Origin: Escherichia phage vB_EcoM_SP13
Length of the DNA stretch: 64,000 bases
Sequence record: OP352608
Strand: one strand, 5' to 3'
Shown: positions 1 through 64,000 of the stretch, one piece after another
Position numbering within the stretch: position 1 is the first letter of the stretch
Layout: each line of letters starts with the position of its first letter
Translations under genes and position numbers: made by a program
Notes under the pieces: generated by a model
Told to the model about the DNA's origin: nothing
The model's input: only the letters and a program-made list of their open reading frames with translations
The model's database searches: none

Positions 1-155
1 TAATTATTTTACGCGAAAGAATAGGCGCGTGCCACACAGCGAGTCCCAACGGCCTTCACCATCCCATACCGACCCAACGCCAGCGGTGATGACACCAGCA
101 GAATTGGCGGCATTGGCCCAGGCGAGTCGTTTCAGCTTCCAACTACACCAACGAT

Positions 156-389
156 TCACAGTTCATCTCCAGATTGCAGAACAAGTCCCGCATAGAGGAT
201 TGCCAAGGCCAAAGGTGCACCACCACCAGCCTCTCTATTCTCTTTGATTTGAAGAGTATCCTTAAGGAATTGCAGCTGAACGTTGAATTCACTTTCAATT
301 CCAAGCACTCTAGCCAATTCTTTTACAGAATCTGCATATGCCTTGTCTAGCACTTCTTTTGGTACTGTTAAGGTTAATTCATTTGCCAT
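156..389 (-). CDS. hypothetical small protein
   Basis: ORF in track; internal ATG at 389 preceded by GGAG; overlaps upstream gene by 11 nt; no recognisable motif. Confidence 0.3.
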   Translation of the reverse strand: MANELTLTVPKEVLDKAYADSVKELARVLGIESEFNVQLQFLKDTLQIKENREAGGGAPLALAILYAGLVLQSGDEL

Positions 390-600
390 TTTCTTTCCAC
401 TCCACAAATGTGTTGCCGCTTGTTTCTCTGTTTAGCAGGTATCTGCCGCGCATCCCATGAAGGCTGAACTCAACCGTCGATGGATTAGATTTTGAAAGCC
501 ATATAGGCTGCCCGTCGAATGGACCGCCTACGCATGTATATTTCGCTTTTGGCTCACTCCTTTTGGGCCGTTTTGCCCGCTCTTTGATTGATAGTCTCAT
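379..600 (-). CDS. hypothetical protein
   Basis: 73-aa ORF, basic N-terminus; ATGA overlap with upstream gene at 600. Confidence 0.3.
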   Translation of the reverse strand: MRLSIKERAKRPKRSEPKAKYTCVGGPFDGQPIWLSKSNPSTVEFSLHGMRGRYLLNRETSGNTFVEWKENGK

Positions 601-815
601 CAGTCTTCACCTTGAGATTCCAGACAAGTAAGGACAAGCCAAGTCATCGGAAGAATCAAAACCAGAGAAATGAGGGACCAGATAGACCAGCACAGGATGA
701 CAGACTTGAATGTGTGAACGTCGCCAAACGCAGCAGTAAAACAGAATCCCATTACAAATGCAATAGCGGTGGAATGGTTGTCTATGGCTTTGATGGCACG
801 GTCGATGAGTTTCAT
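600..815 (-). CDS. small membrane protein (two predicted hydrophobic helices)
   Basis: 71-aa ORF with two long hydrophobic stretches; first gene of a leftward three-gene set. Confidence 0.35.
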   Translation of the reverse strand: MKLIDRAIKAIDNHSTAIAFVMGFCFTAAFGDVHTFKSVILCWSIWSLISLVLILPMTWLVLTCLESQGED

Positions 816-889
816 ATTACCTCCGGTTTTGAGTTAATATGATTATAACGCAGAGTCTCAGAAAGGCAAACTTTTTGTGAATTTTAATC

Positions 890-920
890 AAAAAAAATGG
901 CCAGAAAAAAATCTGGCCGA
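890..920 (-). terminator. stem-loop (GGCCAGA / TCTGGCC) with T-tract on minus strand
   Basis: 7-bp inverted repeat 899-905 / 912-918 flanked by A-run on plus strand (T-run on minus). Confidence 0.3.
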
Positions 921-994
921 AAGATCACCCTTTATCCACTACTAAGCTGGAATCATAATTTTACTTGATATAGCTTGTACAAGCAAACTATAAT

Positions 995-2455
995 ATGAAT
1001 AAAATATTAACACATAATTGGAAATTCATGTACCAGTTGAATCCTGCTTTAAAAGAAGTCTGGAAGACAAAAGCGCGATACAAAGTAATATACGGCGGTC
1101 GTGCATCTTCCAAATCGCACGATGCCGCTGGTTTTGCTATTTATTTGGCGGCAAACTTCAAATTAAAATTCCTTTGCGTTCGACAATTCCAGAACAAAAT
1201 TTCTGAATCTGTATATACTCTATTAAAAGACAAAATAGAGATTTCTGATTTCAAAGATGAGTTCAATTTATTAAAGAACTCTATTGAACATAAAAGAACT
1301 AAATCTGAATTTCTATTTTACGGTATCGCACGTAACGTTGATGAAATTAAATCAACAGAAGGTGTTGACGTCCTTTGGCTGGAAGAAGCGCACGCGCTTA
1401 CTGAAGAACAGTGGGACATTATTGAGCCGACAATCCGTAAAGAAGGGTCCGAAATATGGATCATCTTTAACCCCGATGAAGAGGCCGATTTTGTCTACCA
1501 AAACTTTGTTATGCGACCGCCGAAGAATGCCATTGTTAAAAAGATAAACTGGCAAGACAATCCATTTTTGTCGCAAACGATGCTGGACGTTATTGCAGGC
1601 ATGTACGAGCGCGACCCGAAAAAGGCAGAGCACGTTTATGGCGGCGTGCCGAAGACTGGCGGCGATAAATCTGTAATCAACCGCGCATTCGTTAAGGCCG
1701 CGCTTAATCTCCACAAACACCCTACGCTGGGATGGAGTTTGTCAGGGTCTAACCGTATAGGCTTTGACGTAGCGGACGATGGCGACGACCTTAACGCCAC
1801 TGCATTCGTTACAGGAAACGTATTGCGCGGCATCAAGACATGGGAAGGTCTGGAAGATGAATTGTTAAAATCGGCAAGCGGAGTTTGGAAAGATGCGCTT
1901 ACATTTGGCGCTTCTATAACTTATGACGCCATCGGTGTCGGCGCTTTTGCTGGTTCAAAATTTGATGAACTGAACGAGTATGCAATACATGAAAATCCAT
2001 CATTTCCAAGAATCGAATTTAATGCGTTCAATGCGCAAGGGTCTGTTGATGATCCTGATGACGTTTTTCTTGAATTACCACACGTTGAAATACTCAATAA
2101 AGACCATTTCGCAAACATAAAAGCGCAAAAGTGGACTGAAATTGCAGAGAGATTCAGAAAGACATACGAATATGCAACTGGGCAAGCCGTATATCCGACT
2201 GATGAGTTGATTTCAATCGACACCGATGGCATACCAGAACTTGGAATTCCAGCTTGGACTACTGAAGAGATTGAGACGTTTCTTTTTGAGATGTCAGCGC
2301 CGCGCAAAGATACGTCTGTTCTTGGCAAGTTCAAAGTTGAATCTAAAAAGGATATGGCAAAGCGTGGAGTCAAATCACCTAACAAAGCGGACGCGGCAAT
2401 CATGGCATTAATGAAACCAATCGTTGCAGCATCCGGCTTCTTCTCTAACCTTTAA
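995..2455 (+). CDS. terL: terminase large subunit
   Basis: N-terminal Walker A-like YGGRASSKS after LNPALKE, typical of phage large terminases; 486 aa; sits ahead of portal. Start could instead be ATG 1028 because a TTGATA-N18-TATAAT box abuts ATG 995. Confidence 0.8.
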   Translation: MNKILTHNWKFMYQLNPALKEVWKTKARYKVIYGGRASSKSHDAAGFAIYLAANFKLKFLCVRQFQNKISESVYTLLKDKIEISDFKDEFNLLKNSIEHKRTKSEFLFYGIARNVDEIKSTEGVDVLWLEEAHALTEEQWDIIEPTIRKEGSEIWIIFNPDEEADFVYQNFVMRPPKNAIVKKINWQDNPFLSQTMLDVIAGMYERDPKKAEHVYGGVPKTGGDKSVINRAFVKAALNLHKHPTLGWSLSGSNRIGFDVADDGDDLNATAFVTGNVLRGIKTWEGLEDELLKSASGVWKDALTFGASITYDAIGVGAFAGSKFDELNEYAIHENPSFPRIEFNAFNAQGSVDDPDDVFLELPHVEILNKDHFANIKAQKWTEIAERFRKTYEYATGQAVYPTDELISIDTDGIPELGIPAWTTEEIETFLFEMSAPRKDTSVLGKFKVESKKDMAKRGVKSPNKADAAIMALMKPIVAASGFFSNL

Positions 2456-2458
2456 CAA

Positions 2459-2698
2459 TCAAAGCATTCCGTGCTGAAGGTCTAGTTTTCTTGCAGCAAA
2501 TGACCTGGCACGGAATCGCTTACCCGCCCTTACTGCCTGCCGAATCTTCTTTTGCATACACTTACGGTCAAAATCGTTGCGGTCAACGGCTTCGAGTAAA
2601 TCCCGACGCAAAGCACCTAGTGTCGCCTTTTCGGATAATTCTACGCCCAGCGCGGCTGCAACGTCTTTCAAAACATCGAGTTCGGTTAACGTTCTCAT
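2459..2698 (-). CDS. hypothetical protein (basic, 79 aa)
   Basis: ORF convergent with terL; 4-bp ATGA overlap with upstream minus-strand gene. Confidence 0.4.
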   Translation of the reverse strand: MRTLTELDVLKDVAAALGVELSEKATLGALRRDLLEAVDRNDFDRKCMQKKIRQAVRAGKRFRARSFAARKLDLQHGML

Positions 2699-3111
2699 TT
2701 GATAATCCCCTTGATGTCTGATTCTGCCATAAAGATTGGAGTGCCGCCGCCAGGAACAATCGAGCGCGTTACTTTGTCGAACATATCGTTTTCTTCAACT
2801 TGAATACGATAAAATTTATTCTTGGATGAAGATGGGCACAATTCCATAAATTTACCAATGCCGCGAACGCATTCATCTTCAAAGTATACTGTTTCACCTT
2901 GAATGGATTCGATGTTTTCAACCGGATACACCTTGCGACCTAAAAGCCATTCATCCATGGTCGCCTGCAACACGCTTCTCGCATCCAAAATCCAAGGGTC
3001 AACTGTGGCACCTTCATATCGCGCAGCAGTGGCTTTTGCCAGCTCTTCATATTCGCATACGTTTACTACTTCGCCTTGATGAAGGACGACAAATACAATT
3101 GTTGTGCTCAT
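2695..3111 (-). CDS. hypothetical protein (138 aa)
   Basis: ORF with perfect AAGGAG Shine-Dalgarno 6 nt before ATG at 3111; opposite strand to flanking terL and portal. Confidence 0.5.
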   Translation of the reverse strand: MSTTIVFVVLHQGEVVNVCEYEELAKATAARYEGATVDPWILDARSVLQATMDEWLLGRKVYPVENIESIQGETVYFEDECVRGIGKFMELCPSSSKNKFYRIQVEENDMFDKVTRSIVPGGGTPIFMAESDIKGIIK

Positions 3112-3206
3112 TTCAATCTCCTTTCGTTTGGTTAACTAAAATATAACTCAAAATGATACAAAAGCAAAATATTTTATGAACTATTTATGATTACTATACA
3201 TATCAT

Positions 3207-3235
3207 TTGCTTACAAACACATGAATATTTATAAT
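3207..3235 (+). promoter_or_regulatory. sigma70-like promoter TTGCTT-N17-TATAAT
   Basis: -35 at 3207-3212, -10 at 3230-3235, in AT-rich gap upstream of portal. Confidence 0.45.
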
Positions 3236-3273
3236 ATAGATTGATTCCCTTTCACTGTCAGGTGGCGTTAACA

Positions 3274-5649
3274 ATGAAAATTCTTGGCATAAAACTCTGG
3301 GAGAAGACGCGACCAGAAGCCGAACCAGCGGAGATGCCGCCAGGCGACCCATTGGCACCGTTTGAACGCCTTGAAAGGCGCGGCAGCGGTCAACGCTGGG
3401 AAAAGACTGAAAGCAATCGACCGACCTTTAAAACGGTTGATGACTTCCCTTTATATGAGCCTGATATTAACGGGGACGGTGTTGCAATCATCAAAGGTCG
3501 CTCAGTAGATTCAGCAACCGTATCCAAAAAAGTTATGGATAATGCCTTAAAGAACATCAGTTCAGAAGGGCAGGTGAATCCATACACAGTGCCTATTCAG
3601 TTGCAAAACTGGTACTTATCGCAATCATTTATCGGATATCAAGCTTGCGCCATCATCGCGCAGCACTGGCTAGTGAACAAGGCTTGTTCCATGGTAGGCC
3701 GCGATGCGGTCCGTAAAGGCTGGGAAGTCAAATCCAGTTCTGAGTCGGAATTGTCAGTACAGGCCAGCGAACGCTTAAAGCAAATTGATAAAGAATTTAA
3801 CATCAAAGAGCACTTAGTTGAAGCCGAACGATTCAAGAATATTTTTGGCATCCGCGTCATCATATTTGATGTGCGCAGTGATGACCCAGAATATTATAGC
3901 AAACCTTTTAACATCGATGGTGTGACAAAAGGGTCTTATAAGGGAATCATTCAGGTTGACCCTTATTGGATGATGCCATTCTTGACGTCTGAAAACACTG
4001 CAGACCCTGCGTCACAGCATTTCTATGATCCAGAATACTGGGTGATCAGCGGACAGCGTTATCATCGCAGCCACCTAATCATCTTGCGCAACGATGAGCC
4101 AGCTGATATTCTCAAGCCGACTTATATCTACGGCGGCATTCCTCTGACTCAGCAGATTTATGAACGTATCTATGCCGCTGAACGTACCGCTAACGAAGCG
4201 CCATTGCTGGCGATGTCTAAGCGTACAACCACGCTTCGGACCGACGTTGACAAGGCGATTGCCAATGAGCGGTCGTTTGCCGAACGTCTGATGATGTGGA
4301 TTAAGTACCGCGACAACTATGCAGTCAAAGTGCTTGGTCAGAAAGAAGAGATGGACCAGTTCGACATCAACTTGTCAGACTTCGACAGCATCATCATGAA
4401 CCAGTACCAGCTGGTGGCCGCAATCGCAAAAGTTCCGTCGACAAAACTGTTAGGGACGTCACCTAAAGGCTTTAACGCCACTGGTGAGTTCGAAATGGTC
4501 AGCTATCACGAAGAATTGGAGACTTGTCAACAGCACGATTTGACGAAGATTCTTGACCGCCACTATAAAATCCTTTTGAAGTCTGAAGGCGTGGAAGTCG
4601 ACGTTAAAGTGGCATGGGAGCCAGTTGGTTCACTTACTGCTACTCAGCTTGCAGAGATTAACGACAAACGAGCGAATACTGGCAAGACTCTCATTGATGC
4701 TGGCGTAATCTCCCCTGATGAAGAGCGCGACCGCATCAAGGACGACAAAAACAGCGGCTACAACCGTTTGCCGGAAGATGCAGCAGAAGAAACCCCAGGG
4801 ATGTCTCCAGAGAATATGGCACTGCTTGGCAAGTCTGCTGGTGAAGTTCTGCAAGGCAAGGCCGATATTGAACAGGCCAAAGCTGATGTTGTCAAGATGG
4901 GCGGCCAGTTCTATAGCGAGACTGGTATTATGCCGGAAGGTGCCGCGCGTGGTGAGTTGGCGGAAAACCCTGACAGGGCACCAGTTGAGATTAACATGGA
5001 TGATACCGATGACGAATCAAGCCATCACGTTGATGTCCTAACGCAACTGAAAGAAGGTCTGGAGGGTATTGCTGACTATTACCTTAAAGAAGGTCAGGAC
5101 GTGGATTTTGACCCTCAAAAAGATGCAAGGTCGGTGCAACCGTCTACGCTTCCAAGCGTAAAAGGAAATGTCGTGAACTTGCGACACAATGTAGGGAAGA
5201 TGGATGCTGCATCGCTGCCTAAGATGAAGTTGCACGGGATGATTCTTGGTATTGAGAATCCTCGCAACAGCATTCGCAGGGGTAACAGCCTTGATGGTGA
5301 ATGGGCAGTTAAGATGCCGCACCATTACGGATTTATCAAAGGCACCAAGGGCGCTGATGGTGATGAAGTCGACTGCTTTGTTGGACCAAACATGAAGTCG
5401 CCTAAAGTATTCATCATTAACCAAAATGATAATTATTCTGGCGAATTTGATGAACACAAGTGTATGCTTGGATTTGATTCAGCAGAAGAAGCGAAAGAAG
5501 CTTATCAGGCGTCATTTGGTAACGGTTGGAACGGATTTGACTCAATCCACGAATTGGATGTAAACTCATTCAAGGAGTGGTTGAAGGGTGATTGCTCTCA
5601 AGCATATGGAGCACTCAACAATCCTACTAATTCACCGAAGCAAGGTTGA
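3274..5649 (+). CDS. portal protein (putative) with C-terminal inorganic-pyrophosphatase-like domain
   Basis: Large ORF directly after terL; AGGTGG RBS 8 nt before ATG 3274; C-terminus carries YGFIKGTKGADGDEVDC, which fits the family I PPase signature D-[SGDN]-D-[PE]-[LIVMF]-D-[LIVMGAC]. Confidence 0.55.
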   Translation: MKILGIKLWEKTRPEAEPAEMPPGDPLAPFERLERRGSGQRWEKTESNRPTFKTVDDFPLYEPDINGDGVAIIKGRSVDSATVSKKVMDNALKNISSEGQVNPYTVPIQLQNWYLSQSFIGYQACAIIAQHWLVNKACSMVGRDAVRKGWEVKSSSESELSVQASERLKQIDKEFNIKEHLVEAERFKNIFGIRVIIFDVRSDDPEYYSKPFNIDGVTKGSYKGIIQVDPYWMMPFLTSENTADPASQHFYDPEYWVISGQRYHRSHLIILRNDEPADILKPTYIYGGIPLTQQIYERIYAAERTANEAPLLAMSKRTTTLRTDVDKAIANERSFAERLMMWIKYRDNYAVKVLGQKEEMDQFDINLSDFDSIIMNQYQLVAAIAKVPSTKLLGTSPKGFNATGEFEMVSYHEELETCQQHDLTKILDRHYKILLKSEGVEVDVKVAWEPVGSLTATQLAEINDKRANTGKTLIDAGVISPDEERDRIKDDKNSGYNRLPEDAAEETPGMSPENMALLGKSAGEVLQGKADIEQAKADVVKMGGQFYSETGIMPEGAARGELAENPDRAPVEINMDDTDDESSHHVDVLTQLKEGLEGIADYYLKEGQDVDFDPQKDARSVQPSTLPSVKGNVVNLRHNVGKMDAASLPKMKLHGMILGIENPRNSIRRGNSLDGEWAVKMPHHYGFIKGTKGADGDEVDCFVGPNMKSPKVFIINQNDNYSGEFDEHKCMLGFDSAEEAKEAYQASFGNGWNGFDSIHELDVNSFKEWLKGDCSQAYGALNNPTNSPKQG

Positions 5650-5650
5650 T

Positions 5651-6502
5651 ATGGCTTTTAAAGCTTCGAAAAAACGTGAACGCCGCTCACCCGATAGAAT
5701 CGGGCGCGGCAGTCCGATAATCCCATCCAACGCAATCGCGATGGCCTATCGTCGTGAGATGAAAGGTCTTTGCTATGCGATGATTGACGACTATCAAGAA
5801 GGAATTGCTGAGTGGCTTGAAAAGAAGCAGGTGAAAAAATTCTTTGCGCAAGACTCTGCTGATTCAACTTTTCAAACCTTGATGAAGCGACTGCAACTGA
5901 AATGGGCAAAAGCTTTCGCCCGTGTCGGGTCAAAGATTGCCGCAGATTTCATCAAGTCAGTTGAAAAGGGTGCCACTTCTGCTACATTTGCAAGTCTTAA
6001 ATCTGCAGGAATAGAAGCGCCAAAAGCCACATATAATAAATTCGTTGAGAACACTCTTAAAACAAGCGAGACGTTCAACACGACTTTAGTGACTAAGGTT
6101 GGCGAGGATATTCACAACAGGGTGTACGAAGCGGTGATGCTTTCGCTGACTTCGCCAGACCCAGCGCAACAAGGCACGTCCGGTATTCAGGCGGCATTAA
6201 GGAATGTAAAACACTTCTCTGCAAAGCGCGTAGACCTTATTGCAAAAGACCAAACGAGCAAACTTTATTGCGTATTAAGTGATGAAAGGATGCGACAGAA
6301 TGGAGTCGAGGAATTTGAGTGGGCGCATTCAGGAGCAGGCAAAGAGCCGCGAATATCGCATGAGCATGTCGATGGAATGAGATTCAAGCTTGATGACAAA
6401 CGCTTATGGGAAGTAGGTGGAGAACTTAAGTTCAAAAAGGGTGACATCGGTCCTCCTGGATGGGCGATACACTGCAAGTGCAGGAAAATACCAATTATCT
6501 GA
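5651..6502 (+). CDS. head morphogenesis protein (MuF/SPP1 gp7-like, putative)
   Basis: Position immediately after portal, size about 280 aa; assignment mainly by synteny. Confidence 0.45.
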   Translation: MAFKASKKRERRSPDRIGRGSPIIPSNAIAMAYRREMKGLCYAMIDDYQEGIAEWLEKKQVKKFFAQDSADSTFQTLMKRLQLKWAKAFARVGSKIAADFIKSVEKGATSATFASLKSAGIEAPKATYNKFVENTLKTSETFNTTLVTKVGEDIHNRVYEAVMLSLTSPDPAQQGTSGIQAALRNVKHFSAKRVDLIAKDQTSKLYCVLSDERMRQNGVEEFEWAHSGAGKEPRISHEHVDGMRFKLDDKRLWEVGGELKFKKGDIGPPGWAIHCKCRKIPII

Positions 6503-6509
6503 GGTCATT

Positions 6510-7430
6510 ATGACGATACCAATCAACACATTCCCTCTATCTGGACAAACTCCAGTCTTGCCTGCGGTGTATGCTAATGGCTTGGCAATTGTCTCAGAAT
6601 TCACTTCTGATAAAAACTTGATTGTTCCACTGAGCCCGCCGCTTTCATCAGGGTATAACTCAGTAGGCCAGTTCTTTATGATTGGCAATGATGGCGATTC
6701 GACCAGCAAGCCTAATCTGACATTGTCTGTACCTAAGATGAACATCACCGACGTTCAAACTGGCTTGACTGCATCAACAATCACCATTGCTTTTGGAGAA
6801 GCAGTGATTATAGGAATGGAGTCTGGAGGGTCCAAGAATGCTGTCGCCGTTAAGGTAGTCAAATCCAGCGACAACCAATACACTTTACCAGCTGCGACGG
6901 CTTCCGTTCTCGGCGGCGTCAAAATAGGAAGCGGAATAAGCGTCGCAGGTGACGGTACAATTAGCGTAACTCAATACTCATTGCCGATTGCGTCAGCATC
7001 TACTTTAGGCGGCGTAAAGGTCGGTACAACTCTATCAATTGATGGTTCCGGTGTGCTTAACGCAGCAGCAAGCACCGTCCAGAATGCCACGAACAGTGTT
7101 AGCAATCCTCCAACCACTTTGGTTAATCTGGCAACCTTAAACCTTCCTGCAGGAAAGTGGCTTGTGACGGCAAGCCAATTGACCGTTGCAACTGCAGGCA
7201 TTCAAGCGAATACCGGAATCACTGTAAAATTATCAACAAGCAATTCAGATATTACGGATGATGCATTTACCATGTCAGCGGGTATTCGGGCTTCAGGACG
7301 TTTTGGCGGTAACGTCCCAACAAAAATGATTACTCTTGCCGCGCCTGGTAATGTGTATCTAAACTATCAGTGCACCGATGCGTTAACATCTACCGTTTAC
7401 GGACAGATCACCGCAATTAAGCTGAACTAA
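6510..7430 (+). CDS. structural protein with tandem fibre-like repeats
   Basis: GAGGT RBS; tandem repeat LPAATASVLGGVKIGSGISVAGDGTISV / LPIASASTLGGVKVGTTLSIDGSGVLN resembling phage tail-fibre repeats. Confidence 0.45.
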   Translation: MTIPINTFPLSGQTPVLPAVYANGLAIVSEFTSDKNLIVPLSPPLSSGYNSVGQFFMIGNDGDSTSKPNLTLSVPKMNITDVQTGLTASTITIAFGEAVIIGMESGGSKNAVAVKVVKSSDNQYTLPAATASVLGGVKIGSGISVAGDGTISVTQYSLPIASASTLGGVKVGTTLSIDGSGVLNAAASTVQNATNSVSNPPTTLVNLATLNLPAGKWLVTASQLTVATAGIQANTGITVKLSTSNSDITDDAFTMSAGIRASGRFGGNVPTKMITLAAPGNVYLNYQCTDALTSTVYGQITAIKLN

Positions 7431-7440
7431 AGAGGAAGTT

Positions 7441-7578
7441 ATGCAAAAGATTATTCAGTCACGTTATGTTAAAGTGCGAAATATTAATTGCAACTCTTTG
7501 CTTTCTTGGAAATGGGCTGTTTATGACTCGATGTTGATTGGCGTTTTAGTGGCAGGAGTGCTATTTAATATTCACTGA
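7441..7578 (+). CDS. small hydrophobic protein (45 aa)
   Basis: AGAGGA RBS 5 nt before ATG; C-terminal hydrophobic stretch MLIGVLVAGVLF; below the ORF-track size cutoff. Confidence 0.3.
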   Translation: MQKIIQSRYVKVRNINCNSLLSWKWAVYDSMLIGVLVAGVLFNIH

Positions 7579-7619
7579 ATTCATCGGCAAAGGATTGCCG
7601 CGAGTTTTATACGTATAAT

Positions 7620-7890
7620 GACGTATCATCCGTATCAAGTAAGTTGTTGTTTTCAAAAGAATCTTACGGATGATACGGATGATACGCGTTGCCGCCGTAC
7701 TATATAGGAATTCAAATAAATTAATTTAAAATTATATATCTAATTTAATTTTATTTTTTTATAAACTCTTATATATATGAAAAGTATCCGTATCATCCGT
7801 ATCATCCGTAGCACACCAGTGATAGCGCGGCTTATACACCGATACGGATAAAAATACGCCTCATTTTATCCGTATCATCCGTATCACACT
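7620..7890. repeat. palindromic 9-bp repeat element A (ATCCGTATC / GATACGGAT units around an AT-rich core)
   Basis: Units at 7622-7636, 7665-7686 (inverted), 7786-7810 (three tandem copies), 7841-7850 (inverted), 7867-7886; AT-rich core 7700-7785. Confidence 0.8.
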
Positions 7891-7943
7891 AATAAAGGCG
7901 CGGCTATATCGGTTGTTATACATATTCAAACCATAATTATTGT

Positions 7944-7972
7944 TTGCCTAAGTTTTTTTCATTAGATATAAT
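7944..7972 (+). promoter_or_regulatory. sigma70-like promoter TTGCCT-N17-TATAAT
   Basis: -35 at 7944-7949, -10 at 7967-7972, followed by GAGGGTGG RBS and ATG 8002. Confidence 0.5.
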
Positions 7973-8001
7973 ACACAATACTTATTTGAGGGTGGATGCG
8001 A

Positions 8002-9417
8002 ATGCAAACGGCACGCGAAATTGACAAAAATGGATTCTTGACGATTATGGGTTGTCCGATTTCGTCATTTGGCATTTTTGATTATTCTGCTGGTCAAGTT
8101 GGTCTTGATGGTGATCCGAATCGCATCGTAAAAGTCTATCGCCCTGAGTCAGCGGTGAAAGACCCCGAAGCGATAGATTCATTCAAAAATATCCCTTTCA
8201 TCGACAATCACGAAATGCTTTCTGGATTTGAAGGTGATGAGGATAACACAGCACCCGAAGAGTATGGCGTTGATGGCGTTCTGACTGGCAATGTTTATTA
8301 TGACAAGCCATGGATGCGCGGCGACCTTAAAGTGTTTAGCCGTCGTCTGAAGAAGGCCATTGATTCTGGAAAGGTTGACTTGTCTTTGGGCTATGACTGT
8401 GAATTCATCATACAGTCTGGAGAGTTTGACGGGCAGCCGTATGAAGTGGTGCAGACAACTCTTCGCGGCAACCACATTGCTCTCGTGGACGTTGGTCGAG
8501 TACCAGGTGCACGGGTGCTGGATGGTCGTTGCTTTGACCATCTTTGTTTGACGACTGTAACACCATCCAACGAGGATTTAGACATGCCAAAACCGTTAAA
8601 AGGTAAAGCGCGTGATAATGCTGTTGAACAGCTGAAATCACTGATCCCTGCGCTCGAACAATTTCTGAACGAAGAGAGTACTGAAGCTGCTCATCAGGAC
8701 GAAGTTGAAGTGAAAGCAGAAGAGAAGGACTCAACCGAAAATCGTGAAGAAGTAATGGTTGATCCAGAAGTCAAGGCAGAAGCAGAAGAAACCCCAGAAG
8801 GTGAAGAGAAGTTTGAAGTTGAAACTGAATCTCACGCTGGCGGCGAACTTCCGCAATTGATCAGCCAAATCGAAGCACTTATTGCAAAACTGAAAGGTGG
8901 CGCGGTAGGTGATGAAGAAGAAGTTGAAGCCGAAGTCAAAGACGAAGAAGAAGTTGAAGTCAAGGCTGAAGATGTATCACCTTGCGACAAAGCTGAAGAT
9001 GTGGTTAGCGGCCTGCAAAACAGCAACGTAAAGGGGGCTTCGGTCGAAAAAGATGACAAACCGACAAAAGCGGCGAAAGCGTCGCCAGGTCCAGCAAAAG
9101 GGGAACACTCAATGGCATCTGATTCAGCAGTTGCTGCTTTCTACGCTGATTCTGCTCGTAAGAATAGCCTCTACCAGCGCCTGTCTAAAGTTGTTGGTGC
9201 CTTTGATCATGCAACTATGGACTCCAAGTCCGTAGCGAAATATGGCGCTAAAAAGTTAGGCTTGAAGTGCGTTGATGGTGCTGAGTTTGACGTGGTGGAT
9301 AATTATCTGCGCGGCGTTGAGCACGGTCAGAAACAGCGTGTAGTCGCAAAACAAAAGGCCGCTGCGGATTCTGCAGCAACTGACGAAGCATTTGAAGCTT
9401 GGTTGAAAGGGGAATAA
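8002..9417 (+). CDS. prohead protease / scaffold fusion protein (putative)
   Basis: N-terminal about 190 aa resemble phage prohead protease-like domains (RGNHIALVDVGR), followed by a long acidic E/K-rich coiled-coil region typical of scaffolds; lies before the capsid gene. Confidence 0.5.
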   Translation: MQTAREIDKNGFLTIMGCPISSFGIFDYSAGQVGLDGDPNRIVKVYRPESAVKDPEAIDSFKNIPFIDNHEMLSGFEGDEDNTAPEEYGVDGVLTGNVYYDKPWMRGDLKVFSRRLKKAIDSGKVDLSLGYDCEFIIQSGEFDGQPYEVVQTTLRGNHIALVDVGRVPGARVLDGRCFDHLCLTTVTPSNEDLDMPKPLKGKARDNAVEQLKSLIPALEQFLNEESTEAAHQDEVEVKAEEKDSTENREEVMVDPEVKAEAEETPEGEEKFEVETESHAGGELPQLISQIEALIAKLKGGAVGDEEEVEAEVKDEEEVEVKAEDVSPCDKAEDVVSGLQNSNVKGASVEKDDKPTKAAKASPGPAKGEHSMASDSAVAAFYADSARKNSLYQRLSKVVGAFDHATMDSKSVAKYGAKKLGLKCVDGAEFDVVDNYLRGVEHGQKQRVVAKQKAAADSAATDEAFEAWLKGE

Positions 9418-9419
9418 AC

Positions 9420-10037
9420 ATGACTTTCCAAACTAGTGTAGGCCGTCAATATACAACTGGCTTTCCTGGCGACATCGTTCGCGACGGCCCACAGCGTGGG
9501 AAGCCAGGCCGAATCGTTAGCGCCAACGACGGTGCAAACGTAAACGCCATCAGCCGTGTGTTTGGTTTTAAGGCTGACGTGTCATTAATGGGTACTGGCC
9601 AGACCAAAACCTTGGGCGCGCAGGACTTTGAAGTTGAACTGGGCGGCACCAATTACTATGGCATCCTTGGCAACAGCAAGCGTTACGCTCTGTATGGCAA
9701 CTCTACTGGTCCTTTGGGTGCCAGCATGGTTCTGCCTCAATATAGCGAAGGCGAGTTCTACGATATGTGCACGGGCCTCGTAGTTGAAGTGTTCAACCCA
9801 AGCACCAGTCCGCAGACGCTGAACTACGGCGACCTGCTCGCTTATGTACCTAAAGGCATTTCCAGCGGTAACAACCCGAACAACTTGCCTATCGGTGCAA
9901 TTATCGCCTATACTGGCTCACTGCCAACTGGCATGGTTGCCATTCCAGGCGGTATCGTGATTGACCCGACTGCTATTGCCCTTTCCGGCCCAAGCGTCCA
10001 GTCTTCCACTTATACCATTGTACAATTGACTCGTTAA
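9420..10037 (+). CDS. hypothetical head protein (possible decoration protein)
   Basis: ORF between scaffold and major capsid gene; RBS present; no motif recognised. Confidence 0.35.
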   Translation: MTFQTSVGRQYTTGFPGDIVRDGPQRGKPGRIVSANDGANVNAISRVFGFKADVSLMGTGQTKTLGAQDFEVELGGTNYYGILGNSKRYALYGNSTGPLGASMVLPQYSEGEFYDMCTGLVVEVFNPSTSPQTLNYGDLLAYVPKGISSGNNPNNLPIGAIIAYTGSLPTGMVAIPGGIVIDPTAIALSGPSVQSSTYTIVQLTR

Positions 10038-10051
10038 TAGGCAGGTGAATA

Positions 10052-11191
10052 ATGACTCGCATTAGCCAAACACACTCTCGCCTCCCAGCGAGCAAGGTGC
10101 GCCCTTTTGATATGCAATCTGTTACCGACGCGGCTGTTTCCCAGCTTGCTCGTATCGGTATTGTGTTTGATTCCGCGATTGTGCGTGATCAGATTGAGCA
10201 CTTAAACCGTGCAGGCGCTTTCCGCGTAGGTGACGCCGCGTTCACTGCACCGCAGACTACTCCGTCAATCCCGACCCCGCTGCAGTTCCTGCAGCAGTGG
10301 CTGCCTGGCTTCGTCAAAATCATGACCGCTGCTCGTAAAATCGACGAGCTGGTTGGTATTGATACCGTTGGTCAGTGGGAAGATGCAGAAATCGTTCAGG
10401 GTATCGTTGAACCAGCTGGCACCGCAGTTGAATATGGTGATTTCACCTCTATTCCTCTGGCAAGCTGGAACGTAAACTTTGAACGTCGTTCTATCGTTCG
10501 TGGCGAAATGGGCATGGCAGTTGGTATGCTGGAAGAAGGCCGCGCGTCTGCTATGCGTCTGAACTCCGCAGAAACCAAGCGCCAGCAGGCTGCTGTATCT
10601 CTGGAAATCATGCGTAACGCAATCGGCTTCTATGGCTGGTACAACGGGAACAACCGCACATTCGGCTTCCTGAATGATCCAAACCTGCCAGCGGCGATGA
10701 CTTCCAACACCACTTCCGGCTGGGCTACTGCGACTTTCCAACAGGTAACTGCAGACATCCGTTTGATGGTTCGTCAAATTCGTGTGAACTCTCAGGACCA
10801 GATTGATCCAGAGAAAGTTGACATGACTCTGGCGCTGCCGACTAACTCTATCGATTGGCTGTCCAACACCACTGACTTCGGTATTTCTGTACGTGACTGG
10901 ATCACCCAGACCTATCCGAAGATGAAGATCAAATCTGCACCGGAACTCAACGGCGCACTTGGCAGTGACCCGACTTTCTTGAACGTGGCATACCTGTACG
11001 CTGATCACATCGATTCCTCAATCGATGGTTCAAGCGATGATGGTTCCGTATTCAGTCAGCTGGTTCAAACCAAGTTCATGACTCTGGGCGTTGAAAAGCG
11101 TGCTAAGAGCTACGTTGAAGACTACGCAAACGCAACAGCAGGCGTTCTGCTCAAGCGTCCGTTCGCAGTCGTCCGTATGACTGGCATTTAA
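10052..11191 (+). CDS. major capsid protein
   Basis: 379 aa, AGGTGA RBS, position after protease/scaffold; sequence resembles the DUF2184-type capsid family; followed by a stem-loop. Confidence 0.7.
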
Positions 11192-11216
11192 TTGCTGTGA
11201 TTACACAGTAAAACAC

Positions 11217-11246
11217 ATGGGGCGTGGTCGAAAGGCTTCGCCCCAT
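11217..11246 (+). terminator. stem-loop after capsid gene (ATGGGGCG / CGCCCCAT)
   Basis: 8-bp inverted repeat with 14-nt loop just after the capsid stop codon; no clear U-tract. Confidence 0.3.
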
Positions 11247-11306
11247 ATCAATAGACCTCAAGGGCTGTAGGGGCTTATCTGAGGCTTATATAAATAGGAC
11301 TACAAA

Positions 11307-11771
11307 ATGTCAAAATACATCGTTTCAACTATGTCTATGTCAGTTAACTACACTTTCTATACGGAAGTGAAAGAAAACCCGAATGCAAAAGCTGGTTCAG
11401 GCGCTCTTCCAAATATTCGCAAACAGATTCTAATCAAGGGCGGCGCTGGTCTTACTTCAGCAACTTCCGGCTTTGGTGAAATGGCAAAAGGCGCTGACGG
11501 TGCACCTTTGTGGACTCCTGAAGGAATCGTCACCGTTGTAAGCGATGCAGATTTTGAGCATCTGAAAGATCATCACGTGTTTAAGCAGCATCTTGAAAAA
11601 GGTTTGGTGAAAGTCGTAAATCACGACATTGTTGGCAATCACAAAGCCGTCGCTAAAGAAGTTCGCAGCATGTCAGACGACCCGTTTGCGCCTATGACGC
11701 GCGAAACTGCTGACAAGCGCATCAAGGTAAAATTGAGCGGCGACCAAGAAGATGATTTGTTCCGCGTTTAA
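11307..11771 (+). CDS. hypothetical structural protein
   Basis: 154-aa ORF after capsid gene. Confidence 0.4.
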   Translation: MSKYIVSTMSMSVNYTFYTEVKENPNAKAGSGALPNIRKQILIKGGAGLTSATSGFGEMAKGADGAPLWTPEGIVTVVSDADFEHLKDHHVFKQHLEKGLVKVVNHDIVGNHKAVAKEVRSMSDDPFAPMTRETADKRIKVKLSGDQEDDLFRV

Positions 11772-11785
11772 ATAAGGTGAATGCC

Positions 11786-12241
11786 ATGTCATTAGATTAC
11801 GAAAAGTTCAGAATTAAATTTCCACAGTTTGCTGATCAGGTTAAATTCCCTGACACAACACTTCAAGTATTCTATGACATGGCATGTGAATTTATTGAAT
11901 CACAAGACAGTCCTTGTCGTGTTTTAAATGGCAGTAAATTGGAGCTGGCATTGGAATATATGACGGCTCATCTTTTATGCATAGCCGCAGACCAACAAGT
12001 GTCTGTGTCTTCTGGTGACGGAGTTGAACAAGGCGGCTTCGTGACTGGCGCAACAATTGGTGACATCACAGTGAACAAAGTCGCGCCGCCTGCGAGTGAT
12101 GGCTGGGAATACTGGCTATCAAGCACTCCATATGGCATGGCGCTGTGGGCGCTTCTTCAAGCACTGGCCGTTGGCGGCTTGTCATTCGGCGGTCTTCCAG
12201 AGCGTGAAGGATTCCGTAAAATTGGTGGGGTATTCTGGTGA
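11786..12241 (+). CDS. hypothetical head-tail joining protein
   Basis: AAGGTGA RBS 5 nt before ATG 11786; synteny only. Confidence 0.4.
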   Translation: MSLDYEKFRIKFPQFADQVKFPDTTLQVFYDMACEFIESQDSPCRVLNGSKLELALEYMTAHLLCIAADQQVSVSSGDGVEQGGFVTGATIGDITVNKVAPPASDGWEYWLSSTPYGMALWALLQALAVGGLSFGGLPEREGFRKIGGVFW

Positions 12242-12624
12242 GGATTCCTGGCGTAAACTTATATCGAGTTGCGACAAAGGTTATCGGTCGCCAACCGATT
12301 CAATATTACATGTACAAGGGGCGCACCCTTGATAAGATGCGCAACTATGTCACTACATATGAAGAACCAATCACCTTACTTGCTTCGGTGCAGGCTGTAC
12401 TTCGAAACCAATACGTTGAGCTTGGTTTAGAGCTTCAAAAGAACTATGTCAAAATCTGGGTGGACAAAGACATTGTTGACCTTGACCGCGACGCTTCCGG
12501 CGACTATTTTGTGTTTGGTGGCAAAACATACAAGATGGAAGATGAAACGACATGGTTTGACCAAGATGGTTGGACGTCTTGCCTTGCCGTGGAAGTAAAA
12601 CAAAGCTTTCCAGTGTCTACTTGA
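12238..12624 (+). CDS. hypothetical head-tail protein
   Basis: GTG start overlapping previous stop; synteny. Confidence 0.35.
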   Translation: MRIPGVNLYRVATKVIGRQPIQYYMYKGRTLDKMRNYVTTYEEPITLLASVQAVLRNQYVELGLELQKNYVKIWVDKDIVDLDRDASGDYFVFGGKTYKMEDETTWFDQDGWTSCLAVEVKQSFPVST

Positions 12625-12631
12625 GGTGTAT

Positions 12632-13207
12632 ATGACAGATGTCGACCTGATTGACATGCTGGCAACGCGAATTGAAGAAGGTCTGGCGGCGTATAGTCGT
12701 GCAGACCTTTCTGCTGTTCCGGTCCAGAAAAAATACCAACCGACTCAACAGGGCATTCCGACTGGTGATCAGATTTGGTTTAACCTTTTATTCTCAGTCC
12801 CATTCGGTTGGTCAATGAGAAAGAATGAATTTGTCAATGATGAATCTCAATTCGTTAATGGCAAATTTAAAGATATTGAAGATCAGATATACGCAACACG
12901 TTTTCAAATTAGCGGCTTATTTCCAGAAGTTCCTGGCAATCCAGAAAAGCCTACGGCTAATGACGTTTTGACTTATTTAGCAAGATTCATAACCCACAAG
13001 GCTAATTTGAGGGATTGGTTTAAAAGGCATCAAGCTTCAGTATATAGAGTCGACATGAACAACAATGAAAAGTTCTATGACGACATGTCTCAGTTTGAAT
13101 CGTTTCCTTCTTTTGATTTGGTAATCCTTCACAGAAACGCAATTTCAATTGACACGCCTGCTGTTGCAAGAGCTGTTAATAACGATTTAGGCGATATTCC
13201 GGTGTGA
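12632..13207 (+). CDS. hypothetical head-tail protein
   Basis: ORF with GAGGTG upstream; synteny. Confidence 0.35.
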   Translation: MTDVDLIDMLATRIEEGLAAYSRADLSAVPVQKKYQPTQQGIPTGDQIWFNLLFSVPFGWSMRKNEFVNDESQFVNGKFKDIEDQIYATRFQISGLFPEVPGNPEKPTANDVLTYLARFITHKANLRDWFKRHQASVYRVDMNNNEKFYDDMSQFESFPSFDLVILHRNAISIDTPAVARAVNNDLGDIPV

Positions 13208-13208
13208 T

Positions 13209-13694
13209 ATGACAAAATCAAAAATGATAGAAAAACAGATAAAGGCGCTTCAATCGATGAAGGGTCTTACTGTTGAAGCAGGATGGTTTGATTCTACCAG
13301 ATACCCTTCAGAAACTGGTGGGGAAGGCATGTTGGTGTCAGAAGTCGCGCGACTGAATGAATTTGGTCACATAGCCGTTTTGAACTTTGGGCAAGGGCCA
13401 GTCAGGGTAGAAGTGCCACCCAGACCATTCATGAGATATGCCTATGAATTATTCGTTAGTGAGCGCAGTGAAATAGAGAATAAAATTGCTAAAAAGATTT
13501 TTTCCGGTAAAATAGACGCTAGACAGGCATTAGGTCAGATTGGGCTTGCGATGGAAGCAAAGATTGTCGAATCAATTAAAAACGGACCTTGGCAAAGAAA
13601 CGCCAGATATACCGTGCGTGTGAAAGGATTCGACAAACCTTTAATTCACAGCAGCCTTATGTGGCAATCTGTCAACAGCCAAGTCATTAAATAA
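13209..13694 (+). CDS. hypothetical tail protein
   Basis: ORF tightly packed before sheath gene. Confidence 0.35.
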   Translation: MTKSKMIEKQIKALQSMKGLTVEAGWFDSTRYPSETGGEGMLVSEVARLNEFGHIAVLNFGQGPVRVEVPPRPFMRYAYELFVSERSEIENKIAKKIFSGKIDARQALGQIGLAMEAKIVESIKNGPWQRNARYTVRVKGFDKPLIHSSLMWQSVNSQVIK

Positions 13695-13706
13695 GAGGAC
13701 ACCGAC

Positions 13707-15245
13707 GTGATCAGTCAATCTCGTTATATTAAAATTGTATCAGGGGTCGGAGCAGGCGCGGCTGTTGCAGTTCGCAAACTGTCGCTTCGCATCATGACTT
13801 CCAATACAGTTCTGCCGCCAGGCATTGTAGCAGAATTTTCAACTGCTGATGCCGTTGGATCATATTTCGGTTTTTCTTCCGAAGAATACAAGCGTGCAGC
13901 ACTGTATTTCGGATTCATCAGCAAGCAAATCAACTCGCCTGATTCAATCAGCTTTTCTCGCGTTGTATCCACGGCGATTCCTGCAATGGTTATCGGCGAC
14001 ACTGAGCCTAAAACGCTTGCTACTTTCCAGGCATTCACTGGCGCTATCTTAAGCATCACTTATGACGGCACAGACTACCTGACTGACGCCATCAACCTTT
14101 CAGCGGCAACAAGTCTTGCCAACGTAGCGGAACTTTTGGAAACGGCAATCAACACCAAGTTTGCAGCAGAAGGTGGCACGTCGGTGCCTGCACTTGCTGA
14201 TGCAGAAGTGTATTGGAATGCCAACACCCAGCAGTTCACTTTGGAAGCCGCTCCGTCGACCGCTGGTGCTGGAAACCTTTCGATTAACGTCACAGGTCAA
14301 CCGACAGACCCATCTCAGGCGCTTGGTTGGACGACTACTGGCACCGTTACGGTTGCTGGACAGGGTGTAGCAAGTCCGGTAGAAGCCATCGCGGCATCTG
14401 TGGAGATTTCCAACAACTTTGGCTCATTCCTTTTCGCTGGAGCAGACCGAACGCTGGAAGAAATCACAGCCGTTGCAGCTTGGACTCACTCGCAGAACAA
14501 CATGTACATGTATCTGTTCTCGACTGCATTCGCCAACATCGGCTCATACTATACCGCGTTGAAAGGTTACTCAGGCGTTGGTATGATGATCCGTGCAACT
14601 AACCTCGCGAATGATTACATCGACCAGGCGCCTGCTGAAATTCTTGCGGCGACAAACTATAACACTGTAAATGCAACTCAAAACTACATGTATTATCAGT
14701 TTGAAACGCGAAATGTAACCGTATCGACTGATTCACGCGCAGATACTGCTGATCAAAACCGTGCAAACTATATCGGTGCGACTCAGCAAGCTGGTCAAAC
14801 TCTCGCGTTCTTCCAGCGTGGTGTTCTGATGGGCGGGTCTACCGCAGCAGTTGACATGAACACTTATGCCAACGAGATGTGGCTTAAATCTGCTATCACT
14901 TCTCAGCTGTTCAGCATGTTCTTGAATCTTGGTCGCGTGCCTGCAAACGAAGAAGGCAAAGCGACTGTCCAAGCCATGATTCAAGTTGCTGTTGACAATG
15001 CGAAGGTTAACGGCACCATCTCTGTCGGTAAGGCGCTGACGGAAATTCAGAAACAGTACATCACGCAAACCTCCGGTGACAACACTGCTTGGCGGCAGGT
15101 TGAGACTATCGGTTATTGGTTGACTGTCGATTTTGACACTGAAACCACTTCCGATAACCGCACCGAATACTATGCAACATACACGCTAATCTACTCTAAA
15201 GATGATGCTGTGCGTCGCGTTGAAGGTCGTGACGTTCTTATTTAA
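13707..15245 (+). CDS. tail sheath protein (putative)
   Basis: 512-aa protein immediately upstream of tube gene; size and position typical of contractile sheath; GTG start. Confidence 0.55.
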   Translation: MISQSRYIKIVSGVGAGAAVAVRKLSLRIMTSNTVLPPGIVAEFSTADAVGSYFGFSSEEYKRAALYFGFISKQINSPDSISFSRVVSTAIPAMVIGDTEPKTLATFQAFTGAILSITYDGTDYLTDAINLSAATSLANVAELLETAINTKFAAEGGTSVPALADAEVYWNANTQQFTLEAAPSTAGAGNLSINVTGQPTDPSQALGWTTTGTVTVAGQGVASPVEAIAASVEISNNFGSFLFAGADRTLEEITAVAAWTHSQNNMYMYLFSTAFANIGSYYTALKGYSGVGMMIRATNLANDYIDQAPAEILAATNYNTVNATQNYMYYQFETRNVTVSTDSRADTADQNRANYIGATQQAGQTLAFFQRGVLMGGSTAAVDMNTYANEMWLKSAITSQLFSMFLNLGRVPANEEGKATVQAMIQVAVDNAKVNGTISVGKALTEIQKQYITQTSGDNTAWRQVETIGYWLTVDFDTETTSDNRTEYYATYTLIYSKDDAVRRVEGRDVLI

Positions 15246-15292
15246 ATAATTGCCGCCGTAAATGGCGGCCATCTCTCTGAGAGGAATCTGTA

Positions 15293-15760
15293 ATGATTAA
15301 CGTTTCCGGTTTTGGCGCTTCGATTCGTTTGGTAGCATCAAACACTTTTCCGAATGGTGTGACTCTTTCTGATTTTGCAGATGATGCTGATCCGATTGAC
15401 GCGCCGGACCTGCAAATCTCTGAGGCTGCAATGGGCCTTAACGGTGACTTAGTAGTATGGAACCGTGCAAACCCGCTTGAAGTAGGTGTGAACATCATCC
15501 CTACTTCTGAAAGTGATGTCAACTTGGACGTTCTTGCAGCTGCAAACCGCGTAGGCAAGCGTAAGAACTCTGCAAAAGACGTGATCACACTTGTGCTGAC
15601 TTATCCTTCTGGAATGGTTATCACGCTAAACAAAGGCACCTTGACAACTGGTTCAGTAATTCCTGGCATCCAGTCTCAAGGTCGTGTGAAAACACGTCAA
15701 TATCGCTTCAAGTTTGAGAACGTAGTCAAAACTGGCGTGAGCAACCAAGAGATTTTATAA
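15293..15760 (+). CDS. tail tube protein (putative)
   Basis: 155 aa directly after sheath; GAGAGGAA RBS; paralog of 16711-17208. Confidence 0.5.
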   Translation: MINVSGFGASIRLVASNTFPNGVTLSDFADDADPIDAPDLQISEAAMGLNGDLVVWNRANPLEVGVNIIPTSESDVNLDVLAAANRVGKRKNSAKDVITLVLTYPSGMVITLNKGTLTTGSVIPGIQSQGRVKTRQYRFKFENVVKTGVSNQEIL

Positions 15761-16089
15761 TGTATCAAATACCACTTGACAGCGTACCTAACCAGAATAT
15801 CAGCTTTAACGTTGACGGTGCATATTGGCAGTTGCACATTTTTGCCGCTATCGAGCACATGTGCGCCGACGTATACCGCAACGGTGAACTTTTGATTCAA
15901 GGGGTGCGCTGTTTTGGTGGTATCCCAATGGTGCCTTATAAGTATCTCATGATTGGGTACGGTAATTTCATTTTCGACAGCGTACCTGATTATGAAAGTT
16001 TTAACTCTGGCGGCTGTAATCTATATTACATGTCAGAATCTGAGTTGGCTGAATTCCAGGCAACTGCTGAAGCGGAGTTTGCAATTTGA
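15760..16089 (+). CDS. hypothetical tail protein
   Basis: ATG overlaps previous stop (TAATG). Confidence 0.35.
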   Translation: MYQIPLDSVPNQNISFNVDGAYWQLHIFAAIEHMCADVYRNGELLIQGVRCFGGIPMVPYKYLMIGYGNFIFDSVPDYESFNSGGCNLYYMSESELAEFQATAEAEFAI

Positions 16090-16442
16090 CAACTCTAACA
16101 ATTGAAGTTAACGAAAATAATGACCTTTTTCTGCCTGATGGAAGAAACTTAAATATTCTTTCAGGAGAAAAAGCGATGGTGCAAGTAATCAAGGCCGCGC
16201 ACCAGATGCGACTTGGTGAAGACTTGTACGATATAGAAAACGGTGTCGATTATTTGGGGACCGTTTTCAAGTCGCCCGTTGACGAAGACGGTGCGCGAAA
16301 GTCGATTGCAGATGCTATTCTGAAGAAAGCAGACGTTGCCGGAATCGACTCGTTGACTGTCACCATCCAAAACGGTATCCTTGGATTCACTGCAGAAGTG
16401 GTGACTATTTATGGCGAACGTATAAAGGTGAGTAATCAATAA
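16086..16442 (+). CDS. hypothetical tail protein
   Basis: TTG start in track; alternative ATG at 16176 with AGGAG RBS. Confidence 0.35.
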   Translation: MTTLTIEVNENNDLFLPDGRNLNILSGEKAMVQVIKAAHQMRLGEDLYDIENGVDYLGTVFKSPVDEDGARKSIADAILKKADVAGIDSLTVTIQNGILGFTAEVVTIYGERIKVSNQ

Positions 16443-16708
16443 TGGCACAAGTAATTCATTTTGCAAATGGCGTCATGAAATTTGGCGAAAAATTTGAAGA
16501 CGCATCAGAGCTGTTTAATAAGAAGGTTGATCCTGTTGCAGAAATCAAAGAGCAGGTCGAAGAAAAATCCGTTGAACAAAAACTAGATTTTGATTCCATG
16601 AGCGTTTCAGAATTGAAGTCTTATGCTAAAGAAAATGGCATTGACATCAAGGGTCTTTCTTATAAGGATGAAATTCTTGCTGCAGTTAAATCTGCATCTG
16701 CGGAGTAA
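16442..16708 (+). CDS. small protein with HeH/SAP-like motif
   Basis: SVSELKSYAKENGIDIKGLSYKDEILAAV resembles a helix-extension-helix DNA/RNA-binding motif. Confidence 0.35.
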   Translation: MAQVIHFANGVMKFGEKFEDASELFNKKVDPVAEIKEQVEEKSVEQKLDFDSMSVSELKSYAKENGIDIKGLSYKDEILAAVKSASAE

Positions 16709-16710
16709 AC

Positions 16711-17208
16711 ATGGTCAATATTAGTGGATTTGGCACAAGCATTAGAATTGTCGCTCTTCAATCTTTTCCTGTTGGGCTGAATATCAGTTCTTTGTCTGAT
16801 GACCAGGATTCGCTAATCATTGAGGAAGTTGAATCAGTAGGTTATCAACTTACTTACGACGGCGGCATTTGCATATACGACAAAGCCGCCGTCGTTCGCG
16901 TATCCATTGCGGTCATTCCAAACACTGAAGACGACATAAATCTTAAGCTTTTATTATCTGCCCGTAAAGGTGGATTCAAGTGGTTGCCAATTCAGGATGT
17001 GACATCGATGCTCATTACATATCCTGACGGTGGAAGGGTGGCATTCTCTAACGGAACGATAATCAGCGGTCCGCTTGGTGACTCCATAGAGCAATCAGGC
17101 CGTCGCAAGACAAACCGATACACATTTGTGTTTGCCAGCTACGGTGGCGCACAGAGCACGTCTCAAATTGCCAAGGGCGTGGTGCAGAGCATATTGGGGT
17201 CCATTTAA
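16711..17208 (+). CDS. tail tube protein paralog
   Basis: Clear similarity to 15293-15760 product (MINVSGFGASIRLVA vs MVNISGFGTSIRIVA; ITYPxG; RxKTxRY). Confidence 0.5.
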   Translation: MVNISGFGTSIRIVALQSFPVGLNISSLSDDQDSLIIEEVESVGYQLTYDGGICIYDKAAVVRVSIAVIPNTEDDINLKLLLSARKGGFKWLPIQDVTSMLITYPDGGRVAFSNGTIISGPLGDSIEQSGRRKTNRYTFVFASYGGAQSTSQIAKGVVQSILGSI

Positions 17209-17741
17209 TGGCTATCGATTTACTGTCATATAGTCTATCAAACAGAAGCTTCACGATAAAGAGCTTCAACCTTGGAGAAGTATCCACGCTTGGATGGGCC
17301 ATAGTCAACGTCAAAATAAGACTCCAAGCAAAGATATTCAAAAACCAAAGGGAAGACGGCAGCTATATTGTCGATGGCAGAGTAAAGATGCCGCGAATAC
17401 TCACTGTCACCGTGATAGCTCAGACGAAAAGCGCATCAGATGCAATAGCTAAGATGTTGCAAAACAGGTCGACTATATACACAATTAATTCCCGTGGTCT
17501 AATATTCGAACGTATGGTGCTGCAAAATAACAACTTCAGCCAGGACGCTGACAATATAACGTCTCAGCCCATACAATTGGTCTTCCATGAGATATTAACA
17601 CAGCAGGATGTGTCTATTCAAACAGCGCAGGCAGGCGACTCAACAGTAATAGAGCGCGGCATTGCATACATAAAAGAAACTTCTGCCAGCGTCACCGGCG
17701 TCGCTACAAAGGTGATGAATGGTATCAAGGGGATGTTCTGA
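17208..17741 (+). CDS. hypothetical tail protein
   Basis: ORF overlapping previous stop. Confidence 0.35.
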   Translation: MAIDLLSYSLSNRSFTIKSFNLGEVSTLGWAIVNVKIRLQAKIFKNQREDGSYIVDGRVKMPRILTVTVIAQTKSASDAIAKMLQNRSTIYTINSRGLIFERMVLQNNNFSQDADNITSQPIQLVFHEILTQQDVSIQTAQAGDSTVIERGIAYIKETSASVTGVATKVMNGIKGMF

Positions 17742-18301
17742 TGGACTTCGTTTCGATTCTGCTTTCTGGTCAATCTTTGACCATAACGAATGAGTCAACA
17801 GGTCTTCCTGTCTGGACAAGGCTTTCACCTGTTTCTGCAGAAATAACATCCCCAGCAGAAACAACTCAATTCCCTCTTGCTGGCACAGCCATGCAGGTTG
17901 TCGAAGTATCAAGCACGTCATCAGTAAGCAATTTACAGGCAGCAAAGGTTGTAATGCCAGCCCATATGGCGTTAAACGTAATTTGCAATGACCAGTCTAC
18001 AATTGAAAATATCATAAATTCATTTGATGATGACGAAGTCACATTTTCAATAACTTCTCGAAGCATCATTGCCAGTAAAATGTCGATGTCCGACGTTGAA
18101 ATAACCCAGTCAGAAGAAAACTTGAATGGAGTCTCAATAGTAATAACTTTCGAGCAAACGTCATTTAGCATTCAAGGAAGCTTCGACCCTAAACAATCTG
18201 CAGACGAATCATCAAATGGTGTTGCTATTAAAGAACCAGTCAGTTTGACTACAACTGTGAGTTCGTTATATAATAAAATAAAATCAACAGTAGGAATATA
18301 A
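17741..18301 (+). CDS. hypothetical tail protein
   Basis: ORF overlapping previous stop. Confidence 0.35.
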   Translation: MDFVSILLSGQSLTITNESTGLPVWTRLSPVSAEITSPAETTQFPLAGTAMQVVEVSSTSSVSNLQAAKVVMPAHMALNVICNDQSTIENIINSFDDDEVTFSITSRSIIASKMSMSDVEITQSEENLNGVSIVITFEQTSFSIQGSFDPKQSADESSNGVAIKEPVSLTTTVSSLYNKIKSTVGI

Positions 18302-18302
18302 A

Positions 18303-18719
18303 ATGAAGATCACCAACAAACAAACTGGTCGTACAGTAGAAATTAAAATCAGCAAAATGACTGCGATGGAAGGCTGGAATATTCAGCGTCGCTTTGTCGA
18401 ATTTGCAATGTCGAAAGACCCTGCGTTTCGTTCAGAGTATACGATGGAAGTGTTGAGCTTCGCAAAAGTCGAGCTTGATGTGGGTCAAGAAATCCCATTA
18501 AGCACTGGTGCACTAATTGACAACCATCTTGGTGACTGGGAAAACCTTAAAGAAGTCTTCGAAGCAGTCCTCATGGAGAACGGTATAAACCCAGATACTC
18601 ACGCCGAGCGTGAAGGCTACTGGGAACAAGCTGGCGGCGAAATGGCTGCAGCATTCATCGGCGAATCGATGCGATTAATCGCGCCATTCCTCAGCGGCGA
18701 GACTCCAAACAAGGGGTAA
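18303..18719 (+). CDS. tail assembly chaperone (putative)
   Basis: 138-aa acidic protein immediately upstream of tape measure gene. Confidence 0.4.
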   Translation: MKITNKQTGRTVEIKISKMTAMEGWNIQRRFVEFAMSKDPAFRSEYTMEVLSFAKVELDVGQEIPLSTGALIDNHLGDWENLKEVFEAVLMENGINPDTHAEREGYWEQAGGEMAAAFIGESMRLIAPFLSGETPNKG

Positions 18720-18722
18720 ACT

Positions 18723-20903
18723 GTGTCTGACTCATTAGAAAAATTTGTGCTTCAATATACGGTGGACTTGAAAGAGTCCATCAATCGTCTTGAGCAATTG
18801 CAAGATAAAGTTGATCAGACAAACAAAAAGGCGAAATCCGCTGGAAAAGATTTCTCTGGAGCATTCAAAGATGTTTTTGGCGAGCTAAAGCCGCTCACTG
18901 GTGAGCTAGGGTCAATCGACGGAATACTTGCGCGGCTGACATATCGTTTTGCCGCGCTTGTTCCTGTGGTAGCAGGATTGGCTGTCGTTGTCAAATCCAT
19001 CGTTGATGTTCGAAAAGAATACGAAGCGCAAAGAAAGCTTGGTTTTGAAGCCGGACTCTCTCCAATGGGTGTCGAACAACTACAACGACAGTTGAATGAA
19101 AGTTCAGGTGGCATCCTTGGCGCACAGGGGTCGCGCGATTTAATCAGCAAAGCTTCTAATTTGGCATTCAATGCATACACCAACCCTGATGTGATGAACA
19201 AGGACAACTTGTTGCTGAACAAGATGGGGACAAGTCCTTTCAATAGTAACGGCGGCATCAAAGACACGAATCAGCTGCTTGATGAAATTGGAACAAAGCT
19301 GAGAAGTGTTAATGAGCAAACCGCTCGTGCCATTGGTGCTCTGGCAGGATTCACGGCTGATGAAGTCCGCGCCCTTCGTGAGCGCAACCAGTCTGTGAAA
19401 GAAAGCACGCGCATAAGTGACGAAGAAACCGCGAAGCTGCAAAGACAGCAAGCTGCTCTTGAGACTATACGAAATAGTATGGGGCAAATTCAAGAAGATT
19501 GGCGGCGTATTGAACTGGTCATCGGTGAAAACGTTATGCCTGCATTCTCGACGCTTGTCAGCAAAACCGCCGATACAGTCGAAGGATTCCAGATGATGTT
19601 CCAAAGAATGTCCGATGGGTGGTCTGAATTCGTCGACAATTTCATCGCTGACTTGAAACATCCGTTCGACAAGCAGGCCGCTGTCAACGAGCGTCACGAG
19701 CGTGCCGTTGATAGATGGATCACGCAGATGGCAGACGGCGATGTGAAACGCCAGAGGAACCAGGAGCAAAACGCTGCTGAACAACGCTCTGCACAGGCTC
19801 TTTTTACTCGCGATATCAACCTGTTTTCAAGTGCCGTTTCAACCTTTGCTGGCGTGATTGATGAGCGTCAAGCTTGGGCGGCATGGGCAGGTGAAATCGG
19901 GCGCAGCGCAGGGCAATCCGCGATGCCTGGAACACCAGCATTGAATACTGGCGCGACCGTAGGGAATAATCTTGGGTCAGGGAATCCGACAGCATACGAC
20001 TCAATATATGAGGAAGCTTCAAAACGCTATGGTATACCTGTTGCGATGATGAAGGCCGTAACAGAAGTCGAATCTGGATTCAACCCCAATGCCGTAAGCG
20101 GAGCAGGTGCGACCGGACTGATGCAAATCATGCCTTCCAACTTCAAGGGTCTTGGTATCACAGACGGCAACGACCCTAGACAAAACATTATGGGCGGCGC
20201 TCAACTGTTGAAAGAGTATTTAAACGCTGCCAACGGCGATTGGAATCTTGCGCTGACGATGTATCACGGTGGCTACGACCGCAGCGGCTGGGGCAAGAAT
20301 ACACGCGCTTATCCTGGAAAGGTCATGGCAGCTCTCGACCGACAATCCAATGGTGAGTATGCCACGGCAGCGCCGCAAGGTGCACCAGTTACTCCAGTAC
20401 TTAGCGGTAGCGGAGCGGAAGCACCAAAGGGCCGTTATGCACCAGTACAAGGTCAATCGCGCCAAACGGTGCAATACAGGCAATTGCAAGAAGCCATTGC
20501 AGGATACCTGAACGTACCAGTTGAGCAGTTGATGCAGGGACAAGTCAACAAAGGTGATATTGACTTTGCTCAAACTTACCTTAAGCTTGGAACGCAAAGG
20601 GATTATATTAAAAACATGCAACTGGCTTCAACTCCAGGTGTAAGACCGAACATTCAAGCCGAAGCGATGAAAAACGCTCGTCTTGCTGCATTCCAACTTG
20701 AAGCATTCCAGAAATACGGCGGCGACCTTTCCGCGAATAGTCGACCTGGTGGGCGTGATATTACTATGGGTCAGAAAAACGTTGTCATCAACGTCAACGG
20801 CGCTCAAGACCCACGCAGCACGGCATTCGAAACGAAACGAGTGCTTGAACAAGATGATATCAACGACATAAACAACCTTACTGCTACACCTTTGAAGTGG
20901 TGA
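18723..20903 (+). CDS. tail tape measure protein with lytic transglycosylase (SLT) domain
   Basis: 726 aa, coiled-coil N-terminal half; C-terminal SLT motif EVESGFNPNAVSGAGATGLMQIMP; GTG start. Confidence 0.7.
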   Translation: MSDSLEKFVLQYTVDLKESINRLEQLQDKVDQTNKKAKSAGKDFSGAFKDVFGELKPLTGELGSIDGILARLTYRFAALVPVVAGLAVVVKSIVDVRKEYEAQRKLGFEAGLSPMGVEQLQRQLNESSGGILGAQGSRDLISKASNLAFNAYTNPDVMNKDNLLLNKMGTSPFNSNGGIKDTNQLLDEIGTKLRSVNEQTARAIGALAGFTADEVRALRERNQSVKESTRISDEETAKLQRQQAALETIRNSMGQIQEDWRRIELVIGENVMPAFSTLVSKTADTVEGFQMMFQRMSDGWSEFVDNFIADLKHPFDKQAAVNERHERAVDRWITQMADGDVKRQRNQEQNAAEQRSAQALFTRDINLFSSAVSTFAGVIDERQAWAAWAGEIGRSAGQSAMPGTPALNTGATVGNNLGSGNPTAYDSIYEEASKRYGIPVAMMKAVTEVESGFNPNAVSGAGATGLMQIMPSNFKGLGITDGNDPRQNIMGGAQLLKEYLNAANGDWNLALTMYHGGYDRSGWGKNTRAYPGKVMAALDRQSNGEYATAAPQGAPVTPVLSGSGAEAPKGRYAPVQGQSRQTVQYRQLQEAIAGYLNVPVEQLMQGQVNKGDIDFAQTYLKLGTQRDYIKNMQLASTPGVRPNIQAEAMKNARLAAFQLEAFQKYGGDLSANSRPGGRDITMGQKNVVINVNGAQDPRSTAFETKRVLEQDDINDINNLTATPLKW

Positions 20904-20907
20904 TAAT

Positions 20908-21780
20908 TTGAAAAAGAGAATCCTTAAAGTCACCTTATCTATGCCGGATGGCACAAGCCAAGTGCTTGATGAAGGATTGATGCTTAGATGCCGAATCAAA
21001 AAGGCAGCACTTTCCGTGCAAAATAAGGCCACAATCGAAGTCGCAGGATTGACAGGGTACTTGAGAGAGTACCTGCTTTCCAACTTCACCGCATTCAACA
21101 AACGTCTGCGTGATCAAGGTCAATTGGCGGCGAATTATGTCAACGTAACAATTGAAGCTGGATATAGAGAAGGCAACGTTGTTAGTAGCAACTTAGTCTA
21201 CAAGGGGCAAGTCACAACGGTCGAGATAACAGCGCCGCCGCCGAACATCGTCATACGCATCACTTGCTACACCAACCAGATAAACAGGACTAAGTTTATC
21301 ACTCAAGCTGCACCGTCAAACCCAACATTCAAAGAGTTTGTGGAGTGGTCGGCAAAGCAAATGGATATTGATACTGTTATATGCGATACTTCGATTAACA
21401 ATCAGCGCCTTGTTAACCCAGGCCGCACAACATATGTTGCAGCCGCCTTGTTGCTTGAGATTCAGAACTATCAAAGGAACTCTATTGCGGCATATATCGA
21501 TGATGATACGCTCATCGTCAAGGATAAAGACAAAATTCTGAATCCAGAACAGATAACGGTGATTGAGGAATTTGTCGGAATACCGATGTGGAACGAGTGG
21601 GGCGCTGACTTCACTTGCATGTATAACGCGGATTTGAAGCTTGCCCAAGGTGTGAAATTCAAATCAGTCTTAAACCCAAGCTTGAACGACACCACATTCG
21701 TCATCATGCAACTTGAATATGATTTAGCAAGTCGTGATGACATATTTACGGTGACGGGCGGCGTTGCACCATCGGCCTAA
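20908..21780 (+). CDS. hypothetical tail/baseplate protein
   Basis: TTG start right after tape measure; synteny. Confidence 0.35.
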   Translation: MKKRILKVTLSMPDGTSQVLDEGLMLRCRIKKAALSVQNKATIEVAGLTGYLREYLLSNFTAFNKRLRDQGQLAANYVNVTIEAGYREGNVVSSNLVYKGQVTTVEITAPPPNIVIRITCYTNQINRTKFITQAAPSNPTFKEFVEWSAKQMDIDTVICDTSINNQRLVNPGRTTYVAAALLLEIQNYQRNSIAAYIDDDTLIVKDKDKILNPEQITVIEEFVGIPMWNEWGADFTCMYNADLKLAQGVKFKSVLNPSLNDTTFVIMQLEYDLASRDDIFTVTGGVAPSA

Positions 21781-21782
21781 AT

Positions 21783-22304
21783 ATGAGAAAGAATAAAGTA
21801 ATTGATTTGTTTGGAGTTACTTATGAAATACATCAATTCAGCGCAATAGATGCGTTTGAAATGGTTGATGCGATAAGCATATTAACTCCACTTGAATTAT
21901 TAAGTGAATGTCATGTTATTAAATATGACGGAACTAAAGTCAGATTAAATTCTGAGAAGGCCATCAGTGAAGAAGTGAAAAGTGTGCCAAATCACTTGCC
22001 GCCCAACCTTGTATTGAAAGTTCTAATGGAAGCGGTAAAGAAGCACAATTTTGGATTCCTCAGTGATTGGAAAGGCACTAAGATTCCAAATAGATTCTTG
22101 GCTGACGTTCCGACCGTGGAGCCTAATTATCTTGAGCCGATGGTTGCAAGCCTAATAAACAATGGTCTTGCTTCGTTAAAAGAATTGGAAGAATATTATT
22201 CATTGCGTGATGCATTCGCTATGTTTGATGGACTAATAGCAAAATCACTTAATGAAGCCTACTCAAACGAAGCTGCCATTAAAGAATCAAAGTCAAATCG
22301 CTAA
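21783..22304 (+). CDS. hypothetical protein
   Basis: 173-aa ORF; followed by inverted repeat and promoter-like box. Confidence 0.35.
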   Translation: MRKNKVIDLFGVTYEIHQFSAIDAFEMVDAISILTPLELLSECHVIKYDGTKVRLNSEKAISEEVKSVPNHLPPNLVLKVLMEAVKKHNFGFLSDWKGTKIPNRFLADVPTVEPNYLEPMVASLINNGLASLKELEEYYSLRDAFAMFDGLIAKSLNEAYSNEAAIKESKSNR

Positions 22305-22308
22305 AATA

Positions 22309-22337
22309 TTGCTTATAGACTCCTTATAGATTATAAT
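22309..22337 (+). promoter_or_regulatory. sigma70-like promoter TTGCTT-N17-TATAAT inside tail module
   Basis: -35 at 22309-22314, -10 at 22332-22337; overlaps left arm of a 14-bp perfect inverted repeat (22315-22328 / 22350-22363). Confidence 0.4.
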
Positions 22338-22364
22338 TTGTTGATCAGATATAAGGAGTCTATG

Positions 22365-23090
22365 ATGGCAGAAAAGTTAACCCAACTTACAAGCCCCAAC
22401 CAAACTGACAAATCAAGTATGTTTGCCGCGCTGCAGGGAATGCTGGACCGTGGCAAGTATACCACTGACGGCATGATTCCTGCACAAGTAATATCTTATG
22501 ACCGCAAACAGAATTTAGCAGTCATAAAGCCTGTTATTCATTTCGTAAGTCTTGATGATAAACCAGTGGAGCGTCAACCCCTGGTGTCAATTCCTGTGTT
22601 GGCAATCGGCGGCGGCGGCTTTGTAATCAACTTTCCTCTGAAAGAGGGTGATTTGGGCTGGATATTCGCTGGCGACCGCGAGTTGTCGACATTCCTTGAA
22701 GAATTGAAGCCGACCGCGCCTACCAATGGTCGCGCGAAAACTTTCGCTGATGGACTGTTCATACCGGATGTATTTCGAAAATACACCATAAGCGGAGAGG
22801 ATGCAGGCTCAATGGTAATCCAGTCACTCAGCGGCGCTGTCCGCATTGCATTAAGTGATGACTCGATAAACATAACTGCATCCGCTGGAGTAAATGTGAA
22901 AACACCAATAACCACTATCGACCAACAATTGATAGTTAATGGAAAGGCAACGTTCAATGGTGGTATAGAAGGGAAAGAAGGAACGACGGCAACGCTTCCG
23001 ACTGGCACAACAATCGGCGGCATAAATGTATCCACTCACGGTCACATAGGTAACGGACCTGGAAACAGAACTGGGGATATGATAGAATGA
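22365..23090 (+). CDS. baseplate central spike / gp138-like protein (putative)
   Basis: AAGGAG RBS; N-terminal region resembles phage baseplate spike N-domains; C-terminal HGH motif. Confidence 0.4.
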   Translation: MAEKLTQLTSPNQTDKSSMFAALQGMLDRGKYTTDGMIPAQVISYDRKQNLAVIKPVIHFVSLDDKPVERQPLVSIPVLAIGGGGFVINFPLKEGDLGWIFAGDRELSTFLEELKPTAPTNGRAKTFADGLFIPDVFRKYTISGEDAGSMVIQSLSGAVRIALSDDSINITASAGVNVKTPITTIDQQLIVNGKATFNGGIEGKEGTTATLPTGTTIGGINVSTHGHIGNGPGNRTGDMIE

Positions 23091-24358
23091 GTGCACAATA
23101 TTCTTACATAGTAAGCACTGGTGTAATAACCATCGACACAGCCGATTTGCTGGCTGACGTTCAAAGTGAATGGATTGAGTCATTAGGGGTCGGGCTTGAC
23201 GTTGATGCATCGACACCGCAAGGCACCCTAATCGCGACAGAGACTTTGGCAAGAACTTCAGTCATGAAGAACAACGCCGAGCTGGGAAGTCTCATCAACC
23301 CTAATTATTCATATGGCGTATACCTTGATGCCATCGCGGCATTGCTTGGTATTGAGCGAACGAAAAACATCAGCACGATGTTGAAAGGAATTACCGCAGA
23401 AGGAACGCCGCTGTTGGAAATTCCTGCTGGAAGTTTGCTGACGGATTCAAACGGCACATACTGGTATGTTCTTGAAGACGTTCAAATCACTTCGACTGGC
23501 AAGACAAGCAACATGACTCTTGCATCAAAAGATTATGGCTCATTTACTGTTGCCCCTGATGAAGAGTTTACAGTGGTGCAAGGATATGACGTCATCGGAT
23601 GGTCAAGAACGTATTCAACATCAGCAACGACGACCGTACCAGGTACGCAATACATGGGCGACGGAGCGTTAAAGGCCGCTCGCGTAAAGCGCCTTTACCA
23701 GCAGGGAATTGCATCGCTTGGTGCTATTCGCGCTCGCGCCATGTCGGTCGACGGCGTGGAATCGGTGATGGTCGTGGAGAACGACACGGGATTGCCTGGA
23801 ACGGTGCGCGGCATCACCTTTTCAACGCCTAACGGTGTCTGGGTGTGCGCAAGCGGAACGTTCGATAAGCAAGTTTTTGCTGAGACTATTTTCAAGGCAA
23901 AGATGGGCGGCCAGCCGTGGGACTTTGGTGCTACCAACCAGGGTGATCCAGTCAACTCGCCTGATGGAATAGAAGTTGTCGACGAAGAATCGCAACTGTC
24001 TTATTTCGTAAAGTTCAACACTGCTGTCATATATGACTTGTATGTCGATATTACTGTTGTAAGAGGCACCGCAACCGCCGATGCCGAATCTATTATTGCC
24101 GCTGTGTTGAATTACGGTAATGGAAATTTTAACGGCGAGCAAGGATATGCAGTGGGCCAATCTCAATCTTCTTTTGAGATTGCTTCAGCAGTGTCTTGCG
24201 AGTATCCAGGTCTGTACATTAAAGATTGCAAAATTGCAGCAGTAAAAAGCGGACAGGCAGCGCCAAATTATCCATCCGATTACGGCAGCGAGTGGATTGC
24301 CAATCCTTGGGATAAGGCTAATACTATGCGCGGCTTCATCAACGTTAAATTTGTGTGA
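23087..24358 (+). CDS. baseplate J-like protein (putative)
   Basis: 423 aa, position after spike; resembles baseplate J / gp47 family by composition and synteny. Confidence 0.45.
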   Translation: MSAQYSYIVSTGVITIDTADLLADVQSEWIESLGVGLDVDASTPQGTLIATETLARTSVMKNNAELGSLINPNYSYGVYLDAIAALLGIERTKNISTMLKGITAEGTPLLEIPAGSLLTDSNGTYWYVLEDVQITSTGKTSNMTLASKDYGSFTVAPDEEFTVVQGYDVIGWSRTYSTSATTTVPGTQYMGDGALKAARVKRLYQQGIASLGAIRARAMSVDGVESVMVVENDTGLPGTVRGITFSTPNGVWVCASGTFDKQVFAETIFKAKMGGQPWDFGATNQGDPVNSPDGIEVVDEESQLSYFVKFNTAVIYDLYVDITVVRGTATADAESIIAAVLNYGNGNFNGEQGYAVGQSQSSFEIASAVSCEYPGLYIKDCKIAAVKSGQAAPNYPSDYGSEWIANPWDKANTMRGFINVKFV

Positions 24359-24364
24359 GGAACT

Positions 24365-27103
24365 ATGCAAAAGTTTGACACAAACCTGTTGCAAAACCTT
24401 AAGTGGATGCAGAACAATGCGCCAAACATTACATCTTTGGTGCAAAAGAAAAGTGACTGGTATGAAAGATACCAAGATCAGTTTTGGACTGACTGGTACA
24501 ATAACATTTTTAACATTGACACTTGTGATGCAATGGGCATTTATATTTGGTGCGACATTCTTTGCATACCAAGAGACTTTGTGGACTTAAGCAATTATGA
24601 GCACAACTGGGCGTTTGGACCGACGCGCGACAACTTTGAAGGTGCGGACAACATCGGCGGCAACTTCTTTGGTGCTGGCGGGAAGGTTGTAAAGAATATC
24701 GAAGAAGCGCGCATACTTCTTAAGCTTCGTTATCTGACGCTTACAAGTGATGGCCGCATCGAAAGTATCAATCGCATGCTTAAGTGGATTTTCAACCGTG
24801 GAGAGGCTTGGGATTACTCTTCATCACGCTACGCATATGTGACCGACAATACTCAAGGCGCAGTGTCTTCGTCTGAATCAACCAATGGCTCATTCCTTCT
24901 GTACGACTGGCAAGGGTCAACTGAGATTCAGCACGATTATAAGCAGATACTTTTAAGCCATGGCAACAACGCCGGACTGACCATCAGCGGAGTATCAGGC
25001 ACCGTGTCACGGATGGCGCATCCAGATTGGTACTCATGGGGGAATGGCTCCGGCACAGGTCTTGTCGGCGGCGACACCAGACAGTATGGCGGCCCTGATT
25101 ACTATGGACAGTTGTGTGGTGATTACCCAGGCGAGGCCATAGAGAATTTTGCCAACGCAGTAAGGGTAGTCAAGACTGCTTCAAGCGGTGAGCCTGTGTA
25201 TTCTTTGGCAGATAATCCAAGCGCCCAATCCATTGCGCTTCCTTCGCAGGCTGGCGTTAACGTTTGTTATAGCTTCTACATAAAGGTGCTTTCTGAAAAT
25301 GTCGCTTCTGTTTCGGTTACAGAGAATAGTGATGCATCTAGTAATGGAAAGTTGTTTGACCCAGTCACTGGGCAGTTCAACTTGGACCCGTATTTGAGCT
25401 ATTTCATCACAGGCAAATTCGATGGAGTAAGAAGGGAATCAAGCCGTGGTGGCATCAAAGCAATCGGCGGCGATTGGTATCGAATCTGGATTGTAGAGCA
25501 GACGGCAACCGCTGCGTCTGGAGTAAGTACCAGCTTTTCAATAGAGTTGAAGGCGACTGCCGCTGGATCAACTCAAACTCGTGAATTGCCTGAAGGGTCT
25601 GATGCACTTCTTTTTGGATACTCGATTTGCGTCTGCGACCCTGTTCAGAATCCAAATGGACCTGAGCCTTATTTTTATGGAACGCAAAACCCTCCTTCTG
25701 ACGGAACAGCAATACTGTCTGTAACGGCGGGAACGCTCAACAACATCTCCTGTGCAAACGGACCGCTGACGACAAGAAACGGTGTGGTTGGCGAGTCATT
25801 CATGCAACCTGGCTCATCACTTGCATACTCTGGCTCAATCGGCGGCTACCCGTACCCAGGGAACGCCACATTGATTGCAGAGACTGACGGCATCAGACGC
25901 TCATGGAACGTTAGCAGGCTTGATGGAGTACCGCCGCCGCCGACCGCTGACTATTACATGGAATACGTCATCGGACCTTATTTCGCCAACAACCTGTCAG
26001 ACAACTTTAAGACGCTAGTTGGCGACAGGGATGAAGGATTCTTGCCAGCAAATGCCGGAATACGCTGGCAGCTTTACCAAGAAGTCGCAGACTTATCTGA
26101 TATTGATTTGACTGTCAGCAACATAACAGACACGCGAGTAGGATTTGAAACGGAAGGTGTTGCTTGGATTAACACTGACGGTATCATCAGAGTTGGCGGC
26201 ATTAACGAGTGGCCGCTGAACAACTTCAACGGTGTGATACGCCAGCTTGAATCTTTGAAAGGTGTAAACCAGGTCATCGACGGCGCGCTTGTCAACGACT
26301 ATTCAATCTCAAAAGCATCAAGAGATGACTTTGGTCGTGAAATCCCACGTGCCGCAATCACTAACTACTGGAGATACACACAGCCCAATGACGGCACATC
26401 TTTTGGCAATATCATTGAGGATGGCGCAAACACGGTCACAGCGACGCCAATCAGCGGTGTACCCAACCAGTTCCCATCATTCAAGCTTTCCGCTACAATA
26501 GGGACTGTGCCAGCGTCCGGTTATGCACGCGCTGTACTTGCTACTAAATACACTGGCACCCTGACTGGTCCTTTATCATTCATTGCGGTAGTCAAAAACA
26601 ACACGGTTAACGGTCAAAAACTTTTTGTAACTGTACCGGATGGGATGGGTGGCTATATCCCTAAATTCTACAACATAGGCGCAGGTGATTTGCAACGTAT
26701 CGAAATTGACCTTGCCGCTGAGATTGTTGAAGGCGCTACCTGGGATGGATCAACAGGCGGCATCAGCATCGGTTTGATATCAGGGAAAGACTTGCCGACC
26801 GAAGTTGGTACGACTCTTGAACTTGATATTTTAAGCTTGATGCTTGTGTCTGGTAATACGATGAATGCGCTTGCAATTTCAACAAGCGAAGATTTCGCAA
26901 AGAAGACTGCGACTTCTATATACATCAAAAACCCAGGATCACTTGCCACTGGAGTTCAATTGATTGCTTCTAATGGTGATGTTGTAGCAACAGTAAACTT
27001 TCCGAGAAGTGCTGCTGGTGGTTATGTTTCAAGCATGAACATAACTGACTTAACTGGTGATTGGGCATCAACCCTTTTATCAAAAATTAAATACATCGTG
27101 TAG
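24365..27103 (+). CDS. baseplate wedge / tail fibre-associated protein
   Basis: 912-aa protein between baseplate J and tail fibre genes. Confidence 0.4.
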   Translation: MQKFDTNLLQNLKWMQNNAPNITSLVQKKSDWYERYQDQFWTDWYNNIFNIDTCDAMGIYIWCDILCIPRDFVDLSNYEHNWAFGPTRDNFEGADNIGGNFFGAGGKVVKNIEEARILLKLRYLTLTSDGRIESINRMLKWIFNRGEAWDYSSSRYAYVTDNTQGAVSSSESTNGSFLLYDWQGSTEIQHDYKQILLSHGNNAGLTISGVSGTVSRMAHPDWYSWGNGSGTGLVGGDTRQYGGPDYYGQLCGDYPGEAIENFANAVRVVKTASSGEPVYSLADNPSAQSIALPSQAGVNVCYSFYIKVLSENVASVSVTENSDASSNGKLFDPVTGQFNLDPYLSYFITGKFDGVRRESSRGGIKAIGGDWYRIWIVEQTATAASGVSTSFSIELKATAAGSTQTRELPEGSDALLFGYSICVCDPVQNPNGPEPYFYGTQNPPSDGTAILSVTAGTLNNISCANGPLTTRNGVVGESFMQPGSSLAYSGSIGGYPYPGNATLIAETDGIRRSWNVSRLDGVPPPPTADYYMEYVIGPYFANNLSDNFKTLVGDRDEGFLPANAGIRWQLYQEVADLSDIDLTVSNITDTRVGFETEGVAWINTDGIIRVGGINEWPLNNFNGVIRQLESLKGVNQVIDGALVNDYSISKASRDDFGREIPRAAITNYWRYTQPNDGTSFGNIIEDGANTVTATPISGVPNQFPSFKLSATIGTVPASGYARAVLATKYTGTLTGPLSFIAVVKNNTVNGQKLFVTVPDGMGGYIPKFYNIGAGDLQRIEIDLAAEIVEGATWDGSTGGISIGLISGKDLPTEVGTTLELDILSLMLVSGNTMNALAISTSEDFAKKTATSIYIKNPGSLATGVQLIASNGDVVATVNFPRSAAGGYVSSMNITDLTGDWASTLLSKIKYIV

Positions 27104-27113
27104 AGGAACGGCA

Positions 27114-28898
27114 ATGCCAACACTTATTAACAGACCTTTCGCGCAAAGCGGTGATGTATCCGTGGTGCCGGATGCAAGTCCAAGCGGTTATGTGAACTTC
27201 CAGCGCGGCTACACCCCTGACTATGCACTTGCGCTGGAAGCCGGAAACGTCGCCGCGAAAGCAGTTGAACGTGAGTCGATGAACTGGTTGCTGAATCTGA
27301 TCACCGACAACCTTATGTTCATCCAGGACCACGGCGCTCAACAGTATTTCTCGTCTGACTTGAAGCCAGATGGATACCCGAAAAATGCCATCGTTGTCAG
27401 CAACTCTGGCACCCCTTCAGCGCCTGAATGGCGCATTTTCCAGAGTGTGGTAGACGGCAACACCAGCGCAGTCCCAGCTAACGGCGAAACGGAATCTTGG
27501 CAGGAATTGACGCTGCCTAGCGAAGCGAGAAAATATATTCCTATGCCTGCTGGCGGCGATGCGCAAAACCCGTATTTTGTTCGCGGACTGATTTCAAACT
27601 TTGTGGACTTTGATAATATCACGACTTCCACAACTATTGTCATTCAATCTGATGCCGTTGCCGCTCTCTGCTCTAACATCCCGAACGCGGTTGGTGCGAC
27701 GAAGGTTGCAGGTCGTCTCCAGGTTTGCGCTTGGCAGGTTGATGCGCAGACTTTCGCCCTGCAACAATACACGTCAATGAACGGATATGTTTTCACCCGC
27801 TCTTATACTTCTGGTGCTTGGAGTGCTTGGATTCAAAATGCAACTGTTCAAGACGTGCAAATCGGCACGCCGAATCTTGCATCAGGTAAAGGCGCACAAG
27901 ATATAATCCTTACCGTTCCGGCAGGTTATGCATGGCCGCCGTCAGCAGGTAGTCGCCTGACAATTGTCAATGATGTAACGACTACCGGACCTGTTACCGT
28001 GACCATTGGTGCAAACAAAGTTGCAGTCCTTGGATTCGACGGCGGCGAGCTGCCAGCAGGGTCCATCGTCGGTCTTCTTCCTTTTACTATTATTTATGAC
28101 GGCACCGTTTGGCGTCTTCTTCAAGCATTCGGCGCGGCGCAAATCGGTGTCGATGCTAGTGAGCCGCAACAGTTTGTTACAAAGCGCCAACTCGATGCTT
28201 TGGCTGCGAAATTGATAACTATGGGTGATGTATTCGAAGTCGGTGAGACTCGATTCTTGACTAATGGCACTAACCCAAATACTAAACTGGGCGCTTATGG
28301 ACAGGTTTGGACCAGATTGCCTGACAACATGGTCATCAGGACATCTGGCACAGCAAGAAACGGCCTTGCCACTGGCGGCGCGGACTCTGTTACTCTTACC
28401 GCCGCCATGCTTCCTCTGCACAATCACAGCGTGAACATAACTACGCGACAGAGCGGTCCATGGTCCAATACCACTGGAGGCGCAGGCAACCATAACCACA
28501 CAGGCGATACCAGTCAAAACGGCGCTCACGTGCACGGAATGGATGCTGCTGGTAATCATCATCACGACAGTGGCTGGGGTGAGGCTTATGCAGACCAGGC
28601 TAGATACGGGGTGTATGATGGCACGCACAATAACCTTGGAAGTGCAAGGTCTGATTATGACAACTACAAATACAACACCTCGACTAACGGTAGCCACGTC
28701 CACAATATTCAATCTTCTGGGTCACACACCCATGGGTTGAATATAAATTTCGCTGGCAATCACAGCCATAGCTATACCCTTCCCGCTCACACTCACGATG
28801 TGGTCGGTAACACTGGCAATGCAGGGCAGTCCGTCCCAACGGCTGTTTCAACTCTGCCGCGATATGTCGTCTTGAACGGCTGGTACAGAAGCGCATAA
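27114..28898 (+). CDS. tail fibre protein with HxH repeats
   Basis: GAGGAA RBS; C-terminal region has many HxH motifs (NHNHTG, AHVHG, NHHHD, SHVHN, SHTHG, NHSHS, AHTHD) as in metal-binding fibre tips. Confidence 0.55.
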   Translation: MPTLINRPFAQSGDVSVVPDASPSGYVNFQRGYTPDYALALEAGNVAAKAVERESMNWLLNLITDNLMFIQDHGAQQYFSSDLKPDGYPKNAIVVSNSGTPSAPEWRIFQSVVDGNTSAVPANGETESWQELTLPSEARKYIPMPAGGDAQNPYFVRGLISNFVDFDNITTSTTIVIQSDAVAALCSNIPNAVGATKVAGRLQVCAWQVDAQTFALQQYTSMNGYVFTRSYTSGAWSAWIQNATVQDVQIGTPNLASGKGAQDIILTVPAGYAWPPSAGSRLTIVNDVTTTGPVTVTIGANKVAVLGFDGGELPAGSIVGLLPFTIIYDGTVWRLLQAFGAAQIGVDASEPQQFVTKRQLDALAAKLITMGDVFEVGETRFLTNGTNPNTKLGAYGQVWTRLPDNMVIRTSGTARNGLATGGADSVTLTAAMLPLHNHSVNITTRQSGPWSNTTGGAGNHNHTGDTSQNGAHVHGMDAAGNHHHDSGWGEAYADQARYGVYDGTHNNLGSARSDYDNYKYNTSTNGSHVHNIQSSGSHTHGLNINFAGNHSHSYTLPAHTHDVVGNTGNAGQSVPTAVSTLPRYVVLNGWYRSA

Positions 28899-28906
28899 GG
28901 TGATTT

Positions 28907-29551
28907 ATGATTAATGCAAACGTAATATCTAAAGGGACCGGATGCAGCATGGATGTTGCTGAAAAATGGGTCGACCCCTTCAAGCAGGCTTGTGAGCACT
29001 ACGGAATCAAAAGCAAGAATGCCATCGCGGCGTTGCTTGCAAACGTAGGAGTAGAAACAGGCAGTATGAAGACTTTTGTGGAGAACTTGAATTACTCCGC
29101 TCAAGGTCTTGCGAATACATGGCCTAGCCGTTACAGCGCCAGCGGTCGTTTCGGTGGCGCACCAAACTCCTTGGCATTGTCTATTGCCCGTAAACCAATG
29201 GAAATCGCCAATAATACATATGCAAACCGAATGGGCAATGGTTCGGTAGCATCTGGCGACGGTTGGAAGTACCGTGGCCGTGGTGCCATTCAGCTGACTG
29301 GAAAGGCTAACTATGCAGAGTATTCAAAGCAATCAGGGTATGATGCATTGAATAACCCTGACATTTTGACTGAGCCGAAACACATCGCTGACAGCGCGGC
29401 ATGGTTCTTCAAGAACAGCGGTTGCATCCCACTTGCTGATGCTGGCGCATTTGATTCGACTGTGAAGCGGATTAACGGGGCCGCGCCGAATACGGCTAAC
29501 CATGGAGATTTGCGACGGAAGCGTTACAAGGATGCACTAGCAGTTATGTAA
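28907..29551 (+). CDS. endolysin, glycoside hydrolase family 19-like
   Basis: YRGRGAIQLTGKANY motif characteristic of GH19 phage lysins; last gene of virion module. Confidence 0.6.
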   Translation: MINANVISKGTGCSMDVAEKWVDPFKQACEHYGIKSKNAIAALLANVGVETGSMKTFVENLNYSAQGLANTWPSRYSASGRFGGAPNSLALSIARKPMEIANNTYANRMGNGSVASGDGWKYRGRGAIQLTGKANYAEYSKQSGYDALNNPDILTEPKHIADSAAWFFKNSGCIPLADAGAFDSTVKRINGAAPNTANHGDLRRKRYKDALAVM

Positions 29552-29552
29552 G

Positions 29553-29580
29553 AAAAAGGCCCATATGGGCCTTTGTTTAT
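29553..29580. terminator. bidirectional rho-independent terminator
   Basis: Palindrome GGCCCATATGGGCC (29558-29571) flanked by A-run and T-run, between convergent genes. Confidence 0.65.
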
Positions 29581-29789
29581 TTTACGGCTTCAACCTGGAC
29601 GGGCGGCGCGGAACTTGTATCAATGTCTGGCAAGTCGAAGTAATACCCCGCCATGCCAATCACGCCAACAATCGCGGCCCGTGCCACCTTGTTGCTGATT
29701 GACTCCCCAATAAGCTTTACCAACAGGGACAAGATTTGAGACGTCAAAGCCTTTTTCAGCCTTTTGTTTTCTTCCAAATCTTTCTGCAT
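29577..29789 (-). CDS. small membrane protein (70 aa)
   Basis: GGGTGG RBS 5 nt before ATG 29789; C-terminal hydrophobic segment AAIVGVIGMAGYYF. Confidence 0.4.
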   Translation of the reverse strand: MQKDLEENKRLKKALTSQILSLLVKLIGESISNKVARAAIVGVIGMAGYYFDLPDIDTSSAPPVQVEAVK

Positions 29790-29803
29790 AACTACCACCC
29801 ATG

Positions 29804-30346
29804 TCAACGCACTTCCTGTGTCTTAACATTACCTGAAGCATCTCTTAAGGGCAGTGGATAGTAGGCCATTTGGTAGTCTGATACGCCTTCAACATGATAA
29901 AACACGATTACGTCTTTGCTGTTGATGAGCATGTTAACGACATCTGATTTATCTTCTGGAGTGAGTATGAGTGCGCCGCCTGTCCTGCTGTCTACTGCAA
30001 CAGGGTATGTCTTATCGACAAGGCCGCTGTCCAATGTATTATACCTGACAACGATTTCAGGGGCATCAACTTTTGCAATTGACATTCCGAACACAAACGA
30101 CACGACTTGGCGACCGCGATCATTCATTACGCACATCTTTTCCTTATCAAACCTTTCCTTTATCACATCATATTTGTTCCAACAAAATTCGAACGATTGG
30201 CCGTTGTTAAAATATCTCGTTAATACTTTTGCATTGCTGTTTGGCGGCGTAAACATACTTTCAGCCGCTGCACTTTTGGTGAAGAACAAAACTGTCAGCA
30301 TAGCCATGATGATGATCAAAACAATCTTTAAGTTTTTCGATTTCAT
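29804..30346 (-). CDS. secreted protein of unknown function
   Basis: N-terminal signal-peptide-like sequence MKSKNLKIVLIIIMAMLTVLFFTKSAAAE; own TTTACT-N16-TATACT promoter upstream. Confidence 0.5.
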   Translation of the reverse strand: MKSKNLKIVLIIIMAMLTVLFFTKSAAAESMFTPPNSNAKVLTRYFNNGQSFEFCWNKYDVIKERFDKEKMCVMNDRGRQVVSFVFGMSIAKVDAPEIVVRYNTLDSGLVDKTYPVAVDSRTGGALILTPEDKSDVVNMLINSKDVIVFYHVEGVSDYQMAYYPLPLRDASGNVKTQEVR

Positions 30347-30423
30347 TATAATTCACCTTTTGATTACGAATATTAATAGTATAGGCCGAAGGTTTTGAAA
30401 GTAAATAAGGCGAAAGGTAAATA

Positions 30424-30448
30424 AAAGAAAAGCCGGAGATTTCCGGCT
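30424..30448. terminator. rho-independent terminator (AGCCGGA / TCCGGCT)
   Basis: 7-bp stem, 4-nt loop, flanked by A-run and T-run. Confidence 0.55.
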
Positions 30449-30522
30449 TTATGTATACACTGTATATTAAATTCTATAAAACGACGAGATAGATTATCCG
30501 CACCAATTATTTATCTAGTGTC

Positions 30523-31500
30523 TTAGAAATACTCCATATCGGTAATATCACGGAAGCATTTATACAAAGCAGAGCGCGGCACGTCAACGATGCCAAAGTT
30601 AAAGAATTTATACGTAAGGTATTTATCGCGATAGTTTTCGCGATTCTCCCAAAGCATTTTACGCTCTGCCATAGGCATTGAACCAGCGGAGACGCGGAAA
30701 GGAATCATTTCACCTTTCTCATCCACATATTTTGGATTGACGACTACGAATGAGCCAAGGTATCCTTTCGCAACTAAACCTTCAGCCTCTTTTGAACGCT
30801 TGGTGCGACCCAATTCGTCAATGAATGCTTCGTTGTTGTTCTCCATCATCTCAACGAAGTCTATGATCAATCCTTCTTCATCGGTCCACGGCTTGTCCTT
30901 CCACACATCACGTGACTTCGGCGTCGCGCGGCCATGCTTGTATTTGCCCGTCCAAGACTTGCCATACAAGCCTTCATATCCAAGCTGGTCCGCTTCGATT
31001 TGCATCGCCGCGTACTGTTCCATATTTTCGATGTTTCGATATTCGAGAGCGCGAAGGAATGGGCGTCGACCATGGTTGATGAGATGTTGATTAACTTCAG
31101 CAACTCTAGCTCGATAGTTCGCATAACGCTTTTCAAAAGGCAAATCAGGGTCGCTGAAGTCATCAAACACCCACCATGTAAAGTTAGTGATTGCATCAGT
31201 ATTCATGCACGCAGTATAGGCCTGTTGCATGACGTTCTTGTCATTTGGATTGCCGTCGATTAGCTCTCCATCAAGTCCGTGAATTAGTTCACCCAAAAAG
31301 AGGAATTCTTTTTTGATTTGAACGTTTCTCAGCGCCATGCCGGACGTGCCCATTGGCAAGTTGTCATACGCCATTGCGCGTATTCCATCGACCTTGAATG
31401 ACAATCCGCAAGGCAGCGGCACGTCTTCGCCGCGCTCGATTATTTGCTTACGCTGGCAACCCTTCATTGGTTTTAATGCTTTGATTTCTCCTGCCATCAC
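30523..31500 (-). CDS. ATP-dependent DNA ligase
   Basis: Adenylation motif I FKVDGIR near N-terminus; 325 aa consistent with minimal phage ligases; AAGGAG RBS. Confidence 0.6.
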   Translation of the reverse strand: MMAGEIKALKPMKGCQRKQIIERGEDVPLPCGLSFKVDGIRAMAYDNLPMGTSGMALRNVQIKKEFLFLGELIHGLDGELIDGNPNDKNVMQQAYTACMNTDAITNFTWWVFDDFSDPDLPFEKRYANYRARVAEVNQHLINHGRRPFLRALEYRNIENMEQYAAMQIEADQLGYEGLYGKSWTGKYKHGRATPKSRDVWKDKPWTDEEGLIIDFVEMMENNNEAFIDELGRTKRSKEAEGLVAKGYLGSFVVVNPKYVDEKGEMIPFRVSAGSMPMAERKMLWENRENYRDKYLTYKFFNFGIVDVPRSALYKCFRDITDMEYF

Positions 31501-32090
31501 TCAAACTCCTTATTCATCACTTGTTCCAGCGCATAGGCGTAAGCCTGATCAGTAGATTTGATGAACGTTCCGTTGTACATGACACCTTTGCGGTCCTTGA
31601 TGTCTTCGTAGGCCGCTTGCGCACAGTCGGATAAGCGAAGGCCATAATCATGAGCTACGCCGGAAAGGTAATCGACTGCGGCCATGATGGTGACGTCAAT
31701 ATCCATGGTCTGATTCTTAGCAATAGCATCACCAAGCCGTCCAAGGGTCTTTGCCAGGCGAAGGATGAATGAATGAGGGTGAGCGCCTTTATCAGCACAA
31801 CCGCCGCCATTAATGTTTTCGATTTCAGTACCGTTTTGCGCCGCCAGGATGGTCAACACAACAAGACAATCGCCAATGTCGTCCTTGATTGCAGCTTGCA
31901 AGTCACAGATGGCCTGCTCTGTATATCCAATTTCAGGGTCGAAGAACACAAGGTCATGGAGTTGATCAACGTGGTCGGTTAACTCCCCAAACTCGCTGAT
32001 AAGCTTCGGGTATTGGTCCTTAAGGTCGCAACCTTGGATGATGTTACGGTCAGAAGCCCACTGGCGAATGTTTGCATAAATCTGTTTCAT
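31497..32090 (-). CDS. MazG-like nucleotide pyrophosphohydrolase
   Basis: EFGEL ... DIGDCLVVLTILA motif pattern typical of all-alpha NTP pyrophosphatases. Confidence 0.5.
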   Translation of the reverse strand: MKQIYANIRQWASDRNIIQGCDLKDQYPKLISEFGELTDHVDQLHDLVFFDPEIGYTEQAICDLQAAIKDDIGDCLVVLTILAAQNGTEIENINGGGCADKGAHPHSFILRLAKTLGRLGDAIAKNQTMDIDVTIMAAVDYLSGVAHDYGLRLSDCAQAAYEDIKDRKGVMYNGTFIKSTDQAYAYALEQVMNKEFE

Positions 32091-32606
32091 TTATTTTTCC
32101 TTTGATGCATTGAATTGATCGATTTTTATTTTAGCCTGATTATAAGTATCAATCAAGCTATTAACTTTCTCTTTTAATCGATTTGTTTCTGCGGCGAACT
32201 GAACAAGAAATCTGACATCCTCTTCTGATAGTCCACAGTTTCCTTCTGGGATAGAGAGGCGTCCAGTGGTCGCAGAGTCGGGCACACTCCTGAGTAACTC
32301 ACGGGAGCAGCTGAGTTGCTCGCGCAACTTGACATTCCCAGACTTGTAACGAGCAATAGTGTCATCAGCAACCAGTTGCGCTTCCTGGCGACCCTTCTCA
32401 TATGCCGATGCCGATTCAACCTGTAAAGTTGCAATTTGCTCTTCGAGTGCATTTATCTTGTCCTTACGCTCATTAAGCGATGTCAGATATTGATTATCCT
32501 TGGCCAGTGATGCGTTGGTTTGCTGCAGGTCTTCAACGTATGATCCAGCGGCAAACGCGCCAACAAGGGCCAGAATCTTCAGGAGCGGTACAATTCTTTC
32601 TATCAT
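32091..32606 (-). CDS. Rz-like i-spanin (putative)
   Basis: N-terminal hydrophobic anchor followed by long coiled-coil-like region; contains an embedded out-of-frame lipoprotein-like ORF. Confidence 0.4.
   Translation of the reverse strand: MIERIVPLLKILALVGAFAAGSYVEDLQQTNASLAKDNQYLTSLNERKDKINALEEQIATLQVESASAYEKGRQEAQLVADDTIARYKSGNVKLREQLSCSRELLRSVPDSATTGRLSIPEGNCGLSEEDVRFLVQFAAETNRLKEKVNSLIDTYNQAKIKIDQFNASKEK
32174..32365 (-). CDS. Rz1-like o-spanin embedded in alternative frame (putative)
   Basis: 63 aa from internal Met: MTLLLVTSLGMSSC (signal plus lipobox-like Cys), Pro-containing mature part; entirely inside 32091-32606 in another frame. Confidence 0.35.
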   Translation of the reverse strand: MTLLLVTSLGMSSCASNSAAPVSYSGVCPTLRPLDASLSQKETVDYQKRMSDFLFSSPQKQID

Positions 32607-32663
32607 GATGCACCAGATAAATAAAAGGCCGCCAATCGGCAGCCTTGTTGATTTGATTGTCGA

Positions 32664-33524
32664 TTAAAACTCTTCTGCGTCGGTCGGAGTTTCATTGACA
32701 GGGCCAGCGGCACCGCTTGCTTCTTCCTGCTTGCTGCGGTCAATGTTAACGTTGCCGCCAACTACGTCGTTGTGGAATGCCTTGGCGACTTCGTACAGAC
32801 CTTTGTCCTGCACCAGACCTTCCAGCTCAAACTTCAGAACTGACCATGTATTGCCGTCTTTGGACTGGGATGCAGTGCCCATGCGAACGATGTTCATAAA
32901 GGTCGGCGGCGTTTTCAGACCCTGCGGAGTCTGAACTTTCTTCTGCTGCAGAGCTGTCATCAGCATGCGAGACGGCTTGATCATGGAAGAAGTCAGAGAC
33001 AGCATTGCGCTACCAAATTCACCAGTTTCTTCGTTCAACAGAATTACGAAGTGGTTACGTGTATCTGCGTAGTAAGGCGATTTCTTCTCGTGCACCTTGC
33101 CGTTTTCGTCCGGCACAAACACTTTACCGTTGATCTCAACAGCGCGCCCTGCCGCGACTTCTGCATCAACGTGCTCTTTGGTGAATTCACCTTTAAAGCC
33201 TTTATCGTCGGACTCGCGACCGCCCCAAAGGATGAAGGTGCGTTTGAATGCACAAGGGATGATCTGCACGCCTTTCTTGCCGTCATACAACTCACCAGTG
33301 ACGGTGTTGTAAAGCATGCCAGCTTTTGCGCCAGGAACGTGTTTCGGATCATCTTCGTCGACCATAGGTGACATCTTCTGCAGGACGACGATAAAAGGAA
33401 TGGCATACGCATCGGCATCGGCACCTTCAAAACCAGCGCCAAAATCGGTCATGTCGACAAAATCGGCCATAGCGGACATCTGGGTGTTTTTCACTGCAAC
33501 TTCGGTGGTTTCTTTCTTAGACAT
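32664..33524 (-). CDS. single-stranded DNA-binding protein-like (putative)
   Basis: Acidic C-terminal tail ending in aromatic residue (ETPTDAEEF) as in phage SSBs; sits in replication module. Confidence 0.4.
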   Translation of the reverse strand: MSKKETTEVAVKNTQMSAMADFVDMTDFGAGFEGADADAYAIPFIVVLQKMSPMVDEDDPKHVPGAKAGMLYNTVTGELYDGKKGVQIIPCAFKRTFILWGGRESDDKGFKGEFTKEHVDAEVAAGRAVEINGKVFVPDENGKVHEKKSPYYADTRNHFVILLNEETGEFGSAMLSLTSSMIKPSRMLMTALQQKKVQTPQGLKTPPTFMNIVRMGTASQSKDGNTWSVLKFELEGLVQDKGLYEVAKAFHNDVVGGNVNIDRSKQEEASGAAGPVNETPTDAEEF

Positions 33525-33583
33525 TTGATATTTTCCTATAGTATCAAGTTTCGTGGCAACCTGATTTCAAGATAAAGGTTAAA

Positions 33584-34141
33584 TTACTTTTTGCTTTTAG
33601 GCAAGGTTATTTTAGCTTCTTTGTATTCAAAAACGCTAATATCTTCACTAACTGGATTGCCTGCTTCCAGCTGTTCTTTTACAAATGACTTCAGTGTAGC
33701 AGAATGAACGCCTTGTTTCAATGTGGCTTCAACGCCATCTTCACGCAGCGCGGCAACAATCTCTTGCGCCTGTTCGATTTCTTCGCGACCGAACTCAGCC
33801 GTGACGCTGGACTTGATCAAGCCGCCGTAACCGTTGTTGACAAGCCAATCGAAAACTTTTAATTCGTTTTCTTTCTTGATTGAAGCATTCACCTTGGACT
33901 CGACCTTGATTTTGGTCTTGTCCTCAAGCTTGATTTCAGACACACCAAGCTCATCCATTACGCCAGGAAGCAAAACAGTTTTGATTTCACTGATGCGCTG
34001 CTTTTGCATATCAGCTTCATCTTCAAGCTCTGTCAAAGCTTCTTGACGTTCTGCAAGTTCAGATACTAAGCGCGCAAGGCGCTCTTGAATGCTCTCAGGA
34101 GCGACCTGCGGCAAATCATCTTCCCAATTAATATTGCTCAT
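33584..34141 (-). CDS. hypothetical protein (coiled-coil N-terminus)
   Basis: 185-aa ORF in replication module. Confidence 0.4.
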   Translation of the reverse strand: MSNINWEDDLPQVAPESIQERLARLVSELAERQEALTELEDEADMQKQRISEIKTVLLPGVMDELGVSEIKLEDKTKIKVESKVNASIKKENELKVFDWLVNNGYGGLIKSSVTAEFGREEIEQAQEIVAALREDGVEATLKQGVHSATLKSFVKEQLEAGNPVSEDISVFEYKEAKITLPKSKK

Positions 34142-34401
34142 ATTTTACCTTCTTGCATTAGCCCTTCAACACGGGTCATTTGATAACGTTCAGGTTTCCA
34201 AGCCGCCAAAGCCTTCTCAGCGCCTTTTAAGGTTTTATATGCCTTGATGCCAGGCACAATAACGGTATTCACCCCAGCGCCGTTGCCATAATCAAACTCT
34301 TTAACAACGCGGAACATCCCGTCAATTTCTTTGACCAAAAGACGTTTGAAAGCGATTGCGCCAGTAGCTTCATTTTTGTAACGTTCAAGGATGCGTACCA
34401 T
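34138..34401 (-). CDS. hypothetical protein
   Basis: 87-aa ORF overlapping neighbour by 4 bp. Confidence 0.4.
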   Translation of the reverse strand: MVRILERYKNEATGAIAFKRLLVKEIDGMFRVVKEFDYGNGAGVNTVIVPGIKAYKTLKGAEKALAAWKPERYQMTRVEGLMQEGKI

Positions 34402-34475
34402 TTTGTGTTCCTCTGTTTCGTTTCGATGAAGTAATTATGACTCATCTTCCATGACAAGTCAAATTATTTTTGATA

Positions 34476-35999
34476 TTAATTCATCTTTTTGCCGTCGAGG
34501 ATGTGATCAGCAAGCATAGATTTCATGCTCAGTGAACGCTGAATTTCTTCATCGATGGTATCAACACCAATAAAATCAACATACAACACACTTGATTTGG
34601 TGCCGATGCGGTGATTTCGGTCTTCGGATTGCTTGCGCAGCTCGTTGTCATAGTTGCAAGAATAATAGATTGCCAAGTCGGCGGCGGTAAGCGTGATTCC
34701 GATGCCTGCCGCTGCAGCGTGGCAAACCAAAACTTGTGTTCCACCGTTCTCGACTGTGTTTTTCTGGAAGTCATCAATCAAGAACTCTCGCTGCTCTTTC
34801 GACGTTTCACCGTTGTATACACCAGTGACCACGCCTTCAGACTCAAGCCAATCCTTAATCTGGTTCATCTCTTCCTTAAAGATGGCCCACACAATGAATT
34901 TGCGCTCTGGGTCGTCTTCCAGCACCCCTTCCACATAGTCCTTAAAGGCCGTGAATCGTGGGTTGTCTTCCATGTAGACCATCTCATCATACACCTTAAC
35001 AAAGCCTGATGTCACCTGCTTCATCTTGGTGCGAGATGCGATCATCTCAAACTTAACGTTTTCTTCTTCGCCTTTGTACTCCATCAGATAGTTGTACTCA
35101 TTCTTGAGTTCATCATATACATCGCGCTGCTTAGGCGACAACTCGAAGTCGATAAACTTGTACACCTTCTCTGGAAGGTCCGGCAAGTATTCCGCTTTTG
35201 TCGCGCGGAAATAGTGCGGTTCCATCAGCCGGATAAGCTTGTCAAGGTTCTTGTACATCGGTCGGCCAAACTGGTCTTTGCGAGGCACTTGCGGAATGCC
35301 ATAACCGTTGCCGCCGATTTTCTTGAGAATGGCCTGCATCTCTGGGTCGTGCGCTTCAAGCAGGACTGTAAATTCAGAGTTGAATGCACGGAACGATTTG
35401 GTGCCAAGCAAGCCAGCTTCAAGGAAGTGATATTGCATGTAAATATCAGCAGGCGAGCGCGGCAGCGGCGTACCGGAAAGGATTCGACGGGCCTTTGCCA
35501 GCCGTCCCAATTCCACAACCTTGATGGAGCGTTTGGCTGTGTTATTTTTGATACGCGTCGATTCATCAATGATCATCAAACAGCGGTATTTCTTCAAGAC
35601 CGACTCAATGTGTTGATAACCGACTGGTGTGTTGACGGTATCAATGTTGAATGAGAAGATGCGCGCAGGCACTTCGCCTTCAGGGTAGTGATCAGCAAAC
35701 ATCTTCTCCCAAATCGCCTTGCCCTTTTTAGTCTTCATCTTGTCATTGCCGCGCCAGTAATGCCCAATCCACTTGATGGAAAGGTGTTCTGGTGCTTCAC
35801 GACGAATCCAGTTTGAGTGCACACCGTTAGGAGCGATGACAACCATGGCATCAAATGCGCCAGCGGCGAAGTGTTTTTCAAACTCTGCCAAAGCAGTCCA
35901 GGTTTTGCCAAGACCCTGCTCCATAAAATAAGCAAAGTATTTTCTGCGGCCTGCTTTATCAAGCGCCAATAATTGGTGGCGCATTCCTTGTGTTTTCAT
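34476..35999 (-). CDS. SNF2-family helicase
   Basis: Walker A GLGKT, DExx box MIIDESTRIKN, helicase C-terminal motifs. Confidence 0.7.
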   Translation of the reverse strand: MKTQGMRHQLLALDKAGRRKYFAYFMEQGLGKTWTALAEFEKHFAAGAFDAMVVIAPNGVHSNWIRREAPEHLSIKWIGHYWRGNDKMKTKKGKAIWEKMFADHYPEGEVPARIFSFNIDTVNTPVGYQHIESVLKKYRCLMIIDESTRIKNNTAKRSIKVVELGRLAKARRILSGTPLPRSPADIYMQYHFLEAGLLGTKSFRAFNSEFTVLLEAHDPEMQAILKKIGGNGYGIPQVPRKDQFGRPMYKNLDKLIRLMEPHYFRATKAEYLPDLPEKVYKFIDFELSPKQRDVYDELKNEYNYLMEYKGEEENVKFEMIASRTKMKQVTSGFVKVYDEMVYMEDNPRFTAFKDYVEGVLEDDPERKFIVWAIFKEEMNQIKDWLESEGVVTGVYNGETSKEQREFLIDDFQKNTVENGGTQVLVCHAAAAGIGITLTAADLAIYYSCNYDNELRKQSEDRNHRIGTKSSVLYVDFIGVDTIDEEIQRSLSMKSMLADHILDGKKMN

Positions 36000-36418
36000 G
36001 ACAATTCCTCTAAATACTTGATGATGTGATGAATAGTTCCCTTCACGATTATCTCACGTTGAACGTCTGCAGTATTATAACGCTTTAATTCAATAGAAGG
36101 GTGGACTAAATAAAACATCTTCTCAGAATCAACCTTAAGCAGAACAAATGATGGGTATTTCCAATCATTCCACGAAGAAAGAAAGCTGCATTGGCCTTTC
36201 TCAAATGCATTTCTGAAAGGTGCAGTGGTGGCCCTTGCAGGCCACGATTCAAAGAACTTCATTTCAAGCCAAAAGCCGCGCCCTTTCCGGTTGGTGCCGA
36301 TTACGTCCGGCACGCCATCACCAGTCATCGACTCGATTCGTTGAAGCTTCAATACCGATTCTGAATGCTTCTTCAAAGGCACGAATATGTATTTCTGCTC
36401 ACGGTTATTTGTTGCCAT
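35996..36418 (-). CDS. VRR-NUC domain nuclease
   Basis: GDGVPDVIG ... FWLEMK pattern of PD-(D/E)xK VRR-NUC nucleases; adjacent to SNF2 helicase as is common. Confidence 0.55.
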   Translation of the reverse strand: MATNNREQKYIFVPLKKHSESVLKLQRIESMTGDGVPDVIGTNRKGRGFWLEMKFFESWPARATTAPFRNAFEKGQCSFLSSWNDWKYPSFVLLKVDSEKMFYLVHPSIELKRYNTADVQREIIVKGTIHHIIKYLEELS

Positions 36419-39302
36419 CTGGATACACCTGTTTGATCACGTCAACGATGAACATGTCAATGCCTTCAAGCTTACGACCTTTCATCAGGAAGAATGCGCC
36501 GTTCCCGACGTTTTCAGCGATGTACTTCCCGTACTTCTGGAATTTCTCTGGACGAATCCTGAAGCGCATTGGCGAGTCGGTCGAGTCATCCTTGCACATA
36601 AGGTCGATGAACTGAGTCTCAAGCTTGTTCCCGTACTGGTCAAACTCTGCGTAGCGGCCATCAGCTTGAAGACCCTTTTTAAGCTTGCCGTGCTTTGTAT
36701 AGATGCCGCGCTCAAGTCGTTTACGGATGCGTGTTGCTTCGTTCTCGTCCGCAAGCACTTTCTTTGTCAACTTGCCGATTACTATTGCGCGCTCGTCATC
36801 ACCGACTTCCTTCATCTGGCGTATTGAAGCGCCGGACGTCACGCCAATCAGATAAGGGTCATTATATGCCCATCCGAACTTTGTGTGCATCTCTGTCAGG
36901 TCGCCATATTTAACTTCAGCATTGGCCAATGCATCCTTCTGCTTTTGCGTTAAGGTTCCGGCTTCACGCGCTTCGATATATTTCATCGCCTTCACCATGC
37001 CGTACCCTTTCGCGTTCATGATGCCGCCGATTAGCTTTCCGTTCGCGATGGTCCAGTTCATTGAAGAGTGATCAGGGTCGATTGGCACATAATCCACGCC
37101 TTCCTTCGCAAGTTCACGTAATATCGCAATCGTCTGGTCTTCGTCCTTAGCAGCGCGTAAGCAGGCTGCGGCAAATTCCAACGGGTAGTGTCGCTTAAGC
37201 CACAAGGTCCAGTAGGTCACGACCGCGTATGACACGGAGTGTGACTTGTTAAAGCCCCATGACCCGAACGTGGCCATCGCTTGCCAAAGCTTTCTTGCAT
37301 CCGCTTCCGGTACGCCATTATTTATTGCGCCTGCAACAAAGTCCTCTCCAAGCTTGTTAAAGTATTCTTCACCCTTACGGCCTGACATTGCCTTACGTAC
37401 AGCGGATGTTTTCGCCCAGTCGAATGAACCAATCTCTTTAACCACGGCCATGATTTGCTCTTGGTAAAGAAACACGCCGTAAGTCTCTTTTAGGTACGGC
37501 TCAATCTGCGGCACGTCGTACTCAATCGGCGCACGCCCTGCCGCGCGTTCAATGTATTTCTGGGCCATACCGGATGACAACGGGCCAGGTCGACCCAAAG
37601 CCGTCAGGTTGTCGATTTTGTTAAAGTTATCGACGTGCACAAAGTTTGTTACTGAGCGTACAGCGTCGCCTTCAAACTGGAAGATGCCTGACATCTTGTT
37701 TTCGTTAAGAATGTCAAGGACGCTTTGATCATCAAGCTTGATGCCGTAGAGCGTTTCAGCATCAATAACGCCTGTATCAGAAATAATTCCGAGAGTACGA
37801 AGGCCCAACGCATCAAGCTTCAAAAGGTTAAGGTATTCGCTGTCAGGCTTATCAATTTGTGCAATCCCTTCTGCAGTTACAGTACAGTAATCAGAGATTG
37901 GGTCATTACACACAATGATTCCCGCTGCGTGAACACCTGTGTGGGACGGGTGAATCTCAAGGTCGCCCATGCAACGCGCGGCATCAGGATATTTGGCCAC
38001 GAACTCTTGACCCGTGGTTGTTGTTGCAAAGGTATCCTCCAGGCCGTGACCATAACGGGCGTCACCGGATGAGTATTCAAGCAGTGCGTTTTTAATGTTG
38101 GCCGTTTCGTGGTATCCAATGTTGAACTTCTTACCAACCTGCGCCATTACTGAGTTGGCCTTAAGCGTGTTGATGTTGCCAAGCTTTGCAACGTTCATTT
38201 CGCCGTATTTCTCTTTAAGGTAATCAAACACCATGTAGCGTTTGGTATCTTCAAAGTCGATGTCGATGTCAGGAAGGTCGGCGCGGCTTACGTCGATGAA
38301 TCGGGCAAACAGCAGCTTATACGGGATTGGGTCCACTTCCGTGATGCCAAGGCAATAGCAAACAAGTGAACCAGCCGATGAGCCGCGAGCAGGACCGACG
38401 AGCATTTTTGTTTTTGCGAATCGTACAAGGTCCGCTACTACCAGAAAGTATGAGTCGAAATCTTTCAGCTGAATCTGGTGAATTTCTTCGTTGAAGCGGT
38501 CCTCATATTCCTGAGTCCATTCTTTGATGTGACCTGCTTTGAGACGGTACTCCATCCCCTCACGCGCAAGCTTTACCATATCACCAGCAAGGTGAATAAT
38601 CGGTGCCTTGCGTAATTTCAGGTCAAGTCCGACTATGCCGTTTGCTATGTCAACAGCATTGGCCGTTGCCTGATTCAGCTCATCTTCCGTCAAGATGCCT
38701 TTAAGCTGTTTGCGCAAGTCTTCCGCGTCAACGATGCAGTGCGGCTTGACCGTGTCGCGCACTTCCCAAGCATAAGCAAAGTCAACGTGCTCAGGTGAAG
38801 GCATGTGGTTGTATCCGGTTAAAACCAGCGGCCTTCCGTTGCTGCGGTGAGCCAACACCTGGCGCTTAGCCAAAAGGAACGATGATGGGTTGACGTCTAT
38901 ATAATCGTAGTCCTCTGGCCGCAGCAACTCCACGGCACCGCCACAGAATTTAACGACGCCATCGAGCGCACCGAACTCTGCACGGGTAAGCCCGCCGCGC
39001 TGCGTTGAAAGTGTTGTAGCGTTGTAAAAAGATTTTAAGTCAAGGGCCAATATCCAAGCCTTCGGTTTGAATCCCTTTTTCGGGTCCGCATCAGGGTCGA
39101 TGATTGGAATCTCCATCCCAAACATAGGCTTAATATCATTTTTCTGGCATTCCTTTTCCCAGCGAACGTGACCCCATGTATTGTTATCAACTAATGCCGC
39201 GACTTCGCAGCCCAACTCTTTGAGCCGTGCTATAATTTCAGGATGCCGTCCATAAACTTCTTTGAACGTGTAACCGCTGCGAACTCTCAATTGTGGAAAC
39301 AT
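36405..39302 (-). CDS. dnaE: DNA polymerase III alpha subunit-like replicative polymerase
   Basis: 965 aa; N-terminal PHP-like region and ADLPDIDIDFE motif characteristic of Pol III alpha. Confidence 0.7.
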   Translation of the reverse strand: MFPQLRVRSGYTFKEVYGRHPEIIARLKELGCEVAALVDNNTWGHVRWEKECQKNDIKPMFGMEIPIIDPDADPKKGFKPKAWILALDLKSFYNATTLSTQRGGLTRAEFGALDGVVKFCGGAVELLRPEDYDYIDVNPSSFLLAKRQVLAHRSNGRPLVLTGYNHMPSPEHVDFAYAWEVRDTVKPHCIVDAEDLRKQLKGILTEDELNQATANAVDIANGIVGLDLKLRKAPIIHLAGDMVKLAREGMEYRLKAGHIKEWTQEYEDRFNEEIHQIQLKDFDSYFLVVADLVRFAKTKMLVGPARGSSAGSLVCYCLGITEVDPIPYKLLFARFIDVSRADLPDIDIDFEDTKRYMVFDYLKEKYGEMNVAKLGNINTLKANSVMAQVGKKFNIGYHETANIKNALLEYSSGDARYGHGLEDTFATTTTGQEFVAKYPDAARCMGDLEIHPSHTGVHAAGIIVCNDPISDYCTVTAEGIAQIDKPDSEYLNLLKLDALGLRTLGIISDTGVIDAETLYGIKLDDQSVLDILNENKMSGIFQFEGDAVRSVTNFVHVDNFNKIDNLTALGRPGPLSSGMAQKYIERAAGRAPIEYDVPQIEPYLKETYGVFLYQEQIMAVVKEIGSFDWAKTSAVRKAMSGRKGEEYFNKLGEDFVAGAINNGVPEADARKLWQAMATFGSWGFNKSHSVSYAVVTYWTLWLKRHYPLEFAAACLRAAKDEDQTIAILRELAKEGVDYVPIDPDHSSMNWTIANGKLIGGIMNAKGYGMVKAMKYIEAREAGTLTQKQKDALANAEVKYGDLTEMHTKFGWAYNDPYLIGVTSGASIRQMKEVGDDERAIVIGKLTKKVLADENEATRIRKRLERGIYTKHGKLKKGLQADGRYAEFDQYGNKLETQFIDLMCKDDSTDSPMRFRIRPEKFQKYGKYIAENVGNGAFFLMKGRKLEGIDMFIVDVIKQVYPDGNK

Positions 39303-39844
39303 TATTTACTCCAGATGTCATATACGCCAATTTGTTGGCAGACTTTGTGCAGTAATATTACGTCGTCTAATGCACGGTGCTTCTGTTCATATTTTCCGAA
39401 ATATAATTCATACAACTCTTGAAGCTTAACTCTTCGGCCAAAAATAGGCAAGGTTTGCTCAACTGTACATATGTTTATTTCTGGAAAATTAACATCATCA
39501 AGCGTAAGTCCTTCGCGCTGTAGTGCATAATCAAGAATGTTTTTATCGAACGCATGGTTGTGCGCGATAGTTGCATCAGTCTTCTTGAAGATTTCTTTTA
39601 GCTGCGGGACGAAATTGATGAACGGTGGATTGCACTCAAGGTCTTCATTTGTTAATCCGGTAATCTTTGTGATGATTTCTTCGATCACAATTTCAGGATT
39701 AATTATGAATTCAAAAGTTTCAAGAATCTCTTTGCCGTCTGTCAACAGACCTGCAAATTCAATAGGGCGCGGCTGCATCCCAAGCGGCGCTTTCGGGTGC
39801 ACTGTCAATCCGGTTGTTTCGAAGTCATAAGGGAGAAATAACAC
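39302..39844 (-). CDS. DnaQ-like 3'-5' exonuclease
   Basis: DEDDh motifs: DFETTG, HNHAFD, HRALDD. Confidence 0.7.
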   Translation of the reverse strand: MLFLPYDFETTGLTVHPKAPLGMQPRPIEFAGLLTDGKEILETFEFIINPEIVIEEIITKITGLTNEDLECNPPFINFVPQLKEIFKKTDATIAHNHAFDKNILDYALQREGLTLDDVNFPEINICTVEQTLPIFGRRVKLQELYELYFGKYEQKHRALDDVILLHKVCQQIGVYDIWSK

Positions 39845-39898
39845 ATTAGCCTCCTACAAAAAGGCCGCCCATTAGGACGGCCACAGATTCACGATTCG

Positions 39899-40450
39899 TT
39901 ATACAGTGTACGGAGTACCGTCTTGATTCAAGCGCACGATAAACTTCAAATCAACGCCGATGATTTCACGCGTATCAAAGATCACATAGTTGTAACGACG
40001 TTGACCAGCAATGTTCGGGTTGGTATGAGAGTCAGTTACAACTTCCTGTGCAACCTGAATACCTTCTTCTTTAAAGAACTTACGCCATTCAGCAAGTTCA
40101 GCGGCAGTCACGTGCATGCCAAGGTGGCTGACCTGATTGTCATGCGCATCGATATATTCGATGTTTTCGTTAATCCAGTTGCAGCCCATTGTGTAGTCAA
40201 GGATTTCAAGCTCAAGAGGCTTACCAGCGCCGCCATCAGTACCGTTGCCAGCCTGATAGTTGAAGCGCAAGTCAGCTTCATTGGTGCAATCGTCGCGACG
40301 ACCTTTAAAGTCATCAGCTTCAAATACGCGACCAGTAGCAACAACATGATCATGGAACCATTCTGTCAGGCCGATTTTAGCCAAGAAATCCTGTGCGCGC
40401 TGAGCATCTGGAATTGACAGGGCGATTTGTTCAATTTTAAAATGTGGCAT
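39899..40450 (-). CDS. VOC (glyoxalase/bleomycin-resistance-like) family protein
   Basis: Two beta-alpha-beta-like modules (KIEQIALSIPDAQRAQDFL; HLGMHVTAAELAEWRKFF) reminiscent of VOC fold; motif-level only. Confidence 0.35.
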   Translation of the reverse strand: MPHFKIEQIALSIPDAQRAQDFLAKIGLTEWFHDHVVATGRVFEADDFKGRRDDCTNEADLRFNYQAGNGTDGGAGKPLELEILDYTMGCNWINENIEYIDAHDNQVSHLGMHVTAAELAEWRKFFKEEGIQVAQEVVTDSHTNPNIAGQRRYNYVIFDTREIIGVDLKFIVRLNQDGTPYTV

Positions 40451-40546
40451 TTTGTTTCCTTAATTAAATATTATTGATTAATTACTGCGTTGTCTTCGTC
40501 CTGTTTCTTTTCAGGAGCGGGTGTGACAACTTCAAGTGTTCGTGAT

Positions 40547-41230
40547 TTATTTACCAAATGGAATATCAGTGCCAGACATAAAGCGCCATGCGCCCGTAAT
40601 TAAGATATGGCGAATGAAGTCAGCAATTACTTGCGGCTCAGTCTCCAATCCATTCATCAGTGCCTTTTTCTGGTATTCAGCGGCGTATTCAGGAGTCCAG
40701 CCGCGAGTCGCGCAAACGGCATCTTCAATCTGTTTAGACATGCCAGTGCCGCGCAACTTGTTAGGACTAATAGAGAATACCGTGATGCCGTACTTAGGCG
40801 TAAGTTCGTGAGCCATCTGCTTGCTGATCATAAGCGCAGCGGCCTTGGATGCATTATAACACAAGCTGGACGTCATAGGAATATGCGCAGCATTTGAAAC
40901 GATGTTGATCACAAAACCTTTGTTTTCGATAAGACCTTTCAGCGCGGCCTGAGTCGTGTTAACGAAAGAGAATGCATTGGTGTGCATAACGCGGTTAAAC
41001 TCTTCATAGTTTACATCTTCAAACCAATTGTTAGAGTTGACACCAGCACAGTTGATCAAGCCTTCAACATCATATGGGCTTAAAATTTCTTTCATCTGTT
41101 TAGCATCGCGGACGTCATATCCGTATGCTGAATCGATGCCAAGCACGTTATGACCGTAAGCGCCAAGGGTGTCAAAAATAGATTTACCAAGACCGGAATT
41201 GGAACCTGTTACAACAATTACTTTTTTCAT
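40547..41230 (-). CDS. short-chain dehydrogenase/reductase (SDR)
   Basis: Cofactor motif VTGSNSGLGK, NCAG, catalytic YNASK. Confidence 0.65.
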   Translation of the reverse strand: MKKVIVVTGSNSGLGKSIFDTLGAYGHNVLGIDSAYGYDVRDAKQMKEILSPYDVEGLINCAGVNSNNWFEDVNYEEFNRVMHTNAFSFVNTTQAALKGLIENKGFVINIVSNAAHIPMTSSLCYNASKAAALMISKQMAHELTPKYGITVFSISPNKLRGTGMSKQIEDAVCATRGWTPEYAAEYQKKALMNGLETEPQVIADFIRHILITGAWRFMSGTDIPFGK

Positions 41231-41295
41231 TTATTTATCCTTTTTGGACTTCGTTTCGATGAGGTAAATATAACTCATCGAAACGAACAAGTAAA

Positions 41296-42168
41296 CTATT
41301 TATTGAAATTAATATTATGGGTGTTTACAAGACGTTCACACATGGCGCTATAAACACCATCGTCGTGTATTGAGTCTTCGTGCTTCAGGCCGCTGATTGC
41401 GAAGCGTGTAAGCTTGACAATCTTAAGCTCGAACAGATGCCACATGTGGTAGTCTTCCGGCGTTTTCAACGTTACGCCATTAGGGAAAAGCACCTGCATA
41501 ACCTGACCTACCATCACAGCGTTATCGCCATAGACAGCGTTGCGCTCACGGAAGGTCGCTGCCATTGCATCAAGAATATCGGCGGCAGTTGCCGGAGATT
41601 GTTCAACTTCCACAGCCTTAGTCTCTTCTTGCCCTGTTGCGCTTGGATCAATTGCTAATTGTTGCACCACTTCACCTGCTTTGCAAAGATTAAATGTAAA
41701 AGCGATTTTATTTTGAGCAACGGAGTTATAATACAATGCTTCATCTTGCATCCGCGCGAGTACGTCTTGTCGGTCGTCGAATACATTGATGATTCGATAA
41801 TCGCCGTGCCGCAAAGCGTGCGATAGCCATGCAGATTTCATAATAGTTGATGGACGTTTGTCGCCATAGTCTCTCATCTTGATTGTAAATTCATCAAAAG
41901 GGAAAACATTGTCCAGACGTTCAAAAGTCACTTGTCTGTATTTTTCTGGCCTTGCAGTCCAATATTCAACCGCCTCACCGCGAAGAGATGCCGACTCTAC
42001 TGCTGATGCAATGTGAGGATAGAACTGATCATAACCAATACCGCTGTGATAGTCATCATAGTCTGACAACGGACCTGCCACCTTGATGCGGTCTAAGCGC
42101 CAACGGTCATCAAACAGAGTTCCGTCAAGGTCGAATACGTTTAAGATTTGGTTATTTTTGATACTCAT
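41296..42168 (-). CDS. HAD-superfamily phosphatase with C-terminal domain of unknown function
   Basis: N-terminal HAD motif I FDLDGTLFDD; about 120-aa C-terminal extension not recognised. Confidence 0.5.
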   Translation of the reverse strand: MSIKNNQILNVFDLDGTLFDDRWRLDRIKVAGPLSDYDDYHSGIGYDQFYPHIASAVESASLRGEAVEYWTARPEKYRQVTFERLDNVFPFDEFTIKMRDYGDKRPSTIMKSAWLSHALRHGDYRIINVFDDRQDVLARMQDEALYYNSVAQNKIAFTFNLCKAGEVVQQLAIDPSATGQEETKAVEVEQSPATAADILDAMAATFRERNAVYGDNAVMVGQVMQVLFPNGVTLKTPEDYHMWHLFELKIVKLTRFAISGLKHEDSIHDDGVYSAMCERLVNTHNINFNK

Positions 42169-42968
42169 CCTTTTGATACTCCATCTTTGGCAACCGGATT
42201 ATTGGTGATTGGCATCGCATCCCAAAACTGGATGCGCAACTCTTCTTGCTGTGCAGTGGTATCCATCCAATCACGATACCAAGGGCAATGGGCCTTGCCA
42301 TGGCGAGGGAATGCGCACTTGCCCATACCGATGCATTGCGGCTGTAGTAAAGGATTAGCCCACGGGTGCACCTTGAGGACTTCCGCTACCATCGCACGGA
42401 AAACTTCCTGATACTCGCCTTGAGTACGCGTGCACAAGCGGTTAGAGGCCATTTGTTGTAGAGTGCGCAAGTTGAACTTTGCCATGATATGCGTTTGCAT
42501 ATTAGAAGGCAACACGGCACGTGCATCTTGAATCTCTGCGCCAGCCGCGCGAAGTTCTTGGTATAGGGCGTCAATGGTTGCCATTGCATCATCCCATTTC
42601 TCTGCCAGTTCAGCAGCCTTCTCGTCATGACGAGTCCATCCCTTTGGATCATCCTCTGGGTAAGTGAATTTGGCAGGACGAATCGCATCAAACGCTGACG
42701 ACTCCTGAGCGCGGCTTGTTCGTTCTTGATATGCACCTGTTCGTGTGCGCACCATCTGATGAGTCATATTCTTTGATACATCAGTGATGTCAAAGATATA
42801 GTCAACAAAGTCGAAAGGTGACTTTATGGTGTCAAGCATGTAGCGCCAGTGCTCTTGCTTCTCTGATTCTGTCATCTCAGAGACTGGCTTACCAGCCATG
42901 CGCGTATTCTTTGTTTCCAGCAGAAGGTCAAGTGCATCTTGGGTGTATCGAATTAATTCAACTTTCAT
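42165..42968 (-). CDS. thyX: flavin-dependent thymidylate synthase ThyX-like
   Basis: ThyX-like blocks: VRTRTGAYQERTSR (RHR-x8-S motif with His replaced by Thr), ARAVLPSNMQTHIMAKFNLRTL; extra Cys/His-rich C-terminal 50 aa. Confidence 0.6.
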   Translation of the reverse strand: MKVELIRYTQDALDLLLETKNTRMAGKPVSEMTESEKQEHWRYMLDTIKSPFDFVDYIFDITDVSKNMTHQMVRTRTGAYQERTSRAQESSAFDAIRPAKFTYPEDDPKGWTRHDEKAAELAEKWDDAMATIDALYQELRAAGAEIQDARAVLPSNMQTHIMAKFNLRTLQQMASNRLCTRTQGEYQEVFRAMVAEVLKVHPWANPLLQPQCIGMGKCAFPRHGKAHCPWYRDWMDTTAQQEELRIQFWDAMPITNNPVAKDGVSKG

Positions 42969-42981
42969 TTTAATTATCCTA

Positions 42982-43428
42982 TTAACGGTAGTTAACTAGT
43001 TGCTGATCACCAGAGAAGGTGCAATGATAAACGAATTGTGCGTTATAAAGCAACTGAAAACTTTTCTTTGGTTCATTATTAGAACTCATTGATGTAAAGA
43101 TTTCTGCACCAGAACGGTTTTCACCAATCAGGTTGATAAAGCCGCCAGTTGAACGAGGCTGAACGAAAGTGAAACGTTGCATCCACGGAGTGCGGTTGGC
43201 ACCTTTCCCTGTGAATCCTTGAATCTGAATATTCAGGCCTTCTTGCTCGTTCACACCGATGTAAGTGGTAATTGTTGCGCCAGTCGTTGCTGCAGTCTTG
43301 CCGTCCATCGCTTCGCAATCGTAAACAGCGATTGAATCGGAAGTACGGACAGCGGCTTCAGTCGCTTCCATATACATGGTTCCGAGAATAGCAGTTGCGG
43401 CAAGCGCGATTCCAGTGATTCGTTTCAT
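42982..43428 (-). CDS. secreted protein of unknown function
   Basis: Signal-peptide-like N-terminus MKRITGIALAATAILGTMYMEATEA. Confidence 0.45.
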   Translation of the reverse strand: MKRITGIALAATAILGTMYMEATEAAVRTSDSIAVYDCEAMDGKTAATTGATITTYIGVNEQEGLNIQIQGFTGKGANRTPWMQRFTFVQPRSTGGFINLIGENRSGAEIFTSMSSNNEPKKSFQLLYNAQFVYHCTFSGDQQLVNYR

Positions 43429-43493
43429 TTTCGTTTCCTCTATGAGTTCTGCTTCAATGATTAAAGTATACGCCCATTGAAGCAGAAAGCAAA

Positions 43494-44489
43494 TTATTTA
43501 TTAGCAATATAAGCAAATTTTTGATAGTTATTTGCTTTGATGAGTTTTTCAACTTCAACAAGGTCATGAGCAACGTCATCAAGCAAAATGTTTCGCCAAG
43601 TAGCAAAGCGACCGACACTAAATACGTTCAAATCCATGGTCAGCTGTAGGAGTAGAGCGTGTCGCAAGTCTTTCGGAATGTCGACAATCTTGCCATACTT
43701 CTGGTCGACCTTTTCAACTTCTTCGAGATCGATGTCACTCCATGATAGGCCAAAGGCTGTCAATACTTCGTCAACTTCTGCACGCAACTTAATGTCACGG
43801 TAACGAGTAATGCCGCCAGCGGCTTCAACTGCGGCTTCACTTACGCTAACCAAAGGAATTGTTTCAATGATCAGTGTGTCACCAGTGATTGATGCGCGGT
43901 AAGTTCTGACGGAGTAGTCAGGAAAGTAAATGGTTTGATACAGTGCACACTTGCGCTTAATCTTAAAGCGGTAAACACGAATGTTTGCCTTATCGAATGA
44001 GAAATCAATCTTTTGATCAATCCCAGCAAGCTTCATCATGACTGGCAGCGGCGACGTGTTGATGATTGGCGTCTCGCTATAGCCGCAAAGAGTATCAACA
44101 GGAGTATTAAAGAATATGCGGTCACCCAGTTTGTCGACAAGCTGATCATAAAAGTCATCAGGCGCAATATAACGCGTTGCAGTTTTAAGCTTCATGATTG
44201 AGCGGCTACCGAATTGATTAGTGACCTTCATGGAATACATATTGGCAAGGTTGATTGGGCAATGGTCGTGGTAGTAGTTGCCGCGAAAATACACAGCCTT
44301 GTCAACTGTCACGGCCTTAAAAGGGATTCCGGTAATACGGCTTACTTCTTCGCCGCGAAATCGTAGCAAAGCCTTGTGCTGTGGCGCTCGTTCCCCTGCT
44401 TCGTACACAATGGAGTTCGGGAAGTGACACGCGGTAATAAGTCCTGCCAAACCGCCGCCGATAATCATTACAGGTTGTTTCATGTTCAT
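43494..44489 (-). CDS. FAD/NAD(P)-binding oxidoreductase
   Basis: N-terminal Rossmann dinucleotide-binding motif VMIIGGGLAGL; 331 aa; function unknown. Confidence 0.5.
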   Translation of the reverse strand: MNMKQPVMIIGGGLAGLITACHFPNSIVYEAGERAPQHKALLRFRGEEVSRITGIPFKAVTVDKAVYFRGNYYHDHCPINLANMYSMKVTNQFGSRSIMKLKTATRYIAPDDFYDQLVDKLGDRIFFNTPVDTLCGYSETPIINTSPLPVMMKLAGIDQKIDFSFDKANIRVYRFKIKRKCALYQTIYFPDYSVRTYRASITGDTLIIETIPLVSVSEAAVEAAGGITRYRDIKLRAEVDEVLTAFGLSWSDIDLEEVEKVDQKYGKIVDIPKDLRHALLLQLTMDLNVFSVGRFATWRNILLDDVAHDLVEVEKLIKANNYQKFAYIANK

Positions 44490-44622
44490 TTGTCCTTTGT
44501 GGGTGATATGAGAAGTATAATAGCTAAATTATTTTACAGCAACAAGTCATTTCTATTTAGTACAGACGAAAAAGACCCACAACAAGTGTGGGTCAATTAC
44601 CGCTATATAACCGTCCTACAGG

Positions 44623-45462
44623 TTATTCCGCTTGATCACCGTCTTCGGCATTGTCGTTGGATTCAACATCGACAAACTCGATGTGGCCCATCTCTTCCAG
44701 CTTGCTCAGGTAGGAGCGAACGGAAGCGCCAAACAGTTGATCTTTAACTTTTTCGCCCAGCTCATCGATAGACTGCGCCACGCCAACTTCGCCTTCTTTG
44801 ATCGCCGCCAGAACGCGTCCACGGGTGGAATGCTCTTGCGGCTGGCTCAGGCCATTGCCGGTGTAGATGAAGTGAGTGGCTTTTGCACGACGCTGACCGT
44901 TTGCCTTTTTAGCAGCCTTGCGCTCTGCGATGGCTTTGCGACGTTCTTCAGCTTCTTTCTTACGCTGTTCTTTCTGCTGTTCTGCAGCTTCTTTAGCCGC
45001 AATCTTAGCAGCTTCACGCTCTGCCTTGCGTTTCGCTTTAGCTTCTTCTTTGGCCTTCTCTTTTTCGGCCTTCGCTGCAGCACGGGCTTGATCACGCTCT
45101 GCTTTCTTGGCCGCAGCCTGCTCAGCTTTCAGGCGCTTGGCTTCTTCTTTAGCCTTTGCCTTTTCGATTTCTTTTGCTGCTTTAGCGGCTTCACGCTCTG
45201 CTTTCTTAGCAGCAGCCTTTTCTGCACGCTCTTTAGCTTTCTTAGCTGCTTCTTCAGCACGCTTCTGCGCCTTCTCATCAGCAGCCTGCTTGCGTTTCAG
45301 CGCAGCTTCTTCACGCTTGGCTTGTTTTTCCTGCTCACGCTTCTGGCGCTTCTCTTCGGCTTCTTTCTTTTTAGCCAGGCGTTTTTCTTCAGCCACGCGA
45401 CGACGTTCTGCTGCGGCTGCTTGTTTTTCTTCTTTAGATAATACTTTGATTGCTTCGGCCAT
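44623..45462 (-). CDS. highly charged K/A/E-rich protein with globular C-terminal domain
   Basis: About 190 aa of KAE-rich low-complexity repeats (AKKAKERAEKAAAKKAERE...) then a 70-aa non-repetitive C-terminus; AAGGA RBS before ATG 45462. Confidence 0.5.
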   Translation of the reverse strand: MAEAIKVLSKEEKQAAAAERRRVAEEKRLAKKKEAEEKRQKREQEKQAKREEAALKRKQAADEKAQKRAEEAAKKAKERAEKAAAKKAEREAAKAAKEIEKAKAKEEAKRLKAEQAAAKKAERDQARAAAKAEKEKAKEEAKAKRKAEREAAKIAAKEAAEQQKEQRKKEAEERRKAIAERKAAKKANGQRRAKATHFIYTGNGLSQPQEHSTRGRVLAAIKEGEVGVAQSIDELGEKVKDQLFGASVRSYLSKLEEMGHIEFVDVESNDNAEDGDQAE

Positions 45463-45621
45463 ATTCACAGTCCTTAAATAAATTAGTTTATTTTATATTC
45501 CCCGTTTGGGATAACTTAATTATGCCTTCAGTTGCCGCCAGTAGCAACTAAAAACTATGGCGGCAATGCCACTTTAATTAAACTGATTTTCAGTTTTATT
45601 TTTCGTAAATTTACGTCAACA

Positions 45622-46806
45622 TTAACGCGCTTTCAAATCACGGTACACGGTCAGATTCTTCTTAGCACGGGTGATAGCGGTGTACATCATCTTGGAGTAC
45701 GGAACGCCGCGCAAGATTTCTTCCAGCACGCACACATTATCCCACTCGCTGCCTTGCGATTTGTGCACCGTGATGACATAGCCATAGTCCATCCCGCCAA
45801 CAGCGCGTTGCGCTTCTTTGCGCACTTCCTGATCAGTAGAGAAGGAAAGAGGATTGATCTTCACCTTTATATCTTTACCATCAGTTAATGAACGCAAGTT
45901 GACATACATTATTTCATTCGACTCATCTTCATCCCTTTCAAAGTCCGGCACTGGCTCATAGCTAATAACAATCCCTTGCTCGCCATTACAGAATCCTGGA
46001 CCGTGTTGGTTGAATGTGCAAATAACCTTCTCGCCGATTCCTGGCATTGGCGTTATACGTCCGCTCACTTGCCGTAATAATGAATTCCATTTATCTTTGG
46101 TGCTATTATAGGAGCAAATAATTTGATCATCTTCGCCCATGAATTTCTTCAATGCAGTAACGCGCGGCGATTCTGCCAATACTTTGACGTCATCGTATTC
46201 ACGCGGGGGAAGGCGGTTGCCTTGGCGCACGAAGAAGGAGGCGCGGATTATATTGGACTCTTTCCCTTGCCGCATGATTTCGGTTAACAGCACGTCAACG
46301 GCATCTTCAGTAAAGTAGGCGGCGGCTTTTACCGGAGGGACTTGTCCAATGTCGCCTAATGCCAGGACAGGGATGCGGTGATCAAGAAGGCGCTCTGTGT
46401 CCCACTCGCCAACCATCGACGCTTCATCGAGTACAACAAGGTGCGGCCTTTCATCCAGCTTTGACTTTCTCGAAAAGATTGGCTCATTGTCGTCATTTAC
46501 GCCGCGCACGTTATAGATGAACTGGTGAAGGGTCTTAGCGCCACGACAGCCTTTTTGCTTTAATCGGCTTGCAGCCTTTCCGGTCGGCGCAATATAGATA
46601 GCTCCATACTCACCGACACAACGGCGCACAATCTCGCGAGCAATAGAGGTTTTACCAGTCCCTGCATAGCCAGCGATGAAAAACACGCGCTTCGTCGTTT
46701 TACCGTCCTGCAATCGCTTGTACCATGCAACGGCTTTCTCGATGGCGTCGATTTGTTGCGCGTTAAACTGAATCACTGGCTCATCATTAAATTCTGGAAT
46801 GTTCAT
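45622..46806 (-). CDS. Dda/RecD-like SF1 DNA helicase
   Basis: Walker A AGYAGTGKT, Walker B VVLDEASMV, C-terminal VITVHKSQGSEWDNV and TAITRAK motifs. Confidence 0.7.
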   Translation of the reverse strand: MNIPEFNDEPVIQFNAQQIDAIEKAVAWYKRLQDGKTTKRVFFIAGYAGTGKTSIAREIVRRCVGEYGAIYIAPTGKAASRLKQKGCRGAKTLHQFIYNVRGVNDDNEPIFSRKSKLDERPHLVVLDEASMVGEWDTERLLDHRIPVLALGDIGQVPPVKAAAYFTEDAVDVLLTEIMRQGKESNIIRASFFVRQGNRLPPREYDDVKVLAESPRVTALKKFMGEDDQIICSYNSTKDKWNSLLRQVSGRITPMPGIGEKVICTFNQHGPGFCNGEQGIVISYEPVPDFERDEDESNEIMYVNLRSLTDGKDIKVKINPLSFSTDQEVRKEAQRAVGGMDYGYVITVHKSQGSEWDNVCVLEEILRGVPYSKMMYTAITRAKKNLTVYRDLKAR

Positions 46807-47132
46807 TATAACTCCACTACGCTTTCAAGGTCCAGATATACTGGAATAAAATGGCAATCTTCTTTTCGTTCAAACATCTCACCATCAACATGGCTGAAGA
46901 AAACAGTTGTGTTTGGTATCTTCCATCCTTTCTCGTCGCGCACTAAGTACGCCATGGATTCAACAGGGATGTACAGCGATACCGGATTTGCGGCAAAAAT
47001 AAATTTGATTCTGTCTGGTTGGCCCAGAAATCGCATGATTGTTAGGCTTGAATTCAATCTTGTATTAAGGAAGGACTCAACGATTCCGACGTGTGTTGCA
47101 CGTTCGCGTTGCTTCGTCTCTTTTTCGTTCAT
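46806..47132 (-). CDS. hypothetical protein
   Basis: 108-aa ORF, first gene of leftward module. Confidence 0.4.
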   Translation of the reverse strand: MNEKETKQRERATHVGIVESFLNTRLNSSLTIMRFLGQPDRIKFIFAANPVSLYIPVESMAYLVRDEKGWKIPNTTVFFSHVDGEMFERKEDCHFIPVYLDLESVVEL

Positions 47133-47235
47133 TTCAGGCGACCTTTGTTAGTGCGGAAATATTTTCTGATAGTATAATTGCAGATATAGTATAAAGCAAA
47201 GTAAATCGAAATTGTGAACTAAATGGTAAATATTG

Positions 47236-47263
47236 TTGACTTTGTATCACTCAATATTATACT
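47236..47263 (+). promoter_or_regulatory. sigma70-like promoter TTGACT-N16-TATACT in divergent control region
   Basis: -35 at 47236-47241, -10 at 47258-47263; in 160-bp AT-rich gap between divergent modules. Confidence 0.5.
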
Positions 47264-47292
47264 GCAGGTATTGATCACCAAAGGAAAGAAAG

Positions 47293-48375
47293 ATGGCTAG
47301 TTTAAGAGAAGAAGCAAAAATAATTGAAGAGTTTTTAACAGAACTCCAGAGAGGCATCCCAGAAGATGAGCGCGTCATGACGGTGTTTGCTCCTGAAGCA
47401 ACGGTGCAGACTGACGAGCGCGGAAAGAAGATTAACAGCAGCTTCTGGCCTAAGCCTTGGAAGTTGGGCAAGCCGCTCATGCAGCACCAAAACGGCTATG
47501 CTTGCATCAGTTCAATGCGTAAGTCTCCCAACCCAAAGACGGGTGAGATGCGATACTGGCGTACAGAGTCGGCCTTTGGTCACGGTATGGCGATGATGGT
47601 CGACGACATCGGTCACGGTAAAGGGTCCAAAGGCGATTTAGATTTGGAATTCTTTTTTGAGCGACTGAAGCCGACTGTCATCGTCGAGACTTCACCGAAC
47701 AACCACCAGCTTTGGTACTTCTTTAAAGAACCGATTGACCATCTTATTCAGTTCAAAGCGTTCCTTGGGTCTTTCGTTAACATGGTACTCAAGAAGGGCG
47801 GCGACAACACGATTAAAGACGTAACGCGCGTGGGCCGTGTTCCTGGGTGCATCAATAACAAGCGTGTGACTCACGACGGCCCCTATAAATATGTCGATGA
47901 GAACGGCGACCCGTTCCGCTGCCGACTTGTCCATGCAGACTACTCCTTGCGCTACACCATCGAAGACATTTGTCACGCATTTGGCTTTCACGTCGTCATG
48001 CCGCAAAAGCGTGAGATTCAAATTGACGTCGATGAATACAAGTATGATGCCGTTTGGTATAAAATAGCCCAGCAGATTCTGGCGCGCAACAAGATGGGTG
48101 AAGGGTCTGATGGCGACGTCATCGAGAATATGTCAGGCAAGTGCCGCATAATCTGTCCTTGGGGTGAAGAGCACACCAACGGCGACCCGTATGGCGCGTA
48201 CTTTCGCGGCCCTATCCCTGGTGCAGAACATGAATTTGTGTTCGGTTGCGCCCACGACTGTCACCGGAAAGGGGAAGGCAAGAAAGGTTGGACTGCTTTT
48301 GTTGAAGCAATCGTCATGCCTTATATTGAGAATCAACTTGACATGATAAATCGTCGTGCAGGTGGCATAAAATAG
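47293..48375 (+). CDS. DNA primase (archaeo-eukaryotic primase / Prim-Pol-like) with zinc-binding C-terminus
   Basis: hhhDD motif MAMMVDDIGHG, His motif region, C-terminal CPWGEEH ... CAHDCH cysteine/histidine cluster. Confidence 0.5.
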   Translation: MASLREEAKIIEEFLTELQRGIPEDERVMTVFAPEATVQTDERGKKINSSFWPKPWKLGKPLMQHQNGYACISSMRKSPNPKTGEMRYWRTESAFGHGMAMMVDDIGHGKGSKGDLDLEFFFERLKPTVIVETSPNNHQLWYFFKEPIDHLIQFKAFLGSFVNMVLKKGGDNTIKDVTRVGRVPGCINNKRVTHDGPYKYVDENGDPFRCRLVHADYSLRYTIEDICHAFGFHVVMPQKREIQIDVDEYKYDAVWYKIAQQILARNKMGEGSDGDVIENMSGKCRIICPWGEEHTNGDPYGAYFRGPIPGAEHEFVFGCAHDCHRKGEGKKGWTAFVEAIVMPYIENQLDMINRRAGGIK

Positions 48376-48376
48376 T

Positions 48377-48404
48377 TTGCTTTTATTTTCATAGCAACTA
48401 TAAT
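48377..48404 (+). promoter_or_regulatory. sigma70-like promoter TTGCTT-N16-TATAAT
   Basis: -35 at 48377-48382, -10 at 48399-48404. Confidence 0.4.
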
Positions 48405-48433
48405 CATTTTATGAACTGAAGCAGAGGTGATTT

Positions 48434-48580
48434 ATGCAAAGCGAAGAATTGAACATCGAGGTTGAAGGACTGTTAAAGTCGTTAGAACCTAAACCAGTAG
48501 AGCTTCCGACCCTTCAAGGCGTCATGGCTCACCATCAATCGGCTGCGGCCCAACACTACTCTGAATTTGTTAAGGAATAA
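48434..48580 (+). CDS. small hypothetical protein (48 aa)
   Basis: GAGGTGA RBS before ATG; below track cutoff. Confidence 0.3.
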   Translation: MQSEELNIEVEGLLKSLEPKPVELPTLQGVMAHHQSAAAQHYSEFVKE

Positions 48581-48582
48581 AA

Positions 48583-48873
48583 ATGAACGAACCAAAAATG
48601 ATGACCGTTGAAGAAGCACAAAAGCTTCGTGTTGAAAACGAGCTTAAGCTTGTCAACCAGATTCTTCCTTTGTTTGCAGGCTACGCAGTGGAGGAAGTTG
48701 TTGGGGCAATCCTTAACGTATCCACGCATGTCGCTATGAATCTTCAGGCCGAGCGATTCAACACACTGCTGACTATTAAAGACCTTACCGTCAGCGCAAC
48801 GTTCACTGTTGAGCCAGTCAATTTTGACGAAGCTTCAGCCGCGATTCAACAGCAAAGAGATCAAGAGGTGTAG
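48583..48873 (+). CDS. hypothetical protein
   Basis: 96-aa ORF. Confidence 0.4.
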   Translation: MNEPKMMTVEEAQKLRVENELKLVNQILPLFAGYAVEEVVGAILNVSTHVAMNLQAERFNTLLTIKDLTVSATFTVEPVNFDEASAAIQQQRDQEV

Positions 48874-48874
48874 C

Positions 48875-49138
48875 ATGGGCGCTTTCCGTAACGAGTTCAC
48901 CTGGAACGTTACCAGCAATCTCTCGACTTGTCCTAACTGTGCAAGCGATGTTATCAAGGTGCGGCAGCATCGCAACGCGGAGGAAGGTGCCTGGGAAGAT
49001 GGCGACCTTGTAGAGTGCCAGTGCTGCTCTCATGAAGGTGTTGTTGAGCTTCAAGCTGGTGAAGGTTGCCCACCAGCAGAGCGCACAGCACGCGTTGAAT
49101 GGGATGCAACAGACTCCATTGGTGATCCTCAACAGTAA
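48875..49138 (+). CDS. zinc-ribbon protein (putative)
   Basis: CPNC ... CQCC cysteine pairs. Confidence 0.4.
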   Translation: MGAFRNEFTWNVTSNLSTCPNCASDVIKVRQHRNAEEGAWEDGDLVECQCCSHEGVVELQAGEGCPPAERTARVEWDATDSIGDPQQ

Positions 49139-49257
49139 ATTTAGGTATAGATACTTATGAAAGCCGTAAAGAAATACACATTAATCATTTCCCTTGTCAT
49201 CATCCTGGGGCTATTATATGTATTGGATATGGCATATTATTTGGCAGGGGTGAGTGG

Positions 49258-49548
49258 ATGAATATTGTAATTCTTTATGGTGAAAATATCAGCGATGACG
49301 ACATCGAAGTTGCCGTTGATGTTTACGGTATCGATGAGGTGAAACGTGTTGAAGAAATTAGTGGCGCAAATCTCAATGAGATTGTCAAAGAAGCTTGCTG
49401 CCCTTCGGAAGAGATTCTGGTGGTTACTAACGATGACCTGTCTTCTATGGATCATTTGCGCCGCATCTTCACCGATTGCCAATACCTTCATGCTGTTCAA
49501 TCAGTAAACAAATTGAGAAAGGCATACGCCAACCAATTTCCTTGCTGA
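49258..49548 (+). CDS. hypothetical protein
   Basis: 96-aa ORF. Confidence 0.35.
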   Translation: MNIVILYGENISDDDIEVAVDVYGIDEVKRVEEISGANLNEIVKEACCPSEEILVVTNDDLSSMDHLRRIFTDCQYLHAVQSVNKLRKAYANQFPC

Positions 49549-49598
49549 TAGTTCACCAGTTATATTGCTTTAAATTGAGTTTTACTATATTAATATAC

Positions 49599-49618
49599 AA
49601 CGCCAGATTTCTGGCGTT
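49599..49618 (+). terminator. rho-independent terminator / 5' leader hairpin (AACGCCAGA TTTC TGGCGTT)
   Basis: Perfect 8-bp stem followed by TATTT; lies just downstream of a TTGCTT-N17-TATATT box (49565-49593). Confidence 0.5.
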
Positions 49619-49684
49619 TATTTACCGCACCCTGAAAGGATATATCCATGCAACAATATAACAAAGCCGTATCAGGAGGATTAA

Positions 49685-51355
49685 ATGTCAATTAATAATG
49701 ACAATCTTCCAGAGGATACAGGTGATGAATTTGGTGCAATCTTTGACGAAATTCAAGATGCAGGCGTTTCGGAAGAAATGCAGGCAGCAGAGCAGCAAGG
49801 CACCAGAGCTAAAATCAGCCTTCAACATAAAGCCGTTGAAAAAGATTCAGAGCGCATGGAATGCTACGGTGAAGAAGACTTGGTTGAAAGAGCACGCTTG
49901 CTCGCCTCACTTCAGGTAATCAAGTTCCCTCACTACAAGCCGACCAAAGATGACTTCGTTCTACAGGCAGACCGGACGAGTGACATGAACCGTTATGCGG
50001 TTTTCGACGCGTTGTTTGATAAGGGAAGTGGCGTTGTTCCATTCCCTCACAAAGATACTTTTCGTGGGCGCTTAGTCGACCATCGCGGCGAAACATTCAC
50101 CGACCGTACTTTGGAAGTCACAGAGATAGTTGCCGCTGTCGACGCAGCAGGATTGTCCAACCCAAACTCACGTCAGGTCGCTCAATCCTATAAGGAATGG
50201 GCCATGCGTTATCAGCGCGACGACCTGATGGACTTCTTCTACAAGAAGCTGCCTGAATGGGACGGTACTGCGCGCATCGAGAAATACCTTATCGAGCTAT
50301 TCCGACCGTTCGATACAGAGTTAAACCGACAAATCGGTGTGTATTTTTGGCTATCGCTCTACAACCGCCTGACCAACCCTGGCTGTCAAGCGCCAATTTC
50401 TATCGCGCTCATCGGCGGCCAGAACGCAGGGAAGAGTTATTTTAGCAAGCTGCTTTGCGAAGCTATTATGAACGACCGCCACGCAACACCGATTCCGTTG
50501 AACTTAGCCGCGCAAAACTTCAACCCGTTCTTGCGAGCTATTACGGGTCGCTCAATTATCGCGAACGTTGGCGAGATGACAGGCTTTAAAAAGGCCGACA
50601 TCGAAAACATGAAAGCATTCCTGACTAAGACGGAAGATGACCTGGACTTCAAATTTGAAGATACGCAGGTTAAACCACGCCAGTGGATTGCGATAATGGA
50701 CGGCAACGAATACGCAGGTATGCAGCGTGATGACACGGGCAACCGTCGTGTGTATCCTATCTTTGTTGGCCAACTCGCCGACAAGGACGGGCAACCGAAC
50801 TGGTCGAAAGACTTCCAAGCTGACCTTTCCACTTTGAAAGAAGACGTTTGGCAATTGATGGCTGAGTGCGCTGCTTGGATGGAGAAGCACGGCGAAGCAG
50901 GTTACAACGCGTTTGTTGGTGAAACATCTCGCATGCTCACTGAGTTTAGTAAGAACGAAATGGAACGTGCACGCGGCGTTATTCGTGATGAGATGGTTGA
51001 CAACGACCTTGTTGAAGTCGTCATTACCGCGCCTTATGACCGACATCACAGCGGACGCTGGCACATAACCAGTGGTGCTATTGCTATGGGATTCAGAGCG
51101 AAGTGCGGCAAGTCGCCTTTCTCTCGTACCCTTGCGCCGCACATGTCGAAGCTTGGTTTTGAGCCTGCAACCTATCGCAACCAGCGCGGTTACTTTACGC
51201 CGCTGATTAAGAATGAAGCAGGAGAATACATTTCTGATTTGATGACCATCTTAGCGTATCTTATCCGCGATGAGTCTGACCCTGAAGATATTGAATTCTT
51301 GAAGAAGGTTATTGAGCGTAAACGTTCTTTGGGAAGAGATAAGGATGAATTCTGA
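49685..51355 (+). CDS. VirE/P4-type primase-helicase family NTPase
   Basis: Walker A IGGQNAGKSYF and downstream NTPase motifs in C-terminal half; 556 aa. Confidence 0.5.
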   Translation: MSINNDNLPEDTGDEFGAIFDEIQDAGVSEEMQAAEQQGTRAKISLQHKAVEKDSERMECYGEEDLVERARLLASLQVIKFPHYKPTKDDFVLQADRTSDMNRYAVFDALFDKGSGVVPFPHKDTFRGRLVDHRGETFTDRTLEVTEIVAAVDAAGLSNPNSRQVAQSYKEWAMRYQRDDLMDFFYKKLPEWDGTARIEKYLIELFRPFDTELNRQIGVYFWLSLYNRLTNPGCQAPISIALIGGQNAGKSYFSKLLCEAIMNDRHATPIPLNLAAQNFNPFLRAITGRSIIANVGEMTGFKKADIENMKAFLTKTEDDLDFKFEDTQVKPRQWIAIMDGNEYAGMQRDDTGNRRVYPIFVGQLADKDGQPNWSKDFQADLSTLKEDVWQLMAECAAWMEKHGEAGYNAFVGETSRMLTEFSKNEMERARGVIRDEMVDNDLVEVVITAPYDRHHSGRWHITSGAIAMGFRAKCGKSPFSRTLAPHMSKLGFEPATYRNQRGYFTPLIKNEAGEYISDLMTILAYLIRDESDPEDIEFLKKVIERKRSLGRDKDEF

Positions 51356-52002
51356 TGAATAAAGCAATCAACATCGCTAAATTCTTTCAACATCTTGGTG
51401 AACTGAACAAAGAAAGTGACGTTCACGGCGAAGAAATGAACCGGATGATTTCAACCGTGTTGCGTGGCTTTGGTTATGATAAGGACTCCATCACTTGCAA
51501 GCGTACAAAACTTGTCGATGAGTCTTATCTTTACTACGTAGAGCTGCGCATTGGTAAAGATGTAATGATTATTGACCCTAAACTGGAAGGGGCGCACTGT
51601 TTTGGCGCTCATCCTCGTGCGAGTGAATTCAAGGGTCGCGGTCGCAACCGAATCCAGAAGCTTGATGACGCAGGCGACTTGAACATTGCCATGTTCCTCA
51701 AAGAGTTCCTTGCGCTACCGAAGGTTGCATCATCCACTGGCCGTGATGACCCTTGCAAGATTGGATTCAGAACTAAAGATTTGCGCAATGCGCTACGCAA
51801 GAAGGGATTTGTGCCTTCTTATGACAACGTCGCCGCGCTGATGGCTTCAATGGAGGAAGCTGAAGCGATGGACAAGGTGCGCGGCTATTTCCTGAATACA
51901 GGCTTCACCATGTATGAATGGCACACGAAGGGATTGACTGTCGCCGACTTCATCTATTCATTAGAGCAGAAGTATGTACGCAATATGCAGGCCACAGGAT
52001 AA
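51355..52002 (+). CDS. hypothetical protein
   Basis: 215-aa ORF overlapping previous stop. Confidence 0.4.
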   Translation: MNKAINIAKFFQHLGELNKESDVHGEEMNRMISTVLRGFGYDKDSITCKRTKLVDESYLYYVELRIGKDVMIIDPKLEGAHCFGAHPRASEFKGRGRNRIQKLDDAGDLNIAMFLKEFLALPKVASSTGRDDPCKIGFRTKDLRNALRKKGFVPSYDNVAALMASMEEAEAMDKVRGYFLNTGFTMYEWHTKGLTVADFIYSLEQKYVRNMQATG

Positions 52003-52041
52003 TTATCATCAAAATATTTGCTTTTCTGACGAGGTGATATT

Positions 52042-52266
52042 ATGATTAATTTAGACAGGATTGAGTTAGCACTTAGTACCTTAATCAAATATTACCAGTT
52101 TGCTTTTAAGGCTAGTTTGTTTGGCTTGTTCAATCCTCATCAAGCAGCAAAGGCGAGAAGCAATGCCAACCGCCTGCGCTGCACTGGTATAGTTATCCAC
52201 GACCGGATATTGACAGAGGGTAGATTCAGCCATGAATACACAGGGGAGAATAACAAATCAACGTAG
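52042..52266 (+). CDS. hypothetical early protein
   Basis: GAGGTGA RBS. Confidence 0.35.
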   Translation: MINLDRIELALSTLIKYYQFAFKASLFGLFNPHQAAKARSNANRLRCTGIVIHDRILTEGRFSHEYTGENNKST

Positions 52267-52437
52267 GGCTTTACAAGTCCTCATCCACTACCTGTCACGC
52301 CTTTATCCAACGGCGCACGAGCAGAATCCAGCGACTGGTAATCTGTTTAAGCGCCGTAACCTTTCGTTAAAAACATTCGCTTTAATCCAATATGACCGCT
52401 ACCTGGACGGGCGCTACTGCGGCCCGAAGGATTCTCT

Positions 52438-52716
52438 ATGATTACTACATACAAAGTATTCTTTGTCAAGTGCACATCATCTATTGATGACCAATTTACT
52501 GCTGGCAAGAATTATCCCGTGATTTCTGAGTCAAAGCTAGATATAATCTTGAACGATCATGAAATCTATGAGCCGATGCCAGCGACTGCGTTTGATGTTA
52601 TCGGTCACGTTCGGATCAAGACGAATGTTGAGACGATGCATGACCCGTTGTTCAAGAAGCAAATCAAGAATGCCATGCAAGACTTTTGCGCGGCCATGTT
52701 TAAATATTATAAGTGA
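52438..52716 (+). CDS. hypothetical early protein
   Basis: 92-aa ORF. Confidence 0.35.
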   Translation: MITTYKVFFVKCTSSIDDQFTAGKNYPVISESKLDIILNDHEIYEPMPATAFDVIGHVRIKTNVETMHDPLFKKQIKNAMQDFCAAMFKYYK

Positions 52717-52723
52717 GTTGAAG

Positions 52724-52945
52724 ATGAGCAAGAAAACCCTTAAGGCTGGCGACCGTATCCGTTGGATGTCAGGACAGAATATGCGCGCAGGCACCATCCT
52801 TGAGCTGGACCAGTACCTTACCGATTCACGCGGTCGCAATCATTACCGCGTTCGAATCGATACAGTAAAAGAAGATGACAAGTCACTGGTTGGTGAAGTC
52901 GTCATCGTAACTCCACGTCAAATCAAGGCGGCTTGTGAAGCGTGA
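52724..52945 (+). CDS. hypothetical small protein
   Basis: 73 aa from ATG 52724. Confidence 0.3.
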   Translation: MSKKTLKAGDRIRWMSGQNMRAGTILELDQYLTDSRGRNHYRVRIDTVKEDDKSLVGEVVIVTPRQIKAACEA

Positions 52946-53099
52946 ATAAATATCAATTTAACGATAATAAAATCAGTAAGGCAGACGCAATCAAGCAGCT
53001 TCGTCGCGTACTTGAAGCCAGCGGTCACACGAAAGAGCGTGCACGCGTCCTGGCCAAAGAGCATTATAAACGTTTTGTGTCACAAATCAGAGGTTAATT

Positions 53100-53582
53100 A
53101 TGATCATCCATCGCCCTTTAATGTTAAGTAAAACAGAAGCAGCAATTATTTTAGCGGCAGCAAGTCAATGTAACGTTCCAATTCCATTAAGGATGAAAAT
53201 AAATAAATTCATCGACAGCGAGTTTGCAGATGTTGAGTCATTCGATATTTTACCGCCAACCAAAAGGCATGTTGAAAGACTTGTACATCACCAATCACGT
53301 TGCGCAAAAGTTCCTATTCAAACTTATGTTGATAAAAAGCCGCGCCTTAAACCTGTTCCGGCTGATAAGATAGAAGTTGGTGACGTTATTGTTTGCGTAT
53401 ATTACGGCAGTCAGATTTTCAATGCTGTTGTAGTAAGGCGATACAGCATGAACGGTTGCCAATACATGGAAGTGACGAACGCAAAGAAAGAACCTGGCAG
53501 CTTGAACGTGGCTTACGCATTAAGGGAATTCAGCAGTCCTTCTTGCACTCTTTATAAGGTACTCGACCATGGCTCATGTTAA
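53100..53582 (+). CDS. hypothetical early protein
   Basis: 160-aa ORF. Confidence 0.4.
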   Translation: MIIHRPLMLSKTEAAIILAAASQCNVPIPLRMKINKFIDSEFADVESFDILPPTKRHVERLVHHQSRCAKVPIQTYVDKKPRLKPVPADKIEVGDVIVCVYYGSQIFNAVVVRRYSMNGCQYMEVTNAKKEPGSLNVAYALREFSSPSCTLYKVLDHGSC

Positions 53583-53916
53583 AGACGAAGTGTTGTTTGG
53601 CGCAGAGATTAAGAAACGTGTCAGAGAAATGGCAGGAGAAGAAAGAGTGAAGTCGCTGCGAAAAGGTTTTGATCACATCAATGGTGTATCCGGCACGAAG
53701 GAGATGGGCGTGTTGGTAAAAGACATTCGCATTGGCGATGTCATGGTCATCGACCGACAAGCACGAGTCGTTATCCAGGTGCAACCGAACGATGATGAAG
53801 GATGTGTCCTATTGAAGCTGAAGAAGCTTTCATCCAGCCCAGCAAAAGCCGTCATCAAGAAGGTCTGGCCCGAAGGATTACGCAAACTCATTCGTCGACC
53901 CGTGGAGAATGTATAA
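53569..53916 (+). CDS. hypothetical early protein
   Basis: 115-aa ORF. Confidence 0.4.
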   Translation: MAHVKDEVLFGAEIKKRVREMAGEERVKSLRKGFDHINGVSGTKEMGVLVKDIRIGDVMVIDRQARVVIQVQPNDDEGCVLLKLKKLSSSPAKAVIKKVWPEGLRKLIRRPVENV

Positions 53917-54152
53917 TGGAAGATTATATCAATGCGATGTACATGGCATTCTATGTCGTGCAACTTCCCAATGGCGCGGTATTTTATGGCGAGTATACCT
54001 TTGACGTTCAATATGACGTTTCAGAGCGTACAGTGTTAACAAGGGAGTTGATTGCGGACCTTAAGGACGACATAAAACGCGTCGCGCGGCAGCAGTTCAA
54101 TTTGGATGACACCGTCATCGTTCGAATTACCGGAATAACAGAGGTGCAGTGA
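53916..54152 (+). CDS. hypothetical small protein
   Basis: 78 aa, ATG overlapping previous stop. Confidence 0.35.
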   Translation: MEDYINAMYMAFYVVQLPNGAVFYGEYTFDVQYDVSERTVLTRELIADLKDDIKRVARQQFNLDDTVIVRITGITEVQ

Positions 54153-54481
54153 TGACCCGTGATCAGATACTCGCCGCGCATGAGCGTGAGAAGGTGAAAG
54201 AGATTTGTAAAAGGCACGCATTATTTGCTGACTCTTATGTGTTCTTAAAGTCTTGCATCAAACAAAACGCAAGGATGGATAACACTGTATTGACATTCAA
54301 CCTTTTGTCTAACGGAGCAAAGCTTGATGCAATATGCGGGTGCAGAATTGCCAGCATGACGTTTGAACGAGGTGCTCACAAAGACTCTTTCTTCTATCAA
54401 TTCTCCCACCGGACGGGTGATACAAAGATAACAAGGACAAGGCACGAGATAGAGATTGACCTACTCCACTATGTAAAATGA
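54149..54481 (+). CDS. hypothetical early protein
   Basis: 110-aa ORF. Confidence 0.4.
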   Translation: MMTRDQILAAHEREKVKEICKRHALFADSYVFLKSCIKQNARMDNTVLTFNLLSNGAKLDAICGCRIASMTFERGAHKDSFFYQFSHRTGDTKITRTRHEIEIDLLHYVK

Positions 54482-54497
54482 ATGTCAAAGGTGATTT

Positions 54498-54692
54498 ATG
54501 AGTGTTAAACTAGACATACAGAAAACTCTTGATAAGGCCGCTGCAATAAAGAACTTCATGGATTGTTATGCCAGTTGCACGCTTTATGGAAGCGTGCCAA
54601 ACGGCGACGTAAGGCCGGAAAGCATGCTTGAGTGGCTTGTTGAACATCGTTACATCATCGACATAGTTGATGAATACATAAAGCAGAAATGA
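54498..54692 (+). CDS. hypothetical small protein
   Basis: 64-aa ORF with RBS. Confidence 0.35.
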   Translation: MSVKLDIQKTLDKAAAIKNFMDCYASCTLYGSVPNGDVRPESMLEWLVEHRYIIDIVDEYIKQK

Positions 54693-54716
54693 ATATCAAA
54701 AAGGTGAGCTAAATGC

Positions 54717-54745
54717 TTGCCTTTTCTTTTATCAATACTTATACT
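54717..54745 (+). promoter_or_regulatory. sigma70-like promoter TTGCCT-N17-TATACT within conserved 50-bp element
   Basis: Element CAAAAAGGTGAGCTAAATGCTTGCCTTTT... is repeated at 55949. Confidence 0.45.
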
Positions 54746-54776
54746 CTTTTCATCAAGACGAAAAGTGAGGTGAATT

Positions 54777-55094
54777 ATGATTTACTTAGGCATCGACAAG
54801 GAACAAGACGAGCGGTTAGGAAGCGTGTTAAACGTAGACTTGAACACAGCTGTACACATCAAGCCTTGGCCAGATGGCCACCCCGACGTAGTTGTACCCG
54901 TTGCGCCTTGGACGCGTTACGTTGCCATTGACAATAACGGCCTTGTTCATTGTTATTCAGAAAGGCCAACGTATTTCGAGATGTACCGCGAATGGCTCAT
55001 GACTGGATGGGCAAAGGTGCGCTGTTGCGGCGAAGTCGGTCTGGATGGCTGGAGCTTCGAGGCTAGTGAATCGTGTGTCGAGGTGCAATTATGA
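54777..55094 (+). CDS. hypothetical early protein
   Basis: GTGAGGTGA RBS. Confidence 0.4.
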   Translation: MIYLGIDKEQDERLGSVLNVDLNTAVHIKPWPDGHPDVVVPVAPWTRYVAIDNNGLVHCYSERPTYFEMYREWLMTGWAKVRCCGEVGLDGWSFEASESCVEVQL

Positions 55095-55309
55095 ATGGCG
55101 CGCTGGGTAAGTTGTCTTTCAACAAGCGTAATGAGCTGCGCATGGTGTCGCGCTTTCAGTTTGTATTGAACGCAATGTCGAATATTGCCATCACGATGCT
55201 TCGCGCTGATTGCCCTGCTGAAAAGCGTGAGACTTTATTTGAACGTCACAACCAATTACGAAAGGCTGCTTATAAGCTGCAGCAATATGCTATGGAGTAT
55301 GCAAAATGA
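55091..55309 (+). CDS. hypothetical small protein
   Basis: GAGGTG RBS 5 nt before ATG 55091. Confidence 0.35.
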   Translation: MNGALGKLSFNKRNELRMVSRFQFVLNAMSNIAITMLRADCPAEKRETLFERHNQLRKAAYKLQQYAMEYAK

Positions 55310-55689
55310 GAATGAAGCGTTGCCCTTACTGCCACGATGTGATGCACCTTCCACACGAAGAGTTTGTGCAGCACATGACTAACTGTGATAAGAATCCTAA
55401 TAGCGAAAGCCAGCTTGAAGAAAGAATGTTCTTGGTGTCATTCAAAGCTTCTGCTTATGAAGTGCAACGTTCTTACGGCGCACCAAGTACGATTTACTGT
55501 CCAACAACATTGAGAAGTGATATCGACTCAATTCAGCTTGCTGCCTGGATTAACGTTAAGGAAGGAATCACGCCGCACTTTATTGCGCGCATCCAATCTC
55601 AGATTCTACAAATGAAGCGCGAATACAACCGTGACATCACTGAAGTGAAGGTGTTGTCCATCACGCCAATGAATAAGGAGTTGCCGTGA
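55306..55689 (+). CDS. zinc-finger-like protein (putative)
   Basis: CPYCH ... H ... H ... C near N-terminus. Confidence 0.35.
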   Translation: MRMKRCPYCHDVMHLPHEEFVQHMTNCDKNPNSESQLEERMFLVSFKASAYEVQRSYGAPSTIYCPTTLRSDIDSIQLAAWINVKEGITPHFIARIQSQILQMKREYNRDITEVKVLSITPMNKELP

Positions 55690-55946
55690 ACAAGGGTCCG
55701 ATGACTAAGTTAGCCGTTGCCGCGCGGAAGCTTCGACAAGCCGTTAATGGGTCGCGCCCCGTGGTGTTAACACTCGACGACGCAAAGGCACTGGTAGAGC
55801 TACTCGACGAGCACAACCGACGCAAGAATCTGGAGAACACATTACGCTGGCGCGTTACTCCGAAAGGGCGGGAGAGTGAAAAGAAAGCTTACTTGCGACG
55901 CAAACTAAGGTCGGTCGGCCTCCACGAAGAGGCGAAGAATATTTAA
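55686..55946 (+). CDS. hypothetical basic protein
   Basis: 86-aa ORF. Confidence 0.35.
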   Translation: MNKGPMTKLAVAARKLRQAVNGSRPVVLTLDDAKALVELLDEHNRRKNLENTLRWRVTPKGRESEKKAYLRRKLRSVGLHEEAKNI

Positions 55947-55968
55947 TTCAAAAAGGTGATCTAAATGC

Positions 55969-55996
55969 TTGCCTTTTTATTTGCCTGTATTATACT
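55969..55996 (+). promoter_or_regulatory. sigma70-like promoter TTGCCT-N16-TATACT (second copy of conserved element)
   Basis: Same upstream AAAAAGGTGAxCTAAATGCTTGCCTTTT sequence as at 54697. Confidence 0.45.
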
Positions 55997-56024
55997 TAGT
56001 TCATCAAGCAAAGGAGATTTGATT

Positions 56025-56327
56025 ATGAGTTACGACGAAAGGTTTGGCAGAAGTGGATTATTTCACGATGCTGTATGTAAGGACAGCCAAGATGTTGTCT
56101 GCGTATTCAACGTTGATTCTTACGGCGTGCTCAAACCGTTTAAAATCGGTGAGACATACGAATTGTTTCACGGATGGTTGACGCGTCGCAACAACCTTCC
56201 TGATATGGAAGTCTGGTGGATAGAATATAAGGGCCAGGCCCATCGCTGCAAGGTTGTAGAGGTGCGCGGCGTGAACTACTATCAATCTGTTATCAGCGGC
56301 TTTGTTTTTAAAGAGGGTGAGCTATGA
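56025..56327 (+). CDS. hypothetical early protein
   Basis: AAAGGAG RBS before ATG 56025. Confidence 0.4.
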   Translation: MSYDERFGRSGLFHDAVCKDSQDVVCVFNVDSYGVLKPFKIGETYELFHGWLTRRNNLPDMEVWWIEYKGQAHRCKVVEVRGVNYYQSVISGFVFKEGEL

Positions 56328-56629
56328 GTACCGAAGCAATGAAGAAAAAGATTTTGAACGCTTTGCAAGAAGCCGTGAACTGTGGTGCAATTAAAGAGTT
56401 CAAGGAGACGCAAGAAGGCGGTGAGCCAGTATTCTTCTTTAAGAATAAAAAGGACGGTGTAGCGGCAATCATGCTATTAAAGAATAGTGATGATACATTT
56501 ATTCTTTGCGTCGGCGGTTACGACCTTGTCACTGATGATGCATTCATCACTTGTGTCGACGGCCTTAATCCTATGTTGACATTTGAGCGTCGCGCCATCC
56601 GTGTTGCAACGTTTGGAGGGAATTTATGA
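56324..56629 (+). CDS. hypothetical early protein
   Basis: 101-aa ORF. Confidence 0.4.
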   Translation: MSTEAMKKKILNALQEAVNCGAIKEFKETQEGGEPVFFFKNKKDGVAAIMLLKNSDDTFILCVGGYDLVTDDAFITCVDGLNPMLTFERRAIRVATFGGNL

Positions 56630-56811
56630 GTACCGAAGTCCATAACGCTTCAGCAATGGTAAGCTTTTACCGTAACAAAGGCGTGTCACTCGTTAAAACG
56701 CCGCAAGGCATGATGTTCTTTGGCACGCGATTCCTTAAGGCTTCGGAGCGTGAAACGCTGTCCAAGTTTGACCAGAAAACATTGCACGCAGTTTGGAGAA
56801 GACAACAATGA
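56626..56811 (+). CDS. hypothetical small protein
   Basis: 61-aa ORF. Confidence 0.3.
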   Translation: MSTEVHNASAMVSFYRNKGVSLVKTPQGMMFFGTRFLKASERETLSKFDQKTLHAVWRRQQ

Positions 56812-57101
56812 GATTAAGCCTAGCTCAGATTCAGACATTATATCGCATGGAAGACGGCACATCATACATGTTGCGCGGCGACCGCAAGAAGGCTTATGAG
56901 AAACGGCCTTCATTGTTTCACGACGTTAACGCGCCATCAATCCCTGTCTTATTCCGGCTGGGCCTTGTTGACTGGAAAGTGCCAGGAGAGAAAGACCCAA
57001 CTCGATATTCACCGGTTGTGATGACAAAGAAAGGTCGTGCAGCATTAAAAGAAATTAAAGAGCATATGGCTGGAGAAAAATACTATGACATCAAATCTTA
57101 A
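56808..57101 (+). CDS. hypothetical early protein
   Basis: ATG 56808 with GGAG upstream. Confidence 0.35.
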   Translation: MRLSLAQIQTLYRMEDGTSYMLRGDRKKAYEKRPSLFHDVNAPSIPVLFRLGLVDWKVPGEKDPTRYSPVVMTKKGRAALKEIKEHMAGEKYYDIKS

Positions 57102-57265
57102 GGCCCGTTTGTTATTCATCAAGCCGCATGTGCCATATAAGATTAGTAAGCGCACCTGGCTTAACATTTACAACCGCAGCGGCGACCGTTGTCTGTACAA
57201 GGCGAAGCGACGCAAGAAGGTATATTCTTACACAACATCTATCAAATAAATAGGAGAAGACAACA

Positions 57266-57769
57266 ATGAAAATAGAACAACTCGAAGCAGTATTGGAAAT
57301 GGCCGTAAAAGCTGGCGCAATCAGAAGCTATCGCCGCGAGAAGTCGGAAAACGATATGGTGTTTTGTCGCAACTTCTATATCGTCGGCAACCTTAATGAC
57401 CACTACACCATCGAGTGGTATACTAACATGATGACGCTTAAGTCGCGCACCATGGAGCTTTGGTGTGATGACATCTGCTTATCCAACACCCATCCATCCT
57501 ACGACGTTGCATTGGCATTCTATTACGGAAGCCGTCAACCTGTCGCCCACATCGGTGAGAAGCATGAGCATCTTAAGGCGCGACCAGAGGAATCAATGGA
57601 AGGTTGGATTGAATGGGCTGGCGGCAAGAATCCGGTGCCTGGTAAGAAGGTCATGTTGATGTGGAGGAATGAAGGGAAGTCTTCTTATTCATCCAATTCA
57701 GAAGGATGGCTATGGCAGCACAACGGAAGCGTTTATGACATCATTGCTTATCGCGTCGTGGAGGAATAA
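57266..57769 (+). CDS. hypothetical protein with C-terminal DIIAYRVV domain
   Basis: AGGAGAAG RBS; C-terminal domain shared with 58651-59076 product. Confidence 0.45.
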   Translation: MKIEQLEAVLEMAVKAGAIRSYRREKSENDMVFCRNFYIVGNLNDHYTIEWYTNMMTLKSRTMELWCDDICLSNTHPSYDVALAFYYGSRQPVAHIGEKHEHLKARPEESMEGWIEWAGGKNPVPGKKVMLMWRNEGKSSYSSNSEGWLWQHNGSVYDIIAYRVVEE

Positions 57770-58110
57770 TGGAAGAGCAAGAAGGCCGTGAGCTAACATT
57801 TGACGAGCAGATGCAAGAGCTTCAGCGCACATCGCCGCTGCGCGGTAAGGTTGTTGACATTGAGGCGAGCGAATCCAATCTCACCCAGTGGCGACTCAAG
57901 TGCACCAGCACAAGCAAGGATATGTTAAGCTTCAAAGTCGGTCAAACCTATTTGCTTTATGAGGCAAAAGGACTTATTATTGATGGAAGGCAAATCGTCT
58001 TCACGGTAGTCAGCGGAATGCGTTGGTTCGTGAAGCGTGATGTCGAGGGCCGTGATATGTTTGTCGCAGGCTTTCCAGAAACAAGATTCCAATTGGAGAA
58101 GGTTAAATGA
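57769..58110 (+). CDS. hypothetical early protein
   Basis: 113-aa ORF. Confidence 0.4.
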   Translation: MEEQEGRELTFDEQMQELQRTSPLRGKVVDIEASESNLTQWRLKCTSTSKDMLSFKVGQTYLLYEAKGLIIDGRQIVFTVVSGMRWFVKRDVEGRDMFVAGFPETRFQLEKVK

Positions 58111-58436
58111 AATTGAAATGGTACGTGGACCCTGAGCCGACAGGCCAATACAGGTCATTCCAACGTCGCGGCTGGCCGATTTGTTACAGCGGCAATCCCG
58201 ATAAAGAAGATTGCGAGATGCTCGCCGCGATAGTAAGTCTTAACCATGACGGCTATGAAGGCCACTACGCGAGAGCAACCAACCTTCGGCTCAAGGTGCG
58301 CATCCATTTCAAGGTCGCAGGCGAGGACCGCACCGGACTCTCCAAAGAAGAGTTCAGCAGCATTGCCGAAGCAAAGGCATGGCTAAAGGCATTCTACAAG
58401 GCCAATCCTAAATTTTATCCAACTAAGGGTGCATAA
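58107..58436 (+). CDS. hypothetical early protein
   Basis: 109-aa ORF. Confidence 0.4.
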   Translation: MKLKWYVDPEPTGQYRSFQRRGWPICYSGNPDKEDCEMLAAIVSLNHDGYEGHYARATNLRLKVRIHFKVAGEDRTGLSKEEFSSIAEAKAWLKAFYKANPKFYPTKGA

Positions 58437-58654
58437 TGACCGATAAACAATACGCAGTCGGGCAACGTGACATCGAGCAACTCGACGAGGGCGGTTATTA
58501 TACACGCCACATCTATGCTATGACTCAAGAAGGACTTTACAGCAAGTCGGACATCGCCGCTGAACTGGCCCATCGCGACTTGCAAATTGATCTTCTCAAG
58601 ATAGAAGTGCAGAACTTACGAAACACCCTGTTAAACACCTGGAGCTTAAAATGA
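58436..58654 (+). CDS. hypothetical small protein
   Basis: 72-aa ORF. Confidence 0.35.
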   Translation: MTDKQYAVGQRDIEQLDEGGYYTRHIYAMTQEGLYSKSDIAAELAHRDLQIDLLKIEVQNLRNTLLNTWSLK

Positions 58655-59076
58655 TACAGCGTTACGACCTGACATATGATGTGGCATCGGACGATTTCGC
58701 CGTCACTCCCGTTCCAGAAAGTCATGAAGGACGTTTTGTTGCATATGAGGACTATGAATCACTGCTCAAGCTTAATGAGTCGCTAACAAAAGAGATTGAG
58801 CAATACCACGAGCGCATCAAAGTCGCTGAAGATGTTATCAAGCTTTTTAGCGAGGCTGTTGAGAAATACAAGGAGCGCAACGTACCGATTAAGGAGGAAG
58901 CGTGGACCGTGTGGCTTGGTGGTGAGAATCCTGCACCTGGCGAGATTGTTGAATACAAGCTGCGCAATGGAGGTGATAAAGTATTGTCGAGACTTTCTGA
59001 CCATCTTCACTGGGGTCATATAGGAGCACTCAAAGGCAGCGACATCATTGCTTATCGGGTCGTTAAGGAGGGGTGA
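58651..59076 (+). CDS. hypothetical protein with C-terminal DIIAYRVV domain (paralog)
   Basis: C-terminal W-GG-NP-PG ... DIIAYRVV pattern shared with 57266-57769 product. Confidence 0.45.
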   Translation: MIQRYDLTYDVASDDFAVTPVPESHEGRFVAYEDYESLLKLNESLTKEIEQYHERIKVAEDVIKLFSEAVEKYKERNVPIKEEAWTVWLGGENPAPGEIVEYKLRNGGDKVLSRLSDHLHWGHIGALKGSDIIAYRVVKEG

Positions 59077-59609
59077 TGGGTAACGATGCAGGATGGGGCA
59101 AGCCGCGATACTCAAAACTTGCCCACTACTTTGACGACGGCGAGCAAATCAGCTTGTGCGGTAAATTCAACAAAGGCAATACAGAGTTGACCGATGCTCA
59201 AGAAATGGAATCAAGTCTGACAATTGGTGATTGCTCTAAGTGCAGAAAGGCATTATATGAGTTATTGACTCTAAGGGGATTGAAAGCGGCAAAATCAAGG
59301 GATGAATGGGTCATCAACGTCTGTGAAGGGAATCCAGAATTGATGGATGAATTGCTGAAAACAGATGCCGTTAATGCCATTTTCAAAAGGCATTATAAAA
59401 CTTGTATGCGTTACAAGATGAATGATGATATTATTTTTATGGTATTATCTTATTCAAGGAGCACAATGGACGTCAAAAAGCTTCGACAATATCGCCACAA
59501 GGTCATGTGTGAATTGCGCCGTTTAGGAGTTATTGTGGATAATAATGTCATTAAAACGGAGTTAAAGAAGCGTGATAAAAGGAATGGTGACTGGAAGGTC
59601 AGCGGATAA
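59073..59609 (+). CDS. hypothetical Cys-rich protein
   Basis: 178-aa ORF with several Cys pairs (CGKF, CSKCRK). Confidence 0.4.
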   Translation: MMGNDAGWGKPRYSKLAHYFDDGEQISLCGKFNKGNTELTDAQEMESSLTIGDCSKCRKALYELLTLRGLKAAKSRDEWVINVCEGNPELMDELLKTDAVNAIFKRHYKTCMRYKMNDDIIFMVLSYSRSTMDVKKLRQYRHKVMCELRRLGVIVDNNVIKTELKKRDKRNGDWKVSG

Positions 59610-59612
59610 ATA

Positions 59613-59637
59613 AACACTGTTTACGTGTTTTGAAGAA
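59613..59637 (+). terminator. stem-loop after last early gene (AAACAC / GTGTTT)
   Basis: 6-bp inverted repeat followed by TT. Confidence 0.3.
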
Positions 59638-59869
59638 TGGAATGTGTGCAATGGGTCGCTTTATGCGGCCTTTTGTCGTTTGGGTCATGTTTTGCTATGG
59701 AATAATTATGAGGTTGTGTTTTATTTATTAATTGTGCGGAAATATTTAGAAATATATATAAACAGGATTGTTAATATTTTAATAGTTTATGGCTATTGGT
59801 CCGTGGTGTTTGTTAGATTCTATCTATGGATTGGATTTTCTTGGGTCGTGAAACGTGGTTTTGAACACA

Positions 59870-60240
59870 TTTGATACGCCTAAAATACGGTTAAAAATTA
59901 AGCGTATCATGGCTGCAGGCCGCGCCGTTCCTGGATTCCTCTTTTCCAAATTGGTACACCCTTACGTCATGATACGTCATGGTTTTTTATCCGTATCAGT
60001 GTACAACCCTTGCCGCGCCTGGCTTGTACATTAATCTTACGGATGATACGGATAAAACTGAGCATCGTTATATATAGAATTCGAAAAATTAATTAACTCC
60101 AATTTTAAAAACATTTATATTAATTTTTTTCATATCCTCATACTTATGTTAATTTATATATTTAACGTATCATCCGTAAGATATAAGTAAAAACAAAGAC
60201 TTGCGGCAATACGGATGATACGTCATGATACGCTTCAACC
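59870..60240. repeat. palindromic 9-bp repeat element B (homolog of element A)
   Basis: Units at 59965-59980, 59990-59998, 60038-60054 (inverted), 60167-60179, 60211-60234; AT-rich core 60065-60165 resembles 7700-7785. Confidence 0.8.
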
Positions 60241-60461
60241 AGCCAGCAGCGGCTAAGTCGTTGATTTGCATAACAAGCGGCAAAAGGGATGGATTTCTTT
60301 TATACGTATCAAACAGTACACCACGCACCACGGTCCGTTATCCATTCAGCAATATGATTTGTGTACGTTTATAGCCATAATGAACATCAATCTGCACTTG
60401 AATATAATGTCCATCCATTGTATAATTCACACTATTAATTTGCACTATGGGATTTTGCACT

Positions 60462-60935
60462 ATGAGTCAAGATTATGTAGCGATGCCTGAAGACTTTGAA
60501 GACCCGCGATTCGCAGAGCACAATCAGGCTTTATTCGATGAGTTCATTGACCTTGTTATTCAGGGTCATGACATGCGCGCAGCTTTTGCACTAGTATTTG
60601 GAATGGAAGTTGCAACGGATAACTACACTGGCCAGCGAATCCTTTGCACGCAACGCAATCCATACTACAAGATGCGCTTCAAAAAGCGTATGGAAGAGAT
60701 GCCACTCAAGGATTTGTGGAGCGTAAAAGGTGCAATTCACAATTTGGTTAAGCTTGTTCGTGATCCAGAAGTCGCGGCGTCAGCCAAGCTTAATGCTATT
60801 CGTGAACTGAATATCATCTACGGCATCACGATGATTGATGAAAACGGCAATAGTAAAATGGGCCGTTCCATGGACGATTTCTACAAGGATTTTGGAGAGG
60901 CGGCCAAAGAAGGTGAGCAATTCTCCCGCCACTAG
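60462..60935 (+). CDS. terminase small subunit-like protein (tentative)
   Basis: 157 aa; C-terminal AKLNAIRELNIIYG region resembles small-terminase/DNA-binding folds; motif copies overlap its start codon; far from terL in this window. Confidence 0.3.
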   Translation: MSQDYVAMPEDFEDPRFAEHNQALFDEFIDLVIQGHDMRAAFALVFGMEVATDNYTGQRILCTQRNPYYKMRFKKRMEEMPLKDLWSVKGAIHNLVKLVRDPEVAASAKLNAIRELNIIYGITMIDENGNSKMGRSMDDFYKDFGEAAKEGEQFSRH

Positions 60936-60954
60936 CCAATTTGCACTATAAAAC

Positions 60955-60988
60955 GGCCCTAGAACACATTTTCTCCAATTCTAGGGCC
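60955..60988 (+). terminator. stem-loop (GGCCCTAGAA / TTCTAGGGCC)
   Basis: 10-bp perfect inverted repeat with 14-nt loop just after the 60935 stop; no U-tract. Confidence 0.35.
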
Positions 60989-61049
60989 ATCGGTAATACG
61001 ACGGGGAAGGTTACAAACATAAACGCGTTAGAAAGTGTATTATTATAAG

Positions 61050-61313
61050 TCATCTTTTAGTCACCTTACGTAACAATTTACGACCTTCAACCGTCCAATC
61101 GAACGACTCCACCAGCAGATTCGCACTATAACCTAAGACGATGCGTCCCTTCTCGTTATCGACCCGCCAACAAGTCTCGAATAGCATTCGATTTGCACTA
61201 TTAACTATTGCCGCAACTCGCGTAGGATAAGCGCAATTTGAACTATGGTCGTAAAGGGATAAGGTGCGACCACTTCCGATGGACAACGTAGCGATGAGAA
61301 TGAGCGTATTCAT
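61050..61313 (-). CDS. hypothetical protein
   Basis: 87-aa ORF; motif copies fall inside it. Confidence 0.3.
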   Translation of the reverse strand: MNTLILIATLSIGSGRTLSLYDHSSNCAYPTRVAAIVNSANRMLFETCWRVDNEKGRIVLGYSANLLVESFDWTVEGRKLLRKVTKR

Positions 61314-61363
61314 AAGCCACCAATTTGCACTATGAAAAGCGACCCCGAAGGGCCGCCATTCGA

Positions 61364-61990
61364 TTAGATAATCTGGAAGGTATAGGATTTGTTGCCGAAC
61401 TCAAAGTTCAAGCGCCCAGCTTCCTTAAGCTTCATGCGGAAGCGAATGTGCTTGCTATCCGGCAAGCCCAGCACGGCGAACGCTACGCGGACCGATTTGA
61501 ACTCGCCTACACCCTCGACCATAACGCCGTTACGGGTGAGACGCTTTTGCGCCACTTCCTTATTATCCCAACTTTTTGCAATACCTTCGCTATTCGAACG
61601 GCGATGGGAAGGAGTTCCATTTTGCACTACGCAATTTGCACTATCGTTTAGACCGCTCTTAACGAAGGCTTCATACTCTTCGTCGGTCATCGCGTCGAGT
61701 TCTTCCTGGGTCGGCTCGGCCTTTTTAACGACCGCACGCGCCTTATGCGTTTTTACATCGCTGGACACTTCCTCGCGCGACTTCGCTTCGGGGATGGGCG
61801 ATTCGTTGGACGGCTCATCGAGCGCGTTTAAGGACTCGATTAACGCGATTACGCGAGTCTCGGCGGTACGGCGGTCCGCAAATTTCTTAATCGGCTTCGA
61901 ACCGGAATTTGCATTATAAAATGCAACGAGGTCGGCGGTCTTAGTTGCGATAACGTCGCCGCTAGTCGAGAAACGATTTAAGCTAACCAT
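61364..61990 (-). CDS. hypothetical protein
   Basis: 208-aa ORF spanning the visible composition change. Confidence 0.4.
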   Translation of the reverse strand: MVSLNRFSTSGDVIATKTADLVAFYNANSGSKPIKKFADRRTAETRVIALIESLNALDEPSNESPIPEAKSREEVSSDVKTHKARAVVKKAEPTQEELDAMTDEEYEAFVKSGLNDSANCVVQNGTPSHRRSNSEGIAKSWDNKEVAQKRLTRNGVMVEGVGEFKSVRVAFAVLGLPDSKHIRFRMKLKEAGRLNFEFGNKSYTFQII

Positions 61991-62070
61991 AATGAACTCC
62001 TATTTGTTAGGGCGCTAGGCGCGAAAGAATTTTATTAAAGCGCCGCGCACGACGCTCTAAAAATCCTCTC

Positions 62071-62355
62071 TTACGCTTCGACGAGGGAGAAGGTCTCAAA
62101 TTCTTCTTCGCCCATAACGAGTAAGATGTTACCGATTTCGACCGCTTCGAAGAAGTATCCGTTAACGTTTACTTCGAAGGCTTCGCGGTCCGATTCCGGT
62201 AACGCCGCGTAAAGTTTAAAAGCCTCGGCGACCGTTACCCCACCCGCCTCGATGGTCTGGTCTACGTTCGCGGCGTAGACTTCGGATAAAATTTGTTTTA
62301 CGCCGTAGTTCTCGACGATAGCGTTACGGATGGAAGAAACGTTAAGAATAGCCAT
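62071..62355 (-). CDS. small acidic protein, paralog family member
   Basis: Similar to 62990-63280 product (MAILNVSSIRNAIVEN vs MITLSAIRAARVETSEN; VNVNGYFFEAVEIG vs VTINGFVYTITEIG); preceded on minus strand by conserved promoter-hairpin-RBS cassette. Confidence 0.5.
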   Translation of the reverse strand: MAILNVSSIRNAIVENYGVKQILSEVYAANVDQTIEAGGVTVAEAFKLYAALPESDREAFEVNVNGYFFEAVEIGNILLVMGEEEFETFSLVEA

Positions 62356-62423
62356 TTTAAACTCCTAGTTGGGAGAGGCGTTAACGACCTATTCGCTAAC
62401 TCATCCCGTCCCGATATGAGTAC

Positions 62424-62451
62424 ATTATAATATAGTGTAGAAAAAAGTAAA
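62424..62451 (-). promoter_or_regulatory. promoter TTTACT-N16-TATAAT (minus-strand copy of cassette)
   Basis: Minus -35 at 62446-62451 and -10 at 62424-62429; same cassette as 62894-62922. Confidence 0.5.
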
Positions 62452-62495
62452 GCACTTTTTCGATAAAAATGCGATAAATTATTTTATCTTTTTTC

Positions 62496-62523
62496 TTTAC
62501 TTCTTCGTACACTCGCGTATACT
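62496..62523 (+). promoter_or_regulatory. promoter TTTACT-N16-TATACT (cassette copy)
   Basis: -35 at 62496-62501, -10 at 62518-62523; followed by GGGAG RBS and ATG 62580. Confidence 0.5.
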
Positions 62524-62579
62524 TGTTTATATCGAGACGGGCGATGGCCCTTCCTTCTACTAGCATCGGGAGCTTTATT

Positions 62580-62882
62580 ATGACTACTTTAATCTCTTCC
62601 ATCCTTACTTACGACGAAGACCGTTTAACCGTTCGCTCTCTTATCGCCGCCGTTAACGCCGAACTAGAATCTAGCGCCATTAAGGTCCGCGCGGTTGCCT
62701 TCGTCGGTCTTTCCTTCGACGATATCAAGTACGCCGAACGTAGCGCCATCCGCTTCGCGAAGACCGACGACGAAGCCGTTACCCTTATCGAGACGGTTAC
62801 TCCGCGCGGCGAAACGTTAATTATCGTCGAGTATATCGACGTAGAAGGCGATAAGGCTTATAAATATTTTATCGCAAAATAA
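62580..62882 (+). CDS. hypothetical small protein
   Basis: GGGAG RBS 7 nt before ATG 62580. Confidence 0.45.
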   Translation: MTTLISSILTYDEDRLTVRSLIAAVNAELESSAIKVRAVAFVGLSFDDIKYAERSAIRFAKTDDEAVTLIETVTPRGETLIIVEYIDVEGDKAYKYFIAK

Positions 62883-62893
62883 CGAAAAAGTGC

Positions 62894-62922
62894 TTTACTT
62901 CTTAGTACACTAAGACTATAAT
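62894..62922 (+). promoter_or_regulatory. promoter TTTACT-N17-TATAAT followed by 5' UTR hairpin
   Basis: -35 at 62894-62899, -10 at 62917-62922; hairpin GGTAGCGA / TCGCTACC at 62945-62965; AGGAG RBS; ATG 62990. Confidence 0.55.
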
Positions 62923-62989
62923 GTTTTATATCGAGAGGGGATGAGGTAGCGAATAGGTCGCTACCCTCCCGACTAACTAGGAGAATATT

Positions 62990-63280
62990 ATGATCACTTT
63001 ATCCGCTATCCGTGCCGCTCGCGTCGAAACTTCCGAAAACTCTAACGTATTTGGCGAAACCTTAGAGAGCGTTTATCTCTCTAACGTTGACGCGATTATC
63101 GAGTCTATTTATGAGCCGATCAACTTCCTCGACCTTTACAAGTATCGCGATGAGGACATCGTGTCCTACCGCGTAACGATTAACGGCTTCGTTTATACGA
63201 TTACCGAAATCGGCGGCGAATATCTCGCTGTACCGCAACTCGGCGGCGAAGTAACTTACTTTAAAATCGTAAGCCTTTAA
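62990..63280 (+). CDS. small protein, paralog family member
   Basis: Paralog of 62071-62355 product; strong promoter and RBS. Confidence 0.5.
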   Translation: MITLSAIRAARVETSENSNVFGETLESVYLSNVDAIIESIYEPINFLDLYKYRDEDIVSYRVTINGFVYTITEIGGEYLAVPQLGGEVTYFKIVSL

Positions 63281-63291
63281 GGAGAAGAAAA

Positions 63292-63501
63292 ATGATTAAT
63301 ATGAATAACTCTCTTAACGCGCGCGCCCATCGCACCGCCGTCATCGATATGTTCCGTGAGCTTAAGGACTTATGCGATAATATGAACGCGATGTTATCCA
63401 TCGGCGGCTGGGGATACGAAGAAGAAGTTAAATATGCGGTTATGCGTCGCCGTCGCGATAACGTCCTTGGGCAAATTAAACGCGCCGGATTATTCCTTTA
63501 A
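63292..63501 (+). CDS. hypothetical small protein
   Basis: AAGGAGAAG RBS before ATG. Confidence 0.45.
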   Translation: MINMNNSLNARAHRTAVIDMFRELKDLCDNMNAMLSIGGWGYEEEVKYAVMRRRRDNVLGQIKRAGLFL

Positions 63502-63669
63502 TTATAATCAACCACCGTTACTAATAGGCCGCGCTTAGTCGCGGCTTTTCTTCGTCCCTATCTCGGTGCGCTCCTACGCGAAAACTCCTTTATCCTTCCC
63601 TTCGTCGTCGCATAATCTTCGTCGATATGCGCCTTAGTTCGCATAACAGGTATTACGTTAAATGGAGAA

Positions 63670-63940
63670 CATCGCGTAAGTCCTTGTTTTATATAGACAC
63701 CTATATCGGACCGTTAGGGCGGGTCGCGTAAGTCGTTGTTTTATAAAGGCGCAAAACTTTCCCTTCGTTCCGAACTAAAACGAGGAATATGCCGACCCTT
63801 CGTCCGAAAATAGTACGCATGCGAAATTACATGCATCTAGAATAATCCCCACAGATATTATCCTACACGCAATCATTCGCTTTCGAATCATTATGCTTCA
63901 TATTATTATGCGTCGAATCATTCGCTTTCGAATTGTAACG
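63670..63940. repeat. direct repeats in 3' non-coding region
   Basis: CGCGTAAGTC(C/G)TTGTTTTATA twice (about 63673 and 63725); AATCATTCGCTTTCGAAT twice (about 63870 and 63917). Confidence 0.6.
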
Positions 63941-64000
63941 CTGGAAACTGTAACGGCGATTGATTATTGCGTTCGTGTGGTTTTTATGGCATGGGTCTTT

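Follow-up and report, generated by a model that had tools for sequence, protein, structure and literature searches.

The locus at 32091..32606 on the minus strand very probably encodes a two-component spanin of the embedded layout, in which the o-spanin gene lies in the +1 frame inside the i-spanin gene, and the pair would most likely serve to disrupt the outer membrane at lysis. The whole stretch of DNA that was analysed (64 kb) is called the window below. An embedded i-spanin/o-spanin pair had been proposed here in a preliminary description, and the proposal held, as the inner frame is conserved and under selection, a lipobox is present, and an N-terminal membrane helix is predicted for the outer protein. 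The spanin pair is already known, and its recognition here is a correct rediscovery. As the pair was catalogued in a 2018 survey and is annotated in sister phages, the finding itself is ordinary. The present analysis adds comparative proof of selection on the embedded frame, and it links the spanin families of phages ECML-117 and PY54.

The i-spanin gene (32091..32606, minus strand) starts with ATG and encodes 171 residues, which are predicted to be arranged as a transmembrane segment, a long helix, a linker and a second helix. The predicted transmembrane anchor IVPLLKILALVGAFAAGSY (32538..32594, minus strand) corresponds to residues ~5-23, and its Kyte-Doolittle mean is 2.1 over 17 residues. 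Residues 5-23 are the sole strongly hydrophobic stretch of the 171-aa protein, and according to the alignment the stretch is kept in all relatives. The AF2 model of the outer protein, for which a five-sequence alignment was the input, consists of a helix of residues 5-106, a non-helical linker of 21 residues (107-127) and a helix of residues 128-170. The mean pLDDT is 78.8; the values are 82-93 over the blocks of residues 31-100 and 55-75 in the linker. The N-terminal membrane anchor claimed earlier agrees with the hydropathy, and long helices follow it in the AF2 model. Cys100 and Cys124 are invariant in five lineages.

In the PHROG search, family 1327, named 'Rz-like spanin', matches the 171-aa protein over its full length with an E value of 1.9e-26 (residues 6-160 aligned to positions 9-156 of the 158-position profile), and the embedded protein gave weak matches to PHROG o-spanin profiles. 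Neither the outer nor the embedded protein matched a spanin family in Pfam-A at E <= 1, and the NCBIfam scan of both proteins matched no family. The families of lambda Rz, which we take to be PF03245, and of Rz1 were presumably present in the Pfam library searched. Judged by these searches, the locus appears to resemble Rz/Rz1 by architecture and PHROG family only, and it falls outside the Pfam families of lambda Rz/Rz1.

The embedded +1 frame is open for 92 codons at 32174..32452 on the minus strand, and it ends 83 nt before the outer stop. A second ORF wholly inside the 171-aa gene in another frame had indeed been described, and this part of the description corresponds to the +1 frame with its stop at 32174. 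The conserved core reading of the o-spanin gene (32174..32401, minus strand) gives 75 residues, namely the 25-aa signal MRRVARKRNWLLMTLLLVTSLGMSS, then Cys, with a 50-aa mature part whose N-terminus is CAS. In the coordinates of the outer gene, the o-spanin extends from nt 155 or 206 to nt 433 of 516, entirely within the i-spanin gene. With the short start, the o-spanin spans 0.40 L to 0.84 L, which falls within what Kongari et al. (2018) quote as typical.

The n-region of the 75-aa reading is basic (RRVARKR) and is followed by a hydrophobic core and the lipobox M-S-S-C (32324..32335, minus strand), whose putative lipid-modified Cys is residue 26. The residue at position +2 is Ala, and Asp is not present there. 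Met at position -3 of the lipobox is atypical; it is found in F13 and WFC, and Ile is found in the remaining Wifcevirus sequences compared. The lipobox of relatives reads ISSC, ISGC or TSSC. A PROSITE-type lipoprotein rule is satisfied by the embedded frame solely from the 32401 start, with the Cys at position 26. The second Cys of the o-spanin (C40, in GVCPT) is invariant across the lineages. The mature part had been described as Pro-containing, and four Pro are found among its 50 residues.

Selection on the embedded frame was examined using divergent relatives, which were obtained by a protein search together with their contigs; a search for the locus in viral contigs gave near-identical Wifcevirus genomes only. 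The four divergent homologues of the outer protein show full-length identities of 52-65% (56-67% by local BLASTP). In each of the four relatives the corresponding region of the +1 frame is likewise open, and its product is 56-65% identical to that of the window, whereas the +2 frame contains 13-16 stops per lineage. The signal consensus in the divergent relatives is MR/K-K-A-A... L-A-I/T-S-G/S-C, and the mature consensus is C-x-x-N/S-S/Y-x-A-P-x-x-Y/W-x-G-V-C-P-T-L-x-P-L-D/E-A/S-S-L-S-Q/K-K/Q/R-E-T-V/A-D-Y-Q...M-S-x-F/I-L-F. Within the genus, the 75-aa frame is unbroken in 28 of 28 Wifcevirus records with identities of at least 93%. Conservation of the embedded frame in relatives is thus found at both distances, as the frame is open with a lipobox in the four divergent and the 28 Wifcevirus records.

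Synonymous differences were counted at codons with an unchanged outer amino acid, and the overlap was defined as gene nt 206-433. They amount to 26% in the overlap; outside it, the remainder of the gene and the MazG-like gene each show 52%, and the upstream gene shows 46%. The difference between the overlap and elsewhere gives a Fisher p of ~4e-17, where the pairwise comparisons are non-independent. The outer gene of the window was also recoded synonymously 5000 times using local codon usage. Among the recodings, 1.7% contained an alternate-frame ORF that carried a PROSITE-type lipoprotein signal, and 15% contained an alternate-frame ORF that began with ATG and ran for at least 75 codons. The recoding test on the single sequence is suggestive of an embedded gene, and the comparative data are decisive. 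These comparisons show purifying selection on the embedded frame as well as on the outer one.

For the start of the o-spanin, the preliminary description had given a 63-codon ORF. The ATG at 32365 does give this ORF, which begins MTLLLVTSLGMSSC, and it is an internal Met of the 92-codon ORF. The 32365 start was rejected, as the Met is missing in two lineages (L007 and L008), the n-region has no K/R, and the Cys falls at position 14. The lipoprotein-like signal described for it stood as far as the lipobox is concerned, but a valid signal is obtained only from 32401. Two upstream ATGs, at 32401 and 32452, are conserved in five of five divergent lineages. The 32401 ATG gives the 75-aa protein (MRRVARKR...), and the onset of synonymous-site suppression coincides with this ATG; no strong Shine-Dalgarno sequence is located ahead of it. 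The 75-aa core of the o-spanin is certain.

A 17-codon N-terminal extension of this core (MHSKSKLQLYRLNRHRH..., 32402..32452, minus strand), which leads to the 92-aa reading, is possible. That the o-spanin is made from the upstream 32452 ATG, or that both starts are used, is an alternative to be taken seriously, though somewhat less likely than not. An AAGGA Shine-Dalgarno-like motif (32461..32465, minus strand) lies 8 nt upstream of the 32452 ATG, and both the motif and the ATG are kept in the five lineages. Within the motif, Lys is encoded by AAG in every lineage, and the flanking Arg and Asp codons vary. The outer codon overlapping the 32452 ATG varies only among NAT codons (N/Y/H/D) and is then followed by G; this restriction points to constraint on the 32452 ATG itself. 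The GenBank annotations of Mansfield and Bas101 start the o-spanin at the equivalent of 32452 (92 aa), and Mansfield also has an annotated ribosome-binding site at the AAGGA. The extension itself, however, shows 51% synonymous differences, that is, no suppression, and its sequence is little conserved. In the 92-aa reading, the signal peptide would comprise 42 residues, its basic n-region would be long and the Cys would be at position 43, whereas the Cys of lipoprotein signals is usually found at positions 15-35. In PY54 and LIET2, in-frame stops are located just ahead of the o-spanin starts, so that an extension of such length is absent there. The 75-aa start was also the one picked for the o-spanin of ECML-117 by Kongari et al. 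(2018). The annotation of the start is therefore inconsistent, as the survey has 75 aa and GenBank has 92 aa.

A stronger version of the two-start reading would be that the Wifcevirus o-spanin is translated from both 32452 and 32401, and that the two forms differ in export kinetics, by which the accumulation of functional spanin is tuned. We regard this as unlikely. If it were true, the dispersed lysis genes, namely a spanin in the replication cluster and a PA1-LRP-like protein replacing the canonical holin, would be part of one non-standard lysis programme. Dual-start devices are known for holins, and to our knowledge none has been described for spanins.

Around the pair, a 3-kb stretch shows 100% identity to Escherichia phage F13 (OP745617.1, genus Wifcevirus) and 94-97% identity to 27 other Wifcevirus records. 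In the F13 record, the outer gene is annotated as 'hypothetical protein', and the inner gene has no annotation. RefSeq records label the outer gene 'Rz-like spanin', and the records of Mansfield (2019) and the BASEL phages Bas98-101 (2025) annotate 'i-spanin' or 'Rz-like spanin' plus 'o-spanin'. The pair of ECML-117, a sister Wifcevirus, is listed among the embedded i-/o-spanins in 'singleton' families (Kongari et al., 2018, BMC Bioinformatics 19:326). In the supplement of that survey, the i-spanin is at 45375-45894 and the o-spanin at 45462-45689, with 75 aa, a 25-aa signal and a mature N-terminus CAS. The ECML-117 i-spanin is 98.8% and its o-spanin 94.7% identical to those of the window, and in both phages the o-spanin begins 205 nt into the i-spanin. 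The differences are a few substitutions, and the lipobox is GISS-C in ECML-117 and GMSS-C in F13. The literature consulted yielded no experimental work on the pair or on the spanin of any other Wifcevirus, and the papers on Mansfield and vB_Eco4M-7 contain no statements on lysis genes. The importance of the pair goes little beyond annotation: F13 and many sister records can be corrected where the outer gene is 'hypothetical' and the inner gene is missing.

According to tblastn searches, both proteins have distant homologues in phages of Yersinia (PY54, P840 and P744) and of Pantoea (LIET2 and Nafs113). Burkholderia phage Mica and Serratia phage MQ-4 gave matches to the i-spanin only, and Acinetobacter phage Alexa gave one to the o-spanin only. 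These distant matches fall in genes annotated as Rz-like spanin, except for the unannotated MQ-4; the original GenBank entry of PY54 reads hypothetical protein. The PY54 ORF63 spanin is a homologue of the i-spanin with 28% identity over 146 aa (E 9e-21). Its embedded +1-frame lipoprotein MLRTKQKALLLLTVLAISGC... is about 42-49% identical to the o-spanin of the window, and the two o-spanins have the motif GxCPxLxPxDxxLxxxETxDxQxxMSxFLF in common. The embedded +1 arrangement and the Cys pattern of PY54 are as in the window. The PY54 o-spanin differs in its short 19-aa signal, for which an N-terminal extension is impossible. The PY54 spanin is located directly after the holin and glycoside-hydrolase genes, whereas the pair of the window is located in a replication cluster. 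As the PY54 homologues lie in a canonical cassette, the family is tied to lysis by gene context. By these matches, the 'singleton' spanin families of ECML-117 and PY54 in the survey of Kongari et al. (2018) are homologues.

The pair is similar to lambda Rz/Rz1, the prototype of the embedded two-component spanins, in its layout, as the o-spanin is embedded in the +1 frame and the i-spanin has a transmembrane segment, a helix, a linker and a helix. Lambda Rz has two periplasmic Cys, and the small lipoprotein Rz1 contributes a further one, as is predicted for the window pair. These details of lambda Rz/Rz1 are reportedly those of Berry and colleagues and of Kongari and colleagues, and the embedded two-component spanin class is that of Summer and colleagues in 2007 and of Kongari and colleagues in 2018. 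The window pair differs from lambda in that there is no sequence relationship at the Pfam level and the pair is not adjacent to holin or endolysin genes. The mature o-spanin is also less Pro-rich (4/50) than the mature part of lambda Rz1, which presumably has 10 Pro in 40 residues. In T4, the spanin genes, which we take to adjoin pseT (polynucleotide kinase) among nucleotide-metabolism genes, are separated and not embedded, and PseT.3/PseT.2 belong to an unrelated sequence family whose i-spanin has no Cys. Although T4 pseT.3/pseT.2 are located apart from t and e, they complement lambda Rz/Rz1 (Kongari et al., 2018).

The soluble GH19-type endolysin (214 aa; 28907..29551, plus strand) matches the endolysin family phrog_181 with an E value of 1.9e-69 and has no N-terminal transmembrane segment. 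The Mansfield endolysin is annotated with the glycoside-hydrolase InterPro domain IPR000726, and the homologue in lineage L009 shows a weak match to PF00182. This endolysin is presumed to be the functional partner of the spanin pair. The pair had been described as lying about 3 kb from the endolysin on the other strand; the strand is as described, and the gap is ~2.5 kb. The nucleotide-metabolism surroundings noticed earlier were also found, as genes for a MazG-like pyrophosphatase and a DNA ligase are located directly downstream of the pair. The spanin pair sits in a minus-strand replication cluster. In four divergent relatives, the gene order is helicase, DUF7307, Pam3_Gp34-like, i-spanin, MazG-like, ligase, two small genes and then the endolysin on the other strand.

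An intrinsic terminator hairpin with a 9-bp stem, a 4-nt loop and a T-tract (32625..32646, minus strand) is located between the Pam3_Gp34-like gene and the start of the i-spanin. The hairpin is conserved in four divergent relatives and is annotated as a terminator in Mansfield; another intrinsic terminator is found 3' of the ligase gene. In a promoter scan around the spanin locus, sites were no more numerous than in shuffled sequence. As a terminator is located just ahead of the i-spanin, the pair should be expressed by read-through or from an unlocated promoter.

The spanin pair lies outside any lysis cassette, and the endolysin and holin genes are not contiguous with it. A complex that spans the envelope and has a role other than lysis, such as superinfection exclusion, membrane anchoring of replication complexes or early envelope remodelling, would account for the location in the replication cluster rather than near the endolysin. 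The place between the Pam3_Gp34-like gene and the MazG-like and ligase genes on the replication strand, the synteny kept in all relatives, and the location on the other strand, 2.5 kb from the endolysin, all fit such a role. We nevertheless consider it highly improbable, as the PY54 homologues occupy a holin-endolysin-spanin cassette, and as the T4 spanin genes are an example of dispersed spanins distant from holin and endolysin genes that complement lambda Rz/Rz1 (Kongari et al., 2018). In addition, no other spanin candidate was found on scanning the 64-kb window, which covers all but ~4.8 kb of the genome. The other ORFs with a hydrophobic N-terminus in the window encode 180 and 148 aa, and neither has a lipobox Cys after the hydrophobic stretch.

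That the embedded ORF is an untranslated frame open by chance, within a gene for a spanin-like or other membrane-anchored coiled-coil protein, is scarcely credible: long alternate-frame ATG ORFs do arise in the recodings, the 32401 ATG has no strong Shine-Dalgarno sequence and the embedded protein has no Pfam or NCBIfam match, but the frame is open with its lipobox in four divergent lineages, synonymous variation is halved exactly across the overlap, and the mature o-spanin sequence is recognisable within the spanin genes of further phages, PY54 and LIET2 among them.

For the two-component spanin, the following mechanism is proposed by analogy, and it covers the localisation, complex formation, disulfides, membrane disruption and timing of the pair. 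The 171-aa i-spanin would be anchored in the inner membrane by its N-terminal helix, and its two linker-joined long helices would extend into the periplasm. The +1-frame o-spanin would be exported by Sec, receive a lipid on the lipobox Cys and be cleaved by signal peptidase II; with Ala at +2, its sorting to the outer membrane is expected. As in lambda Rz/Rz1, the C-terminal part of the i-spanin and that of the o-spanin would bind to each other across the periplasm, and intermolecular disulfides would stabilise the complex. The two invariant Cys of the i-spanin, which are predicted to be periplasmic, and one Cys of the o-spanin are the candidates for these disulfides, and both proteins probably act as disulfide-linked dimers. 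The spanin complexes would be restrained by the peptidoglycan mesh until the endolysin degrades the wall. After loss of the meshwork, the complexes would collapse, the inner and outer membranes would be fused or disrupted, and lysis would be completed. Spanins stay inert as long as the peptidoglycan is intact, and for this reason a location in the replication cluster on the opposite strand is tolerable.

Since the endolysin has no N-terminal transmembrane segment, another factor must release it. The preliminary description had stated that no holin is evident next to the endolysin. This is correct for canonical holins: when all non-overlapping ORFs of the window were scanned by hydropathy, no holin with two or three transmembrane segments was found, and the Bas101 record has no holin annotation. 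It overlooks a 70-aa ORF (29577..29789, minus strand) that is convergent on the endolysin and has a hydrophobic stretch at residues 41-57. The scan yielded this ORF together with two other small ORFs with a single transmembrane segment (7441-7578 and 49157-49261), and the ORF at 29804-30346, which has a signal or anchor at its N-terminus. Searched against PHROG and Pfam, these ORFs matched nothing besides phrog_5165, which is the family of the 70-aa ORF.

The 70-aa protein is 54% identical over 50 aa (E 2e-13) to PA1-LRP of a Pantoea phage, the sequence of which was reconstructed from the primers in PMC11538084 on the PA1 genome PP537389. PA1-LRP is reported to be toxic, to permeabilise cells and to boost endolysin-mediated lysis (PMC11538084). 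The 70-aa family is conserved in 325 phage records, mostly of Pbunavirus, and in phage PBJ, the one Pbunavirus inspected, the homologue adjoins the endolysin. In the syntenic slot of PBJ, an embedded spanin was looked for and rejected, as the slot contains a 201-aa membrane protein; this protein has a sub-threshold match to GTA_holin_3TM (E 0.018), and we do not claim it as a holin. Judged by homology and position, the 70-aa ORF is a candidate holin, that is, a lead and not a demonstration. The gene is unannotated and is shared by Wifcevirus, Pbunavirus and Pantoea phages; it offers the best lead to the holin that is missing in this therapeutically used group, and it may be of more practical value than the spanin pair.

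The 70-aa ORF at 29577–29789 on the minus strand is the top holin-like candidate for this phage group. The ORF is convergent with the gene of the GH19-type endolysin, and its product contains a single hydrophobic stretch (residues 41–57). The ORF is assigned to phrog_5165, and homologues are kept in 325 phage records, 289 from Pseudomonas phages (mostly Pbunavirus) and three from Pantoea phages. Over a 50-aa comparison, the product shows 54% identity (E = 2e-13) to PA1-LRP, a protein of Pantoea phage PA1 whose sequence was rebuilt from published primers. Toxicity of PA1-LRP and its enhancement of endolysin-mediated lysis have been reported (PMC11538084). In all of the records inspected, the 70-aa ORF is labelled 'hypothetical'.

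Between the ligase gene and the 70-aa ORF, a 180-aa ORF is located on the minus strand (29804–30346). Its N-terminus is highly hydrophobic (KD 2.8) and is followed by AAA-E, and this region looks like a signal peptide or a signal anchor. No match to the 180-aa ORF was detected in PHROG, Pfam or NCBIfam; its position is conserved by synteny among divergent relatives (180–184 aa). The holin search also turned up ORFs of 148 aa (42982–43428, minus strand), 45 aa (7441–7578, plus strand) and 34 aa (49157–49261, plus strand). Each of these possible membrane proteins has a single predicted signal or TMD, and none of the three matched PHROG.

In Pseudomonas phage PBJ (Pbunavirus), the interval between the Pam3_Gp34-like gene and MazG is occupied by a 201-aa membrane protein of phrog_1544 (L014 3548–4153); in Wifcevirus, the spanin pair is located at this site. 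The 201-aa protein has a Gly-zipper-like N-terminus and two hydrophobic segments on the C-terminal side. The sole relevant Pfam match, GTA_holin_3TM, is sub-threshold (E = 0.018), and an embedded lipoprotein ORF was sought within the gene and is absent. The two genera may carry distinct envelope-acting genes in the same slot.

The start of the o-spanin is in conflict, giving 92 aa in GenBank annotations and 75 aa in the 2018 spanin survey. The in-frame ATG at 32452–32454 (minus strand) is kept while the overlapping i-spanin codon encodes Asn, Tyr, His or Asp (all NAT). An AAGGA motif (32461–32465, minus strand) is located 8 nt 5′ of this ATG, and the Lys codon is invariably AAG. These features suggest a constraint acting on the nucleotides, pointing to a start in use.

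The spanin–MazG–ligase unit is flanked by intrinsic terminators on the minus strand, at 32625–32646 on the upstream side and at 30429–30450 on the other. The upstream hairpin lies only about 15–20 nt from the i-spanin ATG, and is retained in relatives sharing 52–65% identity in the outer protein. Therefore, expression of the unit needs read-through or an unrecognised promoter.

The spanins of ECML-117 and PY54 were classified as distinct singleton families, for the i-spanins and o-spanins alike (Kongari et al., 2018, Tables 3–4). Here, however, they are related rather than separate, as homology is detectable for both subunits (E = 9e-21 for the i-spanins; a common motif for the o-spanins). Pantoea phage LIET2 is a further member of this group.

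Follow-up and report, generated by a model that had tools for sequence, protein, structure and literature searches.

A conserved gene unit of the Wifcevirus replication region and its possible role in thymidine hypermodification

What purpose is served by six co-directional genes, most of them enzyme-like, in the midst of phage replication functions? The question is raised by Escherichia phage vB_EcoM_SP13 (genus Wifcevirus), of which we analysed a stretch of 64,000 nucleotides (the window). The six-gene unit lies in the replication region (39899–44489) and, like all features given below, on the minus strand. The initial annotation had proposed the six genes and assigned most of them to a fold or family; all six open reading frames are present, and the fold assignments hold in essentials. 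It had also suggested a pathway for the synthesis or modification of a nucleotide, and this is the reading that we favour from the genes. We tentatively propose that a conserved phage module, here in its Wifcevirus form, furnishes the phage's own DNA with a hypermodified thymidine or a deoxyuridine substituted at C5.

Boundaries and surroundings of the unit

Two sequences predicted to form strong, terminator-like hairpins flank the genes. The upstream one (44574–44594; GACCCACA-CTTGT-TGTGGGTC followed by TTTTT) separates the flavoprotein gene from a Lys-rich gene, and the downstream one (39863–39882; GGCCGTCC-TAAT-GGGCGGCC followed by TTTTT) lies immediately 3′ of the stop codon of the VOC gene. 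The record of phage Mansfield has terminators annotated at the equivalents of both sites. Flanked in this way, the six genes are a discrete unit in this phage. Just 5′ of the flavoprotein gene, a weak sigma-70-like promoter match (44528–44555; TAGAAA-16-AATAAT) agrees at 9 of 12 positions; such sites are no rarer in shuffled sequence, and the promoter is thus a suggestion only. We found no difference in base composition between the unit and its surroundings, and no further enzyme-like proteins among 10 other mid-size open reading frames of the window. Downstream follow the genes for a DEDDh 3′–5′ exonuclease (39302–39844) and a DnaE-type DNA polymerase III alpha (36405–39302).

Conservation across phages

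Five of the six genes recur in a fixed order, encoding a flavoprotein of UDP-galactopyranose mutase (UGM)/amine-oxidase fold, a ThyX-like protein, a PNKP-type HAD phosphatase with a DUF6378-like domain, an SDR and a VOC protein. PB1-like myoviruses have this order next to their exonuclease and DnaE genes, as do other phage groups, most of them uncultivated, and it is kept down to 29–37% identity on MAG contigs. We compared 46 distinct loci, sampled by the flavoprotein gene and each covering 6 kb or more on its downstream side. All 46 have the ThyX-like gene and 44 have the DUF6378-like domain; downstream of the module, the exonuclease gene is found in 44 and the DnaE gene also in 44. An analogous gene set was found in a Microbacterium phage. 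In Rhizobium phage TM2_3B (206 kb), the flavoprotein, ThyX-like and HAD-DUF6378 genes (the core trio) lie within 7 kb and adjoin dUTPase and ribonucleotide reductase genes, with no DnaE match in the 17-kb stretch examined.

The genes had first been described as an island of non-standard genes. Since five of the six are an ancestral, conserved and ordered part of the DnaE-type phage replication module, the word is misleading. The sampled loci are phylogenetically related rather than independent, and since these phages share the synteny of their entire replication module, a fixed gene order says little by itself; the core trio appears more tightly linked than usual synteny would give.

The remaining gene, a 148-aa open reading frame (42982–43428) between the flavoprotein and ThyX-like genes, does begin with a signal-peptide-like segment (MKRITGIALAATAILGTMYMEATEA), as had been noted, but its proposed membership in the pathway fares less well. 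Family searches with this protein gave no match, and it occurs in 28 records, all of them Wifcevirus. Being a genus-specific insertion, presumably an unrelated one, it probably lies outside the pathway.

The SDR and VOC genes form an optional pair beside the core: both are present in 32 of the 46 loci and neither in 13, with VOC only in 1. The SDR (227 aa, 40547–41230) is of the classical type (Pfam adh_short, E = 4.5e-31), with the motifs TGSNSGLG, NCAG and YNASK. The VOC protein (183 aa, 39899–40450; glyoxalase/dioxygenase fold) is a distant member, whose match to Glyoxalase_4 is weak (E = 0.0025, below cut-off); 9 of 12 members of its family match this profile, with a best E of 7.5e-6. The unit could be read as a mixed bag, in which the trio serves nucleotide metabolism, be it plain supply or modification, while the SDR, VOC and secreted proteins are independent auxiliary or host-takeover genes (for detoxification, lipid or redox metabolism, for example) that share its transcription unit. 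Consistent with this, PHROGs places the FabG-like SDR in 'moron, auxiliary metabolic gene and host takeover', no specific NCBIfam family was reached for the SDR or the VOC protein, the signal-peptide gene is confined to one genus, and the pair is missing from Pbunavirus and from about 28% of loci, which makes it dispensable for the core function. However, the pair is gained or lost together and always stands between the HAD-DUF6378 and exonuclease genes on the same strand, even at 38–39% identity and in the Gram-positive phage. Such constant placement is unusual for free-standing morons, and we consider this explanation rather improbable.

The ThyX-like protein

The second member of the trio (267 aa, 42165–42968) matches Pfam Thy1 over its full length (E = 1.4e-30), and its stop codon overlaps the start of the HAD gene by 4 nt. 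It had been taken for ordinary phage nucleotide metabolism, a description that does not fit its residues. It carries RTR in place of RHR, and His53, Ser88, Tyr91 and His178 are replaced by Ile, Thr, Ala and Arg, respectively. We aligned 68 distinct sequences of the clade. In all 68, His53 is Ile, His59 is Phe and His178 is Arg; His79 is Thr, Ser or Asn, giving R[T/S/N]R and never RHR, and Tyr91 is Ala, Val or Ile and never Tyr. In canonical ThyX, His53 stacks on folate. Ser88 and Tyr91, which are conserved in ThyX enzymes, help to transfer the methylene (PMC8316439). With canonical ThyX (PF02511/TIGR02170; T. maritima TM0449 and M. tuberculosis Rv2754c) the clade shares the fold and the residues that hold dUMP and FAD, namely Asn163 together with Gln75 and Arg78, Arg80, Arg90, Arg147, Arg165 and Arg174, the latter seven being invariant in the alignment. 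Unlike canonical ThyX, it is always paired with a second flavoprotein. Judged by these residues, the protein belongs to a distinct, non-canonical clade that has kept all nucleotide-binding arginines.

The main rival to a modification pathway is ordinary nucleotide supply combined with healing of DNA ends, in which the ThyX-like protein makes dTMP and none of these genes modifies a base. The flavoprotein would then be a dedicated reductase standing in for the lost intrinsic NADPH site, so that two proteins make up one flavin-dependent thymidylate synthase, and the Pnkp-type HAD would clear 3′-phosphates from nicked DNA or dephosphorylate unwanted dNMPs. Loss of His53 could mean that reduction has passed to a partner, and eukaryotic UGMs, some of them crystallised with NAD(P)H, are among the best structural matches of the flavoprotein. 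The Thy1 fold with every nucleotide- and FAD-contacting Arg, Asn and Gln kept, the constant place beside the exonuclease and DnaE genes and the dUTPase and reductase neighbours in TM2_3B point the same way; the retention of all dUMP-binding residues and those neighbours weigh against a modification pathway in that both fit plain nucleotide-pool metabolism. However, Tyr91 and the RHR histidine are more than NADPH-site residues, and the position implicated in methylene transfer is never Tyr here; moreover, with 83.0 bits the protein falls short of the NCBIfam thyX equivalog cut-off (87.9). As a rule, flavoproteins of the amine-oxidase/UGM fold are oxidases, desaturases or mutases, not NAD(P)H:flavin reductases. 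Nucleotide supply also leaves the SDR and VOC pair unexplained and no candidate genes for the hypermodification of Pbunavirus DNA (see below) or the restriction resistance of Wifcevirus. We regard it as a serious contender, yet on the whole unlikely.

The flavoprotein

The first member of the trio (331 aa, 43494–44489; phrog_4828) is a putative FAD-binding protein of the UGM/protoporphyrinogen-oxidase/amine-oxidase fold, with GxGxxG and SxGRFATW...DD as invariant motifs of its family. It shares with UGM (Glf) and with the amine-oxidase/protoporphyrinogen-oxidase superfamily an N-terminal FAD Rossmann motif (GxGxxG), a C-terminal FAD motif (GR...DD) and a three-part fold, and its structural matches favour UGM over protoporphyrinogen and amine oxidases by a narrow margin only. 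Only phages have this family: 185,579 species genomes contained only 6 loci, all on MAG contigs. In UGM, flavin N5 forms a covalent iminium with C1 of an aldose; the adduct of ThyX with a one-carbon unit is of the same type.

Were the protein a genuine UDP-galactopyranose mutase, its UDP-galactofuranose could serve to change the glycans of the host surface. Galf occurs in the O16 antigen, which Wifcevirus phages of the BASEL collection need. The record of phage Mansfield annotates a UGM (HHpred, 100% probability to E. coli UGM 1I8T), and the C-terminal GRFATW..DD resembles the UGM motif GRxxxYxY.MD, but the Tyr residues of that motif are replaced. Searches gave no Pfam or NCBIfam UGM/GLF match and no PDB sequence match, even with a 40-sequence profile, and the protein is short (331 aa) next to the matched UGM chains (363–510 aa). 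In Gram-negative loci no recognisable glycosyltransferase lies beside it, and the family is kept in phages of Pseudomonas, Xanthomonas, Serratia, Rhizobium and others, always with the ThyX-like protein. A true mutase is therefore very improbable.

The HAD phosphatase-DUF6378 fusion

The third member (290 aa, 41296–42168) consists of an N-terminal HAD phosphatase of the T4-Pnkp 3′-phosphatase type (aa 1–175, about 41644–42168), with D13, D15, T71, K111, D131 and D132 invariant, and a C-terminal domain (aa 195–280, about 41329–41586), joined by a low-confidence linker. The C-terminal part, at first unrecognised, is a four-helix domain weakly related to DUF6378. In about 20 related loci it is a separate open reading frame of 100–117 aa, and in others it is fused to the HAD domain. 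Whereas T4 Pnkp has a kinase domain, the window protein lacks it, and the four-helix domain is fused or adjacent instead.

Hypermodified thymidine in Pbunavirus

Pbunavirus is the sister lineage of Wifcevirus; its flavoprotein homologue is 39.5% identical, and its trio has the same order and adjoins the exonuclease and DnaE genes. There the chemistry has been measured; for Wifcevirus, the genes are described here. DNA of Pbunavirus F8 and 14-1 contains thymidine derivatives of 362 and 390 Da at about a quarter of T, in TG context, which were read as tetrose-alcohol and cyclised-pentose adducts and for which no biosynthetic genes were identified (PMC12191111). The masses that we computed for dU plus a reductively coupled pentose and for dU plus a cyclised hexose are the same. 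Both phages have the core trio and lack the SDR, VOC and signal-peptide genes, and no other recognisable small-molecule enzyme was found among the open reading frames scanned. On grounds of elimination and chemical plausibility only, the trio are the best candidates for the pathway behind this sugar-type thymine modification.

Two observations weigh against that assignment. In F8, 27% of all T stand in TG, and a change confined to TG that affects about 25% of T points to a step taken on the DNA after replication, for which a ThyX-type enzyme acting on mononucleotides gives no obvious account. In addition, the adducts of F8 and 14-1 differ although the two phages have the same set of genes (flavoprotein 97%, ThyX 94% and HAD 81% identical, with differences that are scattered or within an acidic linker). 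EcoRI cuts F8 DNA but does not restrict Wifcevirus in vivo. Since Wifcevirus resists both EcoRI and EcoRV, whose sites lack TG, a TG-only motif is not transferable to this phage. If our reading is true, thymidine modification would shield the phage DNA from restriction; the Pbunavirus relatives are therapeutic phages.

Comparison with known systems and a possible pathway

The thymidine hypermodifications of phages M6, ViI, SP10, phiW-14 and PaMx11 would have in common with the proposed one a bulky C5-methyl substituent on thymine that blocks restriction (PMC5889632, PMC8989533) and a route via an exocyclic methylene on the pyrimidine (PMC8989533). They employ a ThyA-family dUMP hydroxymethylase, the kinase 5-HMUDK, aGPT-Pplase and PLP or radical-SAM enzymes (PMC5889632, PMC8989533), none of which was recognised in the window phage by family searches. 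A thymidylate-synthase-family enzyme re-tooled with flavin, the 5-hydroxy-dCMP synthase of RB69 and DLP3, starts glycosyl hypermodification of DNA, and Rhizobium phage RL38J1 uses a UDP-Galf route with a UGM within its DNA-glycosylation cluster (PMC13326640). These systems involve a ThyA fold, cytosine, and a bona fide UGM with DNA glycosyltransferases (PMC13326640), whereas the window module has a ThyX fold and remote UGM kinship and lacks a glycosyltransferase.

The chemical steps of the favoured hypermodification pathway, like its substrate and the presence of a modified base in this phage, are all inferred, as follows. The ThyX-like protein would retain the dUMP/FAD scaffold, having lost the canonical folate/NADPH-stacking and methylene-transfer residues (His53, the RHR histidine and Tyr91). 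ThyX flavin reacts with an aldehyde directly to an N5 carbinolamine (PMC8316439), and by such adduct chemistry of the reduced flavin the protein may place a sugar-derived carbon unit, larger than methylene, on C5 of the pyrimidine. Alternatively, a sugar hydroxyl might trap the exocyclic-methylene intermediate, whose trapping by nucleophiles has been discussed (PMC8989533). The phage-only flavoprotein could form or present a sugar-flavin iminium or act as a dedicated redox partner. The capless Pnkp-type HAD, aided by the DUF6378-like domain, may remove a phosphate from the nucleotide, the DNA or the appended sugar. Where present, as in this phage, the SDR and VOC proteins would tailor the sugar by redox chemistry and by isomerisation or epimerisation. 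As to gene arrangement, the flavoprotein gene always accompanies the ThyX-like gene, and in the 42-kb Cronobacter phage Ss1 the two overlap by 4 bases.

Gene content and boundaries of the unit

The six minus-strand open reading frames of the initial annotation are present at exactly the positions it gave (39899–44489), and the region matches Escherichia phage F13 (OP745617.1) with 100% identity and 27 further Wifcevirus genomes with 93–97% identity. Upstream lie the genes for a Dda-like helicase (45622–46806) and a Lys-rich protein (44623–45468, minus strand), and downstream those for a DEDDh exonuclease (39302–39844) and a DnaE-type polymerase (36405–39302). On the coding strand, the unit is bracketed by two strong terminator-like hairpins, one at 44594..44574, followed by a T-run, and the other at 39882..39863, directly after the final stop codon. 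Terminators are annotated at both places in phage Mansfield as well. There is a 4-nt overlap between the ThyX-like and HAD genes. All six are genuine genes, and together they make up a single unit. We reject the idea of an acquired island, because the unit does not stand out from the remainder of the genome in base composition and its genes are ancestral components of the replication module.

In F13, 96 nt separate the SDR and VOC genes (window 40451–40546), whereas Mansfield and ManiWeber have an extra ORF of 56–71 aa at this place, indicating an indel inside the unit. The upstream Lys-rich protein (281 aa, rich in Lys, Ala and Glu; phrog_4765) is labelled 'TolA' in some records, and its C-terminal part is non-repetitive. 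In PB1-like phages, its gene is conserved as the direct upstream neighbour of the flavoprotein gene (F8 ORF066), and it is absent in the other module-carrying phage groups; the protein might bind DNA.

Conservation of the module across phages

The common gene order is flavoprotein, ThyX-like, HAD plus DUF6378-like, optionally SDR and VOC, then exonuclease and DnaE. It is seen in Luteibacter phage Pluto, Burkholderia phage WTB, and Pseudomonas phages F8 and 14-1, as well as in 80 IMG/VR loci, including contigs of 43–58 kb without the PB1-like helicase and Lys-rich genes, and it persists on the most divergent MAG contigs (29–37% identity). Cronobacter phage Ss1 shows a 4-base overlap of the flavoprotein and ThyX genes.

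We counted genes in 46 distinct loci having at least 6 kb downstream of the flavoprotein gene. The ThyX-like gene is present in all 46, and the DUF6378-like domain, the exonuclease and DnaE are each present in 44. SDR and VOC occur together in 32 loci and are both absent from 13, with VOC found without SDR in a single locus. This is strong co-occurrence, but the loci are mutually related, with synteny across the entire replication module, and are not independent samples. From the gene-order survey and the locus counts, the module consists of a universal core trio (flavoprotein, ThyX-like, HAD/DUF6378-like), an optional SDR and VOC pair and, in Wifcevirus, an inserted signal-peptide ORF.

Two more distant phages carry comparable sets. 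The 206-kb Rhizobium phage TM2_3B has the trio inside 7 kb among dUTPase and ribonucleotide-reductase genes, and a DnaE match is absent within the 17-kb stretch examined. The Microbacterium siphophage RikSengupta (OQ995427; positions 6779–10094 and 14029–15105 of stretch L097 and 2386–3765 of stretch L098), which infects a Gram-positive host, carries an analogous set, with a FAD-Rossmann oxidoreductase, a HAD phosphatase, an SDR and a VOC-like gene ahead of a split DnaE, and a GT2 glycosyltransferase and a 459-aa ThyX-like protein (RQR for RHR) a few kilobases downstream. Its oxidoreductase is only weakly homologous to the flavoprotein family (hhalign probability 46%).

The main competing explanation is ordinary metabolism: the flavoprotein, as a reductase, and the ThyX-like protein would form a two-component thymidylate synthase, and the HAD protein would be a phosphatase that heals DNA 3′ ends. 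The replication context of the module and the ribonucleotide-reductase and dUTPase neighbours in TM2_3B support this explanation; the SDR and VOC pair argues against it.

The ThyX-like protein retains its nucleotide site

The 267-aa ThyX-like protein (42165–42968) is a full-length match to Thy1 (PF02511; 106.9 bits against a gathering threshold of 24.8; residues 5–203 align with profile positions 2–191), and with 83.0 bits it falls just under the 87.9 cut-off of the NCBIfam equivalog TIGR02170. The ThyX signature is RHR(X)7S; the window protein has RTR(X)7T and an alanine at the position of Tyr91. We aligned 68 distinct module-associated sequences (that of the window and 67 others) with Thermotoga maritima ThyX, whose numbering is used here. 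Residues Gln75, Arg78, Arg80, Arg90, Arg147, Arg165 and Arg174, which bind the dUMP phosphate and FAD, are invariant in all 68, and Asn163 is kept in 65. His53 is replaced by Ile, His59 by Phe and His178 by Arg throughout. His79 of the RHR motif has become Thr, Ser or Asn, and Tyr91 has become Ala, Val or Ile, the original residue being found at these positions in none of the 68 sequences. Ser88 and Tyr91 are conserved among ThyX enzymes and assist methylene transfer (PMC8316439).

By this alignment, the clade keeps the nucleotide and FAD sites, and small or aliphatic residues have replaced exactly His53, predicted to face the one-carbon donor, and Tyr91 and the Ser88 position, predicted to face the carbon that is transferred. 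The retained dUMP site favours the explanation by ordinary metabolism, and the loss of Tyr91 argues against it.

The flavoprotein family is essentially confined to phages

The 331-aa flavoprotein (43494–44489) matches no family in Pfam or NCBIfam, GLF included, and searches against PDB sequences, with the single sequence or a 40-sequence profile, return chance-level matches only. It belongs to phrog_4828, and a protein database search yields 1,910 homologues; an N-terminal GxGxxG and a C-terminal SxGRFATW...DD motif are both invariant in the family. A GTDB scan of 185,579 species genomes for cellular homologues reveals six loci, all on MAG contigs of 3–59 kb with the same phage-like module, and no independent cellular context. 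The family is essentially phage-only.

UDP-galactopyranose mutase (UGM) is marginally the nearest structural relative, by a slim margin over protoporphyrinogen and amine oxidases. In UGM, flavin N5 forms an iminium with the anomeric carbon of the sugar. The fold class of the flavoprotein argues against the explanation by ordinary metabolism, in which it would be the reductase of a thymidylate synthase. The protein is unlikely to be a true UGM with a role in host glycans; judged by eye, the tyrosine residues of the UGM C-terminal motif are replaced (GRFATWRNILLDD).

A Pnkp-type phosphatase fused to a four-helix domain

The 290-aa protein (41296–42168) has intact HAD motifs I–IV, with D13, D15, T71, K111, D131 and D132 invariant in 40 homologues. 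It scores above the gathering threshold of Pfam HAD_PNKP and matches the phosphatase of T4 Pnkp structurally; a P-loop 5′-kinase domain is absent from both the Pfam scan and the structural model. The annotations 'polynucleotide kinase' and 'polynucleotide kinase/phosphorylase' are wrong because the protein has no kinase domain.

In the model, the C-terminal 100 residues fold with confidence into a four-helix domain, whose R, YG, N, K, R, H-DS and D-Y positions are invariant. About 20 related loci encode this domain as an ORF of its own (100–117 aa) beside a stand-alone HAD gene. The window domain has no Pfam match to DUF6378 (PF19905), and sub-threshold scores are obtained for two stand-alone homologues (18.4 and 16.0 bits) and F8 ORF057 (15.4 bits; cut-off 27.1), with near-whole profile coverage. 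The domain thus seems weakly related to DUF6378. Matches of the DUF6378-like profile to PDB sequences are at chance level only. A comparison of this profile with the MazG-like protein of the phage by hhalign found no relationship (probability 0.8%), and an obvious kinship of the domain with MazG is therefore rejected.

The SDR, VOC and signal-peptide genes

The 227-aa protein (40547–41230) scores 108.3 bits with adh_short (gathering threshold 26.6), and its cofactor and catalytic motifs (TGSNSGLG, NCAG and YNASK) are intact in translation; it is a generic classical SDR. The 183-aa protein (39899–40450) reaches 18.5 bits with the Pfam VOC family (gathering threshold 27), and nine of 12 homologues match Glyoxalase_4 (best E-value 7.5e-6), which identifies it as a probable distant member of the VOC superfamily; its profile finds only chance-level matches among PDB sequences. 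The 148-aa ORF (42982–43428) has a signal-peptide-like N-terminus, is found in the 28 Wifcevirus records only, and has no family match in Pfam and PHROG scans. It is possible that the SDR, the VOC protein and the secreted protein are unrelated accessory genes, an explanation that concerns the non-core genes.

Modified DNA and restriction in related phages

According to a 2025 preprint, the DNA of F8 and 14-1 contains novel thymidine-derived nucleosides of 362 and 390 Da that take the place of about one-quarter of T in a TG context, interpreted there as adducts of a tetrose sugar-alcohol and of a cyclised aldopentose (PMC12191111). It names no biosynthetic genes, describes such phages as being without recognisable modification genes, and stresses that homology-based prediction misses them (PMC12191111). 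As computed from the F8 sequence, a TG-specific change would affect about 27% of T.

Beyond the core trio and a MazG-like protein, no ORF resembling a small-molecule enzyme was found among the F8 and 14-1 ORFs scanned, and likewise none among 10 additional ORFs of the window. The known 5-hmdU-based systems of thymidine hypermodification differ in that their ThyA-family dUMP hydroxymethylase, 5-HMUDK kinase and aGPT-Pplase are not found here, either in Pfam and PHROG scans of the unit, its flanks and 10 further ORFs (all of about 100 aa or more) or in the PHROG-style annotation of ManiWeber. Comparison with known DNA-modification clusters, proposed in the initial annotation, is negative for enzymes of the 5-hmdU type; the trio itself is also present in the hypermodified phages F8 and 14-1.

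The trio proteins of F8 and 14-1 are near-identical, their differences being diffuse or in an acidic linker, and no specificity determinant for 362 versus 390 Da emerged from the comparison. The most divergent protein in that region is ORF070 of F8 (398 aa; 3031–4227 of the F8 stretch L005), 57% identical to ORF70 of 14-1 (434 aa; 15997–17301 of the 14-1 stretch L089). It contains a Cys-rich zinc-ribbon-like segment and a coiled coil, carries no enzyme signature and has no counterpart in the window.

We counted 89 AGACC, 38 GAATTC and 92 CACAG sites, the last of which we take to be the EcoCFT_II site in view of the matching count of 92, a number shared by four other 5-mers. These counts agree with the BASEL completion paper, which covers four Wifcevirus isolates and whose tables list 19 EcoRI, 4 EcoRV, 92 EcoCFT_II and 89 EcoP1_I sites for ManiWeber. 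Plating of ManiWeber is near 1 against EcoRI, EcoRV and EcoCFT_II, with EcoP1_I as the exception (BASEL tables). Published Wifcevirus plating as a whole shows protection from EcoKI, EcoCFT_I, EcoRI, EcoRV and EcoCFT_II and killing by EcoP1_I (AGACC/GGTCT). Protection of T before A, G or T, but not before C, would fit this pattern; EcoP1_I tolerating the modification would fit it equally. A TG-only motif is rejected for Wifcevirus: EcoRI and EcoRV sites lack TG, yet the phage is unrestricted, and the motif, if any, must therefore be broader.

These orphan phenotypes of both Pbunavirus and Wifcevirus are a further argument against ordinary metabolism. The papers on vB_Eco4M-7 and WFC/WFH report no restriction-digest or modification data, and our literature search found no paper tying a flavin-dependent thymidylate synthase to phage hypermodification or assigning the genes of the module. 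The initial annotation had suggested a pathway for a nucleotide or another small molecule; this is supported in part and can be sharpened to a candidate thymidine-hypermodification module. We tentatively, and with somewhat less than even confidence, regard the conserved phage-specific flavoenzyme module as the leading candidate for the unassigned thymidine hypermodification.

A possible reaction mechanism

In canonical ThyX, a one-carbon unit on N5 of the reduced flavin is passed to C5 of dUMP, and the exocyclic methylene is then reduced (PMC8989533). ThyX also takes the carbon straight from an aldehyde via an N5 carbinolamine (PMC8316439). On the basis of this N5 chemistry and the analogous one of UGM, the kept nucleotide and FAD sites, and the altered donor-facing residues, we propose that the ThyX-like protein and the flavoprotein might together attach a sugar-derived unit to the pyrimidine, either by reductive alkylation with an aldose or by a sugar hydroxyl trapping the exocyclic methylene. 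The reported masses fit both routes: C14H22N2O9 (362.13) corresponds to dT + tetrose, 5-hmdU + tetritol − H2O, or dU + pentose + 2H − H2O, and C15H22N2O10 (390.13) to 5-hmdU + pentose − H2O or dU + hexose − H2O. The capless Pnkp-type HAD would act on the phosphate of a polynucleotide-borne group or of a nucleotide, and SDR and VOC could tailor the sugar in lineages that carry them.

Three observations do not fit this scheme well. A TG-specific change implies a DNA-level step, which a mononucleotide-type ThyX leaves unexplained; the products of F8 and 14-1 differ despite their near-identical trios; and Wifcevirus resists EcoRI and EcoRV at sites without TG.

A bolder version, which we consider rather improbable, is a new class of hypermodification pathway in which the ThyX-fold and UGM-fold pair alkylates C5 with an aldose via a flavin-N5–sugar iminium, in a reductive or cyclising manner, giving C–C-linked polyol or C-glycosyl 'thymidines' from which the Pnkp-type HAD removes the sugar phosphate. 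With aldose alkylation, the 362-Da nucleoside would be dU + reduced pentose and the 390-Da nucleoside dU + cyclised hexose, the sugar would be diversified by SDR and VOC enzymes, and the pathway would be hard-wired into the DnaE-type replication module of Pbunavirus, Wifcevirus and thousands of uncultivated phages.

Among therapeutic Pseudomonas phages, those of Pbunavirus rank with the most widely used, and the hypermodification of their DNA was discovered only recently; the resistance of Wifcevirus to most restriction systems has so far been without explanation. If the module is the pathway, both would gain a genetic basis, and the flavoprotein together with an R-x-R ThyX would be a marker predicting modified DNA for hundreds of isolates as well as for metagenomic phages, with a bearing on how therapeutic phages are selected or engineered against restriction and END-type nucleases. 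Flavin-N5 covalent catalysis would also gain a new reaction type. If the module is a two-component thymidylate synthase instead, it would represent a new variant of ThyX biochemistry.

Other genes of the replication module

The MazG-like pyrophosphatase gene (window 31497–32090, minus strand; phrog_1992, E-value 1e-62) adjoins the ligase gene in the replication module. A Pfam scan of the protein gave no match; F8 ORF049 is a homologue. It could have a part in shaping the nucleotide pool. Two further replication-module proteins (window 32664–34141, minus strand) match Pam3_Gp34 (E-value 4e-86) and DUF7307/Pam3 gp33-like (E-value 3e-37), Pfam families named after cyanophage Pam3, which points to a replication module common to PB1-like phages and a cyanophage.

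Follow-up and report, generated by a model that had tools for sequence, protein, structure and literature searches.

A gene of Escherichia phage vB_EcoM_SP13 (record OP352608; we analysed a stretch of 64,000 nucleotides, hereafter the window) raises the question of how far a flavin-dependent thymidylate synthase (ThyX) can depart from the canonical pattern. Its product carries RTR where the ThyX signature reads RHR-x7/8-S, and ends in an extension that the first-pass annotation described as Cys/His-rich; either feature, it was suggested, could mean altered chemistry or regulation. We ask here whether the protein belongs to the ThyX family, whether RTR is peculiar to it, and what the extension may contribute.

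The RTR motif of a phage-encoded ThyX-family protein

The gene (42165..42968, minus strand) appears in the list of translated open reading frames with 267 codons and a stop; it starts with ATG, and an AGGA lies 8 nt upstream. Pfam Thy1 (PF02511) matches residues 5-203 over profile positions 2-191 of 191 (E=1.4e-30; 106.9 bits, cut-off 24.8), and this envelope, together with the Foldseek match to 1o26, delimits the catalytic domain (42360..42956, minus strand). PHROG 85, 'thymidylate synthase', matches as well (E=2.4e-38). The AF2 model adopts the ThyX fold (pLDDT 89, pTM 0.82), and all of its top 50 Foldseek matches in the PDB are ThyX or PolB; T. maritima ThyX (1o26) is matched with E=1.3e-10 and TM scores of 0.62 (normalised to the query) and 0.74 (to the target). 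The protein is 100% identical to one of Escherichia phage F13, a Wifcevirus related to Pseudomonas PB1, and scores 83.0 bits with the NCBIfam thyX equivalog TIGR02170, just below the cut-off of 87.9 bits. By family and fold, it is the phage's own protein of the flavin-dependent thymidylate synthase type (ThyX/Thy1 family).

The replacement of RHR by RTR, as first reported, is borne out. In single-sequence and profile alignments, R74-T75-R76 (codons CGC ACA CGA; 42741..42749, minus strand) falls on R78-H79-R80 of T. maritima ThyX and on the RHR of the Thermus and M. tuberculosis enzymes; the alternative that the true RHR lies intact elsewhere fails, as neither the sequence of the product nor its alignments to solved ThyX show an intact RHR. 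The full signature is likewise absent: T84 occupies the canonical serine position at x7 and S85 follows at x8, while both arginines of the motif and R86 are retained.

RTR is invariant in 121/121 sequences (the query and its 120 closest homologues) and fixed throughout the PB1-like/Wifcevirus lineage. Among the nearest 150 representatives it is the most frequent state (71), followed by RHR (33), RQR (15), RSR (10) and RNR (7), and 136 of the 143 that could be scored have T, H, Q, S or N in the middle, each of them capable of hydrogen bonding. These alignments indicate that RTR is normal for this virus-rich ThyX branch and not peculiar to the gene. Thus, the proviso that RTR might be common and known to make dTMP holds in its first half; as to the second, no RTR-type enzyme with experimentally demonstrated dTMP synthesis came to our notice. 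In solved ThyX, the RHR motif hydrogen-bonds the FAD phosphates and ribityl (PMC6514825), and the restriction of the middle position to T/H/Q/S/N would fit a hydrogen bond to the FAD phosphates.

The residues that contact substrate or flavin are kept (T. maritima to query): Q75 to Q71, R78 to R74, R80 to R76, E86 to E82, R90 to R86, R147 to R150, N163 to N166, R165 to R168, R174 to R177, Q180 to Q183 and E182 to E185. Their roles in dUMP and flavin contact follow from the T. maritima structures and from PMC6514825. Over 46 divergent members with a mean column identity of 22%, R74, R86, R150 and R177 are invariant, and likewise Y136.

Other canonical positions are lost. The equivalents of T. 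maritima H53, H59 and Y91 are I48, F54 and A87, all invariant in the phage lineage, and when the profiles are aligned, SGHH of cellular ThyX falls where the phage profile has a gap of 5 residues. We take T. maritima H53 (M. tuberculosis H69) and Y91 (M. tuberculosis Y108) to be extended-motif positions; Ulmer et al. reportedly described in 2008 an extended ThyX motif that takes in these histidines and the tyrosine. H53 is presumably the folate-stacking histidine, the roles of H53 and Y91 being read in part from the names of PDB mutant entries.

A C-terminal element with four cysteines

The C-terminal extension is real: 64 residues follow the Pfam domain, bearing C212, C218 and C228 together with H223 and H227, and AF2 models residues 211-250 with a block-mean pLDDT of 93-95. 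The segment C212-x5-C218-x9-C228 (42285..42335, minus strand), with its invariant cysteines, aligns to C-x5-C-x4-9-C of cellular proteins. The first cysteine of the conserved set, C179 (42432..42434, minus strand; in R177-L-C), sits in the core and not in the tail, two residues after the catalytic Arg177 (R174 in T. maritima), at a position where solved ThyX have D or S. All four cysteines are invariant in 121/121 sequences, on a par with the catalytic arginines, and remain so in the 46 divergent sequences at 22% mean column identity. The tail histidines, tried as metal ligands, were dropped: among the 121 sequences, position 223 is H, W, Y or F and position 227 is H, Q, N, R, K or S. Judged by conservation, 'Cys-rich' is the meaningful part of the earlier description and 'His-rich' is incidental. 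Beyond the cysteines, the invariant list of the close-homologue alignment defines a lineage-specific distal tail (residues 229-267; 42168..42284, minus strand), in which PB1-like and Wifcevirus phages retain W234, M235, D236, F248, W249, P258 and G263.

This conservation bears on whether the protein could be a degenerate, catalytically dead ThyX relic with a non-enzymatic role, for example in nucleotide binding or regulation. The loss of several canonical motif residues and the score under the equivalog cut-off would fit such a relic; we nevertheless regard it as very improbable, given the strong purifying selection on R74, R86, Y136, R150, R177 and the four cysteines across the divergent set, the fixation of RTR in all 121 close sequences and the confident AF2 model. 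In addition, some members of the RTR branch carry inteins beside the RxR motif, and inteins often interrupt important genes (PMC5050341).

Nor is the extension private to this gene. We informally define a four-cysteine ThyX subgroup by R-x-C after the catalytic arginine plus three cysteines past the last core helix; the phage protein fits it, with C179, C212, C218 and C228 matching the cellular group column for column. Comparison of the phage and cellular profiles by hhalign gives a probability of 99.85% (E=1.4e-30) over columns 2-242, with all four cysteine columns aligned. The match ends near residues 242-244, and the tail is thus homologous to the cellular ThyX C-terminus up to about residue 242. 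The occurrence of this tail in bacterial and archaeal ThyX rules out that it is a phage invention.

Cellular ThyX of this type matched in at least 594 species genomes, and R-L-C with the three further cysteines is present in 79 of 80 species genomes sampled from these matches. Carriers include Dehalococcoides mccartyi, Anaeromyxobacter terrae, Geobacteraceae, Methanomassiliicoccus and metagenome-assembled genomes (MAGs) of Chloroflexota and Armatimonadota, on contigs of up to several Mb; many of these lineages are generally regarded as anaerobic. The cellular members keep RHR (80/80 and 120/120), and one of them, P0265, reaches 178.2 bits on TIGR02170 (cut-off 87.9).

PDB sequence, profile and fold searches returned no solved ThyX that covers the Cys4 element, and PDB and literature searches no assayed or solved member of the RTR branch or the four-cysteine subfamily. 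A literature search for ThyX with an iron-sulfur, zinc or cysteine element, or from Pbunavirus, found no relevant paper. In-depth work on ThyX has mostly dealt with a few enzymes without the cysteine element (Thermotoga, Mycobacterium, Helicobacter, PBCV-1).

Candidate roles of the cysteine element and of the enzyme

The four cysteines probably bind a metal as a Cys4 site, with Fe-S and Zn as the candidates, as their pattern of conservation suggests. Their spacing in divergent members and cellular loci varies as C-x4-7-C-x4-11-C plus the distant cysteine adjoining the catalytic arginine, Clostridium phage phiCP26F has C-x4-C-x2-C, and CxxC knuckles are absent from the element. It is a serious possibility, if short of a likely one, that zinc (or disulfides) does no more than stabilise the tail, in an enzyme that is otherwise a usual NADPH-dependent ThyX and gains no cofactor function from the element. 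Indeed, Cys4 sites are very often structural zinc sites, the element lies at the C-terminal edge of the protein, and aerobic bacteria, among them P. aeruginosa and E. coli, serve as hosts of the carrier phages. Because there are no CxxC knuckles, the spacing is wide and irregular and many cellular carriers come from presumed anaerobic lineages, we slightly favour an Fe-S cluster over structural zinc, although none of these points is decisive. As to the role of such a cluster, we advance with considerable doubt that it may be redox-active and placed beside the flavin, with ferredoxin, flavodoxin or a partner reductase as electron donor in place of NADPH or in addition to it.

The reading that we favour, and consider somewhat probable overall, is a working flavin-dependent dTMP synthase whose Cys4 element binds a metal, from a virus-rich branch of the four-cysteine ThyX subfamily. 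That the subfamily is widespread in cellular genomes, on contigs up to several Mb, leads us to expect a working thymidylate synthase. Binding of FAD and dUMP would follow the canonical ThyX mode, and the dTMP made would supply phage DNA replication. The change of His to Thr at the middle of RxR would be tolerated in a branch that accepts any small polar hydrogen-bonding residue there. The C-terminal extension would fold back on the core, so that C212, C218 and C228 build, with C179, the metal-binding site, which might either pin the tail across the active-site helix or hand electrons to the flavin. We infer FAD binding, the dTMP product and the role of the metal; metal binding itself we infer from conservation only.

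The genomic neighbourhood suits a role in DNA replication. As in PB1, the gene belongs to the replication module, with the DNA polymerase/exonuclease genes on one side and a Dda-like helicase on the other; the phage genome has a GC content of 46.2% (PMC7048862). Its stop overlaps the ATG of the downstream gene (ATGA; 41296..42168, minus strand), which is also the neighbour in PB1 and encodes a HAD/PNKP-type phosphatase domain (Pfam HAD_PNKP, E=5.3e-8) fused to a further C-terminal domain with no match in Pfam or the PDB. Other flanking enzymes are an SDR and a VOC-like protein, together with a FAD-fold protein of 331 residues. The last was considered as a dedicated ThyX partner; it is kept in PB1-like phages but absent beside the four-cysteine ThyX of actinophages, and an obligate link is unsupported. 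No other thymidylate synthase is annotated in the curated relative Bas99.

The suspicion of altered chemistry or regulation finds no indication in RTR by itself; stronger hints, absent from the first-pass annotation, are the putative Cys4 site and the losses at H53, H59 and Y91. These losses and the TIGR02170 score below cut-off make altered cofactor use or an altered product possible. In its strongest form, the ThyX scaffold would make a product other than dTMP that feeds a protective DNA modification, such as a 5-hydroxymethyl or other C5-substituted pyrimidine nucleotide, or would methylate another nucleotide, as PolB does with UMP. The absence of three conserved histidines and one tyrosine of canonical ThyX (T. 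maritima H53, H59, H79 and Y91), the equivalog score and the flanking HAD fusion, SDR, VOC-like and FAD-fold proteins agree with this. Yet every Arg, Gln and Glu position contacting dUMP is kept, the same ThyX type stands amid quite different neighbours in PB1-like, Gordonia, Mycobacterium and Streptomyces phages, and the genome has no annotated DNA-base kinase, glycosyl- or aminoacyl-transferase or known hypermodification gene; PolB, moreover, matches weakly. Finally, the genome of phage vB_Eco4M-7, for which we find 96.9% identity here, can be amplified by PCR and rebooted from PCR fragments that carry no modification (PMC11074155). We therefore hold a modified product to be unlikely.

Should a conserved Cys4 site lie by the catalytic arginine in hundreds of cellular species and in widely used therapeutic phage groups (PB1-like), the textbook picture of ThyX, an antibacterial drug target, would be missing part of a major branch, whether a cofactor or a structural feature, and the site could matter for how the flavin is reduced in vivo. 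If the Fe-S reading is true, a large and so far unstudied subfamily would be Fe-S flavoenzymes, made up of the present phage lineage, many enzymes of actinophages and archaeal viruses and, in cells, the ThyX of Dehalococcoidia, Desulfuromonadales, Anaeromyxobacter, Armatimonadota and several archaea; the phage branch, its folate-stacking histidine lost, could then differ further in carbon donor or product. The genus Wifcevirus, whose resistance to restriction systems is unexplained, has very few metabolic genes, and this is one of them. Should the gene product be an ordinary dTMP synthase that holds structural zinc, the outcome is only a wider ThyX motif, R-[HTQSN]-R.

Comparison with known systems

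PolB, a UMP/dUMP methylase of polyoxin biosynthesis (PDB 4p5a/4p5b), shares the ThyX fold with an altered substrate scope and illustrates that the scaffold can be retargeted. Its resemblance to the phage protein is marginal (phmmer E=0.94, with no significant stretch; Foldseek rank 30, TM 0.62), and we see no evidence of specific features in common. The best PDB profile match is Thermus thermophilus Thy1 (6j61; E=1.3e-10), which has RHR and an extra C-terminal domain; the alignment stops at profile position 201 and the extra domain does not align to the cysteine tail. Mycobacteriophage L5 gp48, a characterised enzyme, is likewise a phage-encoded Thy1-family protein in a nucleotide/replication module, yet belongs to the M. 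tuberculosis-like group, with a canonical RHR motif (RHRHLSFSVVSQRY) and without the cysteine element.

T. maritima ThyX (TM0449, 1o26, with many mutant entries in the PDB) has the same fold and the same arginines, glutamine and glutamate in contact with dUMP and flavin. Identity is only ~20%, however, and its H79, H53, H59, S88, Y91 and H178 are T, I, F, T, A and R in the phage protein; it has D176 instead of the cysteine and no cysteine-bearing tail, the alignments ending near query residue 204.

Pseudomonas phage PB1 gp61 ('FAD-dependent thymidylate synthase') shows 48.6% identity over 99% of the query. It and the PB1-like annotations share RTR, the four cysteines, the distal tail and synteny; PB1 differs by an insertion of roughly 40 residues between the third and fourth cysteines and by the absence of the SDR and VOC-like neighbours. 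The cellular four-cysteine ThyX are shorter (about 225-245 residues), lacking residues from about 243 to 267, and, unlike the phage protein, have RHR, the SGHxSxxEH histidines and SQRY and pass TIGR02170. They can nevertheless be aligned with it over the entire domain and the Cys4 element.

Identity and motif of the ThyX-like protein

The coordinates 42165..42968 correspond exactly to one open reading frame on the minus strand, which starts with ATG, runs for 267 codons and has AGGA 8 nt before its start. The most economical reading, which we hold to be probable though by no means certain, is that its product works as a flavin-dependent thymidylate synthase and belongs to the four-cysteine subfamily, an informal group defined here. 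Dozens of phage records already label this gene thymidylate synthase; the 6-kb stretch tested (window 40000-46000) is 100% identical to Escherichia phage F13 (OP745617) and 92-97% identical to other Wifcevirus phages (vB_Eco4M-7, WFC/WFH, ECML-117, BASEL Bas98-101). Residues 5-203 match Pfam Thy1 (E=1.4e-30, 106.9 bits; cut-off 24.8 bits), and the protein matches PHROG 85 'thymidylate synthase' (E=2.4e-38). Its AlphaFold2 model, built with 63 homologues, is confident (pLDDT 89, pTM 0.82), also in the tail (block-mean pLDDT 93-97, residues 191-250), and the best PDB matches to this model are ThyX structures throughout (Thermotoga maritima 1o26, E=1.3e-10, TM 0.62/0.74). The NCBIfam thyX equivalog model gives 83.0 bits, slightly below its cut-off of 87.9 bits, and 178 for P0265, a distant four-cysteine representative with canonical residues; the low score of the phage protein is consistent with divergence of its branch from these residues.

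In single-sequence and profile alignments, R74-T75-R76 (RTR; codons CGC ACA CGA, 42741..42749, minus strand) lines up with RHR in ThyX of T. maritima, Thermus and M. tuberculosis, and the alignments to solved ThyX reveal no intact RHR elsewhere in the protein; the first-pass annotation was thus correct in describing a replacement of RHR by RTR. RTR-bearing homologues are common, however: the motif is found in 121/121 close sequences (the query plus the 120 nearest homologues in the database, with identities down to about 54%), and when 1622 hits (E<=0.001) were gathered by exhaustive scanning with HMMER, the best 150 representatives most often had threonine as the middle residue (T 71, H 33, Q 15, S 10, N 7). 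One or other of these five hydrogen-bonding residues is present in 136 of the 143 representatives spanning the motif, with RTR in PB1, RQR in Mycobacterium phage Benzema and Gordonia phage Sadboi, RSR in Leopard and Streptomyces phage Dryad, and RNR in Vibrio phage VA-RY-3. RHR in solved ThyX hydrogen-bonds to the FAD phosphates and ribityl (PMC6514825), and a middle residue restricted to polar, hydrogen-bonding types is expected if this role is retained. RTR is the ordinary state for this branch and no oddity of one gene, and may be a variant that the contact to the FAD phosphates tolerates. At x7, where the motif has its serine, the family shows S, T or A and this protein T84. Some ThyX-like relatives (P0158, P0167, P0268) carry inteins beside RxR, just before profile positions 65-71, and P0159, P0251, P0249 and P0216 have N-terminal extensions of 150-350 residues with no Pfam match.

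Active-site residues and the replication module

For comparison with canonical residues we use T. maritima (Tm) numbering, on a sequence whose residue numbers agree with the PDB mutant entries H53A, S88A, R90A, Y91F, E144R and R174K. Kept are Tm Q75 (Q71 in the query), R78 (R74), R80 (R76), E86 (E82), R90 (R86), R147 (R150), N163 (N166), R165 (R168), R174 (R177), Q180 (Q183) and E182 (E185), whereas H79 (T75), H53 (I48), H59 (F54), S88 (T84), Y91 (A87) and H178 (R181) are changed. In the Tm enzyme, the folate pterin is stacked against H53, and Y91 is in contact with the sugar of dUMP. Cellular four-cysteine ThyX, in contrast, retain the SGHxSxxEH histidines and SQRY, and this histidine segment lies opposite a 5-residue gap when the phage and cellular profiles are aligned.

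The gene is part of a replication module on the minus strand, in the order ligase, MazG-like pyrophosphatase, helicases, DNA polymerase, exonuclease, VOC/glyoxalase-like protein, SDR, HAD/PNKP-type phosphatase fusion and ThyX, then proteins of 148 aa and 331 aa, a Lys/Ala/Glu-rich protein and a Dda-like helicase. The ThyX stop and the start codon of the HAD fusion gene (41296-42168, minus strand) overlap in an ATGA at 42165-42168, which suggests translational coupling; the fusion, with a HAD/PNKP domain at aa 11-142 and a C-terminal domain of roughly 120 aa that has no match in Pfam or PDB, could be a nucleotide phosphatase in the same pathway. PB1 has the same order of 331-aa protein, ThyX and HAD fusion (gp59) but, unlike Wifcevirus, lacks the SDR (227 aa, adh_short E=4.5e-31) and VOC/glyoxalase-like (183 aa; a weak assignment, E=0.0025, below cut-off) genes between exonuclease and HAD gene (39899-41230, minus strand). 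Directly upstream of ThyX, the 148-aa protein (42982-43428, minus strand) begins with a hydrophobic, signal-like stretch and matches no family; further upstream, the 281-aa Lys/Ala/Glu-rich low-complexity protein (44623-45468, minus strand; PHROG 4765, unknown function) is labelled 'TolA protein' in some records. The 331-aa protein (43494-44489, minus strand; PHROG 4828, unknown function) has no Pfam, NCBIfam or PDB sequence match, carries an N-terminal IIGGGLAG dinucleotide-binding motif and is confidently modeled by AlphaFold2 (pLDDT 86.6) as a two-domain FAD fold nearest to UDP-galactopyranose mutases, renalase and amine oxidases; it is a predicted flavoenzyme within the module. A counterpart is conserved in PB1 (gp68), and of about 1900 database homologues the top-ranking ones lie mostly on phage contigs of roughly 68 kb. 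An obligate partnership with ThyX is not supported, since actinophage four-cysteine ThyX genes have other neighbours, DnaE and RuvC.

The first-pass annotation had proposed altered chemistry or regulation. Its observation is confirmed and this interpretation is partly supported: RTR, ordinary in its branch, does not by itself point to it, and the putative Cys4 site and the further residue losses are the stronger hints. As the main rival to a conventional synthase, we consider an altered ThyX chemistry that feeds a DNA modification, which appears unlikely. It would accommodate the lost histidines and tyrosine of canonical ThyX, and, in the BASEL study, Wifcevirus phages withstood every restriction-modification system tested but EcoP1_I, with no protection mechanism known (PMC11990801); the unassigned enzymes clustered around ThyX are a candidate cause. 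Yet the residues that bind dUMP are all kept, enzymes of this type are found in unrelated phage groups, and known hypermodification genes are absent, the curated relative Bas99 having no second thymidylate synthase, ribonucleotide reductase, dCMP deaminase or known base-modification gene. Furthermore, vB_Eco4M-7 reboots from PCR fragments (PMC11074155); hence unmodified input DNA is infectious, which is still compatible with modification of progeny DNA. As a functional thymidylate synthase, the enzyme would supply dTMP for the phage (GC 46%; PMC7048862).

A conserved four-cysteine element

Of the Cys/His-rich tail proposed initially, the cysteine part stands and the histidine part does not: H223 and H227 vary freely among the 121 close sequences, whereas all 121 share the tail cysteines C212, C218 and C228 as well as C179. 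The same holds in 46 sequences picked for divergence (22% mean column identity), where R74, R86, Y136, R150, R177 and the four cysteines are the sole invariant columns. C179 sits in the core, two residues past Arg177, the counterpart of the catalytic Tm R174. All four cysteines occur in about 87 of the ~150 representatives, independent of motif state (RTR, RHR, RQR or RSR). Only the residues from about 243 to 267 are specific to the PB1-like/Wifcevirus lineage, in which W234, M235, D236, F248, W249, P258 and G263 are fixed.

That the element is a phage invention is ruled out by cellular ThyX with the same cysteines. A search with P0265 retrieved >8000 homologues. RHR is present in 120/120 of the best of these, and so are the four cysteines; they belong to Chloroflexota, WOR-3, Bacteroidota, Zixibacteria, Eisenbacteria and Armatimonadota, on contigs of up to 200 kb. 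Scanning one genome per species gave four-cysteine-type matches in at least 594 genomes; in the 80 loci kept (L014-L093), including Dehalococcoides mccartyi, Anaeromyxobacter terrae SG22, Geobacteraceae, Pelobacter, Methanomassiliicoccus, Thermoplasmata and an Armatimonadota locus on a 5.4-Mb chromosome, RHR is present in 80/80 and R-x-C with C-x4-7-C-x4-11-C in 79/80. Cellular members also have a conserved Glu after the third Cys (C-[PD]-E). Profile-profile alignment of the PB1-like/Wifcevirus lineage with cellular four-cysteine ThyX (99.85% probability, E=1.4e-30, columns 2-242) places RLC on RLC and every tail cysteine on its counterpart.

We propose that the four cysteines may bind a metal, which would tie the tail to the helix bearing the catalytic arginine. 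We lean towards Fe-S because the spacing is irregular, CxxC knuckles are absent and the cellular carriers include many lineages usually taken to be anaerobic (Dehalococcoidia, Desulfuromonadales/Geobacteraceae, Anaeromyxobacter, Binataceae, Methanomassiliicoccus, Thermoplasmata). PB1-like phages, however, have aerobic hosts, which speaks rather for Zn. Within the literature that could be searched (ThyX with iron-sulfur, 4Fe-4S, zinc or cysteines, or in Pbunavirus), nothing relevant was found, and in it the site is undescribed. The interest is subfamily-wide rather than specific to the window: a large share of ThyX carries an invariant, structurally unseen element beside the active site, to which the phage branch adds the loss of the folate-stacking histidine.

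No solved ThyX spans the element, PDB alignments of the query, its profile and P0265 ending at residues 183-204, and we found no solved structure representing the cellular group. M. tuberculosis ThyX has R-A-S in place of the R-L-C of the four-cysteine subfamily, and the 'extra C-terminal domain' of a Thermus ThyX does not align to the query tail. Among viruses, mycobacteriophage L5 gp48 is M. tuberculosis-like, with canonical RHR and without the cysteine element, whereas Clostridium phage phiCP26F and Sulfolobus virus SMV3 combine the element with RHR.
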